Shown: in pieces, positions 1 to 64,000 of the stretch | Layout of the letters: each line of letters opens with the position of its first letter | How positions within the stretch are numbered: the stretch's first letter is position 1 | Assembly: GCA_035574155.1 (NCBI GenBank) | Contig: DATLZD010000021.1 | Coordinates: 72,608-136,607, forward strand | Reading direction: 5' to 3' | DNA length: 64,000 nt | DNA from: Dehalococcoidia bacterium | GTDB taxonomy: Bacteria; Chloroflexota; Dehalococcoidia; SM23-28-2; HRBIN24 | The notes under the pieces: generated by a model | Database searches by the model: none | Told to the model about the DNA's origin: nothing | What the model saw: the letters and a program-made list of their open reading frames with translations, nothing else | Program-made: the position numbers and the translations under genes

Positions 1-378
1 CATCGCGGCGACGTGGTGGTCTTTCGGGCACCCGACGATTCGCGCCGCGACTTCATCAAGCGCATCATCGGCCTGCCGGGGGACACGGTGGCCATCGACA
101 ACGCCAGCGGCCGAGTTCTGGTGAACGGCCTGCCTCTGGAGGAGCCTTATGCGGTGGGGCGCACCCAGTGCACATCCACCCTCATGGGCTGTGGGCCGTG
201 GGTAGTCCCCCCTGGACACTACTTCGTGCTAGGCGACAACCGCGAGCAGAGCACCGATTCGCGCTTCTTCGGCTTCGTGCCCGAGGACAACATCATCGGC
301 AAGGCCCTCATCACCTATTGGCCGCCCGAGGACTTCGGGCTGGCCCCCAACCATTCGGTCTCCTTTGCCAGCCGGTAG
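1..378 (+). CDS. lepB: Signal peptidase I (LepB), C-terminal fragment; the 5' end lies outside the window
   Basis: ORF 13..378 is in frame from nt 1; C-terminal motifs YFVLGDNREQSTDSRFFGFVPEDNIIGKA match the S26 peptidase box E. Confidence 0.8.
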   Translation, partial: HRGDVVVFRAPDDSRRDFIKRIIGLPGDTVAIDNASGRVLVNGLPLEEPYAVGRTQCTSTLMGCGPWVVPPGHYFVLGDNREQSTDSRFFGFVPEDNIIGKALITYWPPEDFGLAPNHSVSFASR

Positions 379-832
379 GGAAGTGCTGGACCCCCAACAG
401 GAGCGGTTCATCTCCCGGCAACGGGTCGCCCGCCTCGCCACCGCCGATGCCGGTGGCCAGCCCCACGTGGTGCCGGTCTGCTTCGCCTATCTGGATGGGG
501 CCTTCTACACGCCCGTGGACGAGAAGCCCAAGCGCTCCCTGCGGCTCAAGCGTCTGCGCAACATCGCCCAGAACCCGCGGGTGGCCCTGCTGTTGGACGA
601 ATACGACGAGGACTGGTCACGTCTGGCGTGGCTGATGGTCCAGGGCGAGGCCGAGGTCCTGCAAGGAGGCCCCGAGCACCTGCGGGCGGTGGAGGAGCTG
701 CGCCGTCGCTACCCCCAGTACCGCTCGATGGCCCTGGAGTCGCGACCGCTGGTGCGCATCGTCCCGCTGCGGGTGCTCTCCTGGCGCGCCGAGGGGGGCA
801 GGGGCTGGGGCGCAGAGGGTGGGGCCCTTTGA
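365..832 (+). CDS. Pyridoxamine 5'-phosphate oxidase (PPOX) class, putative F420-dependent enzyme
   Basis: Motif RLATADAGGQPHVVPVCF fits the PPOX/F420-binding split-barrel family; the start is TTG at 365 (overlapping the lepB stop) or GTG at 383. Confidence 0.65.
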   Translation: MPAGREVLDPQQERFISRQRVARLATADAGGQPHVVPVCFAYLDGAFYTPVDEKPKRSLRLKRLRNIAQNPRVALLLDEYDEDWSRLAWLMVQGEAEVLQGGPEHLRAVEELRRRYPQYRSMALESRPLVRIVPLRVLSWRAEGGRGWGAEGGAL

Positions 833-864
833 CAGCCTCGGGCGCAGAGCGCCAAAATAGCACT

Positions 865-939
865 GGGCCCGTAGCTCAGCGGCAGAGCGGGGGACTTTTA
901 ATCCCAGGGCCGTGGGTTCGAATCCCACCGGGCCCTCCA
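865..939 (+). tRNA. tRNA-Lys (anticodon UUU)
   Basis: Cloverleaf readable by hand: acceptor gggcccg/cgggccc, anticodon loop cTTTTaa, T-loop ttcgaat, encoded CCA. Confidence 0.85.
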
Positions 940-1043
940 CGTTTTTCAAACGCGGGAAAACCCCCTCAGAAGCCCGCCTCCGGTTGTGCCACCGTTGTGC
1001 CGACCCGCAGCCCCCACCCGCCGGAAAGGAGCGGCCGCCGGGG

Positions 1044-2315
1044 TCAGAGCTTCCGGAAGTAGTCGCGGGCGGCCTTCAGGGCCTCCACCAGCGCGTCCAC
1101 CTCTTCCCGTGTGTTGTAGACGTAGAAGCTGGCACGCGCTGTGCCCCAAACCCCCAGCCTCCGCATGAGGGGCTGGTTACAATGGTGGCCCGTGCGGATG
1201 GCCACCCCGTAGCGGTCCAGGATGGTGCCCAGGTCGTGGGGGTGGATATCGGGAAAGTTGAAGGAGACGACCCCACCCCGGCGCTGGCCATCGCTGGGAC
1301 CGTAGACCACCAGCTCCTCGAACTGGCGCAGGCGGGAGAGGGCATACTCGGTCAGCTCCCGCTCGTGGGCACGGACCCTCTCCATGCCCAGCATCTCCAG
1401 GTAGTCGATGGCGGCGCCAAAGGCCACCACGTCGGCGATGTTGGGAGTCCCCGCCTCGAACTTCCAGGGCACCTCGTTCCAGATCGTCTCCTCCAACGTG
1501 ACCATGCTGATCATCTCGCCGCCGGACAGGAACGGCTCCATCTCCTCCAGCAGCTGGCGTCGGGCGTAGAGGACCCCGACGCCAGTAGGGCCCAGCATCT
1601 TATGGGCCGAGAAGGCCATGAAGTCGCAGCCCAGCTCTGAAACGTCCACCGGCATATGGGGGACGCTCTGGGCACCGTCCACCAGCGTCGTGATGCCCCG
1701 TCGCCGTGCCTCGGCCACCAGCTCCTGCACCGGGTGGATGGTCCCCACACCGTTGGAGACGTGACCGATGGCCAGAAAGCGGGTGCGCTCGTTCAGGTAA
1801 CGCTCCGGCCACCCCTCCAGGTCCAGGGACAGATCGTCGGTGACGCCTATCCAGCGCAGTCGGGCCCCCTTCTCCCTGGCCAGCCGCTGCCAGGGCACCA
1901 GGTTCGAGTGGTGCTCCATCTCGCTGAGGACTATCTCATCGCCCTCCCGGATGTTGGCCCGCCCCCAGGTGTAGGCCACCAGGTTGATGGCCTCGGTGGC
2001 GTTGCGGGTGAAGACGATGCACTCCGGGCCCGGCGCGCCGATGAACCTCGCCACCTTCTCGCGGGTGGCCTCGTAGGCAGCGGTGGCCTCTTCGCCCAGG
2101 CAGTGGATGGCACGGTGGATGTTGGCGTTGTAGCGCCGGTAGTAGTCGGCCAGGGCATCGATGACCTGCCGCGGCTTCTGAGAGGTGGCGGCGTTGTCCA
2201 GGTAGACCAGGGGCCGACCATGGACTTGGCGTTCCAGGATGGGGAAGTCCTGACGGATGCGGGCCACGTCCAGGCTGCCGTCGGGACGGACATAGGGGTT
2301 GTCGCCGCTAGCCAT
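1044..2315 (-). CDS. sufS: Cysteine desulfurase SufS (class V aminotransferase)
   Basis: 424 aa from MASGDNPY...; PLP-lysine motif SAHKMLGPTGVGVLY and active-site Cys in RTGHHCNQ; the ORF-track N-terminal extension overlaps sufD and is rejected. Confidence 0.9.
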   Translation of the reverse strand: MASGDNPYVRPDGSLDVARIRQDFPILERQVHGRPLVYLDNAATSQKPRQVIDALADYYRRYNANIHRAIHCLGEEATAAYEATREKVARFIGAPGPECIVFTRNATEAINLVAYTWGRANIREGDEIVLSEMEHHSNLVPWQRLAREKGARLRWIGVTDDLSLDLEGWPERYLNERTRFLAIGHVSNGVGTIHPVQELVAEARRRGITTLVDGAQSVPHMPVDVSELGCDFMAFSAHKMLGPTGVGVLYARRQLLEEMEPFLSGGEMISMVTLEETIWNEVPWKFEAGTPNIADVVAFGAAIDYLEMLGMERVRAHERELTEYALSRLRQFEELVVYGPSDGQRRGGVVSFNFPDIHPHDLGTILDRYGVAIRTGHHCNQPLMRRLGVWGTARASFYVYNTREEVDALVEALKAARDYFRKL

Positions 2316-2322
2316 CCTGTCC

Positions 2323-3654
2323 TCACTCGCCCGTGCGTAGTCGCGGCAGGGACTGGACCAGCAGCCGCTCCAAGTGGGAGCGCAGGGCCGGGAGCCGCAC
2401 CTCGTCCAGGACCGTTGCCGCGAATCCCTTGATGAGCAGCGTCTGCGCCAGCACCGGGTCGACCCCGCGCGAGAGCATGTAAAAGAGGGCCTCCTCGGCC
2501 ACGGCACCGGCTGCCGCCCCATGGCCGCACTTGACATCGTCGGCGTAGATCTCCAGGGCAGGTTTGGAGTCCACCTCTGCCTCGCGGGAGAGGAGGAGGT
2601 TCTTGTCCTCCTGCTCGGCGTCGGTCTTCACCGCCCCCGGTCGCACATAGACCGTGCCGCCGAAGATGGCGTGGGACCGCCCGTCCAGCACGCCCCGGTA
2701 GAATAGGCGGCTGGTGCAATGGGGCTTGATGTGGTCTATGTTGATGTAGTTGTCCAGGTGCTGGCGGCCGGTGGTGACGTAGAGGCCATGAAGATAGGCC
2801 TCGCTCCCCGGGCCGTCCAGGTCCACCCGCACGTCGTTGCGGCCGATGCCGCAGCCACGCCCGAAAAAGACCGAGAGCAGGTGGGTGTCCCGCTCCTGGT
2901 AGAAGCGGGCCTGCCCCACGTGGTAGGCCCCCTCTCCCTCCAGCAGCAGGTGGTAGTGCTCCAGGGACGCCCCCTCGCCCAGGTAGAACTCGCGCACGGC
3001 GCTGGTCAGGTAGACACCGTCGTCCAGCCCCAGGTAGGACTCCACCAACCGCAGCCGGGCCTGGCGGCCCAGGACCACCAGCAGCCGCGGATAGTGGACG
3101 TACGGCTCTGGGGACGGGGGCGAGACGAAGACCAGGTGCAACGGACGCTCGGGTTCGGCGCCGTCAGGAACCACCACCAGGGCACCGTCCTGGAAGAGGG
3201 CGGTGTTGAGGGCGGTGAAGGCGTCGTCCTGGTAGCCTGCATAGCGGGCGAGGTGCCGCTGCAGCAGCCCCTCTTCCTCCGTCAGGGCCTGAGCGAGGGG
3301 GAGGACGCGGACGTCCTCTCCCGCTGTTGGTGGGTGGGACAGCTCCGGCCGGTAGCGACCGCCCACGAAGACCGCCCTGCGCCAGGTGGGGCGCCAGGGC
3401 AGGAAACGCCTCAGGCTGTCCAACGAAAGGGCAGGGCGAGCCGGTGGGTCCCCGAAAGGTGTGCGGGCGATGGGCGCCACGTCCGTATACTTCCAGGGCT
3501 CGTTCCCGCGGCGGGCCGTGGGGAAGCCCAGGTCGAGGAAACGCCCTAGGGCCTCCCGCCTCAGCCCCATGAGCCATTCGGGCTCCCGACGGGCCGCTTC
3601 CAGCTCGCGGAAGCGGCGGGCATAAGTCTCGTATATGGGCGGCGCCTGCGTCAT
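2323..3654 (-). CDS. sufD: Fe-S cluster assembly protein SufD
   Basis: 444 aa from MTQAPPIYE...; SufB/D family C-terminal beta-helix region; sits between sufC and sufS. Confidence 0.85.
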   Translation of the reverse strand: MTQAPPIYETYARRFRELEAARREPEWLMGLRREALGRFLDLGFPTARRGNEPWKYTDVAPIARTPFGDPPARPALSLDSLRRFLPWRPTWRRAVFVGGRYRPELSHPPTAGEDVRVLPLAQALTEEEGLLQRHLARYAGYQDDAFTALNTALFQDGALVVVPDGAEPERPLHLVFVSPPSPEPYVHYPRLLVVLGRQARLRLVESYLGLDDGVYLTSAVREFYLGEGASLEHYHLLLEGEGAYHVGQARFYQERDTHLLSVFFGRGCGIGRNDVRVDLDGPGSEAYLHGLYVTTGRQHLDNYINIDHIKPHCTSRLFYRGVLDGRSHAIFGGTVYVRPGAVKTDAEQEDKNLLLSREAEVDSKPALEIYADDVKCGHGAAAGAVAEEALFYMLSRGVDPVLAQTLLIKGFAATVLDEVRLPALRSHLERLLVQSLPRLRTGE

Positions 3655-3685
3655 GCTGCTGCTCTCGCTGCCCACGGCGTGGGCC

Positions 3686-4486
3686 CTATTCGCGACGCCC
3701 CGCCTCGGCGGCCTGCCTGAGCCACTCGTAGCCCTTGGCCTCCAGCTCCTGGGCCAGCTCCCTGCCTCCCGAGGCCACGATGCGCCCGTCGATGAGGACA
3801 TGCACGAAGTCGGGCTGGACGTAGTTCAGAATACGCTGGTAGTGGGTCACCAGCACGATGGCCTTCTCGGGGCCACGGAACTGGTTGATGCCCTGGGCCA
3901 CCACCTTGAGGGCATCGATGTCCAGGCCTGAATCAGTCTCGTCTAGGAGGGCCAGGGTGGGGTCGAGCAGCAGCAGCTGCATGATCTCGTGGCGCTTCTT
4001 CTCGCCACCCGAGAAGCCCTCGTTGACGTTGCGCTTCAGGAACTCAGCGTCCATGCCCATTTGCCGCAGCTTCTCCTGGACGAGGCGGTTGAAGTCCCGC
4101 ACTGAGAGCTTCTCCAGGCCGCGGTGCTCTCGCACCGCGTCCAGGGCCGCCCGCAGGAACTCCCGCAGGCGCACGCCGGGCAGCTCCACAGGGTATTGGA
4201 AGGCGAGGAACACACCTTCCCGCGCCCGCTCATCGGGCGTCATGGCCAGGAGGTCGCGGCCGCGGTAGATAGCCTCGCCCCCCAGGACCTCGTAGTCGGG
4301 CTTGCCCGCCAGGACGTTGACCAGCGTGCTCTTGCCGGAGCCGTTGGGCCCCATGATGGCGTGGACCTCGCCCAGGTGGACCGTCAGGTCCACCCCCTTG
4401 AGGATCTCCACGTCTCCGATGCCGGCCCGCAGGCCCCGCAGGACGAGGACAGGCTCCTTGCCGTCGCTGGCCATGGTCCCACCCAT
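3686..4486 (-). CDS. sufC: Fe-S cluster assembly ATPase SufC
   Basis: Walker A GPNGSGKST, ABC signature FSGGEKKR and Walker B LALLDETDSGLD; start is ATG 4486 (TAATG overlap with the sufB stop) or ATG 4474. Confidence 0.9.
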   Translation of the reverse strand: MGGTMASDGKEPVLVLRGLRAGIGDVEILKGVDLTVHLGEVHAIMGPNGSGKSTLVNVLAGKPDYEVLGGEAIYRGRDLLAMTPDERAREGVFLAFQYPVELPGVRLREFLRAALDAVREHRGLEKLSVRDFNRLVQEKLRQMGMDAEFLKRNVNEGFSGGEKKRHEIMQLLLLDPTLALLDETDSGLDIDALKVVAQGINQFRGPEKAIVLVTHYQRILNYVQPDFVHVLIDGRIVASGGRELAQELEAKGYEWLRQAAEAGRRE

Positions 4487-5952
4487 TAGCCCACGGTGCC
4501 CTCGAGGCTCACCCGCAGCAGCTGTGAGACCTCCATGGCGAACTCGAAGGGCAGCTCCTGGAAGACCCCGCGGCAGAAGCCGTGCACGATCATGTACTGG
4601 GCCTCCTCCTCGCTGATGCCGCGGCTCATCAGGTAGAAGAGCTGCTCGTCGGAGATCTTGGAGGTGGTGGCCTCGTGCTCGATGCGGGCGGTGGGGTTGC
4701 GCACCTCGAGATAGGGGACCGTGTGGGCGGCGCACCTGCTGCCGATGAGCAGCGAATCGCAGCGGGTGAAGTTGCGGGCACCGTCGGCGGTGGGCATGAT
4801 CTTCACCAGGCCACGGTAGGTGTTCTGGCCGTGGCCCGCCGAGATGCCCTTGGCCACAATGGTGCTGCGTGTGTTCTTGCCGATGTGGATCATCTTGGTG
4901 CCGGTATCGGCCTGCTGGTAGTTGTTGACCAGGGCCACCGAGTAGAACTCGCCCACCGAGTTGTCGCCCCGCAGGATTACGCTGGGGTACTTCCACGTGA
5001 TGGCCGAGCCCGTCTCCACCTGGGTCCACGAGATCTTGGAGTTCCTGCCCAGGCAGATGCCCCGCTTGGTCACGAAGTTGTAGACGCCGCCGTGCCCCTC
5101 CTTGTCGCCCGGGTACCAGTTCTGGAGGGTGGAATACTTGATCTCGGCGTCCTCCAGGGCGATGAGCTCCACCACGGCAGCGTGGAGCTGGTGCTTCTTG
5201 CGGATGGGCGCCGTGCACCCCTCCAGGTAGCTGACATAGGAGCCACGGTCGGCGATGATGAGGGTCCGCTCGAACTGCCCCGCCTCGGCCTCGTTAATGC
5301 GGAAGTAGGTCATCAGGTCCATGGGGCAACGCACACCCGGCGGGACGTAGACGAAAGTCCCATCGGAGAAGACGGCCGAGTTGAGGGCGGCGTAGAAGTT
5401 GTCGGTGTAGGGCACCACCGAGCCCAGGTACTTGCGCACCAGCTCAGGGTGCTTCTGGATGGCCTCGGAGATGGGACAGAAGATGATGCCCAGCTCCTCC
5501 AGCTTCTTCTGGAAGGTGGTGGCCACCGACACCGAGTCCAGCACGGCGTCTACCGCCACCCCCGCCAGCCGCTTCTGCTCCTCCAGGGGGATGCCCAACT
5601 TGTCGAAGGCCCGCTTCAGCTCAGGGTCGATGTCGTCCAGGGTCTTGGGCCGGTCGCCGTCTCGGGAGAGGGGCGCCGCGTAGTACACGATGTCCTGGAA
5701 GTCGATGGGCGGGTGGTAGATCTTGGCCCACTTGGGCTCCACGTAGTCCAGGGACCGCCAGTAGCGGTAGGCCCGCAACCGCCATTCCAGCATCCACTCG
5801 GGCTCTTCCTTCTTGCGGGAGATCAGCCGGATGATGTCCTCGCTGAGGCCCTTGGGGGCCACGTCGGCGGGCACCGGGATGACGAACCCCCACTTGTACT
5901 CCTTCTCCTCGATGCCCGTCTCGCGGGATATGACCTTGCGCGCTGGCGGCAT
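4486..5952 (-). CDS. sufB: Fe-S cluster assembly scaffold SufB
   Basis: 488 aa from [19 protein letters not shown]...; start chosen at ATG 5952, which has the strong SD GAGGAGG 6 nt upstream. Confidence 0.9.
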
Positions 5953-5994
5953 ATGCAGGCCTCCTCGGGGCCAAGGGGCAGGCATTTTGGCAAC

Positions 5995-6010
5995 ATTTGA
6001 CTGTCCAAAT
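5995..6010. promoter_or_regulatory. AT-rich inverted repeat ATTTG-N6-CAAAT in the sufB 5' region; candidate operator
   Basis: Read directly in the sequence about 45 nt upstream of the sufB start; unusually AT-rich for this genome. Confidence 0.25.
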
Positions 6011-6083
6011 CTCCCTTAGCCCAGCACAAGTGTAGCACAGGCCCAATGGGGGCGCAAGGGGTGCAGCGGAGCCCCAGGCCCCG

Positions 6084-6112
6084 TTGACGGTGGAGACGGC
6101 AGGTGGTAGAGT
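6084..6112 (+). promoter_or_regulatory. Sigma-70-like promoter TTGACG-17-TAGAGT driving the T-box leader
   Basis: Hexamers with a 17-nt spacer, placed just upstream of the predicted Stem I. Confidence 0.4.
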
Positions 6113-6114
6113 TT

Positions 6115-6420
6115 TGAGCACAAGCGCATATCGGAAAGGCTGCGAACGGGGATAGTAGCCCGCAGGGCAGGGCCCAGAGAGCCGGGGGAAGGTGCGAGCC
6201 CGGTGCTACTGCGGCGGGTGAATGGGCCCGGGAGCTGCCTGCCCAACGGGGCGCCCAGGCGCCCCTAGTAGGCCAGGACGGAGGGGCACCGTTATCGGCC
6301 CAGGGCGCGGAGTCCGGCATGCTCGGCCGCGCCCGTAACGAGTGCCCGCCCCAGCGGCGGGAACTAGGGTGGCACCGCGGGAGGCCCCTCGCCCCTAGAG
6401 GCGAGGGGCCTTGCAGTTGT
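6115..6420 (+). promoter_or_regulatory. T-box riboswitch leader, Trp-specific (UGG specifier), upstream of trpB2-trpS-trpE
   Basis: Canonical T-box sequence AACTAGGGTGGCACCGCGG at ~6362-6380 (UGGC pairs with NCCA, discriminator G); perfect 10-bp terminator hairpin GGCCCCTCGC/GCGAGGGGCC at 6383-6410 followed by UUGCAGUUGU; AG-box-like CAGAGAG at ~6175; AGTAGC/GCTACT helix; candidate specifier gaaTGGg at ~6223. Confidence 0.55.
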
Positions 6421-6441
6421 CGGGGGAGCAGGAGGAAGGAC

Positions 6442-7800
6442 ATGGACCGCTACAAGTTCATACTGGACGAGAAGGACCTGCCCACCCACTGGTATAACGT
6501 CATCGCCGATATGGGGCCGCCGCCACCGCCCCTCGACCCGCGCAGCGGCCAGCCGGTTCCGCCGGAGGCCCTGGCACCCCTGTTCCCCAAGGCCCTCATC
6601 GCCCAGGAGGTCTCGGCCGAGCGCTGGGTCGCCATCCCGGACGAGGTGCGGGACGTCTACAGGCTGTGGCGCCCGACGCCCCTCTACCGGGCCAAGCGGC
6701 TGGAGCAGGCCCTGGGCACGCCTGCCCGCATCTACTACAAGTATGAGGGCGTCTCGCCCGCCGGCTCCCACAAGCCCAACACGGCGGTGGCCCAGGCCTA
6801 TTACAACAAGGCCGAGGGCGTCCGCCGTCTGACCACCGAGACCGGCGCCGGCCAATGGGGCTCGGCCCTGGCCATGGCCTGCGCCTTCTTCGGCCTGGAG
6901 CTGAAGGTCTACATGGTCAAGGTCTCCTACCACCAGAAGCCCTACCGCCGGGTCCTGATGGAGACCTGGGGCGCGCAGGTGGTCCCGAGTCCCAGCCCCG
7001 ATACCCAGGCCGGCCGCCAAGTGCTGGAACGCGACCCCGAGTCGCCCGGCTCCCTCGGCATCGCCATCTCCGAGGCGGTGGAGGACGCTGCCACTCGGGA
7101 CGACACCAAGTACTCCCTGGGGTCCGTCCTCAACCATGTGCTCCTGCACCAGACGGTGATGGGCCTCGAGGCGATGCGCCAGATGGAGATGGCCGGCGAC
7201 TACCCCGATGTGGTCATCGGCTGCGTGGGCGGCGGCTCCAACTACGGCGGCCTCTGCCTGCCCTTCGTGGGGGAGCGGCTCCGCTCGGGCCGGAAGACGC
7301 GCTTCGTGGCCGTGGAGCCCGAGGCATGCCCCTCCCTCACTCGGGGGCAGTACACCTACGACTTCGGCGACACGGCCGAGACGACGCCCCTGCTGAAGAT
7401 GCACACGCTGGGGCACAGCTTTATACCGCCCTCCATCCACGCTGGCGGCCTGCGCTACCACGGCATGGCCCCCATCATCTCCAAGCTGGTAGCCGACGGC
7501 GTCATGGAGGCGCGGGCCTACCACCAGACGAGGGTCTTCGAGGCAGCCGTCCAGTTCGCCAGGGCCGAGGGGATCGTCCCGGCACCCGAGTCGGCGCACG
7601 CCATCCGCGCCGCCATCGATGAGGCCCTGGCCGCCCGGGAGGCAGGGGAGCGGAGGGTCATCCTGTTCAACCTTTCGGGCCATGGACTGCTGGACTTGGG
7701 GGCCTATGACCAGTTCCTGTCGGGCAAACTGGAGGACTACGCCTACCCCGAAGAGAGGGTGAGGGAGGCCCTGGCCGGCCTCCCCCGGGTAGGCCAGTAG
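6442..7800 (+). CDS. trpB: Tryptophan synthase beta-like protein, TrpB2 clade
   Basis: 452 aa from [19 protein letters not shown] (a typical TrpB2 N-terminus); PLP-fold motifs GSHKPN and GGGSN; SD GGAGGAAGG upstream. Confidence 0.85.
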
Positions 7801-7813
7801 TCGGCGCCAGGAG

Positions 7814-8917
7814 GTGGCGAGCGTGAGTGGTGAGAGGACGGCGCTGCAGGAGGCGGGGCTCCCGCCGCCTCCCCGCCTGTGGGAGATGAACCTGGACCTG
7901 GAGGTGAAGCCCACCTGGCGGAGAATGCTCACCGGCGACCGGCCCACCGGCCCCCTGCACCTGGGCCACTACGTGGGGTCCCTGCGCTACCGCCTGGCCC
8001 TCCAGGACAAGATAGAGTGCTTCATCATCATCGCCGACCTGCATGTCCTCACCACCCGCACCGAAAGGCTGCAGGAGCTCGAGGCCAACGTCCGGGAGGT
8101 GGTGCTGGACTACTTGGCGGTGGGTATCGACCCCCAGAAGACCACCATCTACCTCCAGTCGCTGGTGCCGGAAGTGCTGGAGATCATGTGGCTGTTCATG
8201 AGCCTGGTGAGCGTGCCCCGTGCCCAGCGGATCCCCACCCTTAAGCAGGCGGTGCGCGACCTTCAGTTGGAGTCGGCATCGGTGGCCCTCCTTTCTTACC
8301 CCATCCTCCAGGCGGCGGACATCCTGATGGTGAAGGGTGACGTGGTGCCGGTGAGCAAGGACAACGCCTCCCACATCGAGCTGACCAGGGAGATAGCGCG
8401 GCGCTTCAACCGCCTCTATCGCCCTATCTTCCCGGAGCCGGACTCGCCCATCGGCCCCCTGCTGGTGGGCTTGGACGGGCAGAAGAAGGCGTCCAAGTCC
8501 CTGGGCAACGTCATCCTGCTGTGCGACGACGCGGACACGGTGCGGCGCAAGGTGCGCAGCATGTTCACGGACCCGCGGCGCATCCGCGCCGACATCCCCG
8601 GCCGCACCCGCGGCAACCCTGTCTTCATCTACCACGACTTCTTCAACGACGACCGGGCGGAGGTCGAGGACCTGAAGCAGCGCTACCGCCGTGGCAAGGT
8701 GGGGGACGTGGAGGTCAAGGAGAAGCTGACCAGGGCCATCAACCGCTTCCTGGACCCCATCCGCGAGCGACGGGCCTACTTCGCGGCCCGCCCCAGGCTC
8801 ATCGAGGAGATCGTCCACGAGGGGTCGCGGCGGGCGCGGGCCGAGGCCCAGCAGACGCTACGGGAGATGCGGGAGGCCATGGGCCTGACCCACTTCCGCC
8901 AGGAGGGGGCACCCTGA
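7814..8917 (+). CDS. trpS: Tryptophanyl-tRNA synthetase
   Basis: HIGH-type motif TGDRPTGPLHLGHYVGSL and KMSKS-type KASKSLG; GTG start at 7814 or 7823 after AGGAGG. Confidence 0.85.
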   Translation: MASVSGERTALQEAGLPPPPRLWEMNLDLEVKPTWRRMLTGDRPTGPLHLGHYVGSLRYRLALQDKIECFIIIADLHVLTTRTERLQELEANVREVVLDYLAVGIDPQKTTIYLQSLVPEVLEIMWLFMSLVSVPRAQRIPTLKQAVRDLQLESASVALLSYPILQAADILMVKGDVVPVSKDNASHIELTREIARRFNRLYRPIFPEPDSPIGPLLVGLDGQKKASKSLGNVILLCDDADTVRRKVRSMFTDPRRIRADIPGRTRGNPVFIYHDFFNDDRAEVEDLKQRYRRGKVGDVEVKEKLTRAINRFLDPIRERRAYFAARPRLIEEIVHEGSRRARAEAQQTLREMREAMGLTHFRQEGAP

Positions 8918-8943
8918 GCGTCTACTGGCCGTCGCTGGCCCAA

Positions 8944-10419
8944 GTGGAGGCGCTGGCCCGGGAGGGCAGGGGTAACTTGTGCCCCGTCCTGCGGGAGGTG
9001 CCCGCTGACCTGGAGACGCCCGTCTCGGCCTTCCTCAAGGTGGCCCGGGGCGCCTATTCCTTCCTCCTGGAGTCGGTGGAGGGCGGCGAGCGGCTGGCCC
9101 GCTACAGCTTCATCGGCACCGAGCCCTATCGGGTGCTGCGCCAGGGCCCCTATGCCCACCCCTGGGACGGGTCTGACCCGCTGCGGGAGGTGGAGTCGGA
9201 GCTGTCCCGCTTCCGCCTGGCCCTGCCGTCGGAGGGGCCGGCGCCGGCCCTGCCCAGCTTCACCGGCGGCGCCGTGGGTTACCTGGCCTGGGAGTGCGTG
9301 CGCCATTTCGAGCCGCGGGTGCCCATCCGCCATGAGGACCCGCTGGGAGTCCCCGAGGCCCTGTTCCTGTTCGTGGACACGCTGCTGGTGTTCGACCACC
9401 TGCGCCACGTGGTGAAGGTGGTGTCCCATTGCCGGCTGGACGGGGAGGTGGCAGCCAGCTACCGGCAGGCCTGCTGGCGAATAGAGGAGCTGGTAGCGAG
9501 GCTGTCGCGCCCGCTGCCCTCCCAGCCCTACGCCGTGCGCAGGGGGGCCGCCCCGACCGGCACCGCCTCCAACGTGGACCGGGAGGCCTTCCTGTCCATG
9601 GTGGAGCAGGCCCGGAGATACATCGTCGCGGGCGATGTCATCCAAGTGGTGCTGTCCCAGAGGCTGTCGCGGCCCACCGCCGCCCACCCCTTCTCCATCT
9701 ACCGCGCGCTGCGGGCCGTGAACCCATCGCCCTACATGTATTACCTGCACCTGGGCGACTTCCAGGTCATAGGGGCCTCGCCGGAGATGCTCGTGCGGGT
9801 GGAGGGCGGGGAAGTGGTGACCCACCCTATCGCCGGCACCCGGCGCCGCGGTCGGACGCCCGAGGAGGACGCTGCCCTGGAGGAGGAGCTGCGGGCCGAC
9901 GAAAAGGAGCGGGCCGAGCACCTGATGCTGGTGGACCTGGCCCGCAACGACATCGGGCGGGTGGCCCTGCCCGGAACGGTGCGGGTGCCCCAGTTCATGG
10001 AGGTGGAGCGCTACTCCCACGTGATGCACCTGGTCTCCCACGTGACAGGCCGGCTTCGTCCCGACCTGACCTGCTACGATGCCCTGCGTGCCTGCTTCCC
10101 AGCCGGCACCGTCTCCGGGGCGCCCAAGATAAGGGCCATGGAGATCATCGCCGAACTGGAGCCTGACCGGCGCGGGCCTTACGCTGGAGCCGTGGGTTAC
10201 TTCGACTATTCGGGCAACATGGACACGGCCATAACCATCCGCACCGTGGTGCTGAAGGACGGCGTCGCGTCCGTGCAGGCGGGGGCCGGCATCGTCTATG
10301 ACTCGGTGCCGGAGCGGGAGTACGAGGAGACCCTGAACAAGGCGGCCGCCCTGCTGACAGCCATCGAACGGGCCGAGGCAGCGGAGGAGGCGATGGTCAC
10401 CGGCAGCCTGGGGTACTGA
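8944..10419 (+). CDS. trpE: Anthranilate synthase component I (TrpE)
   Basis: Chorismate-binding family motifs (LLESVEGGE...; [13 protein letters not shown]); start uncertain: GTG 8944 or CTG 8914 (the latter has GGAGG 7 nt upstream); must begin after the trpS stop. Confidence 0.8.
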
Positions 10420-10435
10420 AGCGGAGGACAGCACG

Positions 10436-11641
10436 TTGAGCGATCTCCTGTCGTTGGTGCCGGAGCCGCTGCGCAACCTGCTGCGTCACCGGTTGCGAAC
10501 GGGCCTGACGGTTATGGGCATCACCATCGGCATCTTTGCCCTGGTGGTCCTGGGGGCGTTGGCGGAGAAGGTGAACCAGTTGGTCGAGGGCGGCGAGGAA
10601 TACCTGTCCAACCGCATAGCCATAACCGATAAAGGGGGAGGGCACCCGTTTTTCGGGGGGTTCGGTCTGGTGCCGGTGTCCTTCGCCGAGAACGTGCGCC
10701 AGGTGCCAGGTGTGGCCTGCGTGGAGACCAGCATCAACCTGCTGCTGGACCCCGAGGGCGGTGCCAGCGTGGGCATGCCCCAGATCATTTCAGGGGTGGT
10801 GGTGGACGAGATCCAGCAGTGCGACCGGGAAGCCCCTTCCCCGGTGGAGTTGAGCTTCGCCCGAGGCGACTGGTGGCGCCAAGGCGAACGGGGCGTAACG
10901 GTGCTCGGGGCCGATGTGGCCGAGCGGCTCAAGGCACGCGTGGGGCAGACCGTGACCCTGCGCGACCACCCCTTCCGGGTGGTAGGCGTCCTGGACCGCA
11001 CCCTCACCGGCCCCGATAACATCGCCTACGTGCCCTTGGACGACGCCCGTGAGCTGCTGAGGGAGTCGCGCCTCTTCTTCTCGGAGATAGACCTATCGGA
11101 CAAGGTGGACACCATCTTCGCCTCGGTCCAGCCCGGCGTGGACGGCGACCGTCTGGCCCGCGATATCGAGGCCCGTTACCCCGACATCCGTGCCTTCGGC
11201 CCCACCGAGCTGAAGGAACCGCTGCAGACCAGCAACATGGTGTTCCAGTTCATCATCCTCGGCGTCGCCATGATCGCCCTCATCGTGGGAGGCCTCTCGG
11301 TCATCAACACCATGGTCATGTCGGTGGCCGAACGGGTCCGCGAGATAGGGATCAAGAAGGCGGTGGGGGCAAGCGATGGCGACATCCTGCGGGAGTACCT
11401 GGCCGAGGCGGTGGCCATCGGCGCCCTGGGCGGCCTGCTGGGGCTGTTGGCCGGCTCCCTGGCGGTCATGGTCCTGAACGACTTCGCCCGCGAGGCGGCC
11501 GGAGGCCCCGTCTTCCTGGTGACGGGACGGCTGGCAGCCGGCTCGGTGGCCTTCGCCGCCTTCCTCGGCGCCGTGGCCGGCCTGCTGCCCGCCTTCCGGG
11601 CGGCGCGGCTGCGGCCGGTGGAGGCCCTGCGGTCCGAGTGA
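10436..11641 (+). CDS. ABC transporter permease, FtsX/MacB-like (MacB periplasmic core + C-terminal 4-TM FtsX domain)
   Basis: N-terminal TM, large extracytoplasmic domain and C-terminal FtsX-type TM bundle; TTG start with GGAGG 8 nt upstream. Confidence 0.75.
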   Translation: MSDLLSLVPEPLRNLLRHRLRTGLTVMGITIGIFALVVLGALAEKVNQLVEGGEEYLSNRIAITDKGGGHPFFGGFGLVPVSFAENVRQVPGVACVETSINLLLDPEGGASVGMPQIISGVVVDEIQQCDREAPSPVELSFARGDWWRQGERGVTVLGADVAERLKARVGQTVTLRDHPFRVVGVLDRTLTGPDNIAYVPLDDARELLRESRLFFSEIDLSDKVDTIFASVQPGVDGDRLARDIEARYPDIRAFGPTELKEPLQTSNMVFQFIILGVAMIALIVGGLSVINTMVMSVAERVREIGIKKAVGASDGDILREYLAEAVAIGALGGLLGLLAGSLAVMVLNDFAREAAGGPVFLVTGRLAAGSVAFAAFLGAVAGLLPAFRAARLRPVEALRSE

Positions 11642-11656
11642 GGAGGTAAGAGTCCC

Positions 11657-12388
11657 GTGGCACAGGAAAGGGTAGCCGGCCAACTGCTCCAGGCGGAGCA
11701 GGCCATCATCGAGGCGCGGGGCCTGGTCAAGACCTACCGCCTAGGAGGCGGCGTGGTGCGGGCGTTGGACCATGTGGACCTGACGGTGGAACGGGGCGAA
11801 CTGATGGCGGTCATGGGACGCTCGGGCTCCGGCAAGACCACCCTGCTGAACGTCCTGGGAGGCCTGGACCGCCCCGATGAGGGGCAGGTGGTCATCGACG
11901 GCGTGGACATCGCCCGCCTTAATGGGCGCCAACTGCCACGGCTGCGCCGCGAGAAGGTGGGCTTCGTCTTCCAGGAGTTCAACCTGATCCCCACCCTGAC
12001 GGCCCTGGAGAATGTTGAGCTGCCCCTTCGCTACGCTGGGGTGCCCAGGGCAGAGCGACGGCGGAGGGCCATGGAGGCCCTGGCCCTGGTCGGCATGGAC
12101 CACCGCGCACGTCACCGGCCGTCCCAGCTATCGGGGGGAGAGCAGCAGCGGGTGGCCCTCGCGCGGGCGCTGGTCAGTCGACCGGCCATCGTCCTGGCGG
12201 ACGAGCCCACGGGGGAGCTGGACACTCACACAGCGGCGCAGGTGATGGAGCTGGTCCAGCGCCTGAACCGGGAGACGGGCCAGACCTTCATCATCGTTAC
12301 CCACGACCCGGCCATCGCCCAACGCTGTCGTCGGGTGGTGCGCATGGAGGACGGACGCATCGTCAGCGACCAACGCCAAGGAGAGTGA
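11657..12388 (+). CDS. ABC transporter ATP-binding protein (MacB/LolD-type)
   Basis: Walker [10 protein letters not shown], signature LSGGEQQR, Walker [13 protein letters not shown]; GTG start 10 nt after AGGAGG. Confidence 0.85.
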
Positions 12389-12397
12389 CGGTCCGGG

Positions 12398-12406
12398 TGC
12401 TATAAT
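12398..12406 (+). promoter_or_regulatory. Extended -10 promoter TGcTATAAT in front of the toxin-antitoxin pair
   Basis: Perfect TGnTATAAT read in sequence; the predicted TSS is ~4 nt before ATG 12417, implying a leaderless antitoxin mRNA. Confidence 0.35.
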
Positions 12407-12416
12407 GGGGCCAGCC

Positions 12417-12662
12417 ATGACCAGGGAACGCTTACATCGTCTCATAGATCGAGCCTCCGAGGAGGACTTGGCCATTGTTGAGCACCTCCTCCTTCACCTG
12501 TTGGCCTGTCGCGATCCGGTCTTGCGCAGCCTGATCCGTGCCCAAGCCGAGGAGGAGGGCCTGACACAAGCGGATGAGACGGCCGTCGAAGGGGGACTTC
12601 GGGACGTCCGCGAAGGACGGACGCGACCCACGGCCGAGGTTCGCCGCCTCCTCGGACTGTGA
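12417..12662 (+). CDS. Putative type II antitoxin (small acidic protein, family not assigned)
   Basis: 81-aa acidic protein whose stop overlaps the RelE/ParE start by GTGA; ATG 12405 is an alternative start. Confidence 0.5.
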   Translation: MTRERLHRLIDRASEEDLAIVEHLLLHLLACRDPVLRSLIRAQAEEEGLTQADETAVEGGLRDVREGRTRPTAEVRRLLGL

Positions 12663-12919
12663 GCTGGCAAGTAGAGTGGAGCGAGCGGGCGATAACCGAC
12701 CTGCGTTGGCTGCCCGCGCGGGACGCCAAAAGGGTCATCGAGGCAGTGGAACGATACGCCCAGTCGGGTCACGGCGACATACGTAAGATCCGGGGCAGGG
12801 ACGCGCTGTTCCGGTTACGTATTGGGACTTGGAGAGTCCTGTTCACCCCCGACGTCGACTCTCGACGCATCTACGTGCTCACGGTCAGGCACCGTAGGGA
12901 GGCCTACCGGGACATGTGA
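12659..12919 (+). CDS. RelE/ParE-family type II toxin
   Basis: 86 aa with the typical RelE/ParE pattern; GTG start overlapping the antitoxin stop. Confidence 0.7.
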   Translation: MSWQVEWSERAITDLRWLPARDAKRVIEAVERYAQSGHGDIRKIRGRDALFRLRIGTWRVLFTPDVDSRRIYVLTVRHRREAYRDM

Positions 12920-12946
12920 GGTCGCGAAGGCTAGAGGTGGTGAACG

Positions 12947-13513
12947 TTGGTCCTGCTAATCGATAACTACGACAGTTTCACCTACAACCTCTACCAGCTC
13001 CTGTCGGAGCTGGGCGCAGAGGTGTTGGTGGTGCGCAACGACCGCACGACCGTCGACGACGTCGAGGCCATGCGTCCTCAGGGCATCGTCATCTCCCCCG
13101 GCCCCTGCACGCCGCGAGAGGCAGGCATATCGGTGGAGCTGGTGCGACGGCTGGCCGGCAGGGTGCCCATCCTTGGGGTCTGCCTCGGTCACCAGTGCAT
13201 TGGCGAGGCCTTCGGTGGGCGAGTGGTGGGTGCCGGCGAGATCGTCCACGGCAAGACGTCCCTCGTCCACCATACGGGCCAGGGCGTCCTGCGGGGCCTG
13301 CCCGACCCCTTCCCGGCCGTCCGCTACCACTCGTTGGTGGTGGAGCGGGACTCGCTGCCGGAAGAGCTGGAGGTGACGGCCTGGACGGACAAAGGCCTGG
13401 TCATGGGGCTGCGCCACCGCCGCCTGCCGGTGGAGGGGGTCCAGTTCCACCCCGAGTCCATCGCCACCCCGGTGGGCAAGCAGATACTGCGGAACTTCCT
13501 GGGGTCGCTATGA
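12947..13513 (+). CDS. trpG: Anthranilate synthase component II (glutamine amidotransferase TrpG/PabA)
   Basis: LLIDNYDSFTYNL start and GATase triad context GVCLGHQ; TTG start after AGAGGTGG. Confidence 0.85.
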   Translation: MVLLIDNYDSFTYNLYQLLSELGAEVLVVRNDRTTVDDVEAMRPQGIVISPGPCTPREAGISVELVRRLAGRVPILGVCLGHQCIGEAFGGRVVGAGEIVHGKTSLVHHTGQGVLRGLPDPFPAVRYHSLVVERDSLPEELEVTAWTDKGLVMGLRHRRLPVEGVQFHPESIATPVGKQILRNFLGSL

Positions 13514-14541
13514 TCCGCGAGGCCATCGCTGCCCTGGTCAACGAGGGCCGCCACCTGTCAGAGGAGGAGGCGGCCGCCGTCATGACAGAGGTGATGGAGG
13601 GGCAGGCCACCCCCGCCCAGCTGGCCGCCCTCCTGGTGGCCCTACGCCTGCGAGACGAGACGGTGGACGAGCTGGTGGGCATGGCCCGCGTCATGCGCCG
13701 CTTCGCCCTGCGCGTCCCCCTGGAGCCTCCCCTCCTGGACACTTGCGGGACCGGCGGCGACGGCCGCGGCACGTTCAACGCCTCCACGGCGGCAGCCATC
13801 GTGGCGGCGGCGGCCGGGGCGCGGGTGGCCAAGCACGGCAACCGTGCCGCCTCCTCCCGCTGCGGCTCCGCCGACCTGCTGGAAGCCCTGGGCGCCCGCA
13901 TCGAGCTAGGACCGGAGCAAGTGGCCCGCTGCGTGCAGGAGGTGGGCATGGGCTTCATGTTCGCCCCCTCCTTCCATCCGGCCATGAGGCACGCAGCCGC
14001 CCCCCGGCGGGAGATCGGCCTGCGCACCGTCTTCAACCTTCTGGGCCCCCTCACCAACCCGGCCGGGGCCAGCCACCAACTGCTGGGGGTCCCAGACGCC
14101 GCCGTCGGCGAGAAGATGGCCCAGGCCCTTCTCCGCCTCGGCGTCCGCCGGGCGCTGGTGGTCCACGGCAGCGACGGTCTGGACGAGGTCAGCCCCTCGG
14201 CACCGACCCTTGTCTGGGAGGTGGCGGGGGGAGACGTGCGCCACTACCAGGTGGCCCCCGAGGACGCCGGCCTGGCGCCGGTGCCCTTGACGGCCGTTTG
14301 CTCCAGCGACCCCCAGGAGAACGCGGACCTGCTGCGGGCGGTGCTCTCGGGCCAGCGGCTCCCCCTGCGCAACTTCGTGCTCCTCAACGCCGGCGCCGCC
14401 CTGATGGCCGCCGAGATGGTCGGGAGCTTGAGGGAGGGCGTGGCCCTCGCCGCCGAGGCCATCGATAGCGGCGCCGCAGCCCGTAAGCTGGAAGAGTTCG
14501 TTGCCGCCACCCAGGGCCTGGCCGAGGCGGTGTCCCCATGA
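13510..14541 (+). CDS. trpD: Anthranilate phosphoribosyltransferase
   Basis: Motif GTGGDG and TrpD-family features; ATGA overlap with the trpG stop. Confidence 0.9.
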   Translation: MIREAIAALVNEGRHLSEEEAAAVMTEVMEGQATPAQLAALLVALRLRDETVDELVGMARVMRRFALRVPLEPPLLDTCGTGGDGRGTFNASTAAAIVAAAAGARVAKHGNRAASSRCGSADLLEALGARIELGPEQVARCVQEVGMGFMFAPSFHPAMRHAAAPRREIGLRTVFNLLGPLTNPAGASHQLLGVPDAAVGEKMAQALLRLGVRRALVVHGSDGLDEVSPSAPTLVWEVAGGDVRHYQVAPEDAGLAPVPLTAVCSSDPQENADLLRAVLSGQRLPLRNFVLLNAGAALMAAEMVGSLREGVALAAEAIDSGAAARKLEEFVAATQGLAEAVSP

Positions 14542-15332
14542 GCGCCCCCTCCATCCTGGACGAGATCGTGGCCCACAAGCGGCAGGAGGTGGCCGCCGCC
14601 AAGGAGCGGCTTCCCTGGCGCGAGCTCGAGCGCCGGCTGGCACAGGTGCCTCCCCTCCGGCCCTTCGCCGCCGCCCTGCGGGGGCCGGGGCTGGCCCTCA
14701 TCGCCGAGGTGAAGGCCAGGAGCCCCTCCCGCGGCCTGCTGCGTCCGGACCTGGACCCGGCGGCCCTGGCCACGACCTACGCCCGCGCCGGCGCCGCGGC
14801 CATCTCCGTGCTCACCGACGAGAAGTATTTCGGCGGCTCCCTGGACCACCTGCGCCAGGTTCGCGAGGCCCTGCCCGATGGTCCGCCCCTGCTGCGCAAG
14901 GACTTCGTCATCGACCCATACCAGGTCTTGGAGGCGCGGGCGGCTGGCGCCGATGCCGTCCTCCTCATCGCGGCCGCCCTGGAGCACAAGGAGCTCGAAA
15001 GGCTGCTAGCGACAGCGCGGGACCTGGGCATGGACGCCCTGGTGGAGGTCCACGACGAGGCCGAGCTAGAGGCAGCCCTGGCAGCCGGTGCCGACCTGGT
15101 GGGCATCAACAACCGGGACCTGCGGACCTTCCGGGTGGACCTGGAGACCACCGTCCGCCTGCGCCCCCTGGTCCCGCCGGGCGTGACGGTGGTGGCCGAG
15201 TCGGGCATCCACACGCGGCAGGACGCTGCCCGCCTGGCCGCGCTGGGCGTGGACGCCATCCTGGTGGGGGAGGCGCTGGTGACGGCCCCGGACCCAGCCC
15301 TGAAGGTGCAGGAGCTGTCCTGCCCGGACTGA
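14538..15332 (+). CDS. trpC: Indole-3-glycerol phosphate synthase
   Basis: IGPS TIM-barrel motifs (LIAEVKARSPS, GINNRDL); ATGA overlap with trpD. Confidence 0.9.
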   Translation: MSAPSILDEIVAHKRQEVAAAKERLPWRELERRLAQVPPLRPFAAALRGPGLALIAEVKARSPSRGLLRPDLDPAALATTYARAGAAAISVLTDEKYFGGSLDHLRQVREALPDGPPLLRKDFVIDPYQVLEARAAGADAVLLIAAALEHKELERLLATARDLGMDALVEVHDEAELEAALAAGADLVGINNRDLRTFRVDLETTVRLRPLVPPGVTVVAESGIHTRQDAARLAALGVDAILVGEALVTAPDPALKVQELSCPD

Positions 15333-15369
15333 CCATGGGCCGCTGTGACCAGGGCAGCGCCGCCGGTGT

Positions 15370-16104
15370 ATGATGGGCCTGCCTGAGGTGGAGGCGGTGG
15401 GCGCTGGCCCCTGTCTGGTCAAGATCTGCGGGGTGACGGAGCCCCAGCATGCGCGGGCGGCGGCCGCCCTGGGCGCCGACTTCGTGGGCGTCGTCTTCGC
15501 CCCCAGCCGTCGGCAGGTGACCCTGGGCCAGGCCCAGAAGATAGCCATCGCCCTGGGCAAGCTGGACAGGCCCCCGGAGCCCCTGAGCGCCCCTGTCAGC
15601 ACCGTCGACATTGAGCGGCTGTTGGCCCGCTCGCGCCCCCTGCTGGTGGGAGTCTTTGCCGACCAGGACAGCGACACCATCAACGCCATCGCCGACCAGT
15701 GCCGCCTGGACATCGTGCAGCTTTCGGGGTCAGAGCCATGGCAGGTGTGCTTCCAGGTCCGGCGGCCCGTTTTCAAGTGCCTCAAGGTGAGGCCAGGACA
15801 GACGGCGGACGAGGTGCTGGCGGGCATCGGTCAGGGGGCAGTGCCGCTGCTGGACCCCTATGTGCCGGGCGCCTACGGCGGCACGGGCCAGATGCTGGAC
15901 TGGACGGTAGCTGCGGCCGTGGCGCGAGAGGTGCCCATCATCCTGGCAGGGGGACTGACCCCCGACAACGTGGCCGAGGCGGTCCGGAAGGTCCGCCCCT
16001 GGGCGGTGGACGTGTCCAGCGGCGTGGAGACGGAAGGGGTGAAGGACCTGGACAAGGTGCGGGCCTTCATCCTGGCGGCCAAGGCAGCCCTCACCACCCC
16101 GTGA
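15370..16104 (+). CDS. trpF: Phosphoribosylanthranilate isomerase
   Basis: VKICGVT at the N-terminus is typical of PRAI; the start may be a downstream GTG. Confidence 0.8.
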   Translation: MMGLPEVEAVGAGPCLVKICGVTEPQHARAAAALGADFVGVVFAPSRRQVTLGQAQKIAIALGKLDRPPEPLSAPVSTVDIERLLARSRPLLVGVFADQDSDTINAIADQCRLDIVQLSGSEPWQVCFQVRRPVFKCLKVRPGQTADEVLAGIGQGAVPLLDPYVPGAYGGTGQMLDWTVAAAVAREVPIILAGGLTPDNVAEAVRKVRPWAVDVSSGVETEGVKDLDKVRAFILAAKAALTTP

Positions 16105-16451
16105 GGGAGCCAGTACGGCCCCCCGGCCGGCCGCTCGCCTTGGCCCTGCCTGGGACCACCGTCCCAGCTCTCTTTCCCGCCGCCGTGGCCGTTGCTATCA
16201 TAGGCAGGAGGCGCTAGCTGCCGGGGGTCACTTGTTGAAGGTGAGCGAGGTAGGCGAGGGGCACCGCCGCCCCCATCTCTCCTATCTGCACACGGCCGTA
16301 GCCTGTCTTGGGCGGCGTGCCGCCGGCGCCTCCATGCGGCGGGGCCCGCCGGTAGCCCGGACGGTGGGCTTAAGGCCCACCGCAGCATGGGCCGTATGCT
16401 GCCTGCAAGGGCCGTCCCTGTCCCTCCTCCCCCCGACATGCTGGGTGGGCC
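16105..16451 (+). other. 347-nt non-coding spacer between trpF and trpB with tandem hairpins and a C-rich tract; putative internal leader/attenuator
   Basis: No credible ORF; hairpins GGTGGGC-ttaag-GCCCACC and GCAGCAT-gggccgt-ATGCTGC, then tccctcctcccccc complementary to G-rich SD-like sequences. Confidence 0.3.
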
Positions 16452-17657
16452 ATGTCCAGCCCTAGCAACGGCCTACCCGACGCTGCCGGTCGCTTCGGTC
16501 CCTTCGGCGGGCGCTACGTCCCTGAGACCCTCATGGCCCCCCTCCAAGAGCTGGAGGAGGCCTACCTGGCCGCCCGCGACGACCCCGCCTTTCAGTCCGA
16601 GCTGGACGCCCTGCTGCGGGACTACGCCGGGCGGCCCACGCCCCTCTACTTCGCCCGCCGCCTCACGGAGCGCATCGGCGGTGCCAAGATATATCTCAAG
16701 CGCGAGGACCTGGCCCACACCGGCGCCCACAAGATCAACAACGCTCTGGGCCAAGGGCTGTTGGCCAAGCGCCTGGGAAAGAGACGCATCGTGGCCGAGA
16801 CGGGGGCGGGGCAGCATGGAGTGGCCACCGCCACCGTCTGCGCCCTCCTGGGACTGGAGTGCGTGGTCTACATGGGCGCCGAGGACGTGCGCCGCCAGTC
16901 CCCCAACGTCTTCCGCATGCGGCTGCTGGGGGCCGAGGTGCGGGCCGTAGAGTCGGGCACCCGCACCCTCAAGGACGCCATCAACGAGGCCCTGCGCGAC
17001 TGGGTGACCAACGTCCGCACCACCCACTACCTGTTGGGCAGCGCCGTCGGCCCACACCCCTATCCCATGCTGGTGCGCGACTTCCAGTCGGTCATCGGCC
17101 GCGAGGCGCGGGAGCAGATGCTGGCCCGGGAGGGACGCCTGCCCGATTACGCTGTGGCCTGCGTGGGAGGGGGCTCCAACGCCATCGGCCTGTTTTACCC
17201 CTTCTATGGGGACCGGCAGGTCCAGTTGGTAGGCGTGGAAGCAGCGGGCCGCGGCGTCGAGACGGGCCAGCATGCCGCCAGCCTGGTGGCCGGTCGCCCG
17301 GGCGTCCTGCACGGCGCCTACTCCTACCTGCTGCAGGACGAGCACGGACAGGTCCTGGGGACCCACTCCATCTCCGCTGGCCTCGACTATCCGGGGGTCG
17401 GACCGGAACATGCCTACCTCAAGGAGACGGGGCGTGCCCGCTACGTGGCCGTGGGCGACGACGGGGCGTTGGAAGGCTTTCGGCTCCTGGCCGAGACGGA
17501 GGGGATCCTGCCAGCACTGGAGCCTGCGCACGCCGTCCACTACGCGGCCCAGCTGGCATCCCAGCTGCCCCCGGAGGCCATCGTGCTGGTCTGCCTCTCG
17601 GGGCGCGGCGACAAGGACCTGGGGGTAGTCGCCCAGGCCCTAGGCGTGCATATCTAG
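16452..17657 (+). CDS. trpB: Tryptophan synthase beta chain (TrpB1)
   Basis: Full-length TrpB with HTGAHKINN and GGGSNAIG motifs. Confidence 0.9.
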
Positions 17658-18160
17658 CCTGCAGGGCCACGCCAGACGGTGCGGACCTTGTAGACCGGTA
17701 GCCTGCTGCCGACCGCCTCCACCGCCAACACCTCCAGTCCGTCCATGTCGGCGCAGGTGGTGACGTGACGCTGGACGAGGCGGCCCAGGGGCTGGGCCAC
17801 CACGGTGGCCAGCATGGCCGCCAGCAGCGCCTGGGGCAGCCGCTCCCATCTCCCTGACCGGCGGGCCACCAAGAAGGCGGAGAGGCCCGTCAGCAGGCCC
17901 GTGAGGGAGATGTTGGTCCCGCACAGGGGAGAAACGGCCAGATAGGACTCGCCCCGTCGCAGACGGGCCAGGGCCTCTAGGACCGACGCCTGCAGGTCTT
18001 CGGCCCCCACCCGCCCCACGATGTAGAACCCGTCCCCGCTGGCCCGGCCCAGCAGTTGGACTGGCCTGCCCAGTCGCGACAGCAGGACAGCGATGGTGGC
18101 GTGCTCCAGGGCATGGTTGCGGCGCACGGCCTCCACGTGACGCCGGACAGCGTCTATCAC
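17654..18160 (-). CDS. Conserved hypothetical protein (169 aa)
   Basis: GTG start in a GTGA overlap with the dedA stop, GGAGGAGG SD upstream; no family assigned from sequence. Confidence 0.45.
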
Positions 18161-18831
18161 TCCTTCACCTCCTCCACCGCCGCCGTCGGACGGCCCTTGG
18201 CGCTGTGGCCGAAGGCCTCCCGCAGGCGCCGTCCGTAGTAGATGATGACCGCCAGGGCCAGCAGGGCAGCCAAGGGCAGGCTCACCGGGCGGAACCACTC
18301 CATGAGCTTCTGCCAGTGCTCCCCCAGCAGGTAGCCGGCCGTTGCCAGGCCCAGCGACCAGGGATAGGAGCCCAGGAAGGTGAAGACGGCAAAGCGGACT
18401 GGCTCGGCCCTAGCGACCCCGGCCGGCAGGCTGATGAAGGTCCGCACCACCGGCAACAGCCGCGAGAAGAAGGCCGATGCCTCACCGTGGCGGCGGAAAA
18501 AGCGGTCGGCCAGCGCCAGCTCCCCAGGGCTGATGAGCAGGTAGCGGCCGTAACGCTCCAGAAAGGGTCGCCCCGCCCAGGCCCCCACCAGGTAGGCCAG
18601 CATCGAGCCCGCCAGGTTGCCGATGGCCCCGTAGAGGCCGGCCAGCAGCAGCCACTCGGCCCCCAGCCCCTTTTCCTTCACCAGGAACCAGCCGGCCAGG
18701 GGCATGATGACCTCGCTGGGGAAGGGGACGCAGGCGCTCTCCACCGCCATGAGGACGACCACCCCTGGCCAGCCGATGGCCTCGTAGAGGTGGCGGGCCA
18801 GCTCCAGGAGCCGGTCCTCAATGCCGGACAT
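18157..18831 (-). CDS. DedA/SNARE-associated (VTT-domain) membrane protein
   Basis: Multi-TM protein with the DedA-family signature region; start taken at MSGIED... Confidence 0.7.
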   Translation of the reverse strand: MSGIEDRLLELARHLYEAIGWPGVVVLMAVESACVPFPSEVIMPLAGWFLVKEKGLGAEWLLLAGLYGAIGNLAGSMLAYLVGAWAGRPFLERYGRYLLISPGELALADRFFRRHGEASAFFSRLLPVVRTFISLPAGVARAEPVRFAVFTFLGSYPWSLGLATAGYLLGEHWQKLMEWFRPVSLPLAALLALAVIIYYGRRLREAFGHSAKGRPTAAVEEVKE

Positions 18832-18968
18832 CACCCTCCAGTATGCCATAGGACACGGCCGTGGCGCGGCCGCCTGTGCCTTTCGCTGCTGCAACGGGTA
18901 TAATGGCTTAGTGCAATATCGTGGCGCCGCCCGCTGGTCGACGGCGCTGGGAGGGTGAGGTCTAGACC

Positions 18969-20369
18969 GTGGACAGGAAGCCGCGCACCGTCGGGGAGCT
19001 GAGGGACTCCGGCTACAAGATCCTCTCCGTAAAGGCGGAAATGCGCAAGAACCTCATCGAGAAGATGCGGCGCCGGGAACCCCTCTTCCCGGGCATCATC
19101 GGCTATGACGAGACCGTCATCCCCCAGCTACAGAACGCCATCCTGGCCGGACAGGACATCATCTTCCTGGGAGAGCGGGGACAGGCCAAGTCGCGCCTCA
19201 TCCGCTCCCTGGTGGGCCTGCTGGACGAGGAGATACCCATAGTCGCCGGCTGCGAGATCAACGACAACCCCTTCGCCCCCATCTGCCGCCGCTGCCGCGA
19301 GTGGCTGGCCGAGGAGGGGGACAACGTAGAGATAGAGTGGATCGACCGAGAGCGGCGCTACGGCGAGAAGCTGGCCACCCCGGACATCACCATCGCCGAC
19401 CTCATCGGCGAAGTGGACCCCATCAAGGTGGCCGAGGGGCGCTACCTGGCCGATGAGCTGACCATCCACTACGGCCTGATTCCGCGCCATAACCGGGGCA
19501 TCTTCTGCATCAACGAGCTGCCCGACCTGGCCGAGCGCATCCAGGTGGGACTGCTGAACATCATGGAGGAGCGCGACGTCCAGATCCGCGGCTACCGCAT
19601 CAGGCTGCCGCTGGACGTGTTGGTGGTGGCATCGGCCAACCCCGAGGACTACACCAACCGTGGCCGCATCATCACCCCCCTCAAGGACCGCTACGGCGCC
19701 CAGATCCGCACCCACTACCCGCGCACGGTGGAGCATGAGATCGCCATCATGGAGCAGGAGCGCACCGTGTTCGAGGGGGAGGAGGAGAGGCCGGTCCAGA
19801 CTCCCCAGTTCATGAAGGAGATCGTGGCCGAGGTGACTCGCCTGGCCCGTCGCAGCCCGGACGTCAACCAGCGCTCCGGCGTTTCGGTGCGGGCGTCCAT
19901 CACCAGCTACGAGGCCCTGCTGGCCAACGCCCTGCGCCGCGCCATCCTGCTCGACGAGCCGGTGGCCGTCCCCCGCATCACCGACCTGCCCTACATCCTG
20001 CCCGCCCTCTCGGGCAAGCTGGAGTTCGAGACGGTGGAGGAAGGCAGGGAGGACCAGATCATGGAGCGGCTGCTCCAGGGCGCGGTGCTGGCCGTCTTCA
20101 ACCGCTACTTCAGCATCGGCGAGCTGGACAAGGTGGTGTCCCGCTTCCGCGGCGGCTATGTGGTGGAGGTCTCGGACCTGGCCCCGGCCGACGCCTACGA
20201 GGCCATCGCCCACCAGGTGGAGGGCCTGCAGGAGGCGGCCAAGAAGCTGGAATGCGACGGGAGCCCCCAGCTCCTGGCATCGGCGGTCGAGTTCGTGCTG
20301 GAGGGCCTCCACCTCAGTAAGCGCCTCAACAAGGAGAGGCTGGCCGGTCGTGTCCAGTACCGGTCGTGA
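18969..20369 (+). CDS. AAA+ ATPase, Mg-chelatase ChlI/BchI-like (COG1239-type)
   Basis: Walker A GERGQAKS and ChlI-like AAA+ core; GTG start after GGAGGGTGAGG. Confidence 0.75.
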   Translation: MDRKPRTVGELRDSGYKILSVKAEMRKNLIEKMRRREPLFPGIIGYDETVIPQLQNAILAGQDIIFLGERGQAKSRLIRSLVGLLDEEIPIVAGCEINDNPFAPICRRCREWLAEEGDNVEIEWIDRERRYGEKLATPDITIADLIGEVDPIKVAEGRYLADELTIHYGLIPRHNRGIFCINELPDLAERIQVGLLNIMEERDVQIRGYRIRLPLDVLVVASANPEDYTNRGRIITPLKDRYGAQIRTHYPRTVEHEIAIMEQERTVFEGEEERPVQTPQFMKEIVAEVTRLARRSPDVNQRSGVSVRASITSYEALLANALRRAILLDEPVAVPRITDLPYILPALSGKLEFETVEEGREDQIMERLLQGAVLAVFNRYFSIGELDKVVSRFRGGYVVEVSDLAPADAYEAIAHQVEGLQEAAKKLECDGSPQLLASAVEFVLEGLHLSKRLNKERLAGRVQYRS

Positions 20370-20400
20370 GCCCCAGGACCCCATCGTCCAACGGCCCCAC

Positions 20401-20874
20401 ATGCCCGGCTACGGCCTGGAGAAAGTAACGGCCAGGCCCCTGCCCTGGGACTGGGCCGAAGAGCGTCTTCGGGCCAGCCATAACTACTTCGTCAGCACTG
20501 TATCGCCCGACGGACGGCCCCACTGCGTCCCGGTCTGGGGCGTGTGGACAGGCGGCATGTTCTTCTTCAGCAGCGGGCCGCGGTCGCGCAAGGCCCGAAA
20601 CCTGGCCAGCTCGCCCCGCTGTGTCGTCTGCACCGAGGGCGGGAGAGAGGCAGTCATCGTCCAGGGGGAGGCAGAAGAGGTGAGGGATGAGGCCACCTTC
20701 AGCCACTTCGCCGATGCTTACGAGGCCAAATACAACTACCGGCCCCAGCAGGGGGCTGACCTGGTCTTCGCCGTGAGGCCTGAGGTGGCCTTCGGGTTCG
20801 TCGAGAGCGAGGATTTCCCGGCTACGGCCACCCGCTGGCGTTTCGGCGCCCCGCGGGGCACAGGACGCACATGA
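20401..20874 (+). CDS. PPOX-class pyridoxamine 5'-phosphate oxidase family protein
   Basis: 157 aa from MPGYGLEK...; split-barrel PPOX/general stress protein 26-like pattern. Confidence 0.6.
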   Translation: MPGYGLEKVTARPLPWDWAEERLRASHNYFVSTVSPDGRPHCVPVWGVWTGGMFFFSSGPRSRKARNLASSPRCVVCTEGGREAVIVQGEAEEVRDEATFSHFADAYEAKYNYRPQQGADLVFAVRPEVAFGFVESEDFPATATRWRFGAPRGTGRT

Positions 20875-20887
20875 AGGGGTGGATAGC

Positions 20888-22969
20888 ATGACTTGGCTCT
20901 ATCGCTACTCCGAGTGGGACGGCACGCAAGAGATACCGCCCCTGGACCCGGACGAGATCCTCTCGGCCATCACCGATGACCTCATGAACTTTGGCGACCT
21001 GCAGCACGCCCTGCGCAACCTGCTGCAACGGGGCCTGCGGGGGCCCATGGGCCAGCGCATGCAGGGCCTGCGCGACCTCCTCCAGCGGCTGCGCCAGAAC
21101 CGCCGCCAGATGCTGGACCGCTACAACCTTAGCTCCCTGTTCGAGGACCTGGAGAGGCGGGTGCAAGAGGTCCTGGACCTGGAGCAGGAGACGCTGAGGC
21201 GTCGCCTGGAGGAGGCCGAGCGCCAGCTTCAGGGCCAGCCGGGTTCGCTGCAGCCCTTCCAGGAGGCGCTGGGCCAGAGCGGTCAGCAGGAGAGCCAGGG
21301 GGACGACGCCCGCAACATGGCCCAGATGCTAAAGAACATCGCCCAGCGCAAGCAGGACTACCTCAGGAACCTGCCCCAGGACCTGGGCGGCCGCATCAAG
21401 GGCCTACAGGAATACGAGTTCATGGACCCCGAAGCGGCGGCCAAGTTCCAGGAGCTCATGGAGATGCTGCGCCAGGCCATGCTGGACGCCTTCTTCAAGG
21501 ACCTCTACAACCAGCTGGCCGGCCTCACCCCGGACCAGCTCCAGCGCCTTAAGGAGATGGTCCGCGACCTGAACCGCCTGCTGTCGGAAAAGATGGCCGG
21601 CGGCCAGCCTGACTACCAGTCCTTCCTGGACAAGTATGGAGACCTGCTGGGCCCCAACCCTCCCCAGTCCCTGGACGAGCTGGTCCAGCGCATGCAGCAG
21701 CAGATGGCCGCCATGCAGAGCCTCCTGGACAGCCTGCCGCCGGAGATGCGGCGCCAGCTCCAGGACCTGCTCATGGACAAGGTGGGCGACCCGGAGCTGA
21801 TGCGGGAGCTGCAGGAGCTGGCCATCAACCTGGACATCCTGGCCCCGCTGCGCGACCTGGAGAACCAGTACCCCTTCCGCGGCGACGAGACCCTGGACCT
21901 GCTCCAGGCCATGCGCCTCATGGAACACATGCAGGGGCTGGACGAGCTGGAGCGCCAGCTAGAGCGCGTCCAGTACGGCGGCTCCCTGGACGACATCGAC
22001 GAGGAGCGGCTCCGGGAGCTGCTGGGCGAAGAGGCCTACCAGACCTTCCGCCAGCTGAAGGAGCTGCTGGAGGTCCTGGAGCGGGCCGGCTACATCCGCC
22101 GTCGGGGCCAGGAATGGGAGCTGACGCCCAAGGCCATCCGCCGCATAGGCCAGAAGGCCCTGGGCGAGATCTACGCCCAGATCAAGAAGTCGTCCTACGG
22201 CAAACACGCCAGCCGGGAGCGGGGGCCCGGCACCGAGCGCACCGAGGACACCAAGCGCTACGAGTTCGGTGACCCCTTCCACCTGCACCTGGGCCAGACG
22301 GTCTTAAACGCCGTGCTGAGGGAAGGCCCCCAGGTCCCCGTGCGCCTGGGCAAGGACGACTTCGAGGTCTACTCCACCGAGCACCTGACCACTACCGCCA
22401 CCGTCATGATGCTGGACCTGTCCTGGTCCATGGCCCTGCGCGGCTCGTTCCAGGCAGCCAAAAGGGTGGCCCTGGCCCTCTACAACCTCATCAAGACCCA
22501 GTTCCCCAAGGACGTGCTCTACATCCTGGGCTTCTCGGCCTACGCCCGCGAGCTGAAGCCCGAGGAGCTGCCCTATGTCCGCTGGGACGAGTCGGTGCTG
22601 GGGACCAACATGCACCATGCCCTCATCCTGGCCCAGCAGCTCCTCTCCCGCCATCGGGCCGGCACCCGCCAGATCATAATGATCTCCGACGGCGAACCCA
22701 CGGCCCACCTAGAGCACGGCCGTTCCTACTTCTCCTACCCGCCCAGCCCCATCACCATCCGCAAGACGCTGCAAGAGGTGAAGCGCTGCACCCAGAAGGG
22801 CATCGTCATCAACACCTTCATGCTGGACCGCAACTACTACCTGAAGGAGTTCGTGAACCAGATCGCCAAGATGAACAAGGGGCGGGTTTTCTACACCACC
22901 CCGGACAAGCTGGGCCAGTACATCCTGGTGGACTACGTGGCCCAGAAGCGCAAGCGGGTCATGGGCTGA
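20888..22969 (+). CDS. von Willebrand factor A (vWA) domain protein with a long coiled-coil-like N-terminal region
   Basis: C-terminal vWA domain with the MIDAS motif DLSWS...; N-terminal ~450 aa is Q/L/E/R-rich and helical; GTG 20879 is an alternative start. Confidence 0.75.
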   Translation: MTWLYRYSEWDGTQEIPPLDPDEILSAITDDLMNFGDLQHALRNLLQRGLRGPMGQRMQGLRDLLQRLRQNRRQMLDRYNLSSLFEDLERRVQEVLDLEQETLRRRLEEAERQLQGQPGSLQPFQEALGQSGQQESQGDDARNMAQMLKNIAQRKQDYLRNLPQDLGGRIKGLQEYEFMDPEAAAKFQELMEMLRQAMLDAFFKDLYNQLAGLTPDQLQRLKEMVRDLNRLLSEKMAGGQPDYQSFLDKYGDLLGPNPPQSLDELVQRMQQQMAAMQSLLDSLPPEMRRQLQDLLMDKVGDPELMRELQELAINLDILAPLRDLENQYPFRGDETLDLLQAMRLMEHMQGLDELERQLERVQYGGSLDDIDEERLRELLGEEAYQTFRQLKELLEVLERAGYIRRRGQEWELTPKAIRRIGQKALGEIYAQIKKSSYGKHASRERGPGTERTEDTKRYEFGDPFHLHLGQTVLNAVLREGPQVPVRLGKDDFEVYSTEHLTTTATVMMLDLSWSMALRGSFQAAKRVALALYNLIKTQFPKDVLYILGFSAYARELKPEELPYVRWDESVLGTNMHHALILAQQLLSRHRAGTRQIIMISDGEPTAHLEHGRSYFSYPPSPITIRKTLQEVKRCTQKGIVINTFMLDRNYYLKEFVNQIAKMNKGRVFYTTPDKLGQYILVDYVAQKRKRVMG

Positions 22970-22991
22970 CGACTTGCGGTCCCGGCAATAG

Positions 22992-23342
22992 ATGCGTGTG
23001 CTCACAGCGTCAGCAGGACGCCGCTGGCGCTGGCTCCAGGCCGGTGCCCTGGCGGTCCTTTTCTTCGGCCTGTTGCCCCAGTTCGTCTACCTGGGCCACT
23101 GGGGCCCTGGCCATGAGGAGATAAACTCCCCCCAGGAGGCAGCTGAGCATGCCCGCCACTGCCACCTGGGGCCCTCCACCTGCGCCGACAGCGGCGGCAA
23201 GGTGGCCGTGGCCCCGCCTGTCGCCCCAGTCCTCATCCTGGCCGCCTGCACCCTCTTCCTCCTGCTGACCACAGGGACGACGCCGACACCTCAGCTCCTC
23301 CCTCAGCGGCCCCTGCAACCCCCTCGCGCCGCCCGAGCGTAG
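22992..23342 (+). CDS. Small two-TM membrane protein with a His/Cys-rich loop (HWGPGHEE...HARHCHLGPSTC)
   Basis: Two hydrophobic helices flank a metal-ligand-rich loop; no SD, start uncertain. Confidence 0.35.
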   Translation: MRVLTASAGRRWRWLQAGALAVLFFGLLPQFVYLGHWGPGHEEINSPQEAAEHARHCHLGPSTCADSGGKVAVAPPVAPVLILAACTLFLLLTTGTTPTPQLLPQRPLQPPRAARA

Positions 23343-23390
23343 ACTTTCTGGACCATATACCCACGCCGACGCGAGGGAGGTAAGTGCGCC

Positions 23391-24011
23391 GTGTGGCGAC
23401 TATCGTTGCTGTCCCTGTTGGCCCTTGGACTCGCCCTCGTGGCGCTGGCCCCCGGAGCGGCCTTGGCCCACGAGCGGCGGACGGTGGGCGCCTACACCTT
23501 CATCGTGGGCTTCATGAACGAGCCGGCCATCGCCTACTACCCCAACGCCCTGGACTTGCGGGTCCAGGACGCCTCCGGCCAGCCGGTGACGGGGCTGGAG
23601 CAGACGCTCCGGGCCGAGGTCATCGTGGGCGGAGGCGCCCAGCGCCGAGCGCTTGAGCTGGAGCCGGCCTTCAACCAGCCGGGCCGCTACTTCGGCTATT
23701 TCATCCCCACGCTGCCGGGCGACTACACCTTCCGCATCTACGGGCAGGTGGGAGGGCAGACGGTGGACGAGAGCTTCACCTCCGGCCCGGGACGGTTCGA
23801 CCCGGCTGCGGATCCGGCCGAGCTGCAGTTCCCGCGCCAGATGCCGACCACCATCGACCTGCAGCAGTCCCTGGCCCAACGAGAGGGGGGCTCCGGCAAC
23901 GATGGCCTGGTGGCCCTGGCGCTGGGCATCGGCGCCGCCGCCCTGGCGGTGGCCTCCATCGACGCCGGCCTGCGCATCTGGGGAGCTGTGGCTGCCCGCC
24001 GCGAGAGGTAG
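23391..24011 (+). CDS. Secreted, C-terminally anchored protein, YcnI-like (putative copper-binding; mature N-terminus begins with His)
   Basis: Signal peptide ...APGAALA|HERRTV; His as first mature residue, FMNE motif and C-terminal TM helix as in DUF1775/YcnI proteins. Confidence 0.45.
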   Translation: MWRLSLLSLLALGLALVALAPGAALAHERRTVGAYTFIVGFMNEPAIAYYPNALDLRVQDASGQPVTGLEQTLRAEVIVGGGAQRRALELEPAFNQPGRYFGYFIPTLPGDYTFRIYGQVGGQTVDESFTSGPGRFDPAADPAELQFPRQMPTTIDLQQSLAQREGGSGNDGLVALALGIGAAALAVASIDAGLRIWGAVAARRER

Positions 24012-25775
24012 GTGGGACAGGTGAGGACGAAGGCGGCCCGAGCATTCTTATGCCTGTTGGCCCTGGTGGTGGCCTGGGCCCTGGGTGGGATGCCCAGGGC
24101 CCACGCCCACGCTAACCTGGTGCGCTCCGACCCGCCCATGAACGGCTCCGTCTCCCAGGCACCCTCGGAGGTCCTGCTCTGGTTCAGCGAGCCCGTGGAC
24201 GCCCGTTTCAGCCGCATCCAGGTGGTGGACTCGTCCGGCCAGCGCTGGGACAACGACGACGCCCACCTGCACTTCGACGACACCAACCTGGGCGTGACCC
24301 TCAAAGGGGGGATGCCCGAGGGCACCTATACGGTGGTCTGGAGTGCCCTTTCGGCCGTGGACGGGCACCGCACCGTCGGCAGCTTCGCCTTCACCGTGGG
24401 GCGCGTCGCCACGCTCCCTGCTCCGGCCGCGGTGGTGGCCGAGAGTGCAGGCCCATCGGGGCCGCCCAAGGCCGTGCGCACCCTCGCCACGTGGCTGGAG
24501 CTGGCTACCGTCATCGGGCTGGTGGGGGCAGTGTCCTTCTACCTGCTGGTGGCCCGACGGGCCACCGCTGTGTTGGAAGGCGGCCGCGAGCTGGCAGAGG
24601 TGAGGGCTGCGGCCCTGGCACGGCGCTGGACCGTCGCGCTGGCCGTGGCCTGCCTCCTGGCATCGGGCCTGGTCATATGGATGAGGGCCTGGGAGGCCGC
24701 GGGGAGCGCGGCTGCCTGGAAGGCAGCGGGCCAGCTCCTGACGGACTCGTCGTTCGGCCGCGCCCTCATCGTGCGGGCAGCCCTCCTTGCGACGGCGGGC
24801 TACCTGGGGTCGCTCCTGTTCCGCCCCGGCCTACAGCACGGGGCCTATCACTGGATGCTGCTGGGGGTGGCAGCGGCGGTGCCAGCCACCGTTAGCCTGA
24901 GCGGGCACGCCAACGCCCAGGACCCGGCCGCCCTGCGAGTGGCCCTCGACTGGGCGCACCTGACGGCGGCAGGCATCTGGGTGGGGGGCCTAGTCCAGAT
25001 GGCCCTCTTCCTCGCCCTGGTGCCCGCACACGGTGGCACCAGGCCCGCACTGCTGGCGGCCCTGGTGCCCCGTTTCTCGCTGCTGGCGCTGGCCTCGGTG
25101 GGGGTCATCGCCGTCACGGGGCTGACCCAGGCGTTGCTGACCATGGGAAGCCCAGGCCAACTGGCCAGCTCTGCCTATGGCCGCGCCCTGGTAGCCAAGA
25201 GCGCCCTCTTCCTGCCCTTGTTGGCCCTGGGGGCCTTCAACCTGCTGCTGGTGCGGCCCCGGTTGGAGTCGCTGGCCCGGACGGCCCGCTCCGCCCTTCA
25301 GGCCCTCCGGCCGTGGGAGTGGAGGCTGCGGCGGGCCGTGCTGGGCGAGGTGTGCCTGGCTGTGGCGGTGGTGGGCATTACCGCCTTTCTGGTCAACACG
25401 GCGCCCCCTGCCAGCCCAACAGCCTCGGCGGGCCAGCAGGAGCCAGTGGGCGTCGTCAACAAGGCCCGCGCCGACGACCTGTCGCTGACCCTCCTCGTCA
25501 ACCCCGGCCGCGCCGGCCCCAACTGGGTCCAGCTATACATCACGGACACCAACGGCGACCCCCGGCCCGTCCAGCTGGTCCTGGTCCGCTGGCGCTACCT
25601 GGAACAGGACCTGGGGACGGTGGAGGAGCAGATGGAGCCGCTGCATCCGCCAGAGCACTACATTCTGGAAACCCAGCAGCTCAGCCTGCCCGGTCGCTAC
25701 CAGGTGCAGGTCATCGTGCGGCGAGAGGGGCTGCTGGACAGCCGGGCCACCTTCCAGGTGGACATCGCACAGTAG
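24012..25775 (+). CDS. Copper resistance/uptake protein CopC-CopD fusion (YcnJ-like)
   Basis: Signal peptide then H-ANLVRSDP (CopC His1), CopC cupredoxin-like domain, and a C-terminal CopD multi-TM domain. Confidence 0.8.
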   Translation: MGQVRTKAARAFLCLLALVVAWALGGMPRAHAHANLVRSDPPMNGSVSQAPSEVLLWFSEPVDARFSRIQVVDSSGQRWDNDDAHLHFDDTNLGVTLKGGMPEGTYTVVWSALSAVDGHRTVGSFAFTVGRVATLPAPAAVVAESAGPSGPPKAVRTLATWLELATVIGLVGAVSFYLLVARRATAVLEGGRELAEVRAAALARRWTVALAVACLLASGLVIWMRAWEAAGSAAAWKAAGQLLTDSSFGRALIVRAALLATAGYLGSLLFRPGLQHGAYHWMLLGVAAAVPATVSLSGHANAQDPAALRVALDWAHLTAAGIWVGGLVQMALFLALVPAHGGTRPALLAALVPRFSLLALASVGVIAVTGLTQALLTMGSPGQLASSAYGRALVAKSALFLPLLALGAFNLLLVRPRLESLARTARSALQALRPWEWRLRRAVLGEVCLAVAVVGITAFLVNTAPPASPTASAGQQEPVGVVNKARADDLSLTLLVNPGRAGPNWVQLYITDTNGDPRPVQLVLVRWRYLEQDLGTVEEQMEPLHPPEHYILETQQLSLPGRYQVQVIVRREGLLDSRATFQVDIAQ

Positions 25776-25789
25776 GAGGGGGAACCGAT

Positions 25790-25930
25790 TTGGAGTGGGG
25801 AACGGCCTTTCTGCACGCCATCGGCCACGAGTCCACCTTCGGCGTGGTATTCCTGGCAGCGGTGGTGGGCGGCCTGGCCTTGCTGGCCTTCATGGCCTCC
25901 CGCGCCGAGAGAGGGAAGCGGGGCAAATAG
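25790..25930 (+). CDS. Unannotated 46-aa single-TM peptide downstream of copCD
   Basis: TTG start 7 nt after AGGAGGGGG, 14 nt after the copCD stop; sequence MEWGTAFLHAIGHESTFGVVFLAAVVGGLALLAFMASRAERGKRGK. Confidence 0.3.
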   Translation: MEWGTAFLHAIGHESTFGVVFLAAVVGGLALLAFMASRAERGKRGK

Positions 25931-25940
25931 CGGCCCGCGG

Positions 25941-26822
25941 CTACGGTGCCCGGCCCGCCGGGCCATCGGCCTCCTCGTCCAGAAGGAAGGACCGCACCAC
26001 CCGGGCGAACTCCTCGGGTCGCAGCCGTGGCAGGGCATGCCCTGTCCCGGCGAAGACGTGGAGGCGGCCGTTAGGCAGGGAGGAGACCATGCGGGCGGCT
26101 ATCTCCTCGTCCAGGATGGGGCTCTCCTCGCCCCGCAGCACCAAGGTGGGACAGCGGATGCGGGTCAGGGCGTCCCAGAGGAAGTCTATCTCCACGATGG
26201 CCGCCTTGGTGGTTATATCGGCCAGGCGACGGTCGTAACGGAAGGTGTAGGAGCCATCCTCCCCCTGCGCGAAGGCGTTCTGCAGGTAACGCTCCAGCGA
26301 AGGGGCATCCAGGGTGGGCCATTGCTGGCGGAGGAAGGCCAGGGCGTCGTCGCGGCTGAAGGTCGAGGGCGGGCGGGCGGCGCTGCTGGTCATGTCCTCC
26401 TTGAGGCCCACCGCCCCGCGACGGGCCATCTGCGGCCCCATGTCCACCAGCACCAAGTGGGCTAGGCGCGGCCAGTTCTCGCGAGCATAGGCCATGGCGC
26501 AGCGGGAGCCCAGGGACAGGCCCACCAGGTCGAACCGCTCCAGGCCCAGCTCCCGCACGAAGGCGGCCAGGTCGGCGGCAAAGGCCCACACCAGGTAGCC
26601 ACCCGGGGCATGCTCGCTCTCGCCGTGGCCCCTCTGGTCGTAGGCGAAGACGTGGAACTCGTCCAGGACACGGTTGGCGAAGTCCTGCCAGTAGTAGGCG
26701 CTGTCGCGTAGCCCGTGCAACAGCACCAGGGGCCGCTCGCCCTTGCCCCTCCACTCGAAGTAGTGAATGCGGAGGCCGTTCAGCTTCAGCTCGCCCTCCC
26801 TGGGCTGGACCAGGACACTCAC
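25941..26822 (-). CDS. Alpha/beta hydrolase fold protein
   Basis: HGLRDS and GLSLGS nucleophile-elbow motifs; GTG start overlaps the upstream stop (GTGA). Confidence 0.75.
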   Translation of the reverse strand: MSVLVQPREGELKLNGLRIHYFEWRGKGERPLVLLHGLRDSAYYWQDFANRVLDEFHVFAYDQRGHGESEHAPGGYLVWAFAADLAAFVRELGLERFDLVGLSLGSRCAMAYARENWPRLAHLVLVDMGPQMARRGAVGLKEDMTSSAARPPSTFSRDDALAFLRQQWPTLDAPSLERYLQNAFAQGEDGSYTFRYDRRLADITTKAAIVEIDFLWDALTRIRCPTLVLRGEESPILDEEIAARMVSSLPNGRLHVFAGTGHALPRLRPEEFARVVRSFLLDEEADGPAGRAP

Positions 26823-27265
26823 TTGGCAACGCCCTCCCCGTGGTCGTGGCCCATCTCGGTGTAGAACTGGAAGAGCACTCCCCCCGAGTCCCGGGGGTGG
26901 ATGAAGGTCTCTCCCCAACCGTGACGGCGTCGGACGCCGCCCCAGGGCTCGATGCCGAAGGCGCGGATGGCCTCGGCGGCCCGTTCGGCATCCTCGACGA
27001 TGAAGGTGACGTGGTGCAGGCCAGGGCCCCGCTCCCGCAGGAAGCGGACCAGAAAGGAGTCCTCGCCAGTAGGCTCCAGCACTTCGAACTCGGTGTTGCT
27101 GCCGGGCACCCGCAGGGCGACGCCAGCGTAGCCCTGGTCCTCGTCGCGGAAGCGGGCCACGACCTCCATGCCCAGTAGCTGGGTCAGGAGGGGTAGGACA
27201 TCGTCTATCTTCCAGACCGCCCAGCTGACGTGGTCGAAGCGCTTGATGCCCATGGGGTTGGCCAT
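26819..27265 (-). CDS. VOC-family (glyoxalase/methylmalonyl-CoA epimerase-like) protein
   Basis: 148 aa with a paired βαβββ VOC pattern (FDHVSWAV...; HHVTFIVED); start at the ATG preceded by GGAGGGA. Confidence 0.7.
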   Translation of the reverse strand: MANPMGIKRFDHVSWAVWKIDDVLPLLTQLLGMEVVARFRDEDQGYAGVALRVPGSNTEFEVLEPTGEDSFLVRFLRERGPGLHHVTFIVEDAERAAEAIRAFGIEPWGGVRRRHGWGETFIHPRDSGGVLFQFYTEMGHDHGEGVAK

Positions 27266-27364
27266 GCTGCGTCCCTCCTGCATCGCTCCCACACTAGGGA
27301 ATGATAAGGGCCTAGCCCCTCGAAGGCCATCTGCGGCCGTGGCCGCCGCCCCACCGTTCGCCAT

Positions 27365-28327
27365 ATGATAGTCGTGGGCAGCATGCGGACCGGCGACGGC
27401 CATCCCCTTGCCCTAGTGATCGTCAACCCGGTAGCCCGCAATCTGCCGTCGCGACGGGAGCTGGCGCGAGTAGACGCCCTCCTGGCGGAGGCGGGCTGGA
27501 AGGCCCACTGGCGGGAGACGTCAGCTCCCGGCCACGCTACTGAGCTGGCTGCCCGGGCCGCCGCAGAGGGCTTCCCCCTGGTGCTGGTCTGCGGCGGGGA
27601 CGGCACCCTGCGGGAGGCGGCCTCCGGCCTGGCAGGGACCGGGACGGCCCTGGCACCCATCCCCGCCGGCACCGTGAACATATGGGCACGGGAGACGGGC
27701 ATCCCCCGTCGGCCGGAGGCGGCGGTGAGGACGGTGCTGCTGGGCGAGCGGCGGCGGGTCGATCTGGGCCGCGCCGACGGCCACCGCTTCCTGCTCATGG
27801 CAGGGGTAGGGCTGGACGGTCGCATCGCGGCCCGCGTGGGGCCAAGGGCCAAGCGTCATCTGGGGGCCGCCGCCTACGCCCTCACCGCCGTACTGGAGTC
27901 CCTGCGCTGGCGCCCCCTGTCGATGCGGGTCCGGGCCGACGGCCAGGTCCTGTCCGAGGACGCCCTGATGCTGGTGGCGGGCAACACCCGCAACTACGCT
28001 GGCCTGGTCCAAGTGACGCCTCTGGCCCGGGCCGACGACGGCCTGCTCGACGTGTGCCTCTTCCGTGGCGATGGCCTGCGGGATATCGTCCTGCACGCCC
28101 TGCTGGTGGCCCTGGGCCGTCACCTGCGCTCCTCGAAGGTGGTCTACCGGCAGGTGCGGCGTCTCGAGATCGACAGCGCAGCCCCCGTGCCCGTCCAGTT
28201 GGACGGCGACCCTTTCGCCTTGGCGGACACTATCATCGAAGCGGAGCCGTCGTCCCTTTGGGCCGTAGTCCGCCGCGGCCTCAAGAGTCCCCTGTTCGGG
28301 TCGTCGCCGCGTCAAGGGCAGGGGTGA
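27365..28327 (+). CDS. Diacylglycerol/lipid kinase catalytic-domain protein (YegS/DagK family)
   Basis: Motif LVLVCGGDGTLRE (DAGK_cat GGDG). Confidence 0.7.
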   Translation: MIVVGSMRTGDGHPLALVIVNPVARNLPSRRELARVDALLAEAGWKAHWRETSAPGHATELAARAAAEGFPLVLVCGGDGTLREAASGLAGTGTALAPIPAGTVNIWARETGIPRRPEAAVRTVLLGERRRVDLGRADGHRFLLMAGVGLDGRIAARVGPRAKRHLGAAAYALTAVLESLRWRPLSMRVRADGQVLSEDALMLVAGNTRNYAGLVQVTPLARADDGLLDVCLFRGDGLRDIVLHALLVALGRHLRSSKVVYRQVRRLEIDSAAPVPVQLDGDPFALADTIIEAEPSSLWAVVRRGLKSPLFGSSPRQGQG

Positions 28328-29471
28328 CCTGGCCGCCCGCTACCAGGTAGAGACGGGCGCGGGCCAGGAACTCGGGGGGGAAGGCGTCCATCTCGGCCGC
28401 CGTCACCAGGACCTGCTCGTAGCCAGCGATGGCCGCCACCACCCGGCGCCTGCGGCCCGCGTCCATCTCCGAGAGGACATCGTCCAGCAGCAGCACAGGC
28501 GCCTCGCCCCGACGCTGCCGCAGGAGGGCCGCCTCGGCCAGGCGGAGGGCCAAGGCGATGGTCCGCTGCTGGGCACGGGAGGCATAGCCGGCCGCGGGCA
28601 GGCCTCCCAGGACGAATTCCAGGTCGTCGCGGTGGGGGCCGATGGTGGTGGCCCCGGCAGCTATGTCCTGGGCCAGGTGCCGCCTCAGGTCGGCCAGAAT
28701 GGCGGAGGCCAGGGCCTCGGGCGACTGGCCCAGGGCCTCCATTCCTTGGACACCGAGGCGTGGCCGGTAAACGATCCCCAGGTGATCGCCGCCGGCCAGG
28801 TCCACATGGGCGGAGGCGGCCAGCTCCGCCAGCTCCGCCACGGCCTGCGCCCGCGCCCAGACCATGGTGGCAGCATCCTGCGCCAGGACCTCGTCCCAGA
28901 AGTCCAGCTCGTCCCTGCGGGCCGCGCCCTCCCGGATACGGCGCAGCAGGTGGTTGCGCTGGAGCAGGACCTTCTCGAGGCGCTGGCGGGCCAGCAGGTA
29001 GCCCCGGTCCACCTGGCCCAGCACGGTGTCCAGGTAGCGACGGCGCAGGGCCGGCGGCCCCTCCAGCAGCTCCAGGTCCTGGACAGTGAACAGCACGGCC
29101 AGGAAGAGGCCCACAGCCTCATGCAGGCGTCGGGGCACCCCATTCACCCGCGCCGCCTTGGTAGCCTGGCTGCCCGTAGGGGACTCCCGCAGGGAGACCA
29201 CCACCTCCAGGCGCAGGGGGCCGGCGGCCCCGCGCACCTCGGCAGCGATGCGGGCGGCAGGGAGCCCCTCCGCCTGGGCCTCACGATTCACAAGCTGGGC
29301 ATCGCTCTCCGCCCGGAAGGCCCTCAGGGTGGAAAGGAGGTAGACGGCCTCCAGCAGGTTGGTCTTGCCCTGGGCATTGTCGCCCAGCAGGAGGTGGCCG
29401 CCGGGGCCGAAGGAGAGGTCGAGACGACGGAAGTTGCGGAAATTGACCAGTTGCAGGCGCTCTAGCTTCAC
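28281..29471 (-). CDS. recF: DNA replication and repair protein RecF
   Basis: N-terminal Walker A GDNAQGKTNLLEA and SMC-like RecF architecture. Confidence 0.85.
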   Translation of the reverse strand: MKLERLQLVNFRNFRRLDLSFGPGGHLLLGDNAQGKTNLLEAVYLLSTLRAFRAESDAQLVNREAQAEGLPAARIAAEVRGAAGPLRLEVVVSLRESPTGSQATKAARVNGVPRRLHEAVGLFLAVLFTVQDLELLEGPPALRRRYLDTVLGQVDRGYLLARQRLEKVLLQRNHLLRRIREGAARRDELDFWDEVLAQDAATMVWARAQAVAELAELAASAHVDLAGGDHLGIVYRPRLGVQGMEALGQSPEALASAILADLRRHLAQDIAAGATTIGPHRDDLEFVLGGLPAAGYASRAQQRTIALALRLAEAALLRQRRGEAPVLLLDDVLSEMDAGRRRRVVAAIAGYEQVLVTAAEMDAFPPEFLARARLYLVAGGQVTPALDAATTRTGDS

Positions 29472-29485
29472 AGACCGATTATAGC

Positions 29486-31180
29486 CTAGGGCACCGACCG
29501 GGCCGACGGCCGCAGGTCGTGCAACCGCAGCTCCAGGGCACCGTGTTCGTTGCGGTCACGGACCACGGAATAGACCACGTCCAGCCTTTGGCCGACCTCG
29601 GGGACCTTGCTTCCCAGCCGCCGACCGAAGGCTGGCCAGGTGACGGGGCCGTCCTTCAGCTTCAGACGCAGGTGCTGGCCATCGGCGCCGGCAAGCCGCA
29701 CGTCGGCCACCACCACGGCTCGGGCCAAGAAGATGGGCTCGGGGTTGCCCGGGCCGTGGGGATGGAAGCGGTCGAGCCAGCCCAGCAGCTCCCCCCGCAG
29801 GGCGCGCAGGGGCAGCACAGCGTCGATCTCCAGGCAAGGTGTCAGCTCGGCCCCTGCCAGCGCCTCAGCGGCCAGATCCGTCAGCATAGCCGCCAGGGTC
29901 TCCAGGTTCCCGGTGGGGGCCGTGAACCCTGCCGCCTGGGGGTGGCCGCCGTGCTTCAGGAGGAGATGGCCGCAGGCCCGCAGGGCAGCCGCCACGTCGA
30001 AGCCCGCTATGCTGCGAGCGCTGCCCCGGCTGAGGACCTCGCCCCGTTCGCAGGCGAAGGCAGGGCGGTGATACTCCTCGGCCAGGCGGCCCGCCACCAG
30101 CCCGACGACGCCAGCGGGCGTTTCGGCATCGGCCACAAAGATGAGGGGGCCGAGGGGCCCTGACTCCACGGCCTCGCGGGCGCGGGCCAGGGCCGCCTCG
30201 GTAAGCCGCTGCCGTTCCCGGTTCAGGGTGGAGAGGGCGCAGGCCAGCTCGCGGGCCTTGCCCTCATCGCGACAGACGAGCAGCTCGAAGGCCTGGCGGG
30301 CATGGGCCAGGCGGCCGGCCGCATTGAGGCGCGGCCCCAACACCCATGCCACCGCCCAGGTGTCCACCTCTCGGCCGTCCAGGCCCGCCTCCTGGACCAG
30401 GGCACGCAGGCCGGCCCGCTCGCTCCTGGAGAGGGCCCTGAGTCCCTCCCGGACCAGCCAGCGGTTCTCGTCCAGGAGGGGCACCAGGTCGGCGATGGTG
30501 CCCAGGGCCACCAGCTCCAGAAAGCGGTGGCGCGGGAAGGGCCGTCCCATCGCCTCGTAGAGGGCCGAAGCCAGCTTGTAGGCCAGGCCCACCGAGGCCA
30601 GTTCCGACTGCGGGTAGCGACTGTCAGGTCGCCGCGGGTTCACCAGGGCAGCAGCCCTGGGCAGATGCGGCGACAGGGAGTGGTGGTCCAACACCAGCAC
30701 GTCCATCCCCAGTCTCAGGGCCTCCTGGACCTCGCCCACGGCGGTGGTGCCGCAGTCGGCGGCCAGCAGAAGGCGCGCGCCCTGGGCCGCCAGCCTTTTC
30801 AGGGCATCGACGTTCAGGCCATACCCCTCGGCATAGCGGTCGGGGATGTAAGGCAGGACACGGGCCCCCAACCCGCCCAGGGCCTCCGTCAGGAGGGCGG
30901 CCGCCGTCACACCGTCCACATCGAAGTCGCCGAACACGGCCACCGCCTCCCCCGCCAGCACCGCCCGGCGCAGGCGGGCCACCGCTGTCTCCATCTCGGG
31001 CAACAGGAGCGGGTCATGCTCGACAGGCACGTCGCCCAGGAAACGGCTGGCGTCGGCCTCGCTGCGCACGCCCCGGTGCCAGAGGAGCTGGCGGACCAGG
31101 GCCGGATAGGACGACCGGGACAGGAAGGACGGTGGGGCCTGCTCCCTCAGCCGCCAACGGCTGCCCACCGTCGCCGCCAT
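29486..31180 (-). CDS. recJ: Single-stranded-DNA-specific exonuclease RecJ
   Basis: DHH motifs (FGDFDVDGVTAAA, VLDHH) and DHHA1; 565 aa from MAATVGS; the ORF-track N-terminal 330 aa are rejected. Confidence 0.85.
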   Translation of the reverse strand: MAATVGSRWRLREQAPPSFLSRSSYPALVRQLLWHRGVRSEADASRFLGDVPVEHDPLLLPEMETAVARLRRAVLAGEAVAVFGDFDVDGVTAAALLTEALGGLGARVLPYIPDRYAEGYGLNVDALKRLAAQGARLLLAADCGTTAVGEVQEALRLGMDVLVLDHHSLSPHLPRAAALVNPRRPDSRYPQSELASVGLAYKLASALYEAMGRPFPRHRFLELVALGTIADLVPLLDENRWLVREGLRALSRSERAGLRALVQEAGLDGREVDTWAVAWVLGPRLNAAGRLAHARQAFELLVCRDEGKARELACALSTLNRERQRLTEAALARAREAVESGPLGPLIFVADAETPAGVVGLVAGRLAEEYHRPAFACERGEVLSRGSARSIAGFDVAAALRACGHLLLKHGGHPQAAGFTAPTGNLETLAAMLTDLAAEALAGAELTPCLEIDAVLPLRALRGELLGWLDRFHPHGPGNPEPIFLARAVVVADVRLAGADGQHLRLKLKDGPVTWPAFGRRLGSKVPEVGQRLDVVYSVVRDRNEHGALELRLHDLRPSARSVP

Positions 31181-31182
31181 GG

Positions 31183-32736
31183 CTACTCCCGCAGCGACTT
31201 GATGGCCCGGGGCAGCTCGGGCAACAGGTCGCCGGCCAGCATCCCAGCTTCGCCCAGCTCGCGGCGGACCCCCTCGCCGGCCAGGCCGTGCAGGTAGACG
31301 CCCAGTGAGGCGGCGTCGAAGGGCGAGAGGCCCTGGGCAGCCAGCCCCACGATGGCCCCGGCCAGCACGTCGCCGGTGCCGCCGCTGGCGAGACCGGGGT
31401 TGACGAAGGGGCTGATGCGGACGCGGCCGTCGGGGGAGGCCACCACCGTGTGGGCGCCTTTCAGGACCACCACGGCGTCCCACCTCTGGGCATGCTCCCG
31501 GGCGACCCTCACGCGGTCGGCCTGAACCTCCTCCGCGGCAAGGCCACAGAGGCGGGACATCTCCCCTGGGTGGGGAGTGAGGACGCAGTTGGGGGGCAGT
31601 CGGGACGGCCAGTCGGGCAGGGCAGCGAGGTTGTTGAGGGCATCGGCGTCCACCACCACCGCCCGCAGAGAGCGGGCCTTGAGGGCGGGCAGAAGTTCCC
31701 CCACCATCCCCTGCACGTAGCCGCCCAGGCCCAGTCCGGGGCCCACCAACAGGGCATCGGCCCCCTGGTCCACGGCCTGGAGGATGGGGGCCACAGCCTC
31801 CGCTGAGAGCTGGCCATCGTGGTCGGGCAGCGGGAGAAAGGTCGGCTCGTTCATGCCTGCCGCCACCAGCGGCTGCACCGAGCGGGGACAGGCCAGCACA
31901 GCCAGGCCGGCCCCTACCCGCAGGGCACCCAGGGCCGACAGCCGTGCCGCGCCGACATAGCGGTGGGAGCCCGCCACCACCAGGGCCCGCCCGAAGGTGC
32001 CCTTGTGGGCGCCCGGTGGCCGCGGCGGCAGCAGCTCCCGCGCCCAGCGTCGGTCCATCAGCTCGTTGGCGAAGGACGCCTCCAGCTCCCTGGGGATGCC
32101 GATGTCCACCACCTCCAGTCGGCCCACCAGGGTCGAGGCTGGCAGCTGGTGCAGTCCCACCTTGCTCCACTGGAGCGTCACCGTCACGTCGGCGGCCACG
32201 GCATGGGGGTCGGCAGCGCCGCTGTCGGCGTCCACGCCCGATGGCAGGTCCAAGGCGATGAGGCGGGGGCGGTAGGGCCGCCGGCGGACGGCCGCTAAGC
32301 GGTCCAGCACCTCGGCCATCTCGCCCTCCAGGGGGCGGGCACGGCCGGTGCCGAGGACGGCATCAATCACCACCTCCGCCCTGCCCAGGGCTTCCTCCAG
32401 GTGCCGAAACCCCTCCCGGGCATCGTCCTGGGCCAGGCACACAGGTATGTCCCGCTGGCGGACATGGGCCAACACGGGGTCGTCGTCGGGGCGGGGCCGC
32501 AGCAGGTAGACCTCCACCTGGGCACCCCAATCGTGCAGGTGACGGGCGGCCACCAGGCCATCGCCGCCGTTGTTGCCCGGCCCCACCAGCACCAGGATGC
32601 GGCGGTCCGCCACCTCACCCAGCAGCAGCCAGACCTCCTGGGCCACCGCCAGGCCGGCGTTCTCCATTAGCTGGGCAACGGGGACGCCGGCGCGGGCCTC
32701 GGCCTCGCGCATCTCGGCCACGGTGACCAGCTTCAC
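31183..32736 (-). CDS. nnr: Bifunctional NAD(P)H-hydrate repair enzyme Nnr (YjeF-N epimerase + YjeF-C dehydratase)
   Basis: YjeF_N GPGNNGGDG and carbohydrate-kinase-like C-terminal domain. Confidence 0.85.
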   Translation of the reverse strand: MKLVTVAEMREAEARAGVPVAQLMENAGLAVAQEVWLLLGEVADRRILVLVGPGNNGGDGLVAARHLHDWGAQVEVYLLRPRPDDDPVLAHVRQRDIPVCLAQDDAREGFRHLEEALGRAEVVIDAVLGTGRARPLEGEMAEVLDRLAAVRRRPYRPRLIALDLPSGVDADSGAADPHAVAADVTVTLQWSKVGLHQLPASTLVGRLEVVDIGIPRELEASFANELMDRRWARELLPPRPPGAHKGTFGRALVVAGSHRYVGAARLSALGALRVGAGLAVLACPRSVQPLVAAGMNEPTFLPLPDHDGQLSAEAVAPILQAVDQGADALLVGPGLGLGGYVQGMVGELLPALKARSLRAVVVDADALNNLAALPDWPSRLPPNCVLTPHPGEMSRLCGLAAEEVQADRVRVAREHAQRWDAVVVLKGAHTVVASPDGRVRISPFVNPGLASGGTGDVLAGAIVGLAAQGLSPFDAASLGVYLHGLAGEGVRRELGEAGMLAGDLLPELPRAIKSLRE

Positions 32737-33179
32737 GGCGGCAGCAGCCCCCTGTCGCGCAGCATGGCGCCCAGGTGCAGGCGCCAGCGCTCGCGCTCGC
32801 CCTGGTCGTCCGGGCGGGAATGGCCCACGGCCAAGGCCACAGCGTAGTGGCGGGAGTGGGACATGCTCACGTCCAGGCCCGTCAGGCCCAGGGCCACGGC
32901 CCTCTCGCGGGCGCGCCCGTGCAGGAAGACGAGGGGCTTGCCCCGGCGGTTGGGCAGGACCTCGATCTCGCGCCAGGCGACGCCTCGGGCGCCGGTACCG
33001 AGGGCCTTCATCACCGCCTCCTTGGCAGCAAAGCGGGCAGCCAGCTCATGGGGCTTCCGCCCATAGAGGGCGGCCTCCATTGGGGTGAAGACACGGCGCA
33101 GGAAGCGGTCGCCGAAGCGGGCCAGGGCCTGGGCCACCCGCTCGATCTCGATGATGTCGACGCCCACGGCGTTGTCCAT
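32733..33179 (-). CDS. acpS: Holo-[acyl-carrier-protein] synthase
   Basis: GVDIIEIERV...EAVMKALG is a typical AcpS/4'-PPTase pattern. Confidence 0.8.
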   Translation of the reverse strand: MDNAVGVDIIEIERVAQALARFGDRFLRRVFTPMEAALYGRKPHELAARFAAKEAVMKALGTGARGVAWREIEVLPNRRGKPLVFLHGRARERAVALGLTGLDVSMSHSRHYAVALAVGHSRPDDQGERERWRLHLGAMLRDRGLLPP

Positions 33180-34403
33180 CTAGCGCTGGTCGGCGTCCAC
33201 GATGCGCAGGAAGCGGTGCTTGCCGACCCGGACCAGGGCACCGCTGTGCACGACGGCATGGGGCTCGCGCACCGTCCGGCCGTCCACCTCGATAGCCCCC
33301 TGGGCCAGCAGCCGCCTGGCCTCGGAGCGGCTGCGCACCACCCCCGCCCCCACCAGGACCTCCACCAGGTCCACCGGGCCCTCCCCGACCGGCACCCGTG
33401 CCTCGGGCACCTGGGCGGGCGCCTGGCGACGGCGAAAGACTCGCTCGAACTCGTCCTGGGCCTCGCGGGCAGCCTCGATCCCATGGAACTGGGCCACCAC
33501 CTCCCGCGCCATGCGCATCTTGGCCTCCATGGGGTTCAGCGCCCGCTCGCGCAGGGCGCGGGCGATGTCCTCCACCTCTTCGTCGGGCACGTCCGTCAGG
33601 AGCTCCAGGTATTGGACGATCAGGTGGTCGGGCAGGGACATGAGCTTACCGAACATGTCATGGGGAGGGGTATCGATGGCGATGTAGTTCCCCAGGGACT
33701 GGCTCATCTTGCGCTCGCCATCCAGGCCCACCAGCAGCGGCATGAGCAGGGCACACTGCGGGTCCTGGCCGAAGCGGGGCTGCAGCTCCCGCCCCATCAG
33801 GATGTTGAACCTCTGGTCGCTGCCACCGAACTCCACATCGGCCCGCACCGCCACCGAGTCGTAGGCCTGGAGGAGGGGGTAGATGAACTCATGGAGGCCG
33901 ATGGGCCGTCCCTGCTCGTATCTCTGGGCGAAGTCCTCCCTCTGCAGCAGCTGGGCCACGGTGGCCTGGGCGGCCAGTCGGACCACGTCGCCCAGGCGGA
34001 AGTCGTCGAACCACTCGCTCTGGCGGCGGACCTCCGTCCGCTGCGGGTCGAGGACGCGGAAGAACTGCCGCAACACCGATTCGGCGTTGGCCTGGACCTC
34101 CTCGGCCGTCAGCATGGGCCTGGTCTCGGACTGGCCTGACGGGTCGCCTATCTGGGCGGTCACATCGCCGATGATGAGGACCGCCAGGTGTCCCAGCTCC
34201 TGGAACTGACGCAGCTTGCGCAGCCCTACGGCCCAACCCAGGGTCACCACCGGCCGCGTGGGGTCGAAGCCCATCTTCAGACGCAGGGGGCGGCCGGAGC
34301 GGAGTCGCCGGACCAGCTCTTCCTCGGGGATCACCTCGGCCACCCCGCGACGCAGCAGCCGTCGCAGCTCAGCCTCGCTGGGCACCTGTGCCTTCCCCGC
34401 CAC
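33180..34403 (-). CDS. tyrS: Tyrosyl-tRNA synthetase
   Basis: Class I core (GFDPT...LGW region, KMSQS-like KMSQSLGN) and C-terminal S4 domain; GTG start overlaps the ribF TAG by 1 nt after GGAGGGA. Confidence 0.85.
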   Translation of the reverse strand: MAGKAQVPSEAELRRLLRRGVAEVIPEEELVRRLRSGRPLRLKMGFDPTRPVVTLGWAVGLRKLRQFQELGHLAVLIIGDVTAQIGDPSGQSETRPMLTAEEVQANAESVLRQFFRVLDPQRTEVRRQSEWFDDFRLGDVVRLAAQATVAQLLQREDFAQRYEQGRPIGLHEFIYPLLQAYDSVAVRADVEFGGSDQRFNILMGRELQPRFGQDPQCALLMPLLVGLDGERKMSQSLGNYIAIDTPPHDMFGKLMSLPDHLIVQYLELLTDVPDEEVEDIARALRERALNPMEAKMRMAREVVAQFHGIEAAREAQDEFERVFRRRQAPAQVPEARVPVGEGPVDLVEVLVGAGVVRSRSEARRLLAQGAIEVDGRTVREPHAVVHSGALVRVGKHRFLRIVDADQR

Positions 34404-35353
34404 TACGTCCCTCCGGTGTGGGCGAAGTATTCCCGCGTCCGCTCGACGTCGCCGTGCATGGCCGCTACCAGCTCCTCCACGGTGGTGAACTTGAGCTCGT
34501 CCCGCAGCCGGTGCAGGAACTCGAGGGCGATGCTCCGACCATACAGGTCGCCATCGTAGTCCAGGATATAGGCCTCCACGGTGACGGCGGGGCGTTCGTC
34601 GGCGAAGGTGGGCCGGACTCCCACGTTGGTGCACGACGGCAGCCAGCGGTCGTCCACCAGGGCGCGGGTCACGTAGACCCCGAAGGCCGGGAGGGCCAGG
34701 TCGGGGGCCACGGCCACATTGGCGGTGGGGAAGCCTAGGCCGCGACCCCTGCCCGCCCCTCGCACCACCGGTCCCCGCAGCCGGTATGGACGCCCCAGCA
34801 GGCGTGCCACCTCCTCCATCTGCCCCTGGGCCAGGGCCTCCCGCAGGGCAGAGGAACCGACCTTGCGCCCGTCCTCCCGCAGCATCGGCGCCGGCTCTAC
34901 CCGGAAGCCCATCTCCTGTCCCAGCGCCGACAGCACCTCCATCGTCCCCTCCCGGTCGCGGCCCAGGGCCATGTCGGGGCCGCCCACCAGCAGGCGCATA
35001 CGCAGGGTCTCCATGAGCAGGGCCACGAACTCCCGCGCCGAAAGGAGGGCCAGCTCCGACGTAAAGGTGAGCACCCCCACCCGTTCCGGCCCCAGGGCGC
35101 GCAGCATCTCCAGCCGCTCCTCCAGGGTGCACAGGTAGGTGACTGGCATGCCGGGCCGCAGCACCGTGAGGGGGTTGGGGTGGAGGGTGATGACCACCGG
35201 GGCCAGTCCATCGCGGCGGGCACGCGACACCAGCCACGATATCAGGTGCTGGTGCCCACGGTGGACGCCGTCGAACTTGCCGATGGTGACGGCGCTCTCG
35301 CGCCCGGGGTCCAGACGCCTCAGCTCCTCGCGGGCCAAAGTGGGGACCGTCAC
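34403..35353 (-). CDS. ribF: Bifunctional riboflavin kinase / FAD synthetase
   Basis: 316 aa from VTVPTL...; FAD-synthetase motif GKFDGVHRGH and riboflavin kinase C-terminus. Confidence 0.85.
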   Translation of the reverse strand: MTVPTLAREELRRLDPGRESAVTIGKFDGVHRGHQHLISWLVSRARRDGLAPVVITLHPNPLTVLRPGMPVTYLCTLEERLEMLRALGPERVGVLTFTSELALLSAREFVALLMETLRMRLLVGGPDMALGRDREGTMEVLSALGQEMGFRVEPAPMLREDGRKVGSSALREALAQGQMEEVARLLGRPYRLRGPVVRGAGRGRGLGFPTANVAVAPDLALPAFGVYVTRALVDDRWLPSCTNVGVRPTFADERPAVTVEAYILDYDGDLYGRSIALEFLHRLRDELKFTTVEELVAAMHGDVERTREYFAHTGGT

Positions 35354-36342
35354 GCGCCCACCTCCGCCGCCCGTCGGAGGGCCCGCAGGCACTCGGCAGG
35401 GGCCGAGGGTGGCACCGAACAGCCCGGGGCCAACAGGAAGCGCCTGCCACGGGAGCGGCGGATGGCCTGCAGCGCCTCGGCCATCACGCCCTCGGCGTCG
35501 CCGTTGGCCAGGGCACCGTCGTGGGCCACGCCACCGGACACGGCCAGACCGACCCGGGCCTGCACCTCCTCGAGGGTGGGGTTGGACGGCTCGTGGGCCG
35601 CCCAGTGAAAGCAGGCCACAGGGTAGTCCAACAGCCACAGCAGCAGGTTGCGGGACCGACACACATGCAGGACGTTGAACGGCGCATCGGCCACCGCCGC
35701 CAGCACCCGCAGGTCGTAGGGCCGGCCGAACCGGGCATACTCCTGGGGGGAGATGAGGTCCCGGCTGCCCCATTCCACCGTGGCGTAAAAGATGCCGCTG
35801 GCGCCGGCCTCGATGCAGGCGCGGGCGTAGTCGGCCAGAGTAACGGCTATGGCCCCCAGCGCCCGCTCCAACGCCTCCGGCGCCCGGCCCATCAGGTCCT
35901 TCACCGGCCCCGGCCCCCCGGCCATGCGTGAGAGGACAGCCAAGGGCGCGAAGACGGTCTGCACGAAGGGGGCCTCGCCGTTGAGGCGACGGCCGATGAG
36001 GCGCAGCGCTTCTAGCTGCTCGCCGAAGGGCCCCTGCCTCGGGTCGAGGGGCGTGATGCGGGCCAGGTCCGACTCGTCCCGCAGCCCCGGCGCCACCAGC
36101 CTGGGCCCCTGGTCGCCGTCGGGGGACGGCTCGTAGCGGGCGCCCCACGCCTCGGCATAATACGTGGCGCGGGGGTTGACCTTGATGAAGTCCCAGTCGT
36201 AGCGCCCGTAGGCCTCCAGGGTGGCCTCGGCCAGGCCCTCGGGCGACCATTCGCGACGAAAGTCGTGGCCCCAGGCCGAGACGGGCACCCTGTCCACCGT
36301 CAGGCCCGACAGGGCCGCCAGGACACGCCTGCCCTTGTCCAT
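35350..36342 (-). CDS. Uroporphyrinogen decarboxylase (URO-D) family protein (HemE- or MtaA-like)
   Basis: URO-D fold-family pattern across 330 aa; paralog assignment uncertain. Confidence 0.65.
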   Translation of the reverse strand: MDKGRRVLAALSGLTVDRVPVSAWGHDFRREWSPEGLAEATLEAYGRYDWDFIKVNPRATYYAEAWGARYEPSPDGDQGPRLVAPGLRDESDLARITPLDPRQGPFGEQLEALRLIGRRLNGEAPFVQTVFAPLAVLSRMAGGPGPVKDLMGRAPEALERALGAIAVTLADYARACIEAGASGIFYATVEWGSRDLISPQEYARFGRPYDLRVLAAVADAPFNVLHVCRSRNLLLWLLDYPVACFHWAAHEPSNPTLEEVQARVGLAVSGGVAHDGALANGDAEGVMAEALQAIRRSRGRRFLLAPGCSVPPSAPAECLRALRRAAEVGA

Positions 36343-36387
36343 GACGCCATATCCAGTCTATCAGGGCGCGGAAGGAGGCGGCAGGGG

Positions 36388-37161
36388 CTAAGGGGACAGG
36401 GGTTCTGCCTCCACCAGCAGTATCTCGCCGAAGGGCTGCTCCTGCTGGGCCCAAAGACGGCCCTGCTTGATGAGCTCCAGCACGGCCAGGAAGACGGCCA
36501 CCACCTCGCGGCGTGTCCGGCAGTCCTCCAGGACGCGGCGGAAGGGGAGGGGGCCGCCGGTGGCCCGCACCGCCCACAGGACCTCGTCCATCTTGGCCTC
36601 GATGCGGGGCAAGTCCTCCTCCAGGCGGAGGGGCAGAGGCTCGGGAGGCCTCTGGGCCAGCACCTCCTGGACCAGCCGCGCCAGGTCGTCGAGAGTGACG
36701 CCCCGCAGTCCGCTGGGCATGGGCACACCCTTGGGTGGCGCCTGGCGGGTGTAGGCCCGCCGACGGGCCTCCTCCCAGGCCCGCAGGAGCTGGGCTGCCT
36801 CCCGGAACGGCTCCAGTCGTTCCAGCGCGGTGGCCAGGTCCTCGTCCGGGCTGGGGTGGCCGCCCCGTTCGCCCGCACCTACCGTAGGCGCCTGGGGCCG
36901 GGGCAGCAGCGCCGCCGCCTTCAGCTCCAGCAGGCGGGCAAGGGCAGCGATGAACTCCACCAGCACCTCGGGGTCGAGGCGGCCCTCGCCCTCGGCATGG
37001 CGCCAGACCTGCTGGGCCACCTCCTCCAGCGAGACCCGCGACAGGTCTACCTCCCCCCGCTCGGCCGCCTCCACCAGTCCCTGCAGGGGGCCACGGTAGG
37101 CGGGCAGGTCCAGCTCCAGCGTCCCCTGGTCTTCCACCGTTGCCTCAGGGCCTCTGGCCAT
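36388..37161 (-). CDS. scpA: Segregation and condensation protein A
   Basis: ScpA kleisin family pattern; start of a sub-operon. Confidence 0.8.
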
Positions 37162-38212
37162 CGCCCCTGGCGGAGGCTGGCTGCTGGCCCACAGCCGGGT
37201 GCAGGGGCCTGCCCAGGGCCTGGCACAGCACCTCCAGCCTCTGCATGAGGCGCGCGAAGTTCTGGGGCGTCAGGGACTGGGCGCCGTCGGACAGGGCATG
37301 GTCGGGGCTGACATGGACCTCGATGATGAGGCCATCGGCACCGGCAGCGATGGCAGCGAGGGCCACCGGCTCCACGAGATACCAGCGGCCCGTGCCATGG
37401 CTGGGGTCGGCTATCACCGGCAGGTGGCTTTCCCTCTTCACGAAGGGAATGGCATTGACATCGAAGGTGAAGCGAGTGGCCGTCTCGAAGGTGCGGATGC
37501 CCCGCTCGCACAGGATGACGTTGTGGTTCCCCTGGGTCATGATGTGCTCGGCGGCCAGGAGCCATTCCTCCACCGTGGCCCACATGCCCCGCTTCAGGAG
37601 CACAGGCTTGTCAGTGCGGCCCACCTCCTTCAGCAGGGCAAAGTTCTGACCGTTCCGGGAGCCGATCTGGAGGATGTCGGCCGTCTCCGCCACCAGCTCC
37701 ACGTCGCGGGGGTCCATCACCTCGGTGATGATGGGCAGGCCCGTCAGCGCCCTGGCCTTGGCCAACAACTCCAGGCCCTTGGCGCCGTGACCCTCGAAGG
37801 AGTGAGGGCTGGTGCGGGGCTTGAAGGCCCCGCCCCGCAGGACGTGGGCACCGGCCTCCTTCACGGCCCGGGCGGTGGCCAGGGTGTATTCCTCCGTGTC
37901 CACGGAGCACTGACCGGCCATCACCACCACACGGCCGGAGCCGATCTCCAGGTCGCCCACGCGGATCACCGTGTCCATGGGGTGCACCTCGCGGCTGGCC
38001 AGCTTGTAGGGCTTGCTGACCCTGAGCACCGTCTCCACGCCGTCCAGGACGGAAAGCTCGTCCATCATTTCGGGATAGACCTGGCCCAGGACACAGACGA
38101 CAGTGCGCTCCACGCCGTGGATGGGGCGGTCCTGATATCCCAGCTCGCGGATCTTGGCCCGCACGGCCTCTATCTGCTGCTTGGTGGCATCGGTCCTCAT
38201 GACCACGATCAT
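37145..38212 (-). CDS. aroG: 3-deoxy-7-phosphoheptulonate (DAHP) synthase, type I-beta with N-terminal regulatory domain
   Basis: 355 aa from MIVVMRTD; DAHPS/KDO8PS TIM-barrel motifs ([14 protein letters not shown]); SD AGGGAGGAG upstream. Confidence 0.85.
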
Positions 38213-38277
38213 GGTGCACTCCTCCCTTTCTGGGATGTCTGACGATGCGGCGTCGGTATCTGGTGGCACCGGGGGCA

Positions 38278-38646
38278 TCAGCCCCCGAAGGCGAACTCGG
38301 GCCGCAGGGCGCTGGCCCCGCGCAGATAGACGTGCACTATCTCGCCCTGGGCCTTGTCGGTGTTGACGTGCAGGAGGACACGCAGGCACATGGGCAGGGA
38401 GCCGGGAACGCTCATCTCGTGCCCACAGAGAAGGGCCACGTTGGTCCAGCCGAGCTCCCTGGCGGCCACCGCCGGGAACTCCGCCGTCAGGTCGGGGGTG
38501 GTGGTGAAGATGGCCGAGGCTATGTCCTCGGTGCGGATGCCATTGGCCTCCACCATGGCCAGAAGCAGCTCCTTGGTGGCCTCCAGGATGGCCTCGCGGG
38601 TGTTAGCCGGCACCGTCGTCGCACCCCTTATGCCGCGGCAGAGCAT
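38278..38646 (-). CDS. aroH: Chorismate mutase, AroH class (monofunctional)
   Basis: [12 protein letters not shown]...RHVYL pattern matches B. subtilis-type AroH. Confidence 0.8.
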
Positions 38647-38649
38647 CCC

Positions 38650-38728
38650 TAGACCCCTGCACCGCCCTAGCGGGGCCCGCCCTGCCCTTAACGGCCATAG
38701 GCGCCGGCCTGGGGCAGGGCGCGGCCCT
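38650..38728 (-). other. Long GC-rich stem-loop in the trpA-aroH spacer
   Basis: GGGGCCCGCCCTGCCC...GGGGCAGGGCGCGGCCC forms a ~15-bp stem with a ~23-nt loop and no U-tract. Confidence 0.25.
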
Positions 38729-38730
38729 TC

Positions 38731-39537
38731 TCAGGCCTCGTCCTGGCCCCGACGGCCGGCCAGCACCTCCACATACTCCTTCACCCGCTCTTCCCGCTCA
38801 TGGGGAGGGGCCCCGTCCAGGCACTGGACTATGGCGCTCCCGACCACGACGGCCTCCGCCCAAGGGCGGAGGGACTCGACGTGTTTACGCTTAGATATAC
38901 CAAATCCTACCGCCAAAGGCAACCGGCTGCGGGCCCGCACCCTCTGCAGCAGCCCCGGCAGATCGGCAGGCAGCTCCTCCCGTGCCCCCGTCACCCCGGT
39001 GACGCTAACGCAGTAGATGAAGCCGCTGGCCTCACGGCCGATGCGCTCCAGGCGGGCATCGGAGGTGGTGGGCGCCACCAGCGGCACCAGGTCCAGCCCC
39101 ACCCGTCGGCAGGCCGCCAGCAGCTGCCCCGCCTCCTCCCACGGTAGGTCCACCACGATAAGACCGTCGACGCCGGCCGCTGCCGCATCGGCGGCGAACC
39201 GATCCAGGCCGTAGGCCAGCACCGGGTTGCAATAGGTCATGAGCACCAGAGGGGCCGCCACTCCCCGTCGCCGCAGGGCGGCCACCGTCTCCAGGCAGCT
39301 ACGGGGGGTGACCCCTCGCTCCAGGGCCACCTGCGTGGCCCGCTGAATGGTGGCACCGTCGGCCAAAGGGTCCGAGAAGGGGACGCCCAGCTCCACCATG
39401 TGGGCGCCACCAGCCAGCAGGGCGGGCACGAGCTGCAAGGTGGCCTCCACGTCGGGATAGCCCACCGGCAGGTAGGCGATGAGGCCCATCTCGCCCCGCC
39501 GCCGCAGTGCCTCGAAGCAGGTCGCGATGCGGCCCAC
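38731..39537 (-). CDS. trpA: Tryptophan synthase alpha chain
   Basis: Full-length TrpA TIM barrel (MVELGVPFSDPLADG...). Confidence 0.9.
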   Translation of the reverse strand: MGRIATCFEALRRRGEMGLIAYLPVGYPDVEATLQLVPALLAGGAHMVELGVPFSDPLADGATIQRATQVALERGVTPRSCLETVAALRRRGVAAPLVLMTYCNPVLAYGLDRFAADAAAAGVDGLIVVDLPWEEAGQLLAACRRVGLDLVPLVAPTTSDARLERIGREASGFIYCVSVTGVTGAREELPADLPGLLQRVRARSRLPLAVGFGISKRKHVESLRPWAEAVVVGSAIVQCLDGAPPHEREERVKEYVEVLAGRRGQDEA

Positions 39538-39538
39538 C

Positions 39539-40264
39539 TCAGCCGACCCCCGTCACCGCCAGCGCGAAGCTGATGCCGTTGAAGGCCAAGTGGGCCAGCA
39601 CCGTGGGGACGATGGAGCCGCTGTAGGCATAGGCCAGGGCGAAGACCACGCCGATGCCTGCGAAGGGGACTATGACCTGGGGCTGGAAGTGGACTACGGC
39701 GAACAGCAGCCCCGAGGCCACCGCCGCCAGCGGCAGTCCCCACCGCCCCCTCAGCCCCCCGAAGACGAAGCCCCGGAAAAAGGTCTCCTCGGCGATGGGC
39801 GCCAACGCCATTACGGTAATGCCGGTAAGAGCGGCCAGGGAGCGCTCGCGAAAGGCGACGTCGGGCAGTTGCTCCTGGGGAAGGGCGTCCCTGACCCCCA
39901 GGGCCTCCACAACGGCGGCATAGATGCCCAGCACTAGGTAGGCGCCCACCAGGGCCGCCAGGGGCACCCATAGGCCACCACGCCAGCCCAGCCGCCAGCC
40001 GAGCTGGGCAGGGCTGGCGTTATGTTTGCCCACCGTCAGGGCCAGGGACACCCCCAGCAGGGCCAGCTCCACCCCCATGCTGGCCCCCAGCAGCAGGCCC
40101 GTGGCCAGCGGGTCGTCGCTCAGGTCACCACCCTCGCTAACGACGGCAGCGGCGATCCCCAACGGTATGGCCAGGAATATGGCCGAGAGGGCCGCCAGCC
40201 CGATGCCCGCCATGATGTCCCCCACGCCCCAGGGCGTCCGCTCCCGCACTACGACCTCTCCCAT
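39539..40264 (-). CDS. CPBP-family (CAAX/Abi-like) intramembrane metalloprotease
   Basis: EExxxR-type motif APIAEETFFRG and FxxxH motif FAVVHF; multi-TM; 241 aa from MGEVV with SD GGGAGGGAAG. Confidence 0.7.
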   Translation of the reverse strand: MGEVVVRERTPWGVGDIMAGIGLAALSAIFLAIPLGIAAAVVSEGGDLSDDPLATGLLLGASMGVELALLGVSLALTVGKHNASPAQLGWRLGWRGGLWVPLAALVGAYLVLGIYAAVVEALGVRDALPQEQLPDVAFRERSLAALTGITVMALAPIAEETFFRGFVFGGLRGRWGLPLAAVASGLLFAVVHFQPQVIVPFAGIGVVFALAYAYSGSIVPTVLAHLAFNGISFALAVTGVG

Positions 40265-40381
40265 GCTTCCCTCCCGGCTACAGTGTAGGGCAGCGCAGAG
40301 GCGCAGGCCACCGCTCCCGCCCGACGGCCTTAGTTGACAATTCCTCCTGAAAACATCGATAATAGCGGCCAGGAGGGAGAG

Positions 40382-40627
40382 GACATGACCGTCGAGATAC
40401 AGGCCGATAGGGTCCTGGACGTGCGCGGGCAATTCTGCCCCGGGCCGGTTCTGGCCGCCCGCAAGGCCGTGGACGAGCTGGCGGAGGGACAGGTGCTGGC
40501 CGTGCTGGCCACCGACCCTGCCGCCGAATCGGACCTGCAGGCCTGGGCCAAGTGGGCCGGCCACCAGGTCCTGGCCGTCGACAAGTCCGAGGGCTACCTC
40601 AGGGTCCTTCTGCGGAAGGGGAGCTAG
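40382..40627 (+). CDS. tusA: TusA-like sulfurtransferase (SirA/YedF/YeeD family)
   Basis: CPxP motif in RGQFCPGPV; 81 aa from MTVEIQ with AGGAGGGAGAGG upstream. Confidence 0.65.
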   Translation, partial: DMTVEIQADRVLDVRGQFCPGPVLAARKAVDELAEGQVLAVLATDPAAESDLQAWAKWAGHQVLAVDKSEGYLRVLLRKGS

Positions 40628-40630
40628 GAC

Positions 40631-40999
40631 ATGGCCGAGCGCAAGAGGATCGTCTATCTGCTCACCAGCGGCACCGACACGCCCGAACGGCTGTATGCTC
40701 CCTTTATCTTGGCCACCACCGCCGCTGCCATGGGCCAAGAGCCCACCATTTACGCCTTCATCAAGGGCATCACCGCCTTCAAGAAGGGCGAGGCCGAGAA
40801 GGTCAAGATAGGCGCCTTTCCCAGCCTCAAGGAGGTCATGGACCAGGCACGCCAGGCCGGCGTCCGCTTCCTCGTCTGCGAGCAGTCCTGCATGCTGCTG
40901 GGGCTCGACCGGGGCGACTTCGTGGAGGGGGCCGAGGTCGTGGGCGCCGCCACCCTCAATGACGTGGTCCTCTCGGCCGACGCCGTCATCAGTGTATAG
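40631..40999 (+). CDS. DsrE/DsrF-like sulfur-relay family protein
   Basis: DsrE-like fold pattern with a conserved Cys in VCEQSC. Confidence 0.6.
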   Translation: MAERKRIVYLLTSGTDTPERLYAPFILATTAAAMGQEPTIYAFIKGITAFKKGEAEKVKIGAFPSLKEVMDQARQAGVRFLVCEQSCMLLGLDRGDFVEGAEVVGAATLNDVVLSADAVISV

Positions 41000-41117
41000 G
41001 CCACCGGCCGACGGCGCCTCTCGACCCGGCGCAGCCCACGGGCCACAGCATCCGGGCACCCTGCCGACCTGAACCGATGCGTCCGCACGTAGCGGGCCCG
41101 AGGGCGCCATCTGCCGG

Positions 41118-41147
41118 TGGACAGGCCGATGGCAGCCGCTGTATGAT
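41118..41147 (+). promoter_or_regulatory. Putative sigma-70 promoter TGGACA-18-TATGAT for rpsT
   Basis: Hexamers read in sequence ~65 nt upstream of the rpsT GTG. Confidence 0.35.
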
Positions 41148-41211
41148 GGACGAGGGCCAGTAAGGCACACCTCTGGCCCGGCACCTGTCCCGGCGGCAAG
41201 GAGGAACGAGG

Positions 41212-41493
41212 GTGGCTACCAGGTCGGCAGCAAAGGCCCACCGCAAGTCCCTCAAGCGGCGCCTGCGCAACCGCGCCGTCAAGAGCTATACCAAGACAGC
41301 TATCAAGAAGGCCGAGACGGCCATCGCCAGCGGCGACCCCCAAGCGGCCCGGGAGGCGGTGCGGGCCGCCATCAGCGCCCTGGACCGGGCCGCCAAGAAA
41401 GGGGTGCTGCACCCTAACAACGTCGCCAGGCGCAAGTCCCGCCTCATGCTCCGCTTCAACGCCATGGTGGCCTCCAAGCAGGCCAGCAGCTGA
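41212..41493 (+). CDS. rpsT: 30S ribosomal protein S20
   Basis: Basic helical S20 pattern (AKAHRKSLKRRLRNRAVKS...); GTG start after AAGGAGG. Confidence 0.85.
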   Translation: MATRSAAKAHRKSLKRRLRNRAVKSYTKTAIKKAETAIASGDPQAAREAVRAAISALDRAAKKGVLHPNNVARRKSRLMLRFNAMVASKQASS

Positions 41494-41636
41494 AGCCCGT
41501 TCACCGATGCCCCCGGCAGCGACAGGGGCAGGGCGCTTGTGCCCCTCCCTCCTCGGCAACGGCTGGACGAAGGCGACAGCAGGTGCTATCCTAGGGGCGC
41601 TTTAGACGAGCACATGCTTAGCTAAGGAGGTGGCGC

Positions 41637-41975
41637 ATGACCCAGCAGCAACTGCCCTCTTCCATTCGCGAGCTGATGGAGGGGATGCCCAACGCCTTCC
41701 GCCCCGAGCGCGCTCAGGGAGTGAAGGCCGTCATCCAGTTCAACTTCAGCGGTCAGGAACCGGGCAACTGGGTGGTGACCATCGACCAGGGCAAGTGCGA
41801 GGTGCGCGAGGGCACGGCCGACAGCCCCAACGTGACCATCAACGCGCCGTCGGAGGTCTGGCTCAAGATCGTCCGCCGGGAGCTGGATGGCGCCTCGGCC
41901 TTCATGAGCGGCCAGTTCACCTTCACCGGCGACATGGGCATCCTGATGCAGTTGCCCAACTGGTTCCAGCAGTAG
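41637..41975 (+). CDS. SCP2 sterol-binding domain protein
   Basis: SCP-2 fold pattern with a C-terminal hydrophobic tunnel region. Confidence 0.65.
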   Translation: MTQQQLPSSIRELMEGMPNAFRPERAQGVKAVIQFNFSGQEPGNWVVTIDQGKCEVREGTADSPNVTINAPSEVWLKIVRRELDGASAFMSGQFTFTGDMGILMQLPNWFQQ

Positions 41976-41990
41976 TCTGAAGAGGGGCCC

Positions 41991-43370
41991 TTAGCTGCGT
42001 TGCACCAGGGTGCGGGCGTCGCGCCCCGCGACGATGATGATATCGGCCGGTCCGTTGACGGGGGCGACGCCCGCACAGTTGCCGTTGGTGACCCTGGTCT
42101 CGGGCAGGCTCAGCCACTCGGCTAGTTTCTTGGCCGTGTAGGACTTCCCCGACAGGTCACAGATGGTCGTCTCGGTCAGCCGAGGGCCGGGGGCGTTGGC
42201 CACCGACAACCGCTCTTCCGGCAGCCCCTGGCTGGCCAGGAAGTTCTTGATCTGGGTGGCCAGCCCGGGCACGTCGCTCCCGTTCTGGACCTCGATGCGG
42301 GCCGCCTCCTGGTCCACTTTCCCGTCCAGGAAGAACTGACGGACCACAGTCCTCATCTTGTCGGGGTCCCATCCCAGCACAGCCGCGCCGTCGGCGGTGG
42401 TCATGGGGTAGACGACGTCCCGCAGCGAGAAGGTCTTGATCTGCTCGCGGGGCACGTCCTTCAGCTTCAGGGCCAGGCCCAGCGCGCGGGCCGGACTCAC
42501 GTCGGTGTTCACCGACCGGCGGAAGCGGTCATACAGCTCCCTCAACCGGGCCGGGTTGAGGAGGATGCCGGCGCTGGTGGCCTTGTCCAGCACCGCCATC
42601 ATCACCTGCTGCTGCCTCTCGATGCGGTCCAGGTCGTCGGAGCCGTAGCGGATACGGATGTAGGCCAGGGCCCGCCTGCCGTCCATGTGCTGCCGCCCCG
42701 GCCGGAAGAGGACCTCCTGGTATGGGCAGCGGTTGCACTCGTTGTAGGCAGGGTCGTAGACCGTCTCCTGCACGTCTACATCGATGCCGCCCAGGGTGTC
42801 GATGATCTGCACGAAGGTGGTCCAGTCCATGACCACGTAGTGGTCGATGTTGATGCCGAAGTTGTTCTTGATGGTATCCCTCACCAGCGCGATGCCGCCC
42901 CCTGGATAGCGCACGTCCGGCCAGTCGGCCGCCTCGTAGGCCACGTTTATGCGCTGATAGAAGGAGCCGCCACGCCCTGTAGGTATCTGGACCCATAGGT
43001 CACGGGGGATGCTCAGCACCCCGCCCGTGTTGCTGTAGGGGTCCAGGGTGAGGATGGCTATGCTGTCCGTCCGGGCAGGCGTCCCGGGCGGGTCGTCGGG
43101 CCGAAGGTCGAGGCCCAGCAGCAGCACATTTATGCGCTGCTCGGGCGTGGCCGCCTCGGGCATCTGGCCGCTGTCGATGCCCGGCAGATTGCCCAGGGGG
43201 CCCAATTGCAGCTCGTTGCCGGGCAGGAAGTAGTCGTCCAGCTGCGATGCCACCGCCAGGAGACCGTAGAAGGACGCCACGGCGAACAGGGCGATGCCGA
43301 AGACCAGCAGCGGGCTGTAGCGGCCACCGCCGGCCCGCCCCGGACGGTTGCCCCTTTCGTCCCTACTCAT
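41991..43370 (-). CDS. LytR-CpsA-Psr (LCP) family cell-envelope phosphotransferase
   Basis: N-terminal TM plus LCP domain (RTDSIAILTL...). Confidence 0.8.
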   Translation of the reverse strand: MSRDERGNRPGRAGGGRYSPLLVFGIALFAVASFYGLLAVASQLDDYFLPGNELQLGPLGNLPGIDSGQMPEAATPEQRINVLLLGLDLRPDDPPGTPARTDSIAILTLDPYSNTGGVLSIPRDLWVQIPTGRGGSFYQRINVAYEAADWPDVRYPGGGIALVRDTIKNNFGINIDHYVVMDWTTFVQIIDTLGGIDVDVQETVYDPAYNECNRCPYQEVLFRPGRQHMDGRRALAYIRIRYGSDDLDRIERQQQVMMAVLDKATSAGILLNPARLRELYDRFRRSVNTDVSPARALGLALKLKDVPREQIKTFSLRDVVYPMTTADGAAVLGWDPDKMRTVVRQFFLDGKVDQEAARIEVQNGSDVPGLATQIKNFLASQGLPEERLSVANAPGPRLTETTICDLSGKSYTAKKLAEWLSLPETRVTNGNCAGVAPVNGPADIIIVAGRDARTLVQRS

Positions 43371-44577
43371 GGGCCTCGGCAGCGCGGGCGGCGGCGGGCC
43401 GGCCCACCTCTCCGTCCAGATGGGGACGGCGCAGCTCCCTCCCCACTACCCTGCCCTGTCGGAGGAACAGCCGGGGCACCCTGGGGCCAATGCCGCACAG
43501 GATCTCGTAGCTGATGGTGTCGCATAGCGAGGCCATCTCTTCGACCCGTAGCTCGTCCTCGCCCTGCCTTCCGATGATGACCACCTCGTCACCGACGGCG
43601 ACGTCGGGCACCTCGGTGACGTCCACCATGCACATGTCCATGCACACCCGACCGATGACGGGGACACGCCGGCCCCTGACCAGCATCCAGCCGCGGTTGG
43701 AGAGGACGCGGGGGAGGCCATCGGCGTAGCCGCAGGTCACCAGGCCCACCAGGCTGCGACGACGCGCCCGCCATGTCCGGCCGTAGCTCACCGATTCTCC
43801 CGGCTCCAGCCACGTGAGCCGCACGATGCGGGACTTGAGGGACAGCACCGGCCGCAGCTCCACATCGGAGCGGGGCCCGGCGGGGTAGCAGCCATAGACC
43901 CCCACGCCCGGGCGGACCATCTCCAGGCTCATCTCGGGCATGTCCAGTATGGTGGCGGTGTTGGAGACGTGCCGCACGGGCACCCAGTCCAGCTCGGCCG
44001 CCACCGACAGGAACAGCCGGTACTGCTCCAGGGTGAAGGTCTTGTCTCCGTCCTCGGCGCTGGCGAAGTGGGTGAACAGCCCCTCCACCCTGAGGGTGGG
44101 CACCTGGCGCAGGAAGCGGGCCAGGGCGATGGCCTCGTGGGGTGGCAGCCCGAAGCGGTGTAGCCCTGTGTCCACCTTCAGGTGCACGGGCTGCACCACC
44201 CCCAGGGCGGCGGCGGCATCAGCCAGGGCCAGGGCCAACTCCCGACCGGCAACGGTGGGGATGACGCCCAGCTCCACCAGACGGCGTGCCTGGGAGGGCT
44301 CGCTGGGCCCCATGACCAGGATGGGGGCCTCGATGCCGCCGGCCCGTAGTTCCTCGGCCTCCTCCAGGCAGACCACACACAGGCCATCGGCCCCTGCGTC
44401 CAGGGCGGCGCGGGAGATGGCCAGGGCACCGTGGCCGTAAGCGTTGGCCTTCACCACCGCCCACAGTTGGGCACCCTGGGCGCGGGCCTTGAGGGCACGG
44501 ACGTTGTGGCTCAGGGCGTCCAGGTCCACCTCTGCCCAGAGGGGACGCCCCCGCCAAAGGCCTATCTCCTCGAACAC
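43363..44577 (-). CDS. alr: Alanine racemase
   Basis: PLP lysine motif VVKANAYGHG and C-terminal beta domain; GTG start after GGGGAAG. Confidence 0.85.
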   Translation of the reverse strand: MFEEIGLWRGRPLWAEVDLDALSHNVRALKARAQGAQLWAVVKANAYGHGALAISRAALDAGADGLCVVCLEEAEELRAGGIEAPILVMGPSEPSQARRLVELGVIPTVAGRELALALADAAAALGVVQPVHLKVDTGLHRFGLPPHEAIALARFLRQVPTLRVEGLFTHFASAEDGDKTFTLEQYRLFLSVAAELDWVPVRHVSNTATILDMPEMSLEMVRPGVGVYGCYPAGPRSDVELRPVLSLKSRIVRLTWLEPGESVSYGRTWRARRRSLVGLVTCGYADGLPRVLSNRGWMLVRGRRVPVIGRVCMDMCMVDVTEVPDVAVGDEVVIIGRQGEDELRVEEMASLCDTISYEILCGIGPRVPRLFLRQGRVVGRELRRPHLDGEVGRPAAARAAEAHE

Positions 44578-44589
44578 CGTCTTCCCCTG

Positions 44590-44620
44590 TCCCTATAACA
44601 ACGAGCGGGACGGCCCGCTG
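44590..44620 (-). terminator. Putative intrinsic terminator after the unknown 160-aa gene
   Basis: AGCGGG-ccgt-CCCGCT hairpin followed by UUGUUAUA on the minus-strand transcript. Confidence 0.3.
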
Positions 44621-44632
44621 GTTATCCCCACA

Positions 44633-45115
44633 TCAGGGCACCAGGGACCACTCCTCCGGCAGACGGTAACGGAACACCTTGCCGGTGAAGGCCTCGCCAT
44701 CGAAGACGCGGGCCATTCCCGTCCGCCGGATCTCACGGTAGGTGTTGATGATCTGGATGATGCGCTTGTCCCGCAGGTTGAAGACTACCGCCCCCGCCTT
44801 CACCGGCTGCAGGCTGGCCTCCCGGGTCACCTCGTCCACCACCCTGAACACCGGATGCTGGTAAGGGGGCTTCTGCTCCAGCTCCTGACGGATGGCCGAG
44901 AACTCGTCGCTGGTGTTGTGCTCGTCGAAGACGGCCAGCCCGGAGAGGACGTAGTCCTTCAGGGTCCGGTAGTAGGGCTCGGCCCTGTCCAACAGCTCTT
45001 CCAGGGACGACGGGTTGGTGGCACAAGCGGCCACCAGGGCCGGGAGAGCATCGGCATGGGCTATGAAGCTCACCGCACCCTTGTGGTCAATGACGGTGCA
45101 GCGGATGACGTTCAT
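44633..45115 (-). CDS. Hypothetical protein (160 aa), no recognisable family
   Basis: Clean ORF with its own promoter (TTGACA-17-TACCCT) and SD GGAGGTGA 8 nt upstream. Confidence 0.55.
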   Translation of the reverse strand: MNVIRCTVIDHKGAVSFIAHADALPALVAACATNPSSLEELLDRAEPYYRTLKDYVLSGLAVFDEHNTSDEFSAIRQELEQKPPYQHPVFRVVDEVTREASLQPVKAGAVVFNLRDKRIIQIINTYREIRRTGMARVFDGEAFTGKVFRYRLPEEWSLVP

Positions 45116-45147
45116 GCCCCGCAGGCGTCACCTCCGGCCCTTCCTTG

Positions 45148-45176
45148 AGGGTAGCAACGGCCCCAGGGGCTGTCAA
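45148..45176 (-). promoter_or_regulatory. Promoter TTGACA-17-TACCCT for the 160-aa hypothetical gene
   Basis: Read on the minus strand. Confidence 0.35.
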
Positions 45177-45269
45177 CGCAGGAACAGATACGGCTTGGCC
45201 CCCATGGGCACCACAGGGGCAGGGCTGTCCACAGCCCATAGACACGTTGTCCAAGACTTGTCCACGTCG

Positions 45270-45298
45270 TTGACAGGGGGACGGGGCACAGGTAAGTT
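45270..45298 (+). promoter_or_regulatory. Sigma-70 promoter TTGACA-17-TAAGTT for cofG-cofH
   Basis: Near-consensus -35 with a 17-nt spacer, ~30 nt upstream of the cofG ATG. Confidence 0.5.
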
Positions 45299-45328
45299 GG
45301 AGAGTGCGCTCGACTGCGCGGAGAGACG

Positions 45329-46531
45329 ATGCCCCTCGTCCGCAGGGCCCCCAGCTTGACGACCCGCGAGGCCTTGGCCAGGGCCCTGGACGGCACGCCT
45401 CCCACTCCGGACCAGTGCTGCGTCCTGCTGGCCGCCGAGGGCCCGGACCTGGACGCCCTCTTGGACGCCGCCTCCCGCCTGCGGGACCGCTACAAGGGTA
45501 AGGTCGTCACCTACTCGCGCAAGGTCTTCATTCCCCTCACCAACCTCTGCCGCGATGTCTGCGCCTACTGCACCTTCGTCAAGCAGCCGGGGGAGGCTGG
45601 AGCGCACACCATGACCCCCGACGAGGTGCTGGCGGTGGCCAGGGCAGGCAGGCTGCTGGGCTGCAAGGAGGCCCTTTTCTCCCTGGGGGACAAGCCGGAG
45701 CTGAAGTACCCCACCTACCGACGCTGGCTGCAGGAGCAGGGCTACGCCACCACCCTCGAGTACCTGCGGGACATGTGCGCCCTGGTGCTGAGGAGGACGG
45801 GTCTCCTGCCCCACGCCAACCCCGGCCTCATGACCGAGGCCGACATGGCCATGCTGCGCCCCTACAACGCCTCCATGGGCATCATGCTGGAGAACGTATC
45901 GCCGCGGCTGCTGCGCCCGGGCATGCCCCACCACCGCTGCCCCGACAAGGTGCCCGCCCGTCGCCTGGCGACCATCGAGGCGGCGGGGAGGCTGAGGGTG
46001 GCCTTCACCACGGGCATCCTCATCGGCATCGGCGAGACTCCCCGTGAGCGGGTGGACTCCCTCTTCGCCATACGTGAGCTGCACGCCCGTTACGGCCACA
46101 TCCAGGAGGTCATCGTCCAGAACTTCCGCGCCAAGCCCGACATCCCCATGTGGGAGCACCCCGAGCCTGCCCTGGAGGACATGCTCCGCACCATTGCCGT
46201 GGCCCGCCTGGTGCTGCAGGAGATGAACTTGCAGGCGCCCCCCAACCTGGCGCCGCGACAGTACCGTTGGTACCTGCGGGCCGGGATCAACGACTGGGGC
46301 GGCATATCGCCCCTGACCCAGGACTTCATCAACCCCGAGGCCCCCTGGCCCAAGCTGCGGGAGCTGCGGGACGTGTGTCGGGAGGAGGGGTTCGAGCTGC
46401 GGGAGCGGCTGCCCATCTACCCGGAATACGTGCGCCGCCCCGAGTTCGTGCCCGAAGGGCTGCGACAGCGGGTGGGGGCGTTGGTGGACGAGGCTGGCCT
46501 GGTCCGCCCCGACAGAGAAGGCCCATACTGA
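45329..46531 (+). CDS. cofG: FO (7,8-didemethyl-8-hydroxy-5-deazariboflavin) synthase subunit 1, radical SAM
   Basis: Radical-SAM motif CRDVCAYC plus CofG-specific context. Confidence 0.85.
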   Translation: MPLVRRAPSLTTREALARALDGTPPTPDQCCVLLAAEGPDLDALLDAASRLRDRYKGKVVTYSRKVFIPLTNLCRDVCAYCTFVKQPGEAGAHTMTPDEVLAVARAGRLLGCKEALFSLGDKPELKYPTYRRWLQEQGYATTLEYLRDMCALVLRRTGLLPHANPGLMTEADMAMLRPYNASMGIMLENVSPRLLRPGMPHHRCPDKVPARRLATIEAAGRLRVAFTTGILIGIGETPRERVDSLFAIRELHARYGHIQEVIVQNFRAKPDIPMWEHPEPALEDMLRTIAVARLVLQEMNLQAPPNLAPRQYRWYLRAGINDWGGISPLTQDFINPEAPWPKLRELRDVCREEGFELRERLPIYPEYVRRPEFVPEGLRQRVGALVDEAGLVRPDREGPY

Positions 46532-46545
46532 CCCGGGAGGCGGGA

Positions 46546-47898
46546 GCGATGGCCATAGAAGCTGGCAGGACACTGGGGCTGGAGCAGATGCGGGGCCTCT
46601 GGGACCGGGTGCTGGCCCTGCTGGACCGGGAGGTGGCCCGCATCCTTGACAAGGCCCTGGCCGGCGAAGACATCGACGTGGACGAGGGCACCCGTCTCCT
46701 CGAGGCCCAGGGGCCAGAGCTGAACGCCATCGTGCTGGTGGCCGACGAGCTGCGCCGCCGGCGCGTGGGCGACATCGTCACTTATGTCATCAACCGCAAC
46801 ATCAACTTCACCAACGTCTGCATCAAGCACTGCGGCTTCTGCGCCTTCTCCCGTGACCATCGCGAGGAGGAGGGCTACTTTCTGCCCACCGAGGAGGTGG
46901 TGCGCCGGGCCCGCGAGGCCTGGGAGCTGGGGGCCACCGAGGTGTGCATACAGGCCGGGCTGCCCCCTAAGATGGACGGCTACTACTACGTGGAGCTGAC
47001 CAAGGCCATCAAGCGGGAGCTGCCTGACATCCACATCCACGGTTTCTCGCCCGAGGAGGTCCTCTACGGCTCCATCCGCTCCGGCTGCAGCATCGAGGAC
47101 TACCTGAAGGCCCTGAAGGAGGCCGGCGTGGGGTCGCTGCCCGGGACCTCGGCGGAGATCCTGGACGACGAGGTCCGGCGGCGCATCTCCCCCGGGCGCA
47201 TCAGCGTGGCCCAATGGGTGGAGGTCATCACCACCGCCCACCGCCTGGGCATACCCACCACGGCCACCATCATGTATGGGCACGTGGAGACGCCGCGCCA
47301 CCAGGCAGCCCACATCGCCCTCATCCGCGACATCCAGCGCCAGACGGGCGGCTTCACCGAGTTCGTGCCCCTCTCCTTCGTGCACGAGGAGGCGCCCATG
47401 TGGCGCAAGGGGCTGGTGCCGGGCGTCCGTCCCGGCGCCACCGGCGCCGAGGTGGTGAAGATGTACGCCGTCTCCCGCATCATGCTCAACAACTGGATAC
47501 CCAACCTGCAGGTGTCGTGGGTGAAGGAGGGCCCCAAGTTCGCCCAGTTCTGTCTCAACGCCGGCTGCAACGACTTCATGGGCACCCTTATCAACGAGTC
47601 CATCTCCACGGCGGCGGGCGCCCAGTACGGGCAACGCATGCGGCCGCGGGAGATGCGGCGCCTGATCCGCGATATCGGGCGCATCCCGGCCGAGCGGACC
47701 ACCACCTACCAGATACGACGCCTCTTCCCGCCCGACGAGGACGACCATTACGACCCCCTGGACCTGGTGGAGGACGAGAAGGCCGAGGAGCGGTTCGGCT
47801 CCTACCACGCGCTGGTGCGGCGCCAGGACTACCGCTTCCGGGACCTGCGGGAGCTGGTGCAGGTGCGGCCGGTGGACAGGCCGCCGCGGCGGGGCTGA
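46546..47898 (+). CDS. cofH: FO synthase subunit 2, radical SAM
   Basis: CIKHCGFC motif; 450 aa from MAIEAGRTLG after the SD GGGAGGCGGGAG. Confidence 0.85.
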   Translation, partial: AMAIEAGRTLGLEQMRGLWDRVLALLDREVARILDKALAGEDIDVDEGTRLLEAQGPELNAIVLVADELRRRRVGDIVTYVINRNINFTNVCIKHCGFCAFSRDHREEEGYFLPTEEVVRRAREAWELGATEVCIQAGLPPKMDGYYYVELTKAIKRELPDIHIHGFSPEEVLYGSIRSGCSIEDYLKALKEAGVGSLPGTSAEILDDEVRRRISPGRISVAQWVEVITTAHRLGIPTTATIMYGHVETPRHQAAHIALIRDIQRQTGGFTEFVPLSFVHEEAPMWRKGLVPGVRPGATGAEVVKMYAVSRIMLNNWIPNLQVSWVKEGPKFAQFCLNAGCNDFMGTLINESISTAAGAQYGQRMRPREMRRLIRDIGRIPAERTTTYQIRRLFPPDEDDHYDPLDLVEDEKAEERFGSYHALVRRQDYRFRDLRELVQVRPVDRPPRRG

Positions 47899-47899
47899 G

Positions 47900-48163
47900 C
47901 TAGGCCAGGACGCGATAGACGCGGTCGCCTGGCCGGCAACGGTCAATGACCTTGATGCCCACGCGGGCTCCCGGCCCCGCCTCGGCCACGTCCCGCCGGT
48001 CGATCTGCATGCTCTCCACCACCTGCTCCAGGTCGGTGGTGTGGCCGCGGATGCGGATACGGTCGCCCAGGCGCAGGGGTGCCGTCAGTTCCACGCCAGC
48101 CACGCCGATGCGGGCGAAGTAGTCCATCACCCGCCCGACCTCTTCCTCCGTCTCCTGCGTCAT
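47900..48163 (-). CDS. Small (~87 aa) beta-barrel protein resembling a stand-alone EF-Tu domain-2-like fold
   Basis: MTQETEEEVGRVMDYFARIGVAGVELTAPLRLGDRIRIRG... pattern; start ambiguous (48163 or 48181). Confidence 0.4.
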   Translation of the reverse strand: MTQETEEEVGRVMDYFARIGVAGVELTAPLRLGDRIRIRGHTTDLEQVVESMQIDRRDVAEAGPGARVGIKVIDRCRPGDRVYRVLA

Positions 48164-48415
48164 GGCACCGCCCCCCATTGCCAGGACTGCACCAGCAGTA
48201 TAGCGCGGCCGCCCCCGCGAGGGATGAAGGGCAGGGAGAGGGCACGACTGGAGACCCAGGCCGACCCCGACTAGGGGACGACCCCAAGAGGGGCTGCCTC
48301 CGCTGGAGAGGGACAGGCAGGGCCCCTTCCCAGAGCGCCATGGCCCCACTCCCGAGTGTCATGCCCCCGTTGGCCGAAGCAGGGAACATATGTTCCGATA
48401 CCGGCGGAGGGTGCC

Positions 48416-49642
48416 ATGGTCACCATCAGGCGTCGCCCTCGGCCGGTCCTGCATGCCGACCTGGACTGCTTCTTCGCCGCTGCCGAGGTGGCCCGTCGCC
48501 CCCAGTTGCGGGGACGGCCGGTGGTGGTGGGGGGCGGGCCCCGGGGCACCGACCGAGGGGTGGTCTGCAGCGCCACCTACGAGGCCCGCGCCTTGGGCGT
48601 GCGCACCGCCATGCCCCTGGCCCAGGCCCGGCGCCTCTGCCCGGAGGCCGTCTTCCTGCCCGCCGACATCGCCTACTACGAGGCCCTCTCCCGCCGCTTC
48701 CACGCCATCCTCCAGGACTACACGCCGGACGTGGAGCCCCTGGGCCTGGACGAGGCCTTCCTGGACCTGACGGGCTGCGAGTCCCTCTTCGGCAGCCCTG
48801 AGCAGGTGGCGCGGGAGGTCCGCCGGCGGGTGCGGGAGGAGCTGTCGCTGGCCTGCTCGGTGGGGGTGGCCTCTTCCAAGGTGGTGGCCAAGGTAGCCTC
48901 GGAGCTCTCCAAGCCCGACGGCCTGCTGGTGGTCCCCCTGGGACAGGAGGAACAGTTCCTGGCCCCCCTGCCCGTGGGTGCCCTGCCCGGCGTGGGCAGG
49001 AAGACAGAGCGCGTCCTGGCGGCCCTGGGAGTGGCCACCGTTGGTGACCTGGCCCGGGTGCCCCGAGACCTGCTGGTGCGCCGCTTCGGCGTGCGTGGGC
49101 ATGTCCTCTGGCTGCATGCCCGCGGCCTGGACCCTGGGCCGGTACGGCCGCCCGTGGCGGCCAAGTCGGTGGGCCGAGAGGTCACCCTGCCCTATGACGT
49201 CTCCTCGGCGGCGGCCGTGAAGGCGGTGCTACGCCTCCATGCCGAGCGCATCGGCGCCGAGCTGCGGGAGCAGGGCCAGAAGGCCCGCTGTCTCACCTTG
49301 AAGCTGCGCTTCGCCGACATGGCTACGACCTCCGCCTCCTTGACCTTGGCCGCACCCACCTACGCCGACCAGCTCCTGTTCGAGGCCGCCTGTCGCCTCC
49401 TGCCGCGCCTGTGGCAGCCGCCCGGCCGACCGGTGCGGTTGGTGGGCCTCAGCGCCTCGCAGCTGGTCCCTGCCTCGCAGCTGCTGCTCCCCCTGGCCGA
49501 GGCCGCCGTCCGCGACCCCATCTGGCGCTGGGAGAGCCTGGCCCGCTGGACCGACTGGCTGCGCCGGCGCCATGGCGAGGGCGTCCTGCAGACCGGGCAC
49601 ACGCGCTTTGCCCCCATCCTGGCCCGCCTGCACGTGCGCTGA
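48416..49642 (+). CDS. dinB: DNA polymerase IV (Y-family)
   Basis: VLHADLDCFFAAAE start and the Y-family palm/fingers/LF pattern. Confidence 0.85.
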   Translation: MVTIRRRPRPVLHADLDCFFAAAEVARRPQLRGRPVVVGGGPRGTDRGVVCSATYEARALGVRTAMPLAQARRLCPEAVFLPADIAYYEALSRRFHAILQDYTPDVEPLGLDEAFLDLTGCESLFGSPEQVAREVRRRVREELSLACSVGVASSKVVAKVASELSKPDGLLVVPLGQEEQFLAPLPVGALPGVGRKTERVLAALGVATVGDLARVPRDLLVRRFGVRGHVLWLHARGLDPGPVRPPVAAKSVGREVTLPYDVSSAAAVKAVLRLHAERIGAELREQGQKARCLTLKLRFADMATTSASLTLAAPTYADQLLFEAACRLLPRLWQPPGRPVRLVGLSASQLVPASQLLLPLAEAAVRDPIWRWESLARWTDWLRRRHGEGVLQTGHTRFAPILARLHVR

Positions 49643-49694
49643 GCCATCGCTGGCCCGCCCCCGTCGTGGGCGTCATAATGGGAAGCGACGTCCT

Positions 49695-50987
49695 ATGTTG
49701 CGCTGGCGGTACCTACAGCGGGCCCTGAGGGTGGCATTCCTGGCGGCCCGCATCTACCTGGGCTATAAGCTCATCTCCTTTCGTCAGCGATGGCTGGGGC
49801 TGGGGCAGGAGCGGGCCGAGGCCTTGCGCCGTGCCCATCACACGGACAGCGCCCATCGCATCTACGACCTGGCCGTCCACCTTCAGGGGCCCACCATCAA
49901 GCTGGCCCAGGTCATCGGCAGCCGGCCCGACCTGGTGCCCGACGAATACGTCCAGGTCCTCTCGCGGCTGCAGGACAGGGTGCCGCCCCGTCCGTATTCC
50001 GTGGTGCGTCAGGTCCTGGAGCGGGAGCTGGGCCGCCCCCAGGAGGTGTTCGCCGAGTTCGACCCGCAGCCCATCGCCGCTGCCACCTGGGCGCAGGTGC
50101 ACCGTGCCCGTCTGCGGGACGGCCGCCAGGTAGCGGTGAAGGTCCAGTACCCCGACCTGGATGGCATCGTCGCCGTGGACCTGGCGACGCTGCGTTTTCT
50201 CCTGTCGGTGCTCAACAGGTTGGAGCGGGGGCTGGACTTCATGCCCATCGTCGACGAGCTGCAGGAGTTCATCCCCCTGGAGCTGGACTTCCGGCAGGAG
50301 GCCGAGAACGCCGAGGCGATGGCCCGCATCTTCGCCGACTGGCCCAACGTAGTGGTGCCAGCCGTGTTCCGGGAGCACACCACCCGCCGTGTGCTGGTGC
50401 TGGAATACGTGGAGGGGACCAAGGTCAGCGATGTGGCAGCCCTGCAGCGGGCCGGCATCGACCCCCAGGAGGTGGCCCAGCTCCTGCTGGAGGTCTACTG
50501 CCACCAGATCCTGGTGCATGGCTTCTTCAATGCCGACCCCCACCCTGGCAACTTCCTGGTCCAGCCCGGCCCCAGGCTGGTGCTGCTGGACTTCGGCCTC
50601 TGTAGGCGGCTGCCACCCGAGTTCCACCGCGGCTACCTGCGGCTGACCAGGGCCATGCTGACGGGGGACACGGGCGAGTTGGTCCAGGCCTTCACCGACC
50701 TGGGCTTCCGCACCCAGCGCTGGGACCCTGCGCTGCTCTTGGCCTTTCGTGAGGCCTTCCTGGCCGGCGCCCGGCCCGGACGCGCCTACGCCGACGGCGA
50801 GCTGGTGGCCGAGGCCAACGCCCGCCTGCTGCGCCTGTTCCGCCAGAACCCCCTGGTGAGTTACCCACGGGAGGTGGTGCTGATAATGCGGGCGGTAGGC
50901 CTCCTGAGCGGCCTCGGCCGTTACCTGGACTCCAGGGCCGACTGGATCGGCCTCACCCTGCGCTACCTCCCGTCGGGTGCAGCATGA
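49695..50987 (+). CDS. ABC1/UbiB-family atypical kinase
   Basis: ADPHPGNF and DFG-like LLDFGL motifs of the ABC1 family. Confidence 0.8.
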   Translation: MLRWRYLQRALRVAFLAARIYLGYKLISFRQRWLGLGQERAEALRRAHHTDSAHRIYDLAVHLQGPTIKLAQVIGSRPDLVPDEYVQVLSRLQDRVPPRPYSVVRQVLERELGRPQEVFAEFDPQPIAAATWAQVHRARLRDGRQVAVKVQYPDLDGIVAVDLATLRFLLSVLNRLERGLDFMPIVDELQEFIPLELDFRQEAENAEAMARIFADWPNVVVPAVFREHTTRRVLVLEYVEGTKVSDVAALQRAGIDPQEVAQLLLEVYCHQILVHGFFNADPHPGNFLVQPGPRLVLLDFGLCRRLPPEFHRGYLRLTRAMLTGDTGELVQAFTDLGFRTQRWDPALLLAFREAFLAGARPGRAYADGELVAEANARLLRLFRQNPLVSYPREVVLIMRAVGLLSGLGRYLDSRADWIGLTLRYLPSGAA

Positions 50988-51086
50988 TGGCCCATCCCCG
51001 CCGCAAGCGACCGACGTCGGACGGATACCACCTGTCCCTGACCGGGGAGCGTGGCGGCGCCCTTTCGATGGGGGCGCTTGTGACGC

Positions 51087-51116
51087 TTGACACGAGCGCC
51101 TACGCGGTTGTAATAT
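51087..51116 (+). promoter_or_regulatory. Sigma-70 promoter TTGACA-18-TAATAT upstream of the MerR-like/hem gene cluster
   Basis: Consensus -35; near-direct repeat CGCTTGTGACG / CGCTTGACACG overlaps the -35 region. Confidence 0.45.
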
Positions 51117-51170
51117 CTCAGATGACGTGGCGACGAAGGATAAATTCTTGAGGATTAGTGAGGTTCTACC

Positions 51171-51830
51171 GTGACGACGAGGACGGCGAGCGAAGCTACC
51201 GAGGCCAGGCCGACGCGCTGGCTGACGCTGGGCGAGGCCTGCAAGCTACTGGGAGTCAACGAGTCCACCCTGCGCCGCTGGGCCGATGCTGGCCATGTCC
51301 GCTCCTTCCGCACCCCTGGCGGCCACCGCCGCTTCTCCGAGGAGGACCTGCGCGCCCTCATCGAGGGCCACACGGCCGAGCGTCGTGCGTCCTACCGCGA
51401 CCTCGGCCAGTTGGCCCTGGCCCGCATACGGCGCCGGCTGCAGAGGGGGCGCGCCCAGGCCGCCGACTGGTATACCAGCCTGCCCGAGACGGCGCGTGAG
51501 CGCCTGCGGCCGCTGGGCCGTCGCCTGGTGGCCCTGGTGTCGGACTACCTGGGCCGCGGCTCCCAGCGGGGCCGTCTGCTGGAGGAGGCACGGGAGGTGG
51601 CCCTGGAGTACGGGCGGGAGCTGAGGGGGGAGGGCGTCCCCCTCAAGGCCGCGCTGGAGGCGTTCGTCTTCTTCCGTCGTGGCCTCACCGACTCGGCGGT
51701 GGAGCTGTGCCAGCGCAACAACCTGTCGGCCGAGGAGGCGGTAGAGGTGTGGGACCTCCTCTCCACCCTGGCCGACCAGGTCCTGCTGGCCCTGGCCGAG
51801 GCCTACTGCCAGGACGGCCAGCAGGGCTAG
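51171..51830 (+). CDS. MerR-superfamily helix-turn-helix DNA-binding protein (putative regulator)
   Basis: N-terminal HTH LTLGEACKLLGVNESTLRRWADAGHV; C-terminal domain unassigned. Confidence 0.6.
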   Translation: MTTRTASEATEARPTRWLTLGEACKLLGVNESTLRRWADAGHVRSFRTPGGHRRFSEEDLRALIEGHTAERRASYRDLGQLALARIRRRLQRGRAQAADWYTSLPETARERLRPLGRRLVALVSDYLGRGSQRGRLLEEAREVALEYGRELRGEGVPLKAALEAFVFFRRGLTDSAVELCQRNNLSAEEAVEVWDLLSTLADQVLLALAEAYCQDGQQG

Positions 51831-51839
51831 GGGGCTGCC

Positions 51840-52493
51840 GTGGGCACGCCCTACTACCCCGTCTACCTCGACCTGCGCGGCCGCCCCGTAGTGGTGATCG
51901 GTGGCGGCAACGTGGCCCTGGGGAAGGTCCGGGGGCTGCTGGAGGCGGGTGCCCGCGTGACCGTCATCAGCCCCGATCTGCACCCCGAGCTGGCCGAGCT
52001 GGCCTCCCGGGGCCAGCTCCACCACCTGCCCCGCGAATACCAGCCGGGTGACCTGGAGGGGTATCTCCTGGCCTTCGTGGCCACCGACGACCGTTCCGTC
52101 AATGCCCAGGTGGCCCGGGAGGGCAAGGAACGTCGGGTCTGGGTCAATGCCGTGGACGACCCGCCCAACTGCGACTTCATCATGCCGGCCATCGTCCGCA
52201 AGGGGAACATCACCATCGCCATCTCCACCGGAGGGGGTAGCCCCGCCGCTGCCCGCAAGCTGCGGGAGGAGCTGGAGCGCATGCTGGGCGATGAGTATGC
52301 CCTCATGCTGGACGTGGCCAGCGAGGTGCGACAGGAGCTGCGCGCCCGTGGCATCATGCCCGACCCCGAGACCTGGAACCGGGCCTTGGACGAGACCCTC
52401 CTCTCCCTCCTGAGGGAGGGACGAAGGGGGGAGGCCAAAGAGCGCCTGCGCCGCTCATTGCTATCGGCGGCGGAGGCGGTCCATGAGAGCTAA
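51840..52493 (+). CDS. sirC: Precorrin-2 dehydrogenase / sirohydrochlorin ferrochelatase-like (SirC/CysG-N)
   Basis: Rossmann motif VVVIGGGNVA plus the CysG N-terminal domain pattern. Confidence 0.75.
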   Translation: MGTPYYPVYLDLRGRPVVVIGGGNVALGKVRGLLEAGARVTVISPDLHPELAELASRGQLHHLPREYQPGDLEGYLLAFVATDDRSVNAQVAREGKERRVWVNAVDDPPNCDFIMPAIVRKGNITIAISTGGGSPAAARKLREELERMLGDEYALMLDVASEVRQELRARGIMPDPETWNRALDETLLSLLREGRRGEAKERLRRSLLSAAEAVHES

Positions 52494-53751
52494 GGCGCCC
52501 CTCATCGCCCTGGCCGGCATAAGCCACCACACCGCCCCGGTGGAGGAGCGGGAGGCGTTGGCCTTCGCCCCCCACGAGCTCCCTGCCGCCCTGGCACAGT
52601 TGCGGCACGAGCTGGGGGCCGCCGTCGTCCTCTCCACCTGCAACCGCACCGAGCTCTACACCACTGTTGGGGCCGCCGAGGACGCCTGCCGTCTTGTGCC
52701 CCTCCTCCTTCGGCTGCGGCACGCCCGGGTGGACCCCTCCCGGTTCTATGTCCTGACTGGGCTGGAGGCAGTCCGCCATCTCTACCGCGTGGCAGCCGGT
52801 CTGGACTCGATGGTGGTGGGCGAGAGCCAGATCCAGGGGCAGGTGAGGGACGCCTTCTCGCTGGCCACCGACGCCAACTGCGTCAACGGCGTCCTCTCGC
52901 GCCTCTTTCACACAGCCCTGGCGGTGGGGAAGCGTGCCCGACGCGAGACATCCATCGGCCGCTGGGCGGCATCGGTGGGGAGCGCCGCCGTGGCCCTGGC
53001 CCGGCAGGTGCTGGCGGGACTGGAGGGGCGCACGGTCCTGGTGGTCAGCGCCGGCGCCACCGGGAAGCTGGCCGCCCGCGCCCTGGCCGAGGCCGGCACG
53101 ATCCGCGTCCTGGTCACCAACCGCACCTTTGCCAGGGCAGTGGAGGTGGCCCGGGCCCTGGGCGGGGAGCCTGTCCCCTTCTCCCAGCTTTCGGACGCGC
53201 TGGCCCAGGCGGACATCGTCATCAGCGCCACCGGTGCCCAGGGCTTCGTGTTGGGGCCCCAGCAGGTGGCCCCCGCCCTGGAACGGCGGGACGGTCGTCC
53301 CCTGGTGTTCATCGACCTGGCCGTGCCGCGGGACGTGGACCCGGCCGTAGCCGATCTGCCGGGGGTCCACCTATACGACATTGACGACCTGCAGGAGGTG
53401 GCAACCCCCCAGAGCACACACCTGCGCGACCTGCGGCGGGCGGAGGCCATCGTGGAGGAGGAGGTGGCCCGCTTTCAGGAGTGGTGGCAGTCGCTGGACG
53501 TGGTGCCCATCATCGCCGCCCTACGGCAGCGGGCCGAGGAGATAAGGCGCAGGGAGCTAGAGCGGACCCTTAGACGCCTCCCCGACCTATCGCCTGAGGA
53601 CCGCCAGCGCATCGAGGCCATGACGGCGGCCATCGTCAACAAGCTGCTGCACCGTCCCATCGCCCGCCTCAAGGACGGGGCCGACATCGCCCTCTACCGC
53701 GAGGTCCTGTCGGACCTGTTCGGCCTCCCGCCCGAGCAGCCCAGAAAGTGA
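52483..53751 (+). CDS. hemA: Glutamyl-tRNA reductase
   Basis: HemA family with catalytic Cys in LSTCNRTE and the NADPH domain. Confidence 0.9.
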   Translation: MRAKAPLIALAGISHHTAPVEEREALAFAPHELPAALAQLRHELGAAVVLSTCNRTELYTTVGAAEDACRLVPLLLRLRHARVDPSRFYVLTGLEAVRHLYRVAAGLDSMVVGESQIQGQVRDAFSLATDANCVNGVLSRLFHTALAVGKRARRETSIGRWAASVGSAAVALARQVLAGLEGRTVLVVSAGATGKLAARALAEAGTIRVLVTNRTFARAVEVARALGGEPVPFSQLSDALAQADIVISATGAQGFVLGPQQVAPALERRDGRPLVFIDLAVPRDVDPAVADLPGVHLYDIDDLQEVATPQSTHLRDLRRAEAIVEEEVARFQEWWQSLDVVPIIAALRQRAEEIRRRELERTLRRLPDLSPEDRQRIEAMTAAIVNKLLHRPIARLKDGADIALYREVLSDLFGLPPEQPRK

Positions 53752-53752
53752 G

Positions 53753-54685
53753 GTGCCCGCGTTGGCGGGTCGCACCTTCCGCGTCGGCACCCGAGGCTCA
53801 CGCCTGGCCCTCGCCCAGACAGAGCTTGCCCTGGCAGCGCTGCGTTCCGTCCGCCCCGACATCTCCTTCCAGGTGACGGTGGTCCGCACGCGGGGCGACC
53901 GGGACCAGCACACCCCCCTCTCCCGCCTGGGGGGCCGCGGCGTCTTCGTGGCCGAGCTGGAGCAGGCCCTGTTACGGGGGGAGGTGGACATCGCCGTCCA
54001 CAGCCTCAAAGACCTGCCCTCGCGGCCCGCCCCTGGACTGGTCATCGCCGCCGTCCCCCTGCGGGACGACCCCCGCGACTGCCTGGTCTCCCGCCAAGGC
54101 CTTACCCTGGACTCTCTCCCGCCGGGGGCCGCGGTGGGCACGGGCAGCCCCCGCCGGGCCGCCCAGCTCCGTGCCCTGCGCCCCGACCTGACGGTGGCCG
54201 AGATCCGCGGCAACGTGGACACCCGCGTGCGTAAGGTGATGGAGGGGGAATACGACGCCGCCGTGCTGGCCCTGGCCGGCCTGCGCCGCCTGGGGCTGGC
54301 CGACAGCTCTGTCCACCCCCTGGAGCCCGAGACGATGCTGCCCGCCCCCGGCCAGGGGGCCATCGCCCTGGAGGTCCGGGGGGACGATGCTGAGGCCCTG
54401 GCCCTTTGCCGCGCCGTTGATGACCCTGTCGTCCATGCCTGTGTGACAGCCGAGAGGGCCTTCGAGGCCCAGTTCGGCGGCGGCTGCAGCGCCGTGGTGG
54501 CCGCCCTGGCCGTGGCCCAGGGCGAGACCATTTGGCTGCGGGGCCTGGCCGCCGCTGCCGAGGGCATGGCCTTCTTTCGCGGCGAGGCCCGCGGTCCCCT
54601 GGCCGAAGCGGAGGCGGTAGGCCGCGGCCTGGCCCATGAGCTGCTGCGACGGGCGGCCGGGGCCCTGCAGGCGCGGGAGGCATGA
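53753..54685 (+). CDS. hemC: Hydroxymethylbilane synthase (porphobilinogen deaminase)
   Basis: FRVGTRGSRLALAQT N-terminus is typical of HemC; GTG start. Confidence 0.9.
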   Translation: MPALAGRTFRVGTRGSRLALAQTELALAALRSVRPDISFQVTVVRTRGDRDQHTPLSRLGGRGVFVAELEQALLRGEVDIAVHSLKDLPSRPAPGLVIAAVPLRDDPRDCLVSRQGLTLDSLPPGAAVGTGSPRRAAQLRALRPDLTVAEIRGNVDTRVRKVMEGEYDAAVLALAGLRRLGLADSSVHPLEPETMLPAPGQGAIALEVRGDDAEALALCRAVDDPVVHACVTAERAFEAQFGGGCSAVVAALAVAQGETIWLRGLAAAAEGMAFFRGEARGPLAEAEAVGRGLAHELLRRAAGALQAREA

Positions 54686-56238
54686 CAGTGGGCGAGGCCA
54701 GCGGCAAGGTCTGGCTGGTTGGGGCGGGCCCCGGCGACCCTGGCCTCATCACCGTGGCCGGCCTGGAGGCCCTGCGCCAGGCCGACGTGGTGGTCTACGA
54801 CCGGCTGGTCTCGCCCCTCCTCCTCACCCACGCCCGTCCCGACGCCGAGCTGCTGTTCGTCGGCAAGGAGGGAGGAGGCGAGTCCTTCCCCCAGCGCGAT
54901 ATCGAGCGCCTGCTGGTGGAGAAGGCGCGACAGGGGAAGCGAGTGGTGAGGCTCAAGGGGGGCGACCCCTTCGTCTTTGGTCGGGGCGGTGAGGAATGTC
55001 TCGCCCTGGCCGAGGCCGGCGTCCCCTTCGAGGTGGTGCCCGGCGTCACCTCGGCCGTGGCTGCCCCCGCCTACGCCGGCATACCCGTAACCCACCGGGG
55101 CCTGTCCTCATCACTGGCCATCGTCACCGGCCACGAGGACGCCGCCAAGGCCGGGTCATCCCTGCGCTGGGACCGGCTCGCTACGGCCGCCGACACCCTG
55201 GTGGTCCTGATGGGGACCCGGACGCTGTCAGAACTGGTGGAGAGACTCCTGGCCCATGGCCGCCCGGCCGACACCCCGGTGGCGGTGGTGCGCTGGGGCA
55301 CTACGCCCGAGCAGGAGGTAGTGACGGGGACCCTGGCCGATATCGTGCCCAGGGTGGAGAAGGCAGGCCTGAGGCCTCCCACCGTGGTCGTGGTCGGCCA
55401 GGTGGTCCGCCTGCGCCAGCGCCTGCTGTGGTTCGAGCGTCGGCCCCTCTTCGGACGGCGGGTGCTGGTGACCCGCGCCCGACACCAGGCGGGGGAACTC
55501 TCGCGCATGCTGCTGGAGGCGGGCGCTTTACCTGTCGAGGTCCCGGTCATAGAGATCGAGCCGCTCGATGAGGGACCGGCGGCGGCCAAGGCCCTGGACG
55601 GCCTGGCCCGGGGGGACTATCGCTGGCTACTGTTCACCAGCGCCAACGCTGTGGACCACTTCTTCCGGCTGCTGGAGGCCCGTGGCCGCGACGCCCGTGC
55701 CCTGGCCGGAGTGCGGGTAGCGGCCATCGGCCCCGGCACGGCCCAGGCCCTGCATGCCCGCGGCATACGCCCCGACCTGCTGCCGCGGGAGTTCGTCGCC
55801 GAGGGGTTGGCAGCGGCCCTCTCGCCCCACCTACGCCCCGGCGACGGCGTCCTGCTCCCCCGGGCCGAGGAGGCCCGCCCAGCCCTGGTGGAGGCGCTGG
55901 CGGCCGTCGGCGCCAGGGTGGACATCCTCCCCCTCTACCGGACCCGCCTGCCCAAGGACGTCCCCCGAGGGGCCATCGAGATGCTGCGTCAGGGGGAGAT
56001 AGACGCCGTGGCCTTCACGGCCTCCTCCACGGTCCGCAACCTGGCAGCCCTCCTGGGCGAGGACGTGGGCCGACTCCAGCGGGTCACCATCGCCTGCATC
56101 GGCCCCATCACGGCGCGCGCCGTGCGGGAGGTCCTGGGCCGCTCCCCGGACGTGGTGGCCCAAGAGTATACTATGGCAGGACTGGTGGAGGCCCTCTGCC
56201 GCCAATTGGGGCCTGCCCGTGCCCCGGAAGGGAGCTGA
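54682..56238 (+). CDS. cobA: Uroporphyrinogen-III C-methyltransferase / uroporphyrinogen-III synthase fusion
   Basis: N-terminal SUMT motif [15 protein letters not shown] plus a C-terminal HemD domain. Confidence 0.85.
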
Positions 56239-56243
56239 GAGCC

Positions 56244-57233
56244 GTGACCACACGGACAGCCGTCGAGGCCTTCCGACGCTTCCGTCGCCTGCGCCGCAGC
56301 GAGGCCCTGCGCGCCCTGGTCCGGGAGACGTCCCTGGAGCCAGGACGCTTCGTGTACCCCATCTTCGTGGCCCACGGCCGTGGCCTGCGGGAGGAGATAA
56401 GCTCCATGCCCGGCCAGTTCCGCCTCTCGCCGGACCTGTTGGCCGCCGAGGCTAAGGAGCTGCGCTCCCTGGGCATCGGGGCCGTCATCCTCTTCGGCAT
56501 CCCCAGGGCCAAGGACGACGTGGGGTCCGAGGCCTACGCGCCCGACGGCATCGTGCAGCGGGCCATCCGCGCGCTGAAGGACGCCGACCCCGACCTGGTG
56601 GTCATCACCGACGTCTGCCTGTGCGAGTACACCGAGCACGGGCACTGTGGGGTGGTGGTGGACGGGGAGGTGGACAACGACCGCACCCTGCCCCTCCTGG
56701 CCCGCATGGCCCTTTCCCACGCCGAGGCGGGGGCTGACATGGTAGCCCCTTCGGACATGATGGACGGGCGGGTAGCGGCCATCCGCCGCGCCCTGGACGA
56801 GGCGGGCTACGGGCATGTCCCCATCATGGCCTATTCAGCCAAGGCGGCCTCGGCCTTCTACGGCCCCTTCCGCGAGGCCGCCGAGTCGGCCCCCCAGTTC
56901 GGCGACCGCCGCGGCTACCAGATGGACCCGGCCAACGCCCGCGAGGCCCTGCGCGAGATAGAGGCCGATATCGCCGAGGGTGCCGACATAGTCATGGTCA
57001 AGCCCGCCCTGCCCAACCTGGACATCATCGCCCGTGCCCGCCAGCGCTTCGACCTGCCCATCGCCGCCTACAACGTGAGCGGCGAGTATGCCATGGTCAA
57101 GGCCGCGGCGCGGCTGGGATGGCTGGACGAACGGCGCATCACCCTGGAGGTCCTGACAGCCATCCGCCGGGCCGGCGCTGACATCATCATCACCTATCAC
57201 GCCAAGGAGGCAGCCCGCTGGTTGGCGGGCTGA
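56244..57233 (+). CDS. hemB: Porphobilinogen synthase (delta-aminolevulinate dehydratase)
   Basis: ALAD TIM-barrel pattern with active-site lysines in context; GTG start. Confidence 0.9.
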
Positions 57234-57248
57234 TGCTCCCCCTGGGCC

Positions 57249-57989
57249 ATGCCCACGGCTAGGGCCTCGCGCCGGCGCCTGCCCATCCTGGAGGGCGTCG
57301 AGGCCGTGGCCTTCGACGGCTACGGCACCATCTTCGACTACTCAGAGGCCGACTTCATCGCTACCTTCGCTGAGCTGCTGGCCCTGCAGGCGCTCGAGGC
57401 CGATGCCGCCTCGCTGTGGCGGCACTTCCTCCAGGCCGCCCGCCGCCTGCGCAGCGAGAACCACCGGCAGCCCGCCTACCTCCGCTTCTCGGAGGCGTGG
57501 GCGCGCCAGTTCGAGGAGTCCTTCCGCCGCCTGGGGCTGCGGGGCGATGCGCAGGCGGCCGCCCTCTTCCTGCGGGACCGACTGGCCCAGGCCTCGGTCC
57601 ACCCCGAGGTGCCCCAGGTCCTGGCGGCGCTGGCACCCCGCTACCGCCTCGCCCTCCTCTCCAACGCCGACGACGACTTCCTGCTAGCGGCGCTGGAGCG
57701 CAACGGTCTGCACTTCGACGTCATCGTCACTTCCGAGCGGGCGGGGGCACTGAAGCCGGACCCGCGCATATTCCGGGCCCTGCTGGACAGGCTGGGACTG
57801 CCGCCCGCTGCCGTCCTCTACGTGGGCGATAACCCCTTGCCCGACGTCCTGGGGGCACGTCGAGCAGGCCTGCGGGTGGCCTGGTTGGACCGGGAGGGCA
57901 GGCGACGCCCCCGGGGTGTGCCCGCACCCGACCTGAAGGTCCGTTCCCTGCGGGAGCTGCTGCCCGCCCTGGGGTTGGGGCATGGCTGA
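57249..57989 (+). CDS. HAD-superfamily hydrolase (haloacid dehalogenase-like phosphatase)
   Basis: Motif [10 protein letters not shown] and motif IV-like VGDNPLPD. Confidence 0.7.
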
Positions 57990-59262
57990 GGGGAACCGCC
58001 TCCTGATGGAGCGGGCACGAGGGCTGATGCCAGGGGGCGTTTCCAGCCCGGCCCGCTCCTTCAGGGCCGTCGCTGCCGAGCCCATCGTGGCCACGCGTGC
58101 CTCCGGTCCCCGGCTGTGGGACGCCGACGGCCGCAGCTACATAGACTACCTGATGGCCTTCGGGCCCCTCATACTCGGCCACGCCCATCCCCAAGTGGTG
58201 GCGGCGGTGCAGGAGGCAGCGACCCTTGGCACGGCTTACGGCCTCACCAACGGGCTGGAGGTCGAGCTGGCATCGCTGCTGCGGGAGGCCCTGCCCTCGC
58301 TGGAGATGGTCCGCTTCGTCAACTCGGGCACCGAGGCCACCATGTCGGCCCTCCGTCTGGCCCGTGCCTATACCGGCCGCAGCAAGGTGGTCAAGTTCGA
58401 GGGGTGTTACCACGGTCACGCCGACGGCCTGCTGGCCCGGGCCGGGTCTGGGGCCGCCACCCTGTCCCTCCCCGACAGCCCAGGGGTGCCGCCGTCCTAC
58501 GCCGCCGAGACCATCGTCCTCCCCTACAACGACCTGGCGGCGGTGTCCCAGGCCTTCCAGCAGCAGGGGGAGCAGATAGCGGCGGTCATAGTGGAGCCGG
58601 TGGCAGCCAACATGGGCGTGGTCCCGCCGGAGCCAGGCTTCCTGGAGGGGCTGCGGCAGGTCACCCAGCGCTACGGTGCGCTGCTGGTGTTCGACGAGGT
58701 GGTGACGGGCTTCCGCCTCTGTTACGGAGGCGCCCAGACCATCTACGGCGTCACCCCGGACCTGACCTGTTTGGGGAAGATCATAGGCGGCGGCCTGCCG
58801 GTGGGCGCCTACGGCGGCCGCCGCGAGATCATGGAGATGGTAGCCCCGCTGGGGCCCGTTTACCAGGCGGGGACGCTGGCCGGCAACCCCCTGGCCATGG
58901 CTGCCGGCGTCGCCACCCTGCGCTTGCTGCGGGAGGAAGGCACCTATCGCCGCCTGGAGGAACTCTCGGCCCGCCTGGAGGCGGGCCTGGCCGCTGCCCT
59001 AGCCGAGCTGGGAGTGACGGCCACCGTGCAGAGGGCCGGGTCCATGCTGACGCTGTTCTTCGCACCGGGGCCCGTCCGCGACTACGCCTCGGCGCGGCAG
59101 GCCGACACGGGCCTCTTTGCCCGCTTCTTCGCCGCCATGCTGGAGCAGGGGGTACTGCTGCCCCCTTCCCAGTTCGAGGCCTGGTTCGTCTCGCTGGCCC
59201 ACAGCGAGGACGACATCGAGGCCACGTTGGCGGCAGCACGACGTGCCCTCGCCAATCTCTAG
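57982..59262 (+). CDS. hemL: Glutamate-1-semialdehyde 2,1-aminomutase
   Basis: Class III aminotransferase with lysine motif in [15 protein letters not shown]. Confidence 0.9.
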
Positions 59263-59339
59263 CTGGGGAAGGGAGGGCGAGCACCGGGACACCTCCCCTG
59301 GCATCGGCGAGGCAGGACGCTAAAGTAAAATAGACGGGC

Positions 59340-59436
59340 GGGAGTGGCAGGGGCCCGGTGGCCCTCCCGGTCTTCAAAACCGTGGCGGGGCGGCGTGCCC
59401 GTCCCGGGTGGGTTCGACTCCCATACACTCCCGCCA
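59340..59436 (+). tRNA. selC: tRNA-Sec (selC), anticodon UCA
   Basis: ~97 nt with encoded CCA; anticodon loop cTTCAaa; 8-bp acceptor GGGAGTGG/ACACTCCC (one mismatch); 6-bp D-stem GGGGCC/GGCCCT with a 4-nt loop; long variable arm; T-loop GGTTCGACTCC. Confidence 0.7.
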
Positions 59437-59488
59437 GGTCCCTCTGGTAAGATGGTCCTGGTGCCGGCCTTCGCCCGCCCCACCCGTC

Positions 59489-60565
59489 ATGGAAGCCCGT
59501 CAGGCGTCCGTCCCCGCTGAGGAAGTCCTGGCCCAGGTGCGCCGTCGCCTCCTGGAGCGAGAGGAGTGCCTCTCGCCCTTTGCGGCCCGCAGCCGCTCCT
59601 CGCGCGGACGCCAGCGGCCCGAAGAGCCGTCGCCGGTGCGGACCGAATTCCAGCGCGACCGTGACCGTATCATCCACAGCAAGGCCTTTCGTCGGCTAAA
59701 GCACAAGACGCAGGTCTTCATTGCCCCCAGCGGTGACCACTTCGTCACCCGCCTGACCCACACCCTCGAGGTGGCCCAGATAGCCCGGACCATCGCCCGC
59801 GCCCTGGACCTGAACGAAGACCTGACGGAGGCAATAGCCCTGGCCCATGACCTGGGCCACCCTCCCTTCGGCCACGCCGGCGAGGAGACGCTGGCCGAGC
59901 TGGTCCCAGGAGGCTTCCGACATGCCGAACAGGGGCTGCGGGTGGTGGAGCGCCTGGAGAAAGGGGGCAGGGGACTGAACCTGACCTGGGAGGTGCGCGA
60001 CGGCATCCTCTACAGCTCCAAGCCGCGGGAGGACATCCTGGGCGAGGGGATGGGCACGCCAGCCACCCTCGAAGGGCAGGTGGTCAAGATCGCCGATGCC
60101 GTCGCCTACCTGAACCACGACATAGCCGATGCCATCCGCGCCGGCCTCCTGTCGGAGGACGAGCTGCCGGCCGTGGTCCAGGAGCGACTGGGCCGCAGCC
60201 ACTCCCAGCGCATCAACGCCATGGTCTGCGATATCGTGGTGGCCTCTTGGGCAGCCAGTGGGCGCCTGGGCCAGCACGTGCAGCCGCGCATCGTCATGAG
60301 CCCGCCGGTGCACGAGGCGGCCAACGTCCTGCGGGAGTTCATGTTCCGCCGCGTATACCAGTGGGAGGGGAGAAGGGAGGAGGCCGAACGGGCCAAGCGG
60401 GTCGTCCGCTTCCTCTACACCTACTTCCGCGACCACCCGGAGGAGATAAAGAGCGACTACGTCATCCCCGACGACCCGCCCTGGCGTCAGGCAGCCGACT
60501 ACGTTTCGGGCATGACGGACCGCTTCGCCCTGGAGACGGCCTACCGCCTGGGCTACCGGGACTGA
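59489..60565 (+). CDS. dgt: dGTP triphosphohydrolase-like HD-domain protein
   Basis: HD motif HTLEVAQIART...AHDLGHPPFGH; start placed after the tRNA-Sec 3' end. Confidence 0.8.
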   Translation: MEARQASVPAEEVLAQVRRRLLEREECLSPFAARSRSSRGRQRPEEPSPVRTEFQRDRDRIIHSKAFRRLKHKTQVFIAPSGDHFVTRLTHTLEVAQIARTIARALDLNEDLTEAIALAHDLGHPPFGHAGEETLAELVPGGFRHAEQGLRVVERLEKGGRGLNLTWEVRDGILYSSKPREDILGEGMGTPATLEGQVVKIADAVAYLNHDIADAIRAGLLSEDELPAVVQERLGRSHSQRINAMVCDIVVASWAASGRLGQHVQPRIVMSPPVHEAANVLREFMFRRVYQWEGRREEAERAKRVVRFLYTYFRDHPEEIKSDYVIPDDPPWRQAADYVSGMTDRFALETAYRLGYRD

Positions 60566-60645
60566 CTGTCCGAAAGGTGACAGAGGCCTGAAATCTTTGC
60601 CCACCCTCGGGCGTTTACAATAAGCGGTGTAGGGCCGGCCCGGTC

Positions 60646-62529
60646 ATGGATATCGTCGAAGAGGTCAAGGCACGCCTGGACATAGTCGAGGTGGTAGGGG
60701 AATACGTACCCCTGCAGAGGGCCGGACGCTATTACCGTGCCCTGTGTCCCTTCCACAGCGAGCGGACGCCCTCGTTCTATGTCTCGCCCGAGAGGCAGAG
60801 CTGGCACTGCTTCGGGGCCTGTAGCACTGGCGGGGACGTCATCTCCTTCGTCATGCGCAAGGAGGGCCTCGACTTCCGCGATGCCTTGCGACTGCTGGCC
60901 CAACGGGCCGGCGTCCCCCTGCCGGAGCGACGGGAGCGGCCCGAGGAGGAGCGCTTCCAGCGTCTGCGAGCGGCCACCGAGGCGGCCGCGCAGTTCTACC
61001 ACCGCCAGTTGGTGGAGTCCAACGAGGCAGCCCCTGCCCGCCGCTACCTGGAGGGTAGGGGCGTGGACATGGAGGCGTGTCGCCGCTTCCTCCTGGGCTA
61101 CAGCCCCCAGGGCAGGGACGCCCTCCGCCGGCACCTGCTCTCGCTGGGCTTCCGCGACGGCGAGCTCCTGGAGGCGGGGCTTCTGCTCGAGGGCGAAGGC
61201 GTGCTGCGCGACCGCTTCCACGGTCGCATCATGTTCCCCATCTGGGACGAACGGGGCAGGCCCGTGGGCTTCGGTGCCCGCGCCCTGGACGACTCCCATC
61301 CCAAATACCTGAACACCCCCCAGACGCCCATCTTCGACAAGGGGGGCCTCCTCTACCTGCTGGACCGCGCGCGCGAGGAGGTGCGGCGGTCGGGGTGTGC
61401 CGTCATAGTAGAGGGCTACATGGATGCCATCGCCGCCCATCAGAGCGGATATACCAATGTGGTGGCATCCATGGGCACGGCCCTGACGGAGCGCCAGGTC
61501 CAGCTCCTGAAGCGCTATGCCCGACGTATCGTGCTGGCCCTGGACGCCGACGCCGCAGGTGCCGCCGCGGCGGTCCGCGGGCACGAGGTGGTCGCCGCCG
61601 TCACCGCCGGCGAGGGGGAGACGGTCCCGGTCCTCTCGTGGCAGGGGATGGTGCGCTACCAGGAGCGGGCGGCCGTCGACCTGCGAGTGGCCCTGCTCCC
61701 CCAGGGAAAGGACCCGGACGAGGTCATAAGGGCCTCGCCAGCGGAGTGGCGGGAGCTGGTGGAGGGGGCGGAGCCGATACTGGAGTTCCGCTTCCGTCAC
61801 GCAGCCCAATCGCGCGACCTCCGAGACCCCCGCGCCCGCTCGGAGCTGGTGCAGGAGCTGCTGCCCCTCGTAGACGCCATCGCCGACCCGGTGGTGCGGG
61901 CACACTACCTGCAGCGGTTGGCCCGGCTGGCCCAGGTCCGGGAGGAGGACCTGCGCCCTTACCTGCGCCGCCGTCGGCCCACCCAGCAGCCAGAGGAGGC
62001 TGCCGCTGCACCCCAGCCCTCCCGCGACCGACGGGAGGACTGGCTGCTGGCCCTGCTGCTGCGCTACTCTCCCCTCCGTCCGCTGGGGATGACCATTCCG
62101 GAGGAGCTGTTCTGGGACAGTGCCAACCGCCAGGTGCTGAGGGCCTGGAAAAACTGCCGGGACCTCGCCGAGCTGCACCAGGCTCTGCCGGAAGAGCTGC
62201 ACCAACACGTGGAGTCCCTCATTTCTCTTTGGACAAGGTTCGACCCGACGTGGGATAATGATTATGGCGAGAAGGCCTTGCAGTCGTTGCTGAGGCGGCT
62301 GGAGGAGCGGCAGCTCCGCGCCGAGAAGATGGCCCGGGCCGCAGCCCTGGCAGCCCAGGAGGAGGCCACGGGCAGCATGCCTCTGCTGGAGGAGGCGCTC
62401 CGCACCCTCACAGAAGGGCGGGAGGCAGGAGACTCCCCCCTCCCCCTGTTGTTGGAAGACCTGGAGCTGGGCCTGCGCCTCCACCGCCGCCCAGGCACCC
62501 ACCGGACCGGTCCTGAGAACACGGGGTGA
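60646..62529 (+). CDS. dnaG: DNA primase
   Basis: Zinc ribbon CPFHSERTPSFYV...WHCFGC and TOPRIM domain. Confidence 0.9.
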   Translation: MDIVEEVKARLDIVEVVGEYVPLQRAGRYYRALCPFHSERTPSFYVSPERQSWHCFGACSTGGDVISFVMRKEGLDFRDALRLLAQRAGVPLPERRERPEEERFQRLRAATEAAAQFYHRQLVESNEAAPARRYLEGRGVDMEACRRFLLGYSPQGRDALRRHLLSLGFRDGELLEAGLLLEGEGVLRDRFHGRIMFPIWDERGRPVGFGARALDDSHPKYLNTPQTPIFDKGGLLYLLDRAREEVRRSGCAVIVEGYMDAIAAHQSGYTNVVASMGTALTERQVQLLKRYARRIVLALDADAAGAAAAVRGHEVVAAVTAGEGETVPVLSWQGMVRYQERAAVDLRVALLPQGKDPDEVIRASPAEWRELVEGAEPILEFRFRHAAQSRDLRDPRARSELVQELLPLVDAIADPVVRAHYLQRLARLAQVREEDLRPYLRRRRPTQQPEEAAAAPQPSRDRREDWLLALLLRYSPLRPLGMTIPEELFWDSANRQVLRAWKNCRDLAELHQALPEELHQHVESLISLWTRFDPTWDNDYGEKALQSLLRRLEERQLRAEKMARAAALAAQEEATGSMPLLEEALRTLTEGREAGDSPLPLLLEDLELGLRLHRRPGTHRTGPENTG

Positions 62530-62538
62530 TGTGATAAC

Positions 62539-64000
<1,462 letters not shown>

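What the first reader, a model, noticed from the sequence alone, without database searches (positions are those of the whole stretch)
6084..6441. Trp-specific T-box leader in front of trpB2-trpS-trpE
The leader contains the T-box consensus AACTAGGGTGGCACCGCGG. Its UGGC would pair with the GCCA end of a tRNA-Trp carrying discriminator G. A perfect 10-bp terminator hairpin follows immediately. Upstream there is an AG-box-like CAGAGAG, and a candidate specifier loop (gaaUGGg) on the 3' side of Stem I. A TTGACG-17-TAGAGT promoter sits just before it. T-box control of trp genes is known in Chloroflexi. The operon begins with the rarer TrpB2 paralog and the tRNA synthetase rather than trpE.
Basis: partly seen in the sequence, partly recalled or inferred. 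Interest (0 to 1): 0.5.

Follow-up and report, generated by a model that had tools for sequence, protein, structure and literature searches.

The report
Tryptophan T-box leader, Chloroflexota trp operon
This is an ordinary tRNA-sensing "T-box" RNA switch that most likely turns on a tryptophan-synthesis operon when uncharged tRNA-Trp accumulates; the kind is already documented in Chloroflexi, so it is a correct but unsurprising call.

Summary
Window 6133-6399 (+) matches the whole Rfam T-box model (RF00230, positions 1-219) at 73.4 bits, E = 5e-14 for the window. That is below Rfam's curated cut-off of 93, so a gathering-threshold scan misses it. UGG sits at the canonical specifier position (6223-6225) and is followed by a purine. 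The T-box bulge reads UGGC, which fits a tRNA with discriminator G. A weak antiterminator (-9 kcal/mol) shares a strand with a strong terminator hairpin (-30 kcal/mol). Twenty homologous leaders lie upstream of trpB2 in Chloroflexota MAGs. All have UGG, four clear Rfam's cut-off, and Stem I shows strong covariation. The operon is trpB2-trpS-trpE-(ABC transporter, toxin-antitoxin)-trpGDCFB. Trp T-boxes in front of trpB-like, trpE and trpS genes in Chloroflexi have been published since 2008. Three points depart from the textbook form. The terminator has no U-tract, a trait shared with the two closest relatives. An extra conserved helix lies between the IIA/B pseudoknot and Stem III. The Rfam score is below threshold. 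Translational control is not supported. tRNA-Trp itself could not be inspected. Verdict: new member of a known kind, low interest.

The parts
6084..6112 (+). Sigma-70-type promoter TTGACG-17 nt-TAGAGT with TG extended -10. The predicted transcription start is near 6119-6120.
   Evidence: the only promoter-like site in 5900-6600, 9 of 12 matches, 0.1 expected from shuffles. Prediction only.
6139..6235 (+). Stem I. K-turn at the base (6141-6146 with 6231-6233). Specifier loop with S-turn (GAUAGUA 6151-6157; GAAUGGG 6220-6226). AG bulge AGAGA 6176-6180. Distal loop GGAAGGUGCGAG 6187-6198.
   Evidence: Rfam alignment. All 21 pairs are standard in the window. Across 20 leaders 94.8% of cells pair, 12 pairs change on both sides, and 0 of 500 shuffles reach the observed values.
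6223..6225 (+). Specifier codon UGG (Trp), followed by purine G6226 and then the CCCG strand of the lower helix.
   Evidence: Position by Rfam alignment. UGG plus a purine is invariant in 20 of 20 related leaders and in 13 further metagenomic ones.
6238..6277 (+). Stem II (CCUGCCC with GGCCAGG, one C.C mismatch), with an extended apical helix and an AGUA motif at 6267-6270.
   Evidence: Rfam alignment.
6279..6301 (+). Stem IIA hairpin (CGG 6279-6281 with CCG 6289-6291), F-box CCGUUA 6289-6294, and pseudoknot IIB (loop GGGC 6284-6287 with GCCC 6298-6301).
   Evidence: The loop/downstream complementarity is kept in relatives through compensatory variants: UACC/GGUG in L048 and L052, CCGCU/AGCGG in L063.
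6303..6334 (+). Extra helix X (GGGCGCGG 6303-6310 with CCGCGCCC 6327-6334). It is not part of the Rfam consensus and is present at this position in all 20 related leaders.
   Evidence: 119 of 120 cells paired against 74% (maximum 89%) when 3' arms are swapped between sequences. Variants include GGGUAU/GUACCC, CAGCAU/GUGCUG, GGACAU/GUGUCC and GGCGAU/GUCGCU. The arms were hand-anchored.
6345..6361 (+). Stem III (CCCGCC with GGCGGG, loop CCAGC).
   Evidence: Rfam alignment; MFE folds.
6362..6396 (+). T-box sequence and antiterminator. AGGG 6366-6369 pairs with CCCU 6393-6396. GCGGG 6377-6381 pairs with CUCGC 6388-6392. The 7-nt bulge UGGCACC is at 6370-6376, and its UGGC would pair with 5'-GCCA-3' of a tRNA with discriminator G.
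   Evidence: (-9.1 kcal/mol). The same architecture is found in 20 of 20 relatives.
6381..6412 (+). Terminator hairpin: 13 pairs (11 perfect G+C-rich pairs 6383-6393 with 6400-6410), loop CCUAGA. It re-uses the 3' strand of the antiterminator. The tail UUGCAGUUGUCGG is not a U-tract.
   Evidence: -29.5 kcal/mol. (no canonical terminator called). (relatives).
6430..6435 (+). Shine-Dalgarno AGGAGG, 6 nt before the ATG at 6442. It lies outside the switch helices.
   Evidence: P(unpaired) is 0.64 in the terminator state and 0.62 in the antiterminator state.
6442..7800 (+). trpB2 (TrpB-like PLP enzyme, 452 aa), the first gene.
   Evidence: NF009057, 755.8 bits (cut-off 366).
7814..8917 (+). trpS (tryptophan-tRNA ligase). 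These are ORF limits; the true start is probably about 30 codons downstream.
   Evidence: TIGR00233, 290.8 bits (cut-off 176.75), matching from residue 37.
8521..10419 (+). trpE (anthranilate synthase I). These are ORF limits; the true start is probably near 8930, after the trpS stop.
   Evidence: TIGR00564, 584 bits (cut-off 517.7), matching from residue 162.
10436..17657 (+). Rest of the apparent operon: MacB/FtsX-type ABC permease 10436-11641, ABC ATPase 11657-12388, antitoxin-like ORF 12405-12662 (ORF limits as called; the ATG visible is at 12418), ParE-family toxin 12659-12919, trpG 12947-13513, trpD to 14541, trpC 14538-15332, trpF 15370-16104, trpB 16452-17657.
   Evidence: Co-transcription with the leader is inferred from strand and spacing only.

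Best explanation
A Trp-specific T-box riboswitch of the canonical, full-length transcriptional class lies in the ~320-nt leader of a Chloroflexota trp operon.

Transcription starts about 7 nt after the TAGAGT -10 element. Stem I docks tRNA-Trp by pairing the specifier UGG (6223-6225) with anticodon CCA, and by stacking its AG-bulge/distal-loop platform on the tRNA elbow.

If the tRNA is uncharged, its 3' GCCA pairs with UGGC in the 7-nt T-box bulge. This stabilises the weak antiterminator (6366-6396), so RNA polymerase reads through into trpB2-trpS-trpE and the rest of the operon. If the tRNA is charged, the antiterminator is not stabilised. Its 3' strand is then captured by the much stronger hairpin at 6381-6412, and transcription stops before trpB2.

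Shown here: all the RNA modules, their covariation, the codon position, the overlap of the two helices, and the gene identities.

Inferred: tRNA binding, dependence on charging, that the hairpin actually terminates despite lacking a U-tract (possibly with NusA/NusG help), and that the whole trp cluster is one transcript.
For: - Full-length RF00230 match, E = 4.7e-16 locally and 5.4e-14 for the window, with every module aligned.
- Ten related trpB2 leaders also match the full or nearly full model. Four exceed the curated cut-off: L048 117.9, L052 112.9, L045 104.5 and L029 99.6 bits.
- A Stem I model finds exactly one hit in the window and 19 in Chloroflexota trpB2 loci. It finds none in the other 60 trpB2 loci (other Chloroflexota, Rokubacteria, Methylomirabilota, Proteobacteria and others).
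- Stem I covariation: 94.8% of cells paired, 12 of 21 pairs with changes on both sides, 49 compensatory cells, 0 of 500 shuffles reaching this, and slid controls at 27-49% paired.
- UGG plus a purine is invariant.
- UGGC is present in 18 of 20 leaders. The two with UGGU fit the G.U wobble reported for 46% of Trp T-boxes.
- Antiterminator -9.1 and terminator -29.5 kcal/mol share a strand. The same switch occurs in 20 of 20 relatives with different stem sequences. These energies are in line with the TBDB averages of -7.4 +/- 4.2 and -19.5 +/- 7.9.
- Downstream genes are TrpB2, TrpS, TrpE, TrpG, TrpD, TrpC, TrpF and TrpB. The order T-box-trpB2-trpS-trpE-...-trpG-trpD is conserved in at least 10 relatives.
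- SD accessibility is the same in both states, so control acts on transcription rather than translation.
Against: - The score is below Rfam's gathering cut-off (73.4 against 93).
- There is no U-tract after the hairpin and no terminator by the consensus scan. In the one high-G+C lineage tested biochemically, mycobacteria, RNA polymerase needs a U-tract (PMC3993855).
- No tRNA-Trp gene is in the window or in 30 related loci, so the anticodon and discriminator match rests on general knowledge of bacterial tRNA-Trp (G73) and on TBDB's statement.
- The full-leader MFE is not more stable than shuffles (z = -1.17). That is uninformative at 72% G+C.
- There are no expression or binding data.
Confidence: 0.85

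Rival explanations
1. The leader is a genuine Trp T-box, but in this sub-lineage the 3' switch does not act by classical intrinsic termination. The U-less hairpin might instead cause factor-dependent termination (NusA, NusG or Rho), a long pause, or altered mRNA stability or processing.
For: The window and its two closest relatives (L001 at 86% and L097 at 87.5% TrpB2 identity) all keep a strong hairpin with compensatory changes, followed by U-poor tails. More distant Chloroflexota leaders have clear U-runs. No terminator is called. NusG- or NusA-assisted termination at suboptimal U-tracts is documented in mycobacteria and B. subtilis (PMC3993855, PMC8060035).
Against: The tail still has 5 U in its first 10 nt (UUGCAGUUGU). 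The architecture is otherwise identical to relatives with canonical terminators. Nothing is known about Chloroflexota RNA polymerase requirements. Factor assistance would still be termination, so this rival differs from the best explanation only in detail.
Confidence: 0.2
2. The leader is a translational T-box: the alternative helices hide or expose the Shine-Dalgarno sequence, as in actinobacterial ileS leaders.
For: The genome is high in G+C and there is no U-tract. The hairpin ends only 18 nt before the SD.
Against: The SD (6430-6435) and AUG lie outside both helices. Their predicted unpaired probabilities are the same in the two states: 0.64 vs 0.62 for the SD and 0.79 vs 0.79 for the AUG. 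Stem I is full length, not the truncated actinobacterial type. Relatives have canonical terminators 23-215 nt upstream of the start codon.
Confidence: 0.04
3. The leader is a T-box of another specificity, read in a neighbouring frame of GAAUGGGCC: AUG (Met) or GGG (Gly).
For: Overlapping frames are considered in TBDB. AAUGG is conserved in all the leaders.
Against: The canonical frame (codon, then a purine, then the helix) gives UGG. GGG is not conserved, since 17 of 20 relatives read UGGA. AUG conservation follows from the invariant GAA S-turn motif. UGGC calls for discriminator G, which fits bacterial tRNA-Trp; from my own knowledge, elongator tRNA-Met has A73 and tRNA-Gly has U73. Every regulated gene with a recognised pathway role is a Trp gene.
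Confidence: 0.02
4. It is a chance resemblance or a decayed, non-functional relic.
For: The Rfam score is below the gathering cut-off with a large composition bias. The core motif alone occurs by chance in this G+C-rich DNA.
Against: E = 5e-14 over the whole model. All modules are intact. Covariation across 20 orthologous leaders shows selection on structure.
Confidence: 0.01

Closest known systems
Trp-specific T-box leaders of Chloroflexi: Dehalococcoides trpE and trpB-like genes (Wels et al. 2008, PMC2494555); Chloroflexus and Roseiflexus trpB and Herpetosiphon trpS (Sun et al. 2013, PMC3766115, additional file 2)
   Same: Same RNA family, same phylum, same amino-acid specificity, and the same kind of first regulated gene, a trpB-like gene. 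Homologous leaders from MAGs labelled Dehalococcoidia, Chloroflexia, Anaerolineae, Caldilineae and Ktedonobacter were recovered here.
   Different: Here one leader appears to drive a fused trpB2-trpS-trpE-...-trpGDCFB cluster. The published cases list monocistronic trpB or separate trpE and trpB-like units. The window's sub-lineage lacks the U-tract. I could not read the published leader sequences, so I do not know whether they also carry helix X.
Canonical Firmicutes T-box (Rfam RF00230; e.g. B. subtilis tyrS and trpS; Trp T-boxes before trpB2 in Streptococcus gordonii, S. sanguinis and a Clostridium)
   Same: The module order is Stem I (K-turn, specifier loop with S-turn, AG bulge, distal loop), Stem II, IIA/B pseudoknot with F-box, Stem III, then the T-box antiterminator and terminator. 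T-box control of trpB2 is listed in RegPrecise for Firmicutes.
   Different: The leader is 72% G+C. It has an extra conserved helix X between the pseudoknot and Stem III, a long apical extension of Stem II, and no U-tract. Its score is below the curated cut-off.
S. aureus glyS T-box with the lineage-specific 'stem Sa' (PMC5622331)
   Same: It is a precedent for a whole extra helix inserted into an otherwise canonical T-box and conserved within a lineage.
   Different: Stem Sa sits inside the antiterminator/terminator domain. Helix X lies upstream of Stem III. No function is known for helix X.
Actinobacterial ileS translational T-boxes
   Same: High-G+C hosts, and an expression platform without a canonical terminator.
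   Different: Those leaders have a truncated Stem I and sequester the SD. This one has a full Stem I, and the SD lies outside the switch.

Membership tests
T-box leader (RF00230) | Stem I with a K-turn (GA motif) at its base and a specifier loop carrying the S-turn (AGUA ... GAA) | tested here: met
   Rfam alignment. G12, A13 and GGAG are invariant, as are AGUA and GAA. All 21 pairs are standard, with covariation.
T-box leader (RF00230) | Specifier codon at the 3' side of the specifier loop, followed by a purine | tested here: met
   UGG at 6223-6225 followed by G6226. UGG plus A or G in 20 of 20 relatives.
T-box leader (RF00230) | Distal Stem I platform for the tRNA elbow (AG bulge AGAGA plus conserved distal loop) | tested here: met
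   AGAGA at 6176-6180 and GGAAGGUGCGAG at 6187-6198 align to the consensus and are conserved in relatives. The contact with tRNA is not testable here.
T-box leader (RF00230) | Stem II and the Stem IIA/B pseudoknot with F-box CCGUUA | tested here: met
   The pseudoknot partners GGGC/GCCC have compensatory variants in relatives.
T-box leader (RF00230) | Conserved T-box sequence forming an antiterminator with a 7-nt bulge UGGNACC | tested here: met
   6362-6396, -9.1 kcal/mol. Found in 20 of 20 relatives.
T-box leader (RF00230) | Mutually exclusive, more stable terminator helix that re-uses the 3' strand of the antiterminator (transcriptional class) | tested here: met
   6381-6412, -29.5 kcal/mol, overlapping 6388-6396. 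Found in 20 of 20 relatives.
T-box leader (RF00230) | U-tract after the terminator hairpin (canonical intrinsic terminator; a feature of the transcriptional class, not of the family as a whole) | tested here: not met
   The tail is UUGCAGUUGUCGG, and the scan calls no terminator. L001 and L097 are the same; other relatives have U-runs. This lowers confidence in the termination step, not in T-box membership.
T-box leader (RF00230) | Score at or above Rfam's curated gathering cut-off (an annotation threshold, not a biological feature) | tested here: not met
   73.4 bits against 93, with composition bias 36.8. E = 5.4e-14. Homologous leaders L048, L052, L045 and L029 exceed the cut-off.
T-box leader (RF00230) | Cognate tRNA in the same genome whose anticodon pairs with the specifier and whose discriminator pairs with UGGN | not testable with these tools
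   There is no tRNA-Trp in the window or in 30 related loci. Bacterial tRNA-Trp G73 comes from general knowledge and from TBDB's statement.
T-box leader (RF00230) | Read-through induced by uncharged, but not charged, cognate tRNA | not testable with these tools
   This requires in vitro transcription or in vivo reporters.
T-box leader (RF00230) | Location in the 5' leader of an aminoacyl-tRNA synthetase, amino-acid biosynthesis or transport gene that matches the specifier | tested here: met
   trpB2, trpS and trpE lie immediately downstream. The arrangement is conserved in relatives.

The most novel reading that the evidence does not exclude
In a high-G+C Chloroflexota sub-lineage (the window, L001, L097), the T-box decision is executed by a hairpin without a U-tract. 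This would imply hairpin-only or obligatorily factor-assisted (NusA/NusG) termination. In addition, helix X, conserved across the Chloroflexota Trp T-box leaders found here, could be a functional extra module that contacts tRNA or tunes folding kinetics, comparable to staphylococcal stem Sa, rather than a neutral insertion.
Probability: 0.2. Interest if true: 0.4.

Novelty: new member of a known kind. Interest (0 to 1): 0.2.

Why it matters
The value is mainly for annotation. It shows that tryptophan supply (trpB2, trpS and the biosynthetic genes) in this uncultured Chloroflexota lineage is probably governed by the charging level of tRNA-Trp.

It also shows that G+C-rich T-boxes with lineage-specific insertions fall below Rfam's curated cut-off. 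Seven of the eleven leaders scanned did, so routine annotation will under-count them.

The U-tract-less terminator offers a natural test case for whether Chloroflexota RNA polymerase can terminate at such hairpins. That is the only part that touches an open question, namely non-canonical termination in high-G+C bacteria.

Tried and rejected
- Gathering-threshold Rfam scan: no T-box. I repeated it with E-value reporting.
- Exact-protein look-up of TrpB2: not on record, so the source genome could not be identified. The closest matches are Chloroflexota MAG JAUQPQ01 (86%) and metagenome contig Ga0209276_100141 (87.5%).
- tRNA scan of 30 related loci for tRNA-Trp: none found.
- Whole-leader MFE z-score: uninformative (-1.17).
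- Bare T-box core motif as a detector: rejected. The hits in L070 (Armatimonadota), L026, L033, L080 and at L045:4783 are not supported by Rfam or by the Stem I model. The chance rate is high.
- MAFFT alignment of the IIA-to-T-box segment (A3): out of structural register. I replaced it with anchor-based parsing. The automatic helix finder mis-parsed several leaders, so the arms were hand-anchored. This biases the test towards pairing.
- Translational sequestration: rejected.
- Second T-box inside the operon or before the unlinked trpA: none at E <= 0.01.
- Vitreschak 2008 (PMC2271356) and Gutierrez-Preciado 2009 (PMC2650889) are not held in the library. I therefore could not check whether helix X or the fused operon has already been described.

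Full report
**1. The observation**

- T-box core AACTAGGGTGGCACCGCGG at 6362-6380.
- CAGAGAG at 6175-6181.
- gaaUGGg at 6220-6226.
- A TTGACG-17-TAGAGT promoter at 6084-6112.

The promoter is the only sigma-70-like site in 5900-6600, against 0.1 expected from shuffles, and it carries a TG extended -10.

The terminator stem is 11 perfect pairs, or 13 with A-U and G.U extensions (6381-6412), at -29.5 kcal/mol.

- No U-tract follows the hairpin, and the consensus scan calls no terminator there.
- Rfam RF00230 does not hit at its gathering threshold.

**2. Is it more than chance?**

With E-value reporting, RF00230 matches 6133-6399 across the whole model (positions 1-219). The score is 73.4 bits against a curated cut-off of 93, with a composition-bias correction of 36.8 bits. 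E = 4.7e-16 for the leader and 5.4e-14 for the 64-kb window, both strands, all 4227 families. It is the only T-box in the window.

The core motif alone is not significant in 70% G+C DNA. With one mismatch, 27 of 100 shuffles give a hit. Five bare-motif hits in related loci proved not to be T-boxes. The significance rests on the full structure model and on the comparison with relatives.

**3. Anatomy (alignment; coordinates checked)**

- Stem I, 6139-6235: K-turn at the base; specifier loop with S-turn (AGUA 6154-6157, GAA 6220-6222); specifier UGG 6223-6225 followed by purine G6226; AG bulge AGAGA 6176-6180; distal loop 6187-6198.
- Stem II, 6238-6277.
- Stem IIA 6279-6291, with F-box CCGUUA and pseudoknot IIB (GGGC 6284-6287 with GCCC 6298-6301).
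- Extra helix X: 6303-6310 with 6327-6334.
- Stem III, 6345-6361.
- Antiterminator, 6366-6396, with the bulge UGGCACC at 6370-6376 (-9.1 kcal/mol).
- Terminator, 6381-6412 (-29.5 kcal/mol), which re-uses 6388-6396.
- SD AGGAGG 6430-6435, and the ATG at 6442.

The two energies are in line with the averages TBDB reports for 22,524 transcriptional T-boxes: -7.4 +/- 4.2 and -19.5 +/- 7.9 kcal/mol. The terminator is on the strong side.

**4. Genes**

NCBIfam equivalog models identify:
- TrpB2 (6442-7800; 755.8 bits), TrpS and TrpE.
- A MacB/FtsX-type ABC permease and an ATPase.
- A small antitoxin-like ORF and a ParE-family toxin.
- TrpG, TrpD, TrpC, TrpF and canonical TrpB, ending at 17657.

SufBCD is encoded divergently upstream. 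trpA is not in the cluster. A TrpA homologue lies at 38731-39537 on the minus strand, abutting an unrelated upstream ORF and with no T-box.

**5. Comparative evidence**

A TrpB2 search of one genome per species returned 80 loci. The best is a Chloroflexota MAG at 86% identity.

A Stem I covariance model built from nine leaders found one hit in the window and 19 in those loci. All 19 lie directly upstream of trpB2, and all are in MAGs labelled Chloroflexota (Dehalococcoidia, Chloroflexia, Anaerolineae, Caldilineae, Ktedonobacter). There were none in the other 60 loci.

Rfam aligns ten of these over the full or nearly full model. L048 (117.9), L052 (112.9), L045 (104.5) and L029 (99.6 bits) exceed the curated cut-off.

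On the 20-sequence Stem I alignment:
- 94.8% of cells form standard pairs.
- 12 of 21 pairs change on both sides, giving 49 compensatory cells.
- For percentage paired, compensatory cells, further pair types and covariation score, 0 of 500 shuffles reach the observed value (1 of 500 for pairs with a change on both sides).
- Sliding the partners by 1-3 columns drops pairing to 27-49%.
- The alignment was fitted to the model, which favours the structure. The slid controls and the many double changes make the conclusion robust.

UGG followed by a purine is invariant in all 20. Eighteen leaders have UGGC. L015 and L054 have UGGU, which matches TBDB's observation that 46% of Trp T-boxes use a G.U wobble to discriminator G.

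All 20 leaders have the canonical antiterminator overlapped by a stronger terminator, with stem sequences that differ between lineages. The order T-box-trpB2-trpS-trpE-(variable insert)-trpG-trpD is conserved in at least ten loci. Only L001 shares the ABC pair.

**6. Mechanism**

The best-supported mechanism is classical T-box attenuation by uncharged tRNA-Trp.

Translational control is not supported. The SD and AUG lie outside both helices, and their predicted accessibility is the same in the terminator and antiterminator states: 0.64 vs 0.62 and 0.79 vs 0.79.

The weak point is the missing U-tract:
- Most relatives have clear U-runs.
- The window, L001, and the closest metagenomic relative L097 (87.5% TrpB2 identity, found with a specifier-segment scan filtered by the Stem I model) all have strong, compensatorily varied hairpins followed by U-poor tails.
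- The hairpin therefore appears to be under selection in this sub-lineage, while the U-tract has eroded.
- In mycobacteria, RNA polymerase needs a U-tract, and NusG helps at suboptimal terminators (PMC3993855). NusA and NusG also assist weak terminators in B. subtilis (PMC8060035).
- Whether Chloroflexota RNA polymerase terminates here unaided is unknown.

**7. Specificity**

- The canonical frame gives UGG.
- The +1 frame GGG is not conserved: 17 of 20 relatives read UGGA.
- The -1 frame AUG is conserved only because it overlaps the invariant GAA.
- UGGC calls for discriminator G, which is characteristic of bacterial tRNA-Trp (my own knowledge: G73 is a TrpRS identity element; TBDB also states that the cognate tRNAs carry G).
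- The regulated genes with a recognised pathway role are Trp genes.
- The organism's tRNA-Trp could not be inspected. None is present in the window or in 30 related loci.

**8. Extra helix X**

Between pseudoknot IIB and Stem III, every one of the 20 leaders carries an additional helix that is absent from the Rfam consensus. Using hand-anchored 6-bp arms:
- 119 of 120 cells pair, against a mean of 74% (maximum 89%) when 3' arms are swapped between sequences.
- Compensatory variants include GGGUAU/GUACCC, CAGCAU/GUGCUG, GGACAU/GUGUCC, GGCGAU/GUCGCU, UCCGCC/GGCGGA and GGGCGC/GCGCCC.

This insertion, the long apical extension of Stem II, and the G+C bias correction plausibly explain why seven of the eleven leaders scanned (the window plus six of ten relatives) fall below Rfam's cut-off. 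Lineage-specific helices have a precedent in T-boxes (stem Sa of S. aureus glyS, PMC5622331). I could not establish whether helix X has been described before.

**9. Comparison with what is known**

- Wels et al. [quoted passage not shown]
- Sun et al. 2013 list Trp T-box regulons in Chloroflexi: trpB in Chloroflexus aggregans, Chloroflexus sp. Y-400-fl, Roseiflexus sp. RS-1 and R. castenholzii, and trpS in Herpetosiphon. They also list trpB2 in Streptococcus gordonii, S. sanguinis and a Clostridium.

RNA family, specificity, phylum and target gene type are therefore all documented. What differs here is minor:
- a single leader in front of a fused trpB2-trpS-trpE...trpGDCFB cluster;
- the lost U-tract in one sub-lineage;
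- helix X;
- a score below the curated threshold.

**10. Verdict**

This is a new member of a known kind. Interest is low (0.2): a specialist would not be surprised. The only angle that touches an open question is termination at a U-tract-less hairpin in a high-G+C, non-model phylum.

Noticed in passing
window 12405-12919 (+): A small type II toxin-antitoxin pair sits inside the trp operon between the ABC ATPase and trpG: an antitoxin-like 85-aa ORF with no family hit, and an overlapping 86-aa ParE/RelE-family toxin (PF05016, E = 1.6e-8). It is absent from the closest relative L001, where the ABC ATPase and trpG are adjacent.
   Followed up: partly
window 10436-12388 (+): A MacB/FtsX-type ABC permease (PF12704 plus PF02687) and its ATPase are inserted between trpE and trpG. 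Only L001 shares them. Other Chloroflexota relatives have different inserts of about 0.1-1.3 kb at the same junction, so trpE|trpG looks like an insertion hot spot. Any link of the transporter to tryptophan or indole is unknown.
   Followed up: partly
window 38731-39537 (-), and 17654-18894 (-): trpA is unlinked from trpB. The operon ends with trpB at 17657 and is followed by convergent DUF6391 and VTT/DedA genes. A TrpA homologue (42% identity to a relative's TrpA) lies 21 kb away on the other strand, directly abutting a 543-aa upstream ORF, and has no T-box.
   Followed up: partly
window 6303-6334; the same position in L001-L063 leaders: A conserved extra helix ('X') lies between the Stem IIA/B pseudoknot and Stem III in all 20 Chloroflexota Trp T-box leaders, with compensatory changes. 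It is not in the Rfam consensus.
   Followed up: yes
window 6411-6425; L001 ~5975-5990; L097 downstream of 9536: The U-tract after the T-box terminator hairpin has been lost in the three most closely related leaders (TrpB2 86% identity or more). More distant Chloroflexota leaders keep canonical U-runs.
   Followed up: yes
L084, L137, L160, L081, L087, L141, L132 (metagenome contigs): Further Trp-type Stem I/T-box leaders (GAAUGGGCC specifier) are not followed by trpB2 within 2.5 kb. They presumably control other Trp genes or transporters, which were not identified.
   Followed up: no
window 59340-59432 (+) and 865-936 (+): A tRNA-Sec gene (74.9 bits, anticodon UCA) and a tRNA-Lys(UUU) gene. 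The tRNA-Sec implies selenoprotein synthesis in this Chloroflexota genome.
   Followed up: no
L070:5877, L026:9694, L033:1028, L080:57, L045:4783: Exact GGTGGNACC(G/A)CG motifs that are not T-boxes by Rfam or by the Stem I model. This is a caution against motif-only T-box calls in G+C-rich genomes.
   Followed up: yes

Follow-up and report, generated by a model that had tools for sequence, protein, structure and literature searches.

In the window, by which we mean the whole stretch of 64,000 nucleotides of Dehalococcoidia DNA that was analysed, a permease gene, an ABC ATPase gene and a small overlapping antitoxin/toxin (TA) pair come between the tryptophan genes trpE and trpG. All four genes are co-directional and lie 3′ of a T-box with Trp specificity. 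The question raised by this locus is whether the four genes arrived as one recent insertion, which the original prediction had considered possible for an arrangement that it called unusual. Our analysis resolves the apparent single island into what are probably two modules of different age in a T-box(Trp)-controlled operon: an old, conserved MacB-type ABC pair, predicted to be co-regulated by the T-box, and a later, selfish cassette of the RelBE type.

Layout of the Operon

The operon reads trpB2-trpS-trpE-(permease-ATPase)-(antitoxin-toxin)-trpG-trpD-trpC-trpF-(PIN-cassette remnant)-trpB, with the T-box at its head (Table 1). The Pfam matches agree with the gene identities and the order between trpE and trpG that had been proposed from the letters alone. 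The spacers measure 16 nt (trpE/permease), 15 nt (permease/ATPase), 28 nt (ATPase stop to the antitoxin ATG at 12417) and 27 nt (toxin stop to trpG start), close to the predicted gaps of 13–27 nt, and the antitoxin and toxin genes share a 4-nt overlap (GTGA).

Table 1. Features of the trp operon, numbered from the first nucleotide of the window
Feature	Position	Strand	Basis
Operon promoter-like site, TTGACG-17-TAGAGT with upstream TG	6084–6112	+	consensus match alone
T-box leader, UGG (Trp) specifier, terminator hairpin	6133–6399	+	RF00230
trpB2, TrpB-like PLP enzyme, first operon gene, ATG at 6442	6442–7800	+	PALP
trpS, tryptophanyl-tRNA synthetase	7814–8917	+	tRNA-synt_1b, E 2.8e-73
trpE, anthranilate synthase component I, GTG start at 8944	8944–10419	+	start set by comparison with L081
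MacB/FtsX-type ABC permease, 401 aa	10436–11641	+	MacB_PCD, FtsX; orthologue contexts
ABC ATPase, 243 aa, LolD/MacB-like nucleotide-binding domain	11657–12388	+	ABC_tran
Whole TA cassette, 558 bp, ATPase stop to trpG start	12389–12946	+	alignment with relatives
Extended −10 TGCTATAAT, putative cassette promoter	12398–12406	+	sequence match and conservation in L084
Antitoxin, 81 aa	12417–12662	+	start by comparison with L084
RelE-type toxin, 86 aa, GTG start overlapping antitoxin stop	12659–12919	+	PF05016 and model
trpG, TTG start, own Shine-Dalgarno GAGGTGGTGA at 3′ edge of cassette	12947–13513	+	
trpD, trpC, trpF	13510–16104	+	
Remnant of second TA cassette (HTH antitoxin and PIN toxin)	16105–16451	+	alignment with intact copies
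trpB	16452–17657	+	

The leader scores 73.4 bits (E 6.5e-15) against RF00230, which is below the Rfam gathering score of 93. Its specifier reads GAA-UGG-G, corresponding to Trp, and a hairpin GGCCCCTCGCC...GGCGAGGGGCC can be read in the sequence. Orthologous leaders precede trpB2 in L084, L089 and L092, and the leader of L089 reaches 98.6 bits. Judged by its sequence, the T-box upstream of trpB2 is real, although it is sub-threshold in Rfam.

An Inherited ABC Transporter

The permease contains a MacB_PCD domain (PF12704, residues 22–246, E 1.2e-23) followed by an FtsX domain (PF02687, residues 277–392, E 2.9e-16), and by sequence its nearest PDB entries are MacB proteins. The hydropathy profile, with TM1, a hydrophilic loop of ~215 aa and a C-terminal hydrophobic block, agrees with the 4-TM layout of MacB. 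A crude scan places TM-like segments at ~20–47 and 265–299 and overlapping hydrophobic windows at 321–390, where TM3 and TM4 are not cleanly separated. The ATPase matches ABC_tran (E 5.9e-38) and scores 243–245 bits with the LolD and MacB models, under their equivalog cut-offs; its translation shows Walker A, signature and Walker B motifs, including LADEPT. No equivalog-level NCBIfam match was found for the transporter. From these domain assignments, module 1 is predicted to be a two-gene MacB/FtsX-type (type VII) ABC transporter. Since no HlyD/MFP or TolC-like gene was found in the operon or in any orthologous locus, we class it as MacB-like rather than as MacAB-TolC.

Close relatives were found by permease homology search; an exact-sequence look-up of the window permease gave nothing. 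For seven of seven orthologous permeases with contexts checked (9 loci), the ABC pair occupies the interval from trpE to trpG. By BLASTP, these permeases are 94 (P0001), 89 (P0002), 88 (P0003), 67 (P0004), 64 (P0006), 64 (P0009) and 57% (P0016) identical to that of the window; global alignment gives 94 (L081), 89 (L084), 88 (L087), 64 (L089), 63 (L090) and 58% (L092). TrpE identity across ABC-bearing loci is 73–94%. Where upstream sequence is present, the orthologous pairs reside within trpB2-trpS-trpE-X-X-trpGDCF(B). In most cases the ATPase gene ends right at the trpG start or runs into it, and the two genes overlap in L081–83, L089 and L090/91. The third-position GC content (GC3) of the permease and ATPase genes (0.89 and 0.84) is native to an operon with trp genes at 0.88–0.93. 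Because of this constant position, the native codon usage and the close coupling to trpG, sequence comparison shows the ABC pair to be an inherited, conserved operon member in one Dehalococcoidia-class Chloroflexota lineage and not a recent insertion. The conserved order of the transporter genes in relatives is part of what the original prediction itself had said would speak against its idea of a recent insertion.

Beyond this lineage the linkage fades. Permease paralogues at 47–48% identity (L093, L094) and 80 more distant homologues have no convincing trp linkage; L107 has a 39%-identical TrpE-like match ~2 kb away. A metagenome scan with the permease alignment, which relied on generic FtsX motifs, serves as a negative control and adds no new orthologues: almost all returns were 25–45% homologues, one of them with a weak TrpE-like neighbour. 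A TrpE scan of the genome collection gave a best relative of 71% identity among the matches listed and no ABC-bearing clade.

We propose that the ABC genes would be transcribed with the trp genes once uncharged tRNA-Trp antiterminates the T-box. B. subtilis rtpA-ycbK is a precedent for a transporter gene under amino-acid T-box control. In relatives that lack the TA pair, the ATPase gene may also be translationally coupled to trpG. With low confidence, we suggest that the transporter is an exporter or extractor with a substrate tied to tryptophan metabolism or to shortage of charged tRNA-Trp. Indole or anthranilate overflow, a tryptophan antimetabolite or a TrpRS inhibitor are candidate substrates, named here as a guess and with equally low confidence. 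No MacB-type transporter is known to be related to tryptophan. Guilt by association provides a concrete, testable link of this transporter to tryptophan or tRNA-Trp charging.

Possible Cargo at a Permissive Junction

Since unrelated genes are found at the trpE/trpG junction of other Chloroflexota, the ABC pair could also be neutral cargo outside tryptophan metabolism that has been kept at a permissive site through translational coupling to trpG. We rate this explanation as a distinct possibility, somewhat short of an even chance. At this junction a gene for a 146-aa glyoxalase/VOC protein occurs in at least 15 loci, and methyltransferase, SDR, HAD and CMD genes also appear among the matches listed. 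Among these matches, the trpE/trpG gap is 300 bp or longer in 22 of 42 Chloroflexota loci vs 2 of 30 loci from other phyla. The missing trp linkage of the more distant transporter homologues points in the same direction. What argues against neutral cargo is that the pair stayed in place down to 58% permease identity while gene content changed at other junctions of these operons, and that Shine-Dalgarno sequences and reading frame are intact in every locus.

These surveys show that Dehalococcoidia-class trp operons are unusually permissive to inserted genes. In other Chloroflexota trp operons, different TA genes and different cargo are interspersed among the trp genes, which makes the arrangement in the window less unusual than originally thought. 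We count at least six apparently independent TA insertions in ~45 Chloroflexota trp operons (~450 kb). This number does not clearly exceed the usual TA density of TA-rich genomes, so we claim no TA enrichment for trp operons. Searches of the literature outside subscription journals turned up no account of an ABC transporter or TA pair within the trp operon of a Chloroflexota bacterium. A TA module in an amino-acid operon has a precedent, also at odds with the term unusual, in the MNT-HEPN system of Thermus thermophilus HB8, which lies in the lysine operon and is absent in HB27 (Makarova et al. 2009, PMC2701414).

The TA Pair as a Later Insertion

The history of the TA pair is different from that of the transporter. 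In an alignment with relatives, the cassette is a clean-edged insert that runs from the ATPase stop to the trpG start. It is present in the window/L095, L084, L085 and L096 and absent from L081–83, L087, L089 and L090; carriers and non-carriers are about equally close relatives. The GC3 values of the antitoxin and toxin genes are 0.68 and 0.77 as compared with 0.84–0.93 in the rest of the operon. The two TA proteins of the window share 72 and 69% identity with those of L084, and the products of neighbouring genes 81–94%. These alignments show the TA pair as a later, separable insertion, present in part of the lineage, at the exact ATPase-stop/trpG-start junction. The suggestion of a recent insertion therefore survives for the TA pair, with its exact boundaries, its absence from L081–83 and L087 and its atypical GC3, and fails for the ABC genes.

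At roughly 90% identity, the four closest genomes form a star-like arrangement in which all are about equally far apart. This pattern would fit either one ancestral gain followed by two precise losses or a later gain that spread by recombination. An integron-cassette origin was rejected, since the 27 nt from the toxin stop to trpG, which by eye contain the Shine-Dalgarno sequence of trpG, leave no room for an attC site of about 57–141 bp.

A second junction of the same operon carries a decayed cassette. By alignment, the gap between trpF and trpB is a deletion remnant of an HTH-PIN cassette that is intact in L084, L087 and L096, which suggests that TA inserts come and go in this operon. The trpB start lies in the remaining 3′ end of the PIN gene, and the remnant still bears an extended −10-like element, TGCTATCAT, at 16193–16201.

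A Putative Promoter within the Cassette

Within the 64-kb window, TGNTATAAT occurs once, in the putative cassette promoter, where 0.05 would be expected; 5 of 100 shuffles had one. From this element to the antitoxin ATG (12396–12419), the window and L084 are identical at 23 of 24 positions (96%), as compared with 69–72% for the cassette coding sequence and 33–47% for the flanking spacers. This comparison is based on two diverged lineages and agrees with the earlier assignment of the extended −10 to the cassette. The antitoxin start had been placed at the ATG at 12405; because this upstream ATG is out of frame in the diverged copy in L084, we moved it to 12417. No Shine-Dalgarno sequence precedes the new start, which lies 10 nt after the −10, so a leaderless or very short-leader transcript, as originally suggested, is plausible. 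No operator-like inverted repeat was found at this promoter in the window.

The cassette would thus bring its own extended −10 promoter for a leaderless or near-leaderless antitoxin mRNA, and translation of the toxin may be coupled to that of the antitoxin through the GTGA overlap. A scan of the window sequence found no terminator-like site between toxin and trpG. Transcription from the TA promoter may therefore continue into the downstream genes, and the cassette probably provides some T-box-independent transcription of trpGDCF, as originally suggested.

Has the cassette become part of the pathway? It might have been domesticated as a regulatory device with a promoter for T-box-independent expression of trpGDCF(B), in which T-box read-through under tryptophan starvation would shift the toxin/antitoxin balance and tie RelE-type growth arrest to tRNA-Trp charging. 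The conserved promoter element, the open path into trpG and the remnant of the second cassette, which keeps an extended −10-like element and supplies the trpB start region, are consistent with such a role, and E. coli RelBE is activated by amino-acid starvation. Nevertheless, we consider domestication unlikely: equally close relatives do without the cassette, its sequence changes faster than that of its neighbours, its codon usage is foreign, and the PIN cassette is decaying instead of being conserved. Such features are typical of selfish modules. The cassette more plausibly persists as a selfish addiction module than as a part of the pathway.

Identity of the Toxin and the Antitoxin

The toxin matches ParE_toxin (PF05016) with E 1.6e-8 and 35.4 bits, above the curated cut-off of 23. 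It is basic (pI 11.0); the antitoxin is acidic (pI 5.6) and all-helical. The same overlapping, antitoxin-first layout occurs in L084 and L096. Word-indexed searches with both proteins returned almost exclusively copies in the same context, and no NCBIfam model matches either one.

The name of the Pfam family, which covers both kinds of toxin, could suggest a ParE-type gyrase poison instead of a RelE-type mRNA endonuclease, and the sole, non-significant fold match of the antitoxin is a ParD. The AlphaFold2 model of the toxin (pLDDT 88.6) points elsewhere. Its best Foldseek matches are the RelE structures 1wmi, 2khe, 3bpq, 3g5o, 9g12 and 4fxe (TM 0.74–0.83, E 1e-6 to 5e-5); the first ParE structure follows at E 4.7e-4 (5ceg) and others at 2e-3 or above; ParE E-values trail by over two orders of magnitude. 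By sequence, the PDB entries nearest to the toxin are RelE3, Rv2866 and archaeal RelE, and a 51%-identical homologue carries the source name "mRNA interferase RelE/StbE". The C-terminal VRHRREAYRD is invariant in three of three aligned toxins, including the conserved HRxxAY, and by sequence, as opposed to structural superposition on R81/Y87 of E. coli, corresponds to HRxxxY in RelE3 and Rv2866. The modelled toxin appears nearer to RelE than to ParE structures, and a gyrase poison seems quite improbable.

The antitoxin has no Pfam match even at E 5, no significant fold match and no recognisable DNA-binding domain (RHH, Phd/YefM, HTH or AbrB). An exhaustive profile search defines its family, with 176 representatives when clustered at 50% identity. 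The family profile matches the C-terminus of M. tuberculosis RelB1 (9g12_C, E 6e-4) and, weakly, Rv2865, which are the partners of two among the best structural matches of the toxin; the C-terminal segment may thus resemble the toxin-binding end of RelB antitoxins. By these matches, module 2 is assigned as a 558-bp type II TA cassette of the RelBE kind. Its RelE-fold toxin, presumably a ribosome-dependent mRNA endonuclease, would be neutralised by the acidic helical antitoxin.

Probably Two Modules Rather Than One Island

A single recent mobile island, with exporter and TA pair arriving together in a canonical trpE-trpG junction, might explain the tight co-directional packing of the four genes and the other junction genes of L001 and L002 (the closest genome-collection relatives among the matches listed), but it is hardly credible given ABC genes without TA genes in L081–83, L087, L088, L089, L090/91 and L092 (permease identity down to 58%), native GC3 in the ABC genes and not in the TA genes, and an insertion boundary after the ATPase stop instead of before the permease.

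The operon with its two modules therefore offers a natural example of TA modules invading, rewiring and eroding within an essential biosynthetic operon, given the presence or absence of the cassette among close relatives, its conserved promoter and its decayed sister cassette. It also adds an antitoxin family without a Pfam match. A bolder proposal joins two ideas: a MacB-type exporter as a genuine part of the tRNA-Trp-sensing regulon in one Chloroflexota lineage, and gene junctions in Chloroflexota trp operons as landing pads for TA cassettes with promoters and ends that are co-opted. We regard this combination as speculative and, taken together, rather unlikely. If the first half were true, uncharged tRNA-Trp would switch on the removal of an overflow product, a TrpRS inhibitor or a tryptophan antimetabolite, a kind of T-box-controlled efflux so far undescribed. 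If the second half were true, cassette promoters and ends would become internal promoters and translation start regions for downstream trp genes.

Comparison with Known Systems

The transporter can be compared with MacB (5gko, 5lil, 5nik), Spr0695 from S. pneumoniae (5xu1), YtrF from B. subtilis (9o9x) and LolCDE. It shares with these type VII systems the FtsX C-terminal domain, the MacB periplasmic core domain with matching hydropathy and the separate LolD/MacB-like nucleotide-binding domain. In contrast to them, the permease gene precedes the ATPase gene as one of two separate genes, the vicinity of the pair lacks a membrane-fusion adaptor and an outer-membrane partner, and the pair sits inside a T-box(Trp) tryptophan operon with which it is probably co-regulated.

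T-boxes of Dehalococcoides trpE and trpB-like genes are known (PMC2494555). Like those Chloroflexota operons, the window has a Trp-specifier T-box 5′ of trp genes. The T-box-linked transporters that we found discussed there are amino-acid uptake systems, whereas the transporter of the window is of the MacB exporter/mechanotransducer type and, unlike them, lies amid biosynthetic genes.

The TA cassette resembles the RelBE systems of archaea (1wmi, 3bpq), M. tuberculosis (RelBE1, 9g12; RelBE2, 3g5o) and E. coli (4fxe) in having two small overlapping genes, antitoxin first, with their own putative promoter. Its toxin is likewise basic, ~86 aa long and predicted to adopt the RelE fold, with a putative C-terminal Arg/Tyr motif, and its antitoxin is acidic with a C-terminal segment that may resemble the toxin-binding end of RelB1. 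It differs from these systems in that neither a Pfam family nor a solved fold matches the N-terminal two-thirds of the antitoxin, the antitoxin transcript probably has no leader, and the copies found occupy one chromosomal niche, the ATPase/trpG junction of the trp operon.

Like the MNT-HEPN system of T. thermophilus (PMC2701414), the cassette is strain-variable and lies between genes of an amino-acid operon, which signals recent mobility. In contrast to this precedent, it belongs to another TA family and resides in another operon with two cassette sites, one intact and one decayed; its promoter is conserved, and the remnant of the second cassette provides the region in which translation of the following gene begins.

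Organization of the trp operon

The genes originally predicted between trpE and trpG, namely an ABC permease and ATPase followed by an antitoxin-toxin (TA) pair, were identified correctly. The observation is confirmed by the gene order and the tight spacing from trpE through trpG as read from the DNA (16, 15 and 28 nt, a 4-nt overlap, and 27 nt). GC content is about 63-75% in 500-bp windows across the 5-20 kb span, and close kin of the genes come from the class Dehalococcoidia of the Chloroflexota. By sequence reading, the T-box leader carries the specifier UGG, followed by a GC-rich terminator hairpin. The only Rfam matches in the window at or above gathering score are a selenocysteine tRNA and one ordinary tRNA. 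Since the TrpA-like ORF is located some 21 kb from the operon on the opposite strand, trpA is not part of the window trp operon; the N-terminus of this ORF contains GLIAYLPVGYPD. Several genes also lie between trpA and trpB in the comparison loci L090 and L091.

Features of the window and of comparison loci (L-handles)
Locus	Feature	Position	Strand	Remark
Window	Ordinary tRNA	865-936
Window	Sigma-70-like promoter site	6084-6112	+	Sequence match
Window	T-box leader	6133-6399	+	Rfam E 6.5e-15, 73.4 bits, under gathering score 93
Window	trpB2	6442-7800	+
Window	trpS	7814-8917	+
Window	trpE	8944-10419	+
Window	MacB_PCD + FtsX permease	10436-11641	+
Window	ABC ATPase	11657-12388	+
Window	81-aa ORF (antitoxin)	12417-12662	+
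Window	86-aa PF05016 toxin	12659-12919	+
Window	trpG	12947-13513	+
Window	trpD, trpC, trpF		+	trpF end at 16104
Window	trpF-trpB gap	16105-16451	+	347 bp
Window	Terminator-like hairpin	16150-16167
Window	trpB	16452-17657	+
Window	TrpA-like ORF	38731-39537	-
Window	Selenocysteine tRNA	59340-59432		RF01852, 74.9 bits
L003	TA parts between trp genes	12566-12790
L015	TA parts between trp genes	12578-13817, 14855-15109
L024	TA parts between trp genes	13151-13596
L025	TA parts between trp genes	14540-15072
L081	58-aa ORF just 5' of trpC	13989-14162
L087	58-aa ORF just 5' of trpC	7592-7768
L085	Permease-ATPase-antitoxin-toxin-trpG and following genes	1-7833
L088	PAS/HisKA_3 sensor kinase between trpC and trpF	5028-6248
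L092	Two Polyketide_cyc2/SRPBCC genes after trpF	13619-14523

Conservation of the ABC pair

A homology search with the permease returned proteins that are 94, 89 and 88% identical to it, and then a graded series between 67 and 57%. We examined the genomic contexts of seven orthologues (P0001, P0002, P0003, P0004, P0006, P0009 and P0016; loci L081-L084 and L087-L092), and at all seven the permease and ATPase genes lie between trpE and trpG. Loci that extend upstream show the order trpB2-trpS-trpE-permease-ATPase-trpG-trpD-trpC-trpF-(trpB) throughout, and in each of the three loci scanned trpB2 is preceded by a T-box leader (98.6 bits in L089, above gathering score). Because identity to the window over these orthologous loci falls from 94 to 73% for TrpE and from 94 to 58% for the permease, the trpE-ABC-trpG arrangement must be older than a substantial radiation. 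The GC3 values of the two ABC genes (0.89 and 0.84) are like those of the trp genes (0.88-0.93). The suggestion that transporter and TA pair arrived together in one recent insertion thus fails for the transporter, which is a conserved resident of the trpE|trpG junction.

The association with the trp operon is specific to this orthologous permease group. Paralogues at 47-48% identity, from a Limnochordaceae MAG and another contig, have unrelated neighbors. None of 80 more distant metagenome homologues adjoins a trp operon; one of them has a TrpE-like match, 39% identical, about 2 kb away.

Where relatives have no TA pair, the stop codon of the ATPase gene abuts or overlaps the start of trpG: the two genes overlap by ATGA in L081, by 4 nt in L090 and by 17 nt in L089, and are 3 nt apart in L087. 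Such an arrangement is a signature of translational coupling. ABC-bearing trp operons also carry lineage-specific cargo, namely a sensor kinase (L088) and two SRPBCC genes (L092). A 58-aa ORF without family match precedes trpC in L081-83 and L087 (53% identical between the two); it is missing from the window and L084, in both of which trpD overlaps trpC.

The TA pair as a later cassette

Alignment of the ATPase/trpG junction reveals a clean 558-bp insertion directly 3' of the ATPase stop codon. This cassette is present in the window, its duplicate L095, L084, L085 and L096, and absent from L081-83, L087, L089 and L090. Since the window, L081, L084 and L087 lie at similar distances from one another (proteins roughly 81-96% identical), presence of the TA pair varies among close relatives. 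All copies that we found of this particular pair occupy the ATPase|trpG junction. The antitoxin and toxin genes have the lowest GC3 in the operon (0.68 and 0.77), and their products in the window share 72 and 69% identity with those of L084, versus 81-94% for neighboring genes. For the TA pair, then, the idea of a recent insertion holds; it is a later, self-contained cassette.

The cassette edges (12380-12390 and 12930-12945) carry the similar short strings GGAGAGTGAC and GGTGGTGAAC. Both are like GAGGAGTGAAAGGTG, the sequence at the ATPase stop and trpG Shine-Dalgarno site of L087, a locus with no TA pair. These very short strings may represent a short target-site duplication. L085 encodes a permease-ATPase-antitoxin-toxin-trpG array nearly identical to that of L084; after its trpG come genes for a metallo-beta-lactamase-fold protein, a Ser/Thr kinase and a hydrolase in place of trpD, a layout that reflects either a rearranged operon or an assembly chimera.

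Putative promoter and start sites of the cassette

The extended -10 element originally predicted ahead of the antitoxin gene does exist, at a corrected position: TGCTATAAT at 12398-12406 is the sole TGNTATAAT in the 64-kb window, with 0.05 expected by chance. From this element to the ATG (12396-12419), the window and L084 are identical at 23 of 24 positions with one 1-nt indel; identity is 69-72% in the TA coding sequence and 33-47% in the spacers on either side. This pattern is what would be expected of a constrained non-coding element. The indel puts the ATG at 12405, formerly taken as the antitoxin start, out of frame in L084, and we therefore set the start at 12417. The distance from the -10 element to this ATG is 10 nt in the window and 11 nt in L084, with no Shine-Dalgarno sequence in between. 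If transcription began near 12413, the leader would be about 4 nt long.

The 3' edge of the cassette has provided trpG with a Shine-Dalgarno sequence of its own (GAGGTGGTGA) and with a TTG start. Since there is no terminator-like site between toxin and trpG, read-through from the predicted TA promoter into trpGDCF is plausible. We found no operator-like palindrome at this promoter in the window. Only four TGNTANNNT motifs occur on the plus strand of the operon: in the operon promoter, within trpE, in the TA cassette, and in the remnant of a second cassette.

A second cassette between trpF and trpB

This second cassette, located between trpF and trpB in L084, L087 and L096, encodes a 128-aa product that matches HTH models weakly, together with a PIN-domain protein of 147 aa. 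By alignment and tblastn, the trpF-trpB gap of the window matches both of its ends. The first corresponds to the cassette 5' region, where an extended -10-like TGCTATCAT lies at 16193 and the start of the antitoxin gene is degenerate; the second corresponds to the last ~70 nt of the PIN gene, within which trpB starts. The gap is the deletion remnant of an HTH+PIN TA cassette, so that the window operon contains one intact and one decayed TA cassette. In L081-83 a different remnant survives, made up of the final 45 PIN-gene codons. The terminator-like hairpin in the gap of the window lies where intact cassettes have a palindrome-plus-TTGAC region. In the rest of the window, a crude gene map built on GC3 revealed no pair of TA-like genes.

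Identity of toxin and antitoxin

The toxin, which matches PF05016 above cut-off, is identical to NCBI protein HXG41578.1. Its AlphaFold2 model is confident (pLDDT 88.6, pTM 0.77), and the best Foldseek matches are all RelE proteins, from P. horikoshii, T. thermophilus, M. jannaschii, M. tuberculosis (RelE2 and RelE1) and E. coli (E 1e-6 to 5e-5, TM-score 0.74-0.83). ParE structures appear only at E of at least 4.7e-4 (5ceg), most of them at 2e-3 or above. The C-terminus VRHRREAYRD is invariant among aligned homologues and aligns with the HRxxxY end of RelE3 and of Rv2866.

The antitoxin is acidic (pI 5.6, versus 11.0 for the toxin) and has no match in Pfam, NCBIfam or fold search. Its all-helical model combines high local confidence with a low pTM (0.46), which we read as an extended, non-globular protein. 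An exhaustive profile search places it in a family of proteins 80-90 aa long, with 176 representatives at E ≤ 1e-3. A profile of 50 members matches M. tuberculosis RelB1 in its C-terminal segment, which binds the toxin (9g12_C, E 6e-4), and gives a weak match to Rv2865; RelB1 and Rv2865 are the partners of two of the best structural matches of the toxin. We class the pair as a new RelBE-type system whose antitoxin comes from a family with no Pfam match. In the source GenBank record a single accession number is left between the permease (HXG41576.1) and the toxin, and as this would go to the ATPase, the antitoxin is probably unannotated. The one entry of the protein collection that matches the antitoxin exactly derives from a Logan assembly.

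Type and possible role of the ABC pair

Permease hydropathy shows TM1, then a hydrophilic stretch of ~215 aa, and finally a hydrophobic block at the C-terminus, in keeping with the MacB layout. By sequence, the best solved relatives are MacB proteins, pneumococcal Spr0695, B. subtilis YtrF and LolE/LolF. The top models for the ATPase are LolD, MacB, DarD, YbbA and FtsE, with every score under the equivalog cut-off, and no membrane-fusion or outer-membrane partner is encoded near the pair. Together these features point to a stand-alone MacB-like (type VII) system. The sole functional clue is that a tRNA-Trp sensor is predicted to control the pair together with tryptophan synthesis and TrpRS. 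With low confidence, we propose that the pair may serve in export or extraction, linked either to tryptophan metabolism or to a lack of charged tRNA-Trp.

The main rival explanation is that the ABC pair is retained cargo, and this is a serious one because the same junction carries other genes elsewhere. We surveyed 80 TrpE-anchored loci in the genome collection. Among the matches listed, the trpE|trpG gap is at least 300 bp in 22 of 42 Chloroflexota loci versus 2 of 30 loci from other phyla (Fisher p 3.6e-5, uncorrected for phylogeny). Fifteen of these 22 gapped loci, again among the matches listed, share one glyoxalase/VOC gene (Dehalococcoidia loci L003, L010, L015, L018, L024-L028, L031, L032, L036-L038 and L051). 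Its product has 146 aa in 12 loci, 153 aa in two and 181 aa in L025; the copy in L003 matches PF00903 (E 6e-18). This gene holds the position taken by the ABC pair in the window lineage. Other trp junctions carry genes for a methyltransferase, SDR, HAD, a CMD-domain protein and a sensor kinase.

Other Dehalococcoidia likewise have parts of TA modules between their trp genes: a ParE-family toxin (E 2.7e-16) with a small unclassified ORF just before it in L015 and L024, HicA in L015, DUF4258 with an MqsA-like zinc-ribbon protein in L025, and DUF433 in L003. We make no claim of enrichment, since TA modules were not shown to be denser in trp operons than in the rest of these genomes.

Comparison with known systems

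Neither the transporter nor the TA module is mechanistically strange. The novelty of the transporter is at the operon level: a MacB-type system inside, and putatively co-regulated with, a T-box trp operon, an arrangement for which we found no description in the literature searched. A conserved link between a transporter and tryptophan, and a TA-cassette life cycle visible within an essential operon, are both concrete and testable. In Dehalococcoides, T-boxes are known to precede trpE and a trpB-like gene (PMC2494555). A strain-variable TA module in an amino-acid operon also has a precedent in the MNT-HEPN pair of the T. thermophilus HB8 lysine operon (PMC2701414).

Follow-up and report, generated by a model that had tools for sequence, protein, structure and literature searches.

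An AAA+/vWA gene pair and a putative Cu(II) acquisition cassette, probably independent modules, lie side by side in a narrow Dehalococcoidia-related lineage

Introduction

Among the systems closest to the locus described here, ycnKJI of Bacillus subtilis encodes YcnJ, a fusion of CopC, CopD and YtkA domains, and YcnI, a DUF1775 Cu(II) chaperone (PMC8424229, PMC12362106, PMC13344008). The published model comprises the transfer of Cu(II) from YcnI to YcnJ together with the function of YcnJ (PMC8424229, PMC12362106, PMC13344008), a protein that supports growth under copper limitation (PMC13344008). In the copper site of B. subtilis YcnI (BsYcnI), Glu50 serves as a ligand and Trp137 as a cap (PMC8424229).

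For a second set of relatives, the Rv0958/Rv0959 family of M. tuberculosis, the literature that we searched holds no characterised function. Pairs of AAA+ and vWA proteins such as BchI/D, CoxD/E and NorQ/D mature metal centres. Here we analyse a block of seven genes, G1–G7, in a 64,000-nt window (the whole stretch of DNA studied) from a Dehalococcoidia bacterium; an earlier note had read this block as a single unit for copper delivery and insertion. In our assessment it is probable that the block consists of two independent modules, G1 and G3 (with G2) and a Cu(II) cassette made up of G4–G7, that have been juxtaposed in one narrow Dehalococcoidia-related lineage.

Results

Seven co-directional plus-strand open reading frames, separated by gaps of 0–48 nt, occupy positions 18969–25930 of the window (Table 1). 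All of these tightly packed frames were found where the earlier note had placed them, and most of its gene identifications were right (AAA_5/BchI-like for G1, PNPOx_N for G2, VWA_2 for G3, CopC and CopD for G6). From G1 to G7 the gaps measure, in order, 31, 4–13, 22, 48, 0 and 14 nt. Third-position GC is 0.81–0.93 for five of the frames (G1 and G3–G6), which is typical of real genes in a genome of 68–73% GC, and gene calls in relatives at 97% G1 identity include all seven.

Table 1. Genes and a candidate promoter element of the block (window coordinates).
Feature	Coordinates	Strand	Description	Length	Basis
TATAAT hexamer	18899..18904	+	Possible -10 element, ~64 nt upstream of G1		Read from sequence
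G1	18969..20369	+	ChlI/BchI-like AAA+ ATPase	466 aa	Pfam, NCBIfam, nearest structures
G2	20401..20874	+	PPOX-class flavoprotein-like (PNPOx_N), between G1 and G3		PNPOx_N 4.6e-17
G3	20888..22969 (or from 20879)	+	vWA partner of G1	693-696 aa	VWA_2 1.5e-6
G4	22992..23342	+	Membrane-anchored protein	116 aa	N-terminal TM helix, conserved motifs (alignment)
G5	23391..24011	+	Signal peptide, beta-sandwich, C-terminal TM anchor	206 aa	Sequence family, predicted fold
G6	24012..25775	+	YcnJ-type fusion	587 aa	CopC 5.7e-21, CopD 7.8e-18 (Pfam)
G7	25790..25930	+	Micro-protein	46 aa	TTG start; conserved in close relatives

Across the seven genes, including the 22-nt gap between G3 and G4 at which the two modules meet, we found neither an intergenic terminator nor a recognisable internal promoter. 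The one obvious promoter region of the block appears to be the ~140-nt divergent intergenic region common to G1 and a VTT/DedA gene. It contains the TATAAT hexamer, a possible -10 element that a consensus promoter scan did not call and that is kept as TATCAT in a metagenome contig, L092, even after the deletion of G1–G3 there. Given the tight packing and the lack of terminators and internal promoters, the seven genes may form one transcript, and may be co-regulated, in this organism.

The only AAA profile that G1 passes is the generic AAA_5 (4.1e-6); in the same Pfam search the MoxR-class profiles fell under their cut-offs (AAA_3, 22.4 versus 27 bits; bpMoxR, 17.4 versus 27). G1 also matches TIGR02030, the BchI/ChlI equivalog, at 1.3e-13, but with 50.8 bits does not reach the cut-off of 466.95. 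Its nearest solved structures are those of ChlI and BchI (2e-10), its Walker A motif reads GERGQAKS, its Walker B motif has the form hhhhNE (N182-E183) with NE instead of DE, and three cysteines (Cys95, Cys106 and Cys109) are invariant. G3 consists of a long helical N-terminal region, in which a Pfam search detected no AAA+ domain, and a C-terminal vWA domain (VWA_2 at residues 508–606) with an intact MIDAS (DLSWS...T...D). Judging by the precomputed domains PF27532 (Mb0984_helical) and PF27098 (Rv0959_3rd) on orthologs with 77–96% identity, G3 belongs to the family of Rv0959 from M. tuberculosis; that G1 is the counterpart of Rv0958 is suggested by gene order, annotation and length.

We sampled 80 species-level genomes carrying a G1 ortholog (from Chloroflexota, Rokubacteria, Dormibacterota, Binatia, Actinomycetota and Gammaproteobacteria) and compared their 10-kb neighbourhoods, 64 of which were informative for G3. 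The G3 gene lies directly 3' of G1 in 39 of the 64 and no more than 10 kb away in 47, and the DxSxS of the MIDAS is kept in 53/56 G3 relatives. G1 itself is 73–97% identical to its relatives across Chloroflexota and 56–72% in about six phyla. G1 and G3 thus make up a strongly conserved, widespread two-gene ATPase/vWA pair. No conserved third neighbour or client enzyme gene (chelatase H subunit, CODH, NOR or RuBisCO) was found near G1/G3, and the neighbour clusters of the 80 loci include no recurrent large CobN/ChlH-like gene.

Alternatively, G1 might serve as the I-like and G3 as the D-like subunit of a class I tetrapyrrole chelatase unrelated to the copper genes, such as a cobaltochelatase whose CobN/ChlH-type subunit is encoded elsewhere. 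Pointing that way are weak matches to the putative cobaltochelatase model TIGR02442 (G1, 1e-10; G3, 0.0017), the BchI-ChlI match of G1 and its structural neighbours; in a relative with 83% G1 identity, moreover, G1/G3 lie a few kb from the cobalamin genes CbiA/CobQ and CobD. In M. marinum, a B12-resistance screen yielded a transposon insertion 49 bp 5' of the Rv0958 ortholog (PMC11237697), which likewise fits a chelatase. The profile scores, however, are far under the family cut-offs (50.8 versus 467 bits and 40.7 versus 779 bits), and the recurrent large subunit gene is missing from the 80 neighbourhoods. The N-terminal half of BchD/ChlD is AAA+-like, whereas that of G3 is helical. We therefore regard a chelatase as unlikely, and favour an ATPase/vWA pair of the Rv0958/Rv0959 kind.

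The PPOX gene between them, G2, has an alternative GTG start at 20350 that would overlap G1 by 20 nt. The earlier description of its product as PPOX-class, possibly F420-related, stands for the class, given the PNPOx_N match, but the F420-type model TIGR03618 scores under its cut-off (63 versus 79 bits). G2 is present in the relatives at 97% and 86% G1 identity and missing from the one at 83%, and a PPOX gene occurs at 1/80 GTDB G1 loci, so its insertion between G1 and G3 is lineage-specific.

The copper genes behave differently from the ATPase/vWA pair. In the 80 species-level genomes, from about six phyla, homologs of G4–G7 were found within 10 kb of G1 in none. A reverse sample of 80 metagenome loci carrying a G5 homolog has CopCD directly 3' of that homolog in 68, and G1/G3 nearby in only four or five, all near-identical relatives; distant cassettes (L088–L091) sit among unrelated genes, without AAA+/vWA. 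The linkage is thus confined to one narrow lineage, and the earlier note's proposal does not pass the co-occurrence check that the note itself had named.

Within close relatives, each module has been lost without the other. The relative HR25 (86% G1 identity) has the order DUF6391-VTT-G1-G2-G3 followed by hydrolase, glyoxalase, DAGK, RecF and RecJ genes, with no G4–G6, and the 83% relative carries a TrkA-type channel gene at the G4–G7 site. Conversely, in L092, which like L154 is a metagenome contig that could be mis-assembled, codon ~38 of G1 is fused to codon ~607 of G3 while G4–G6 are kept at 84–93% identity, in a different neighbourhood in which the cassette adjoins an IS256-family transposase. 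Relative to another locus, L082, G1 and G3 are 97% and 96% identical whereas G4, G5 and G6 are 49%, 79% and 74% identical, identities that indicate different selective regimes for G1/G3 and G4–G6.

These findings bear directly on the proposal that the seven genes are one system, in which the neighbouring CopCD cassette imports copper and an AAA+/vWA metallochaperone inserts it into a client enzyme. The tight co-directional packing with no terminator, the persistence of the arrangement across several sampled strains (93–97% G1 identity) and the role of other AAA+/vWA pairs in metal centres all speak for such a system. Yet the 80 G1 loci lack copper genes, the cassettes elsewhere lack AAA+/vWA genes, and close relatives have lost one module or the other separately. 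Furthermore, G1 and G3 would be cytoplasmic (no signal peptide was seen), whereas G4–G7 are expected to act at or outside the membrane, and the block contains no cuproenzyme gene. We consider a single delivery and insertion unit very unlikely, and retain the reading of two juxtaposed modules.

The second module centres on G6. PF04234 (CopC, residues 33–129) and PF05425 (CopD, residues 350–460) both score above the gathering threshold, while G6 does not reach the cut-offs of the NCBIfam equivalogs for CopC and CopD as stand-alone proteins (NF033808 and NF033814). The C-terminal 122 residues give a weak match to YtkA PF13115 (E=0.032; 15.3 bits against a cut-off of 25.9) over 82/85 profile positions. 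As read from the translation, a signal peptide precedes a CopC domain whose mature form starts with HANLV and which contains VDGH and no more than two Met residues; because it combines an N-terminal His and DGH with no Met-rich site, this domain appears to be of the Cu(II) type. The CopD part contains the motifs SGHA and HLTAAGIWVGG.

G5 belongs to an unannotated family of about 2,400 clusters, and a deposited protein from a Dehalococcoidia MAG matches it at 100% identity. In 40/40 family sequences A26-H27 is invariant and immediately follows a hydrophobic, signal-like helix, in line with the earlier description of a secreted protein starting with His: His27 (AHERR) is the predicted first mature residue, with the cleavage site judged by eye. 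E28 and E44 are also invariant, and the family has no invariant Trp. Structure prediction gives a beta-sandwich at residues 27–130 and a C-terminal helix at 172–205. The label YcnI-like held in part. Membership of YcnI/DUF1775 is ruled out, as neither G5 nor any of 40 family members matches a PF07987-type HMM even at E<=10, and a profile search of PDB sequences found no YcnI; the predicted fold, however, is closest to periplasmic copper proteins, with H. pylori copper resistance determinant CrdA as the best match. Sequence identity of G5 to CtaK/YtkA, CrdA and P19/FtrA-type proteins is 11–14%. [quoted passage not shown]

Two small membrane proteins flank these genes. G4, which has no Pfam match even at E<=10, carries the invariant motif (E/K)HAxHCH[LVI]GPxxC and ends in a conserved PEKPP[RQ]-like tail. 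The earlier note had called it a His/Cys-rich two-TM peptide; the Cys/His motif is there, but the second hydrophobic segment is not conserved in relatives, and G4 is therefore probably single-pass. Homologs of G4 lie directly 5' of G5-family genes in 23/80 metagenome loci and in L091. In G7, an N-terminal pair of His residues (FLHAIGHES) is followed by a single TM helix and a basic tail. Similar xLHx(2-5)H-TM-basic peptides are encoded after CopCD in L090/91, L102, L123 and L146; HR25, which lacks G4–G6, retains a degenerate G7 copy without the His residues. G4 and G7 are recurring accessories of the copper cassette.

Discussion

Taken together, G4–G7 look like the copper uptake module of YcnJ/YcnI type that the earlier note had recognised, in our reading a self-contained extracytoplasmic cassette for Cu(II) acquisition. 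The names CopC and CopD were originally given to resistance proteins. A role in copper resistance or sequestration, like that of plasmid-borne Pseudomonas CopCD, would also fit the fold match of G5 to CrdA. We think it rather unlikely, since the cassette lacks a CopA/CopB multicopper oxidase, an efflux ATPase and a copper sensor, the CopC site has an N-terminal His and DGH but no Met-rich Cu(I) site, as in the importer YcnJ (PMC8424229), and the fused CopC-CopD architecture, with its weakly YtkA-like end, matches YcnJ (PMC13344008).

If the cassette acquires copper, G5, anchored in the membrane through its C-terminal helix, would capture Cu(II) through its N-terminal His (amine and imidazole), probably joined by an invariant Glu, and would deliver it to the CopC domain of G6 at its Cu(II) site. 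The CopD membrane domain would then move copper inward, and the YtkA-like C-terminal domain may help to load respiratory oxidases. G4, with its Cys/His motif, and G7, with its His pair, would be small accessory proteins in the membrane and probably bind copper or relay it. The copper cassette carries three undescribed helper proteins. In the other module, the vWA/MIDAS of G3 might hold a client protein by an acidic residue as the G1 ATPase remodels that client. No evidence here ties this client to copper, and the Rv0958/Rv0959 family may have a metal-related one.

Compared with known systems, G1 and G3 share with Rv0958/Rv0959 the two-gene arrangement and, on G3 orthologs, the Rv0959-named Pfam domains. 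M. marinum has a 1,392-bp ortholog of Rv0958 whose product is about as long as G1 and carries a database name that G1 also bears; Rv0958 itself is listed as "possible magnesium chelatase". Unlike in M. tuberculosis, the PPOX gene G2 lies between the two. An AAA+ gene beside a vWA/MIDAS gene is likewise found in BchI/BchD (ChlI/ChlD), CoxD/E, NorQ/D and CbbQ/O. Unlike BchI/BchD, however, G1 is far below the BchI equivalog cut-off and G3 has no detected AAA+-like N-terminal domain, and unlike CoxD/E, NorQ/D and CbbQ/O, the pair has no conserved client gene nearby and G1 passes no MoxR-class profile.

G5 differs from the beta-sandwich proteins CtaK (formerly YtkA), CrdA and P19/FtrA in its own invariant N-terminal AHERR and in an anchor that is C-terminal rather than an N-terminal lipid anchor. 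With YcnI it shares a signal peptide, a conserved first mature His (His27 of BsYcnI is a Cu(II) ligand), a predicted beta-sandwich ectodomain, a C-terminal TM anchor and a gene adjacent to CopCD; it is not DUF1775, is without the conserved Trp of YcnI, and in fold and profile is nearer to CrdA, P19 and YtkA-like domains. At the level of the whole cassette, the putative three-part architecture of G6 (its YtkA part a weak match) and its apparently Cu(II)-only CopC resemble ycnKJI, whereas the gene order is G5 to G6 here and ycnJ to ycnI in Bacillus, and the Dehalococcoidia cassette, with no YcnK-type repressor, has two extra small membrane proteins, G4 and G7.

The gene block and its surroundings

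The seven plus-strand genes G1–G7, which the earlier note read as one metal-delivery unit, are all present as ORFs with spacers of 0-48 nt, and gene callers annotate the same G1–G7 set in relatives with 97% identity in G1. The window has a GC content of 68-73%, and the five ORFs that passed our ORF filter (G1 and G3–G6) have a third-position GC of 0.81-0.93. G5 is 100% identical to a deposited protein of a Dehalococcoidia-class Chloroflexota MAG, and G1 is 94% identical to that of 'bacterium HR24' and 72% identical to that of Tepidiforma flava. The genes that flank the block are ordinary: 5' of it lie trpE, a MacB/ABC pair, trpG-D-C-F-B, a DUF6391 gene and a divergent VTT/DedA gene, and 3' of it a convergent alpha/beta hydrolase gene followed by glyoxalase, DAG-kinase-like, RecF and RecJ genes. 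The trp operon is thus split, with the MacB/FtsX permease and ABC ATPase genes between trpE and trpG, and this layout recurs in the 97% relatives L081 and L082. Further along the window, a tRNA-Sec gene (Rfam 74.9 bits; ARAGORN anticodon TCA) is flanked by genes for a class-III aminotransferase and an HD-domain phosphohydrolase, with a primase gene just downstream; none of these three genes is selA or selB.

Features of the window and of related loci
Feature	Sequence	Position	Strand	Remarks
G1, ChlI-like AAA+	window	18969-20369	+	
G2, PPOX	window	20401-20874	+	alternative GTG start 20350
G3, vWA	window	20888-22969	+	alternative start 20879
G4	window	22992-23342	+	
G5	window	23391-24011	+	
G6, CopC-CopD	window	24012-25775	+	
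G7	window	25790-25930	+	TTG start
TATAAT hexamer	window	18899-18904		
Split trp operon	window	8521-14541		
Tetrapyrrole biosynthesis cluster	window	54682-59262		
tRNA-Sec gene	window	59340-59436		
Cobalamin genes	L086	3063-7280		strand opposite to G1/G3
Cobalamin genes	L087	3070-7280		strand opposite to G1/G3
IS256/Mutator-family transposase	L092	7876-9093	minus	PF00872, 4.9e-74
CopCD with cytochrome c 3' end	L088	8764-11079		
CopCD with cytochrome c 3' end	L110, L111, L115, L117, L122, L134, L147			
Short contig with G3 end, G4 and G5	L154	1-1224		

A consensus scan found no promoter for the block and no terminator-like hairpin between its genes, those detected being intragenic, and scans with Rfam and for tRNAs gave no regulatory RNA in its vicinity. 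Because neither an intergenic hairpin nor a consensus promoter was found, transcription of all seven genes as a single transcript is possible in the source organism; this would imply co-regulation, from which a shared function would not necessarily follow. A TATAAT hexamer lies 5' of G1 and is kept as TATCAT in the metagenome contig L092. A CsoR-like operator sought by eye in the G4–G5 spacer was dropped, since only a short inverted repeat, differently spaced among relatives, was found there.

The two modules are linked only in close relatives

To compare the neighborhoods of the AAA+/vWA genes (G1 and G3) and of the copper cassette (G4–G7) in both directions, we retrieved loci starting from each. 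In the forward direction, an alignment of G1 homologs yielded 80 loci from species-representative genomes of Chloroflexota, Rokubacteria, Dormibacterota, Binatia, Actinomycetota and Gammaproteobacteria (56-72% identity in G1), which were taken with flanks of at most 10 kb and scored by tblastn with all seven proteins. G3 lies directly downstream of G1 at 39 of the 64 loci with enough sequence and elsewhere within 10 kb on the same strand at 8 more; at the remaining 17 (L003 from Tepidiforma flava, L005, L007, L008 and 13 others) it is not found within 10 kb, so that the vWA partner either is encoded elsewhere in the genome or is dispensable in those lineages. G2 was found at one of the 80 loci, and G4, G5, G6 and G7 at none. 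In the reverse direction, an alignment of the G5 family yielded 80 metagenome loci, of which 68 carry CopCD directly 3' of the G5 homolog (most exceptions being incomplete contigs) and 23 carry a G4 homolog directly 5' of it. G1 or G3 sequence is present at only five (L092–L095 and L154), all from close relatives, as their G3 is 83-100% identical to that of the window. At four distant cassettes (L088–L091) the neighbors are Fe-S assembly genes, Fur, glycosyltransferase genes and B12-binding genes, and no AAA+/vWA gene was found at these loci.

Close relatives have lost one module or the other independently. Strains with 97% identity in G1 retain the full arrangement. In 'bacterium HR25' (86%), the entire backbone of DUF6391, VTT, G1, G2, G3, hydrolase, glyoxalase, DAGK, RecF and RecJ genes is retained and G4–G6 are absent from the locus; G3 is followed by just a 46-codon ORF that can be aligned to G7 at the DNA level, but in which the His residues and the basic tail are gone. 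In an 83% relative, the G1–G3 stretch lacks the PPOX gene and is followed by a TrkA-type channel gene. In L092, the region upstream of G1 together with about 38 frameshifted G1 codons is joined to the last approximately 90 codons of G3, and intact G4 (90%), G5 (84%) and G6 (93%) follow. The cassette has thus persisted there without an adjoining AAA+/vWA pair. A transposase gene lies directly upstream of this fusion remnant, adjoining L092:9226-9582, and beyond it polysaccharide-synthesis genes replace the trp/DUF6391/VTT backbone. Judging from this arrangement the cassette probably moved without the neighboring pair, and the transposase context suggests that it was relocated along with remnants of its former neighbors; the genome from which this metagenome contig derives may carry intact G1 and G3 elsewhere.

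The per-gene identities between the window and L082 likewise set the two modules apart, with G1 at 97%, G3 at 96% and trpB at 92%, and with G2 at 73%, G4 at 49%, G5 at 79% and G6 at 74%. Since G4–G6 diverge far more than G1 and G3, we considered replacement of the cassette by recombination but rejected it as unproven, other flanking genes being similarly divergent. A separate observation concerns the short contig L154, in which a vWA 3' end 100% identical to that of the window (26 aa) and a G4 identical to the L082-type G4 accompany a mature G5 domain of a distant subtype (47% identity, HERRVVAGKYQF); either recombination or a chimeric assembly would account for L154.

Taken together, the two-way comparison and the independent loss of each module contradict the single AAA+/vWA-copper system proposed in the earlier note, whereas its reading of G4–G7 as a copper-uptake module is reasonable. 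Tight co-directional packing had suggested an operon-level system, and comparing relatives undid it, which calls for caution in reading gene order.

The AAA+/vWA pair

G1 matches Pfam AAA_5 and, weakly, BchI-ChlI; its closest solved structures are those of ChlI/BchI (2e-10), and it matches TIGR02030 at 1.3e-13, although its 51 bits fall far short of the cut-off, 467. A role for G1 and G3 as a tetrapyrrole chelatase, the activity that such matches bring to mind, is a weak explanation: the scores fall far under the family cut-offs, an AAA+ domain was not detected in G3, and a CobN-like neighbor does not recur at G1 loci. In the 83% relative (L086 and L087), CbiA/CobQ-type, CobD/CbiB and aminotransferase genes sit a few kb upstream of G1 and G3. 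The window has a tetrapyrrole biosynthesis cluster some 30 kb away from the pair, whose genes include HemB, a class-III aminotransferase and a HemD/uroporphyrinogen methyltransferase fusion; in the parts examined, we saw no gene for a chelatase H/CobN subunit.

The alignment of G1 homologs shows a normal Walker A motif (GERGQAKS), an invariant N-E (residues 182-183) in Walker B in place of the D-E usual in AAA+ proteins, and three invariant cysteines (C95, C106 and C109) between the two motifs. G2 is a PNPOx_N protein (4.6e-17), and F420-type subfamily models score under their cut-offs, which does not favor the F420 assignment once suggested for it. G3 ends in a VWA_2 domain with a complete MIDAS motif (DLSWS...T...D), and a PDB sequence search with it returned nothing useful. 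Mb0984_helical and Rv0959_3rd, two Pfam domains of recent definition, are on record for G3 orthologs and group the pair with Rv0958/Rv0959 of Mycobacterium tuberculosis; G1 is placed as the Rv0958 counterpart by gene order, annotation and length rather than by direct sequence comparison. Rv0958 is annotated as a 'possible magnesium chelatase'. Neighbor clustering across the 80 G1 loci identified G3 as the sole recurrent real partner and no third conserved gene; the rest comprised shadow ORFs and dispersed, unrelated genes (response regulator, ABC ATPase, luciferase-like and GDPD).

BchI/BchD and MoxR-vWA pairs are precedents for ATP-driven client remodelling by AAA+ and vWA proteins, and by analogy G1 and G3 would likely remodel, at the expense of ATP, a client gripped by the MIDAS site. 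Conservation above that of trpB in this lineage, together with a wide distribution across phyla, argues that the pair is a housekeeping system deserving study for itself. In the literature searched, we found no functional study of Rv0958, Rv0959, MSMEG_5512 or COG4867; an MSMEG_5512 pull-down did not show association with DNA (PMC7092591), and in a B12-resistance screen one transposon insertion mapped 49 bp upstream of the Rv0958 ortholog of M. marinum (PMC11237697). This insertion and the cobalamin genes of the 83% relative together provide a weak lead to the function of the pair.

The copper cassette

Both Pfam domains of the CopC-CopD fusion described for G6 are present, and its final 122 residues give a weak YtkA match (E=0.032, 82/85 profile positions). 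In the CopC domain, His is the first residue after the predicted signal peptide (HANLV), a DGH motif is present and the Met-rich site is absent; these features predict a domain that, like the one described for YcnJ, is of the Cu(II)-only type (PMC8424229). In many CopC-CopD genes beside G5-family genes, a cytochrome c domain (CxxCH; Pfam Cytochrom_C) replaces the YtkA-like end, a possible sign that copper import is coupled to a redox step.

G4, G5 and G7 match no Pfam or NCBIfam family, and their orthologs have no precomputed Pfam match on record. The G5 family, with 2,361 representatives at 50% identity for E<=1e-3 and 596 for E<=1e-30, has an invariant A-H-E-x-R at the predicted cleavage site, further invariant residues (E44-P45, N52, Y100 and an FxSGPxxF motif), and then a linker and a C-terminal TM helix. 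A confident AlphaFold model of G5 (pLDDT 88) shows an eight-strand beta-sandwich over residues 27-130, and a PDB sequence search with the family profile gave nothing useful. The earlier assignment of G5 to DUF1775, the YcnI family, did not hold, with no match among 40 family members even at E<=10; nine of the 40 match YtkA weakly (best E 1.3e-4), and hhalign aligns the family with the G6-family C-terminal domain across 80 columns (55% probability, E 1.2e-4). We therefore read G5 as a YcnI analogue from YtkA/CrdA/P19-like fold space, not a YcnI homologue. Homologs of G4 share an N-terminal TM helix, an invariant (E/K)HAxHCH[LVI]GPxxC motif and a PEKPP[RQ]-like tail; the second TM segment, from which G4 had been called a two-TM peptide, is not conserved among them. 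Peptides like G7, with xLHx(2-5)H, a single TM helix and a basic tail, occur 3' of CopCD at several unrelated loci, which places G7 in the cassette.

In the mechanism that we envisage, G5 would take up Cu(II) through its N-terminal His in a monohistidine-brace-like site with E28 or E44, and the copper would then pass to the CopC site of G6 and on through CopD; the YtkA-like domain, G4 and G7 may serve as relays or assembly helpers.

Comparison with known systems

The block is a YcnJ-type cassette, with a non-DUF1775 partner that has an N-terminal His and two undescribed small partners, adjoining a widespread, uncharacterised AAA+/vWA pair. We think it very improbable that this thermophilic Dehalococcoidia-related clade captured the cassette into the AAA+/vWA transcription unit and coupled the two functionally, such that imported copper would be passed to a motor-matured client, though if true this would expose the function of the Rv0958/Rv0959-type family, which is conserved from Chloroflexota to mycobacteria. 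Likelier, at roughly even chances, is that G5, G4 and G7 represent three undescribed copper-handling families that stand in for YcnI as partners of CopCD in Chloroflexota. The family of G5 is sizeable (about 2,400 clusters at 50% identity) and unannotated; its N-terminal His is invariant, and a CopC-CopD neighbor is almost always present. G4 and G7, both small membrane proteins, are recurrent partners within the cassette. How bacteria import copper is poorly understood, and these proteins are therefore concrete candidates as alternatives to YcnI. G6 has CopC and CopD in the same order as Bacillus YcnJ, followed by a putative YtkA-like domain where YcnJ has YtkA; YcnJ supports heme-copper oxidases when copper is limiting, and the functions of its YtkA domain and of CtaK overlap (PMC13344008). 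The likeness of G5 to YcnI, in turn, is confined to layout.
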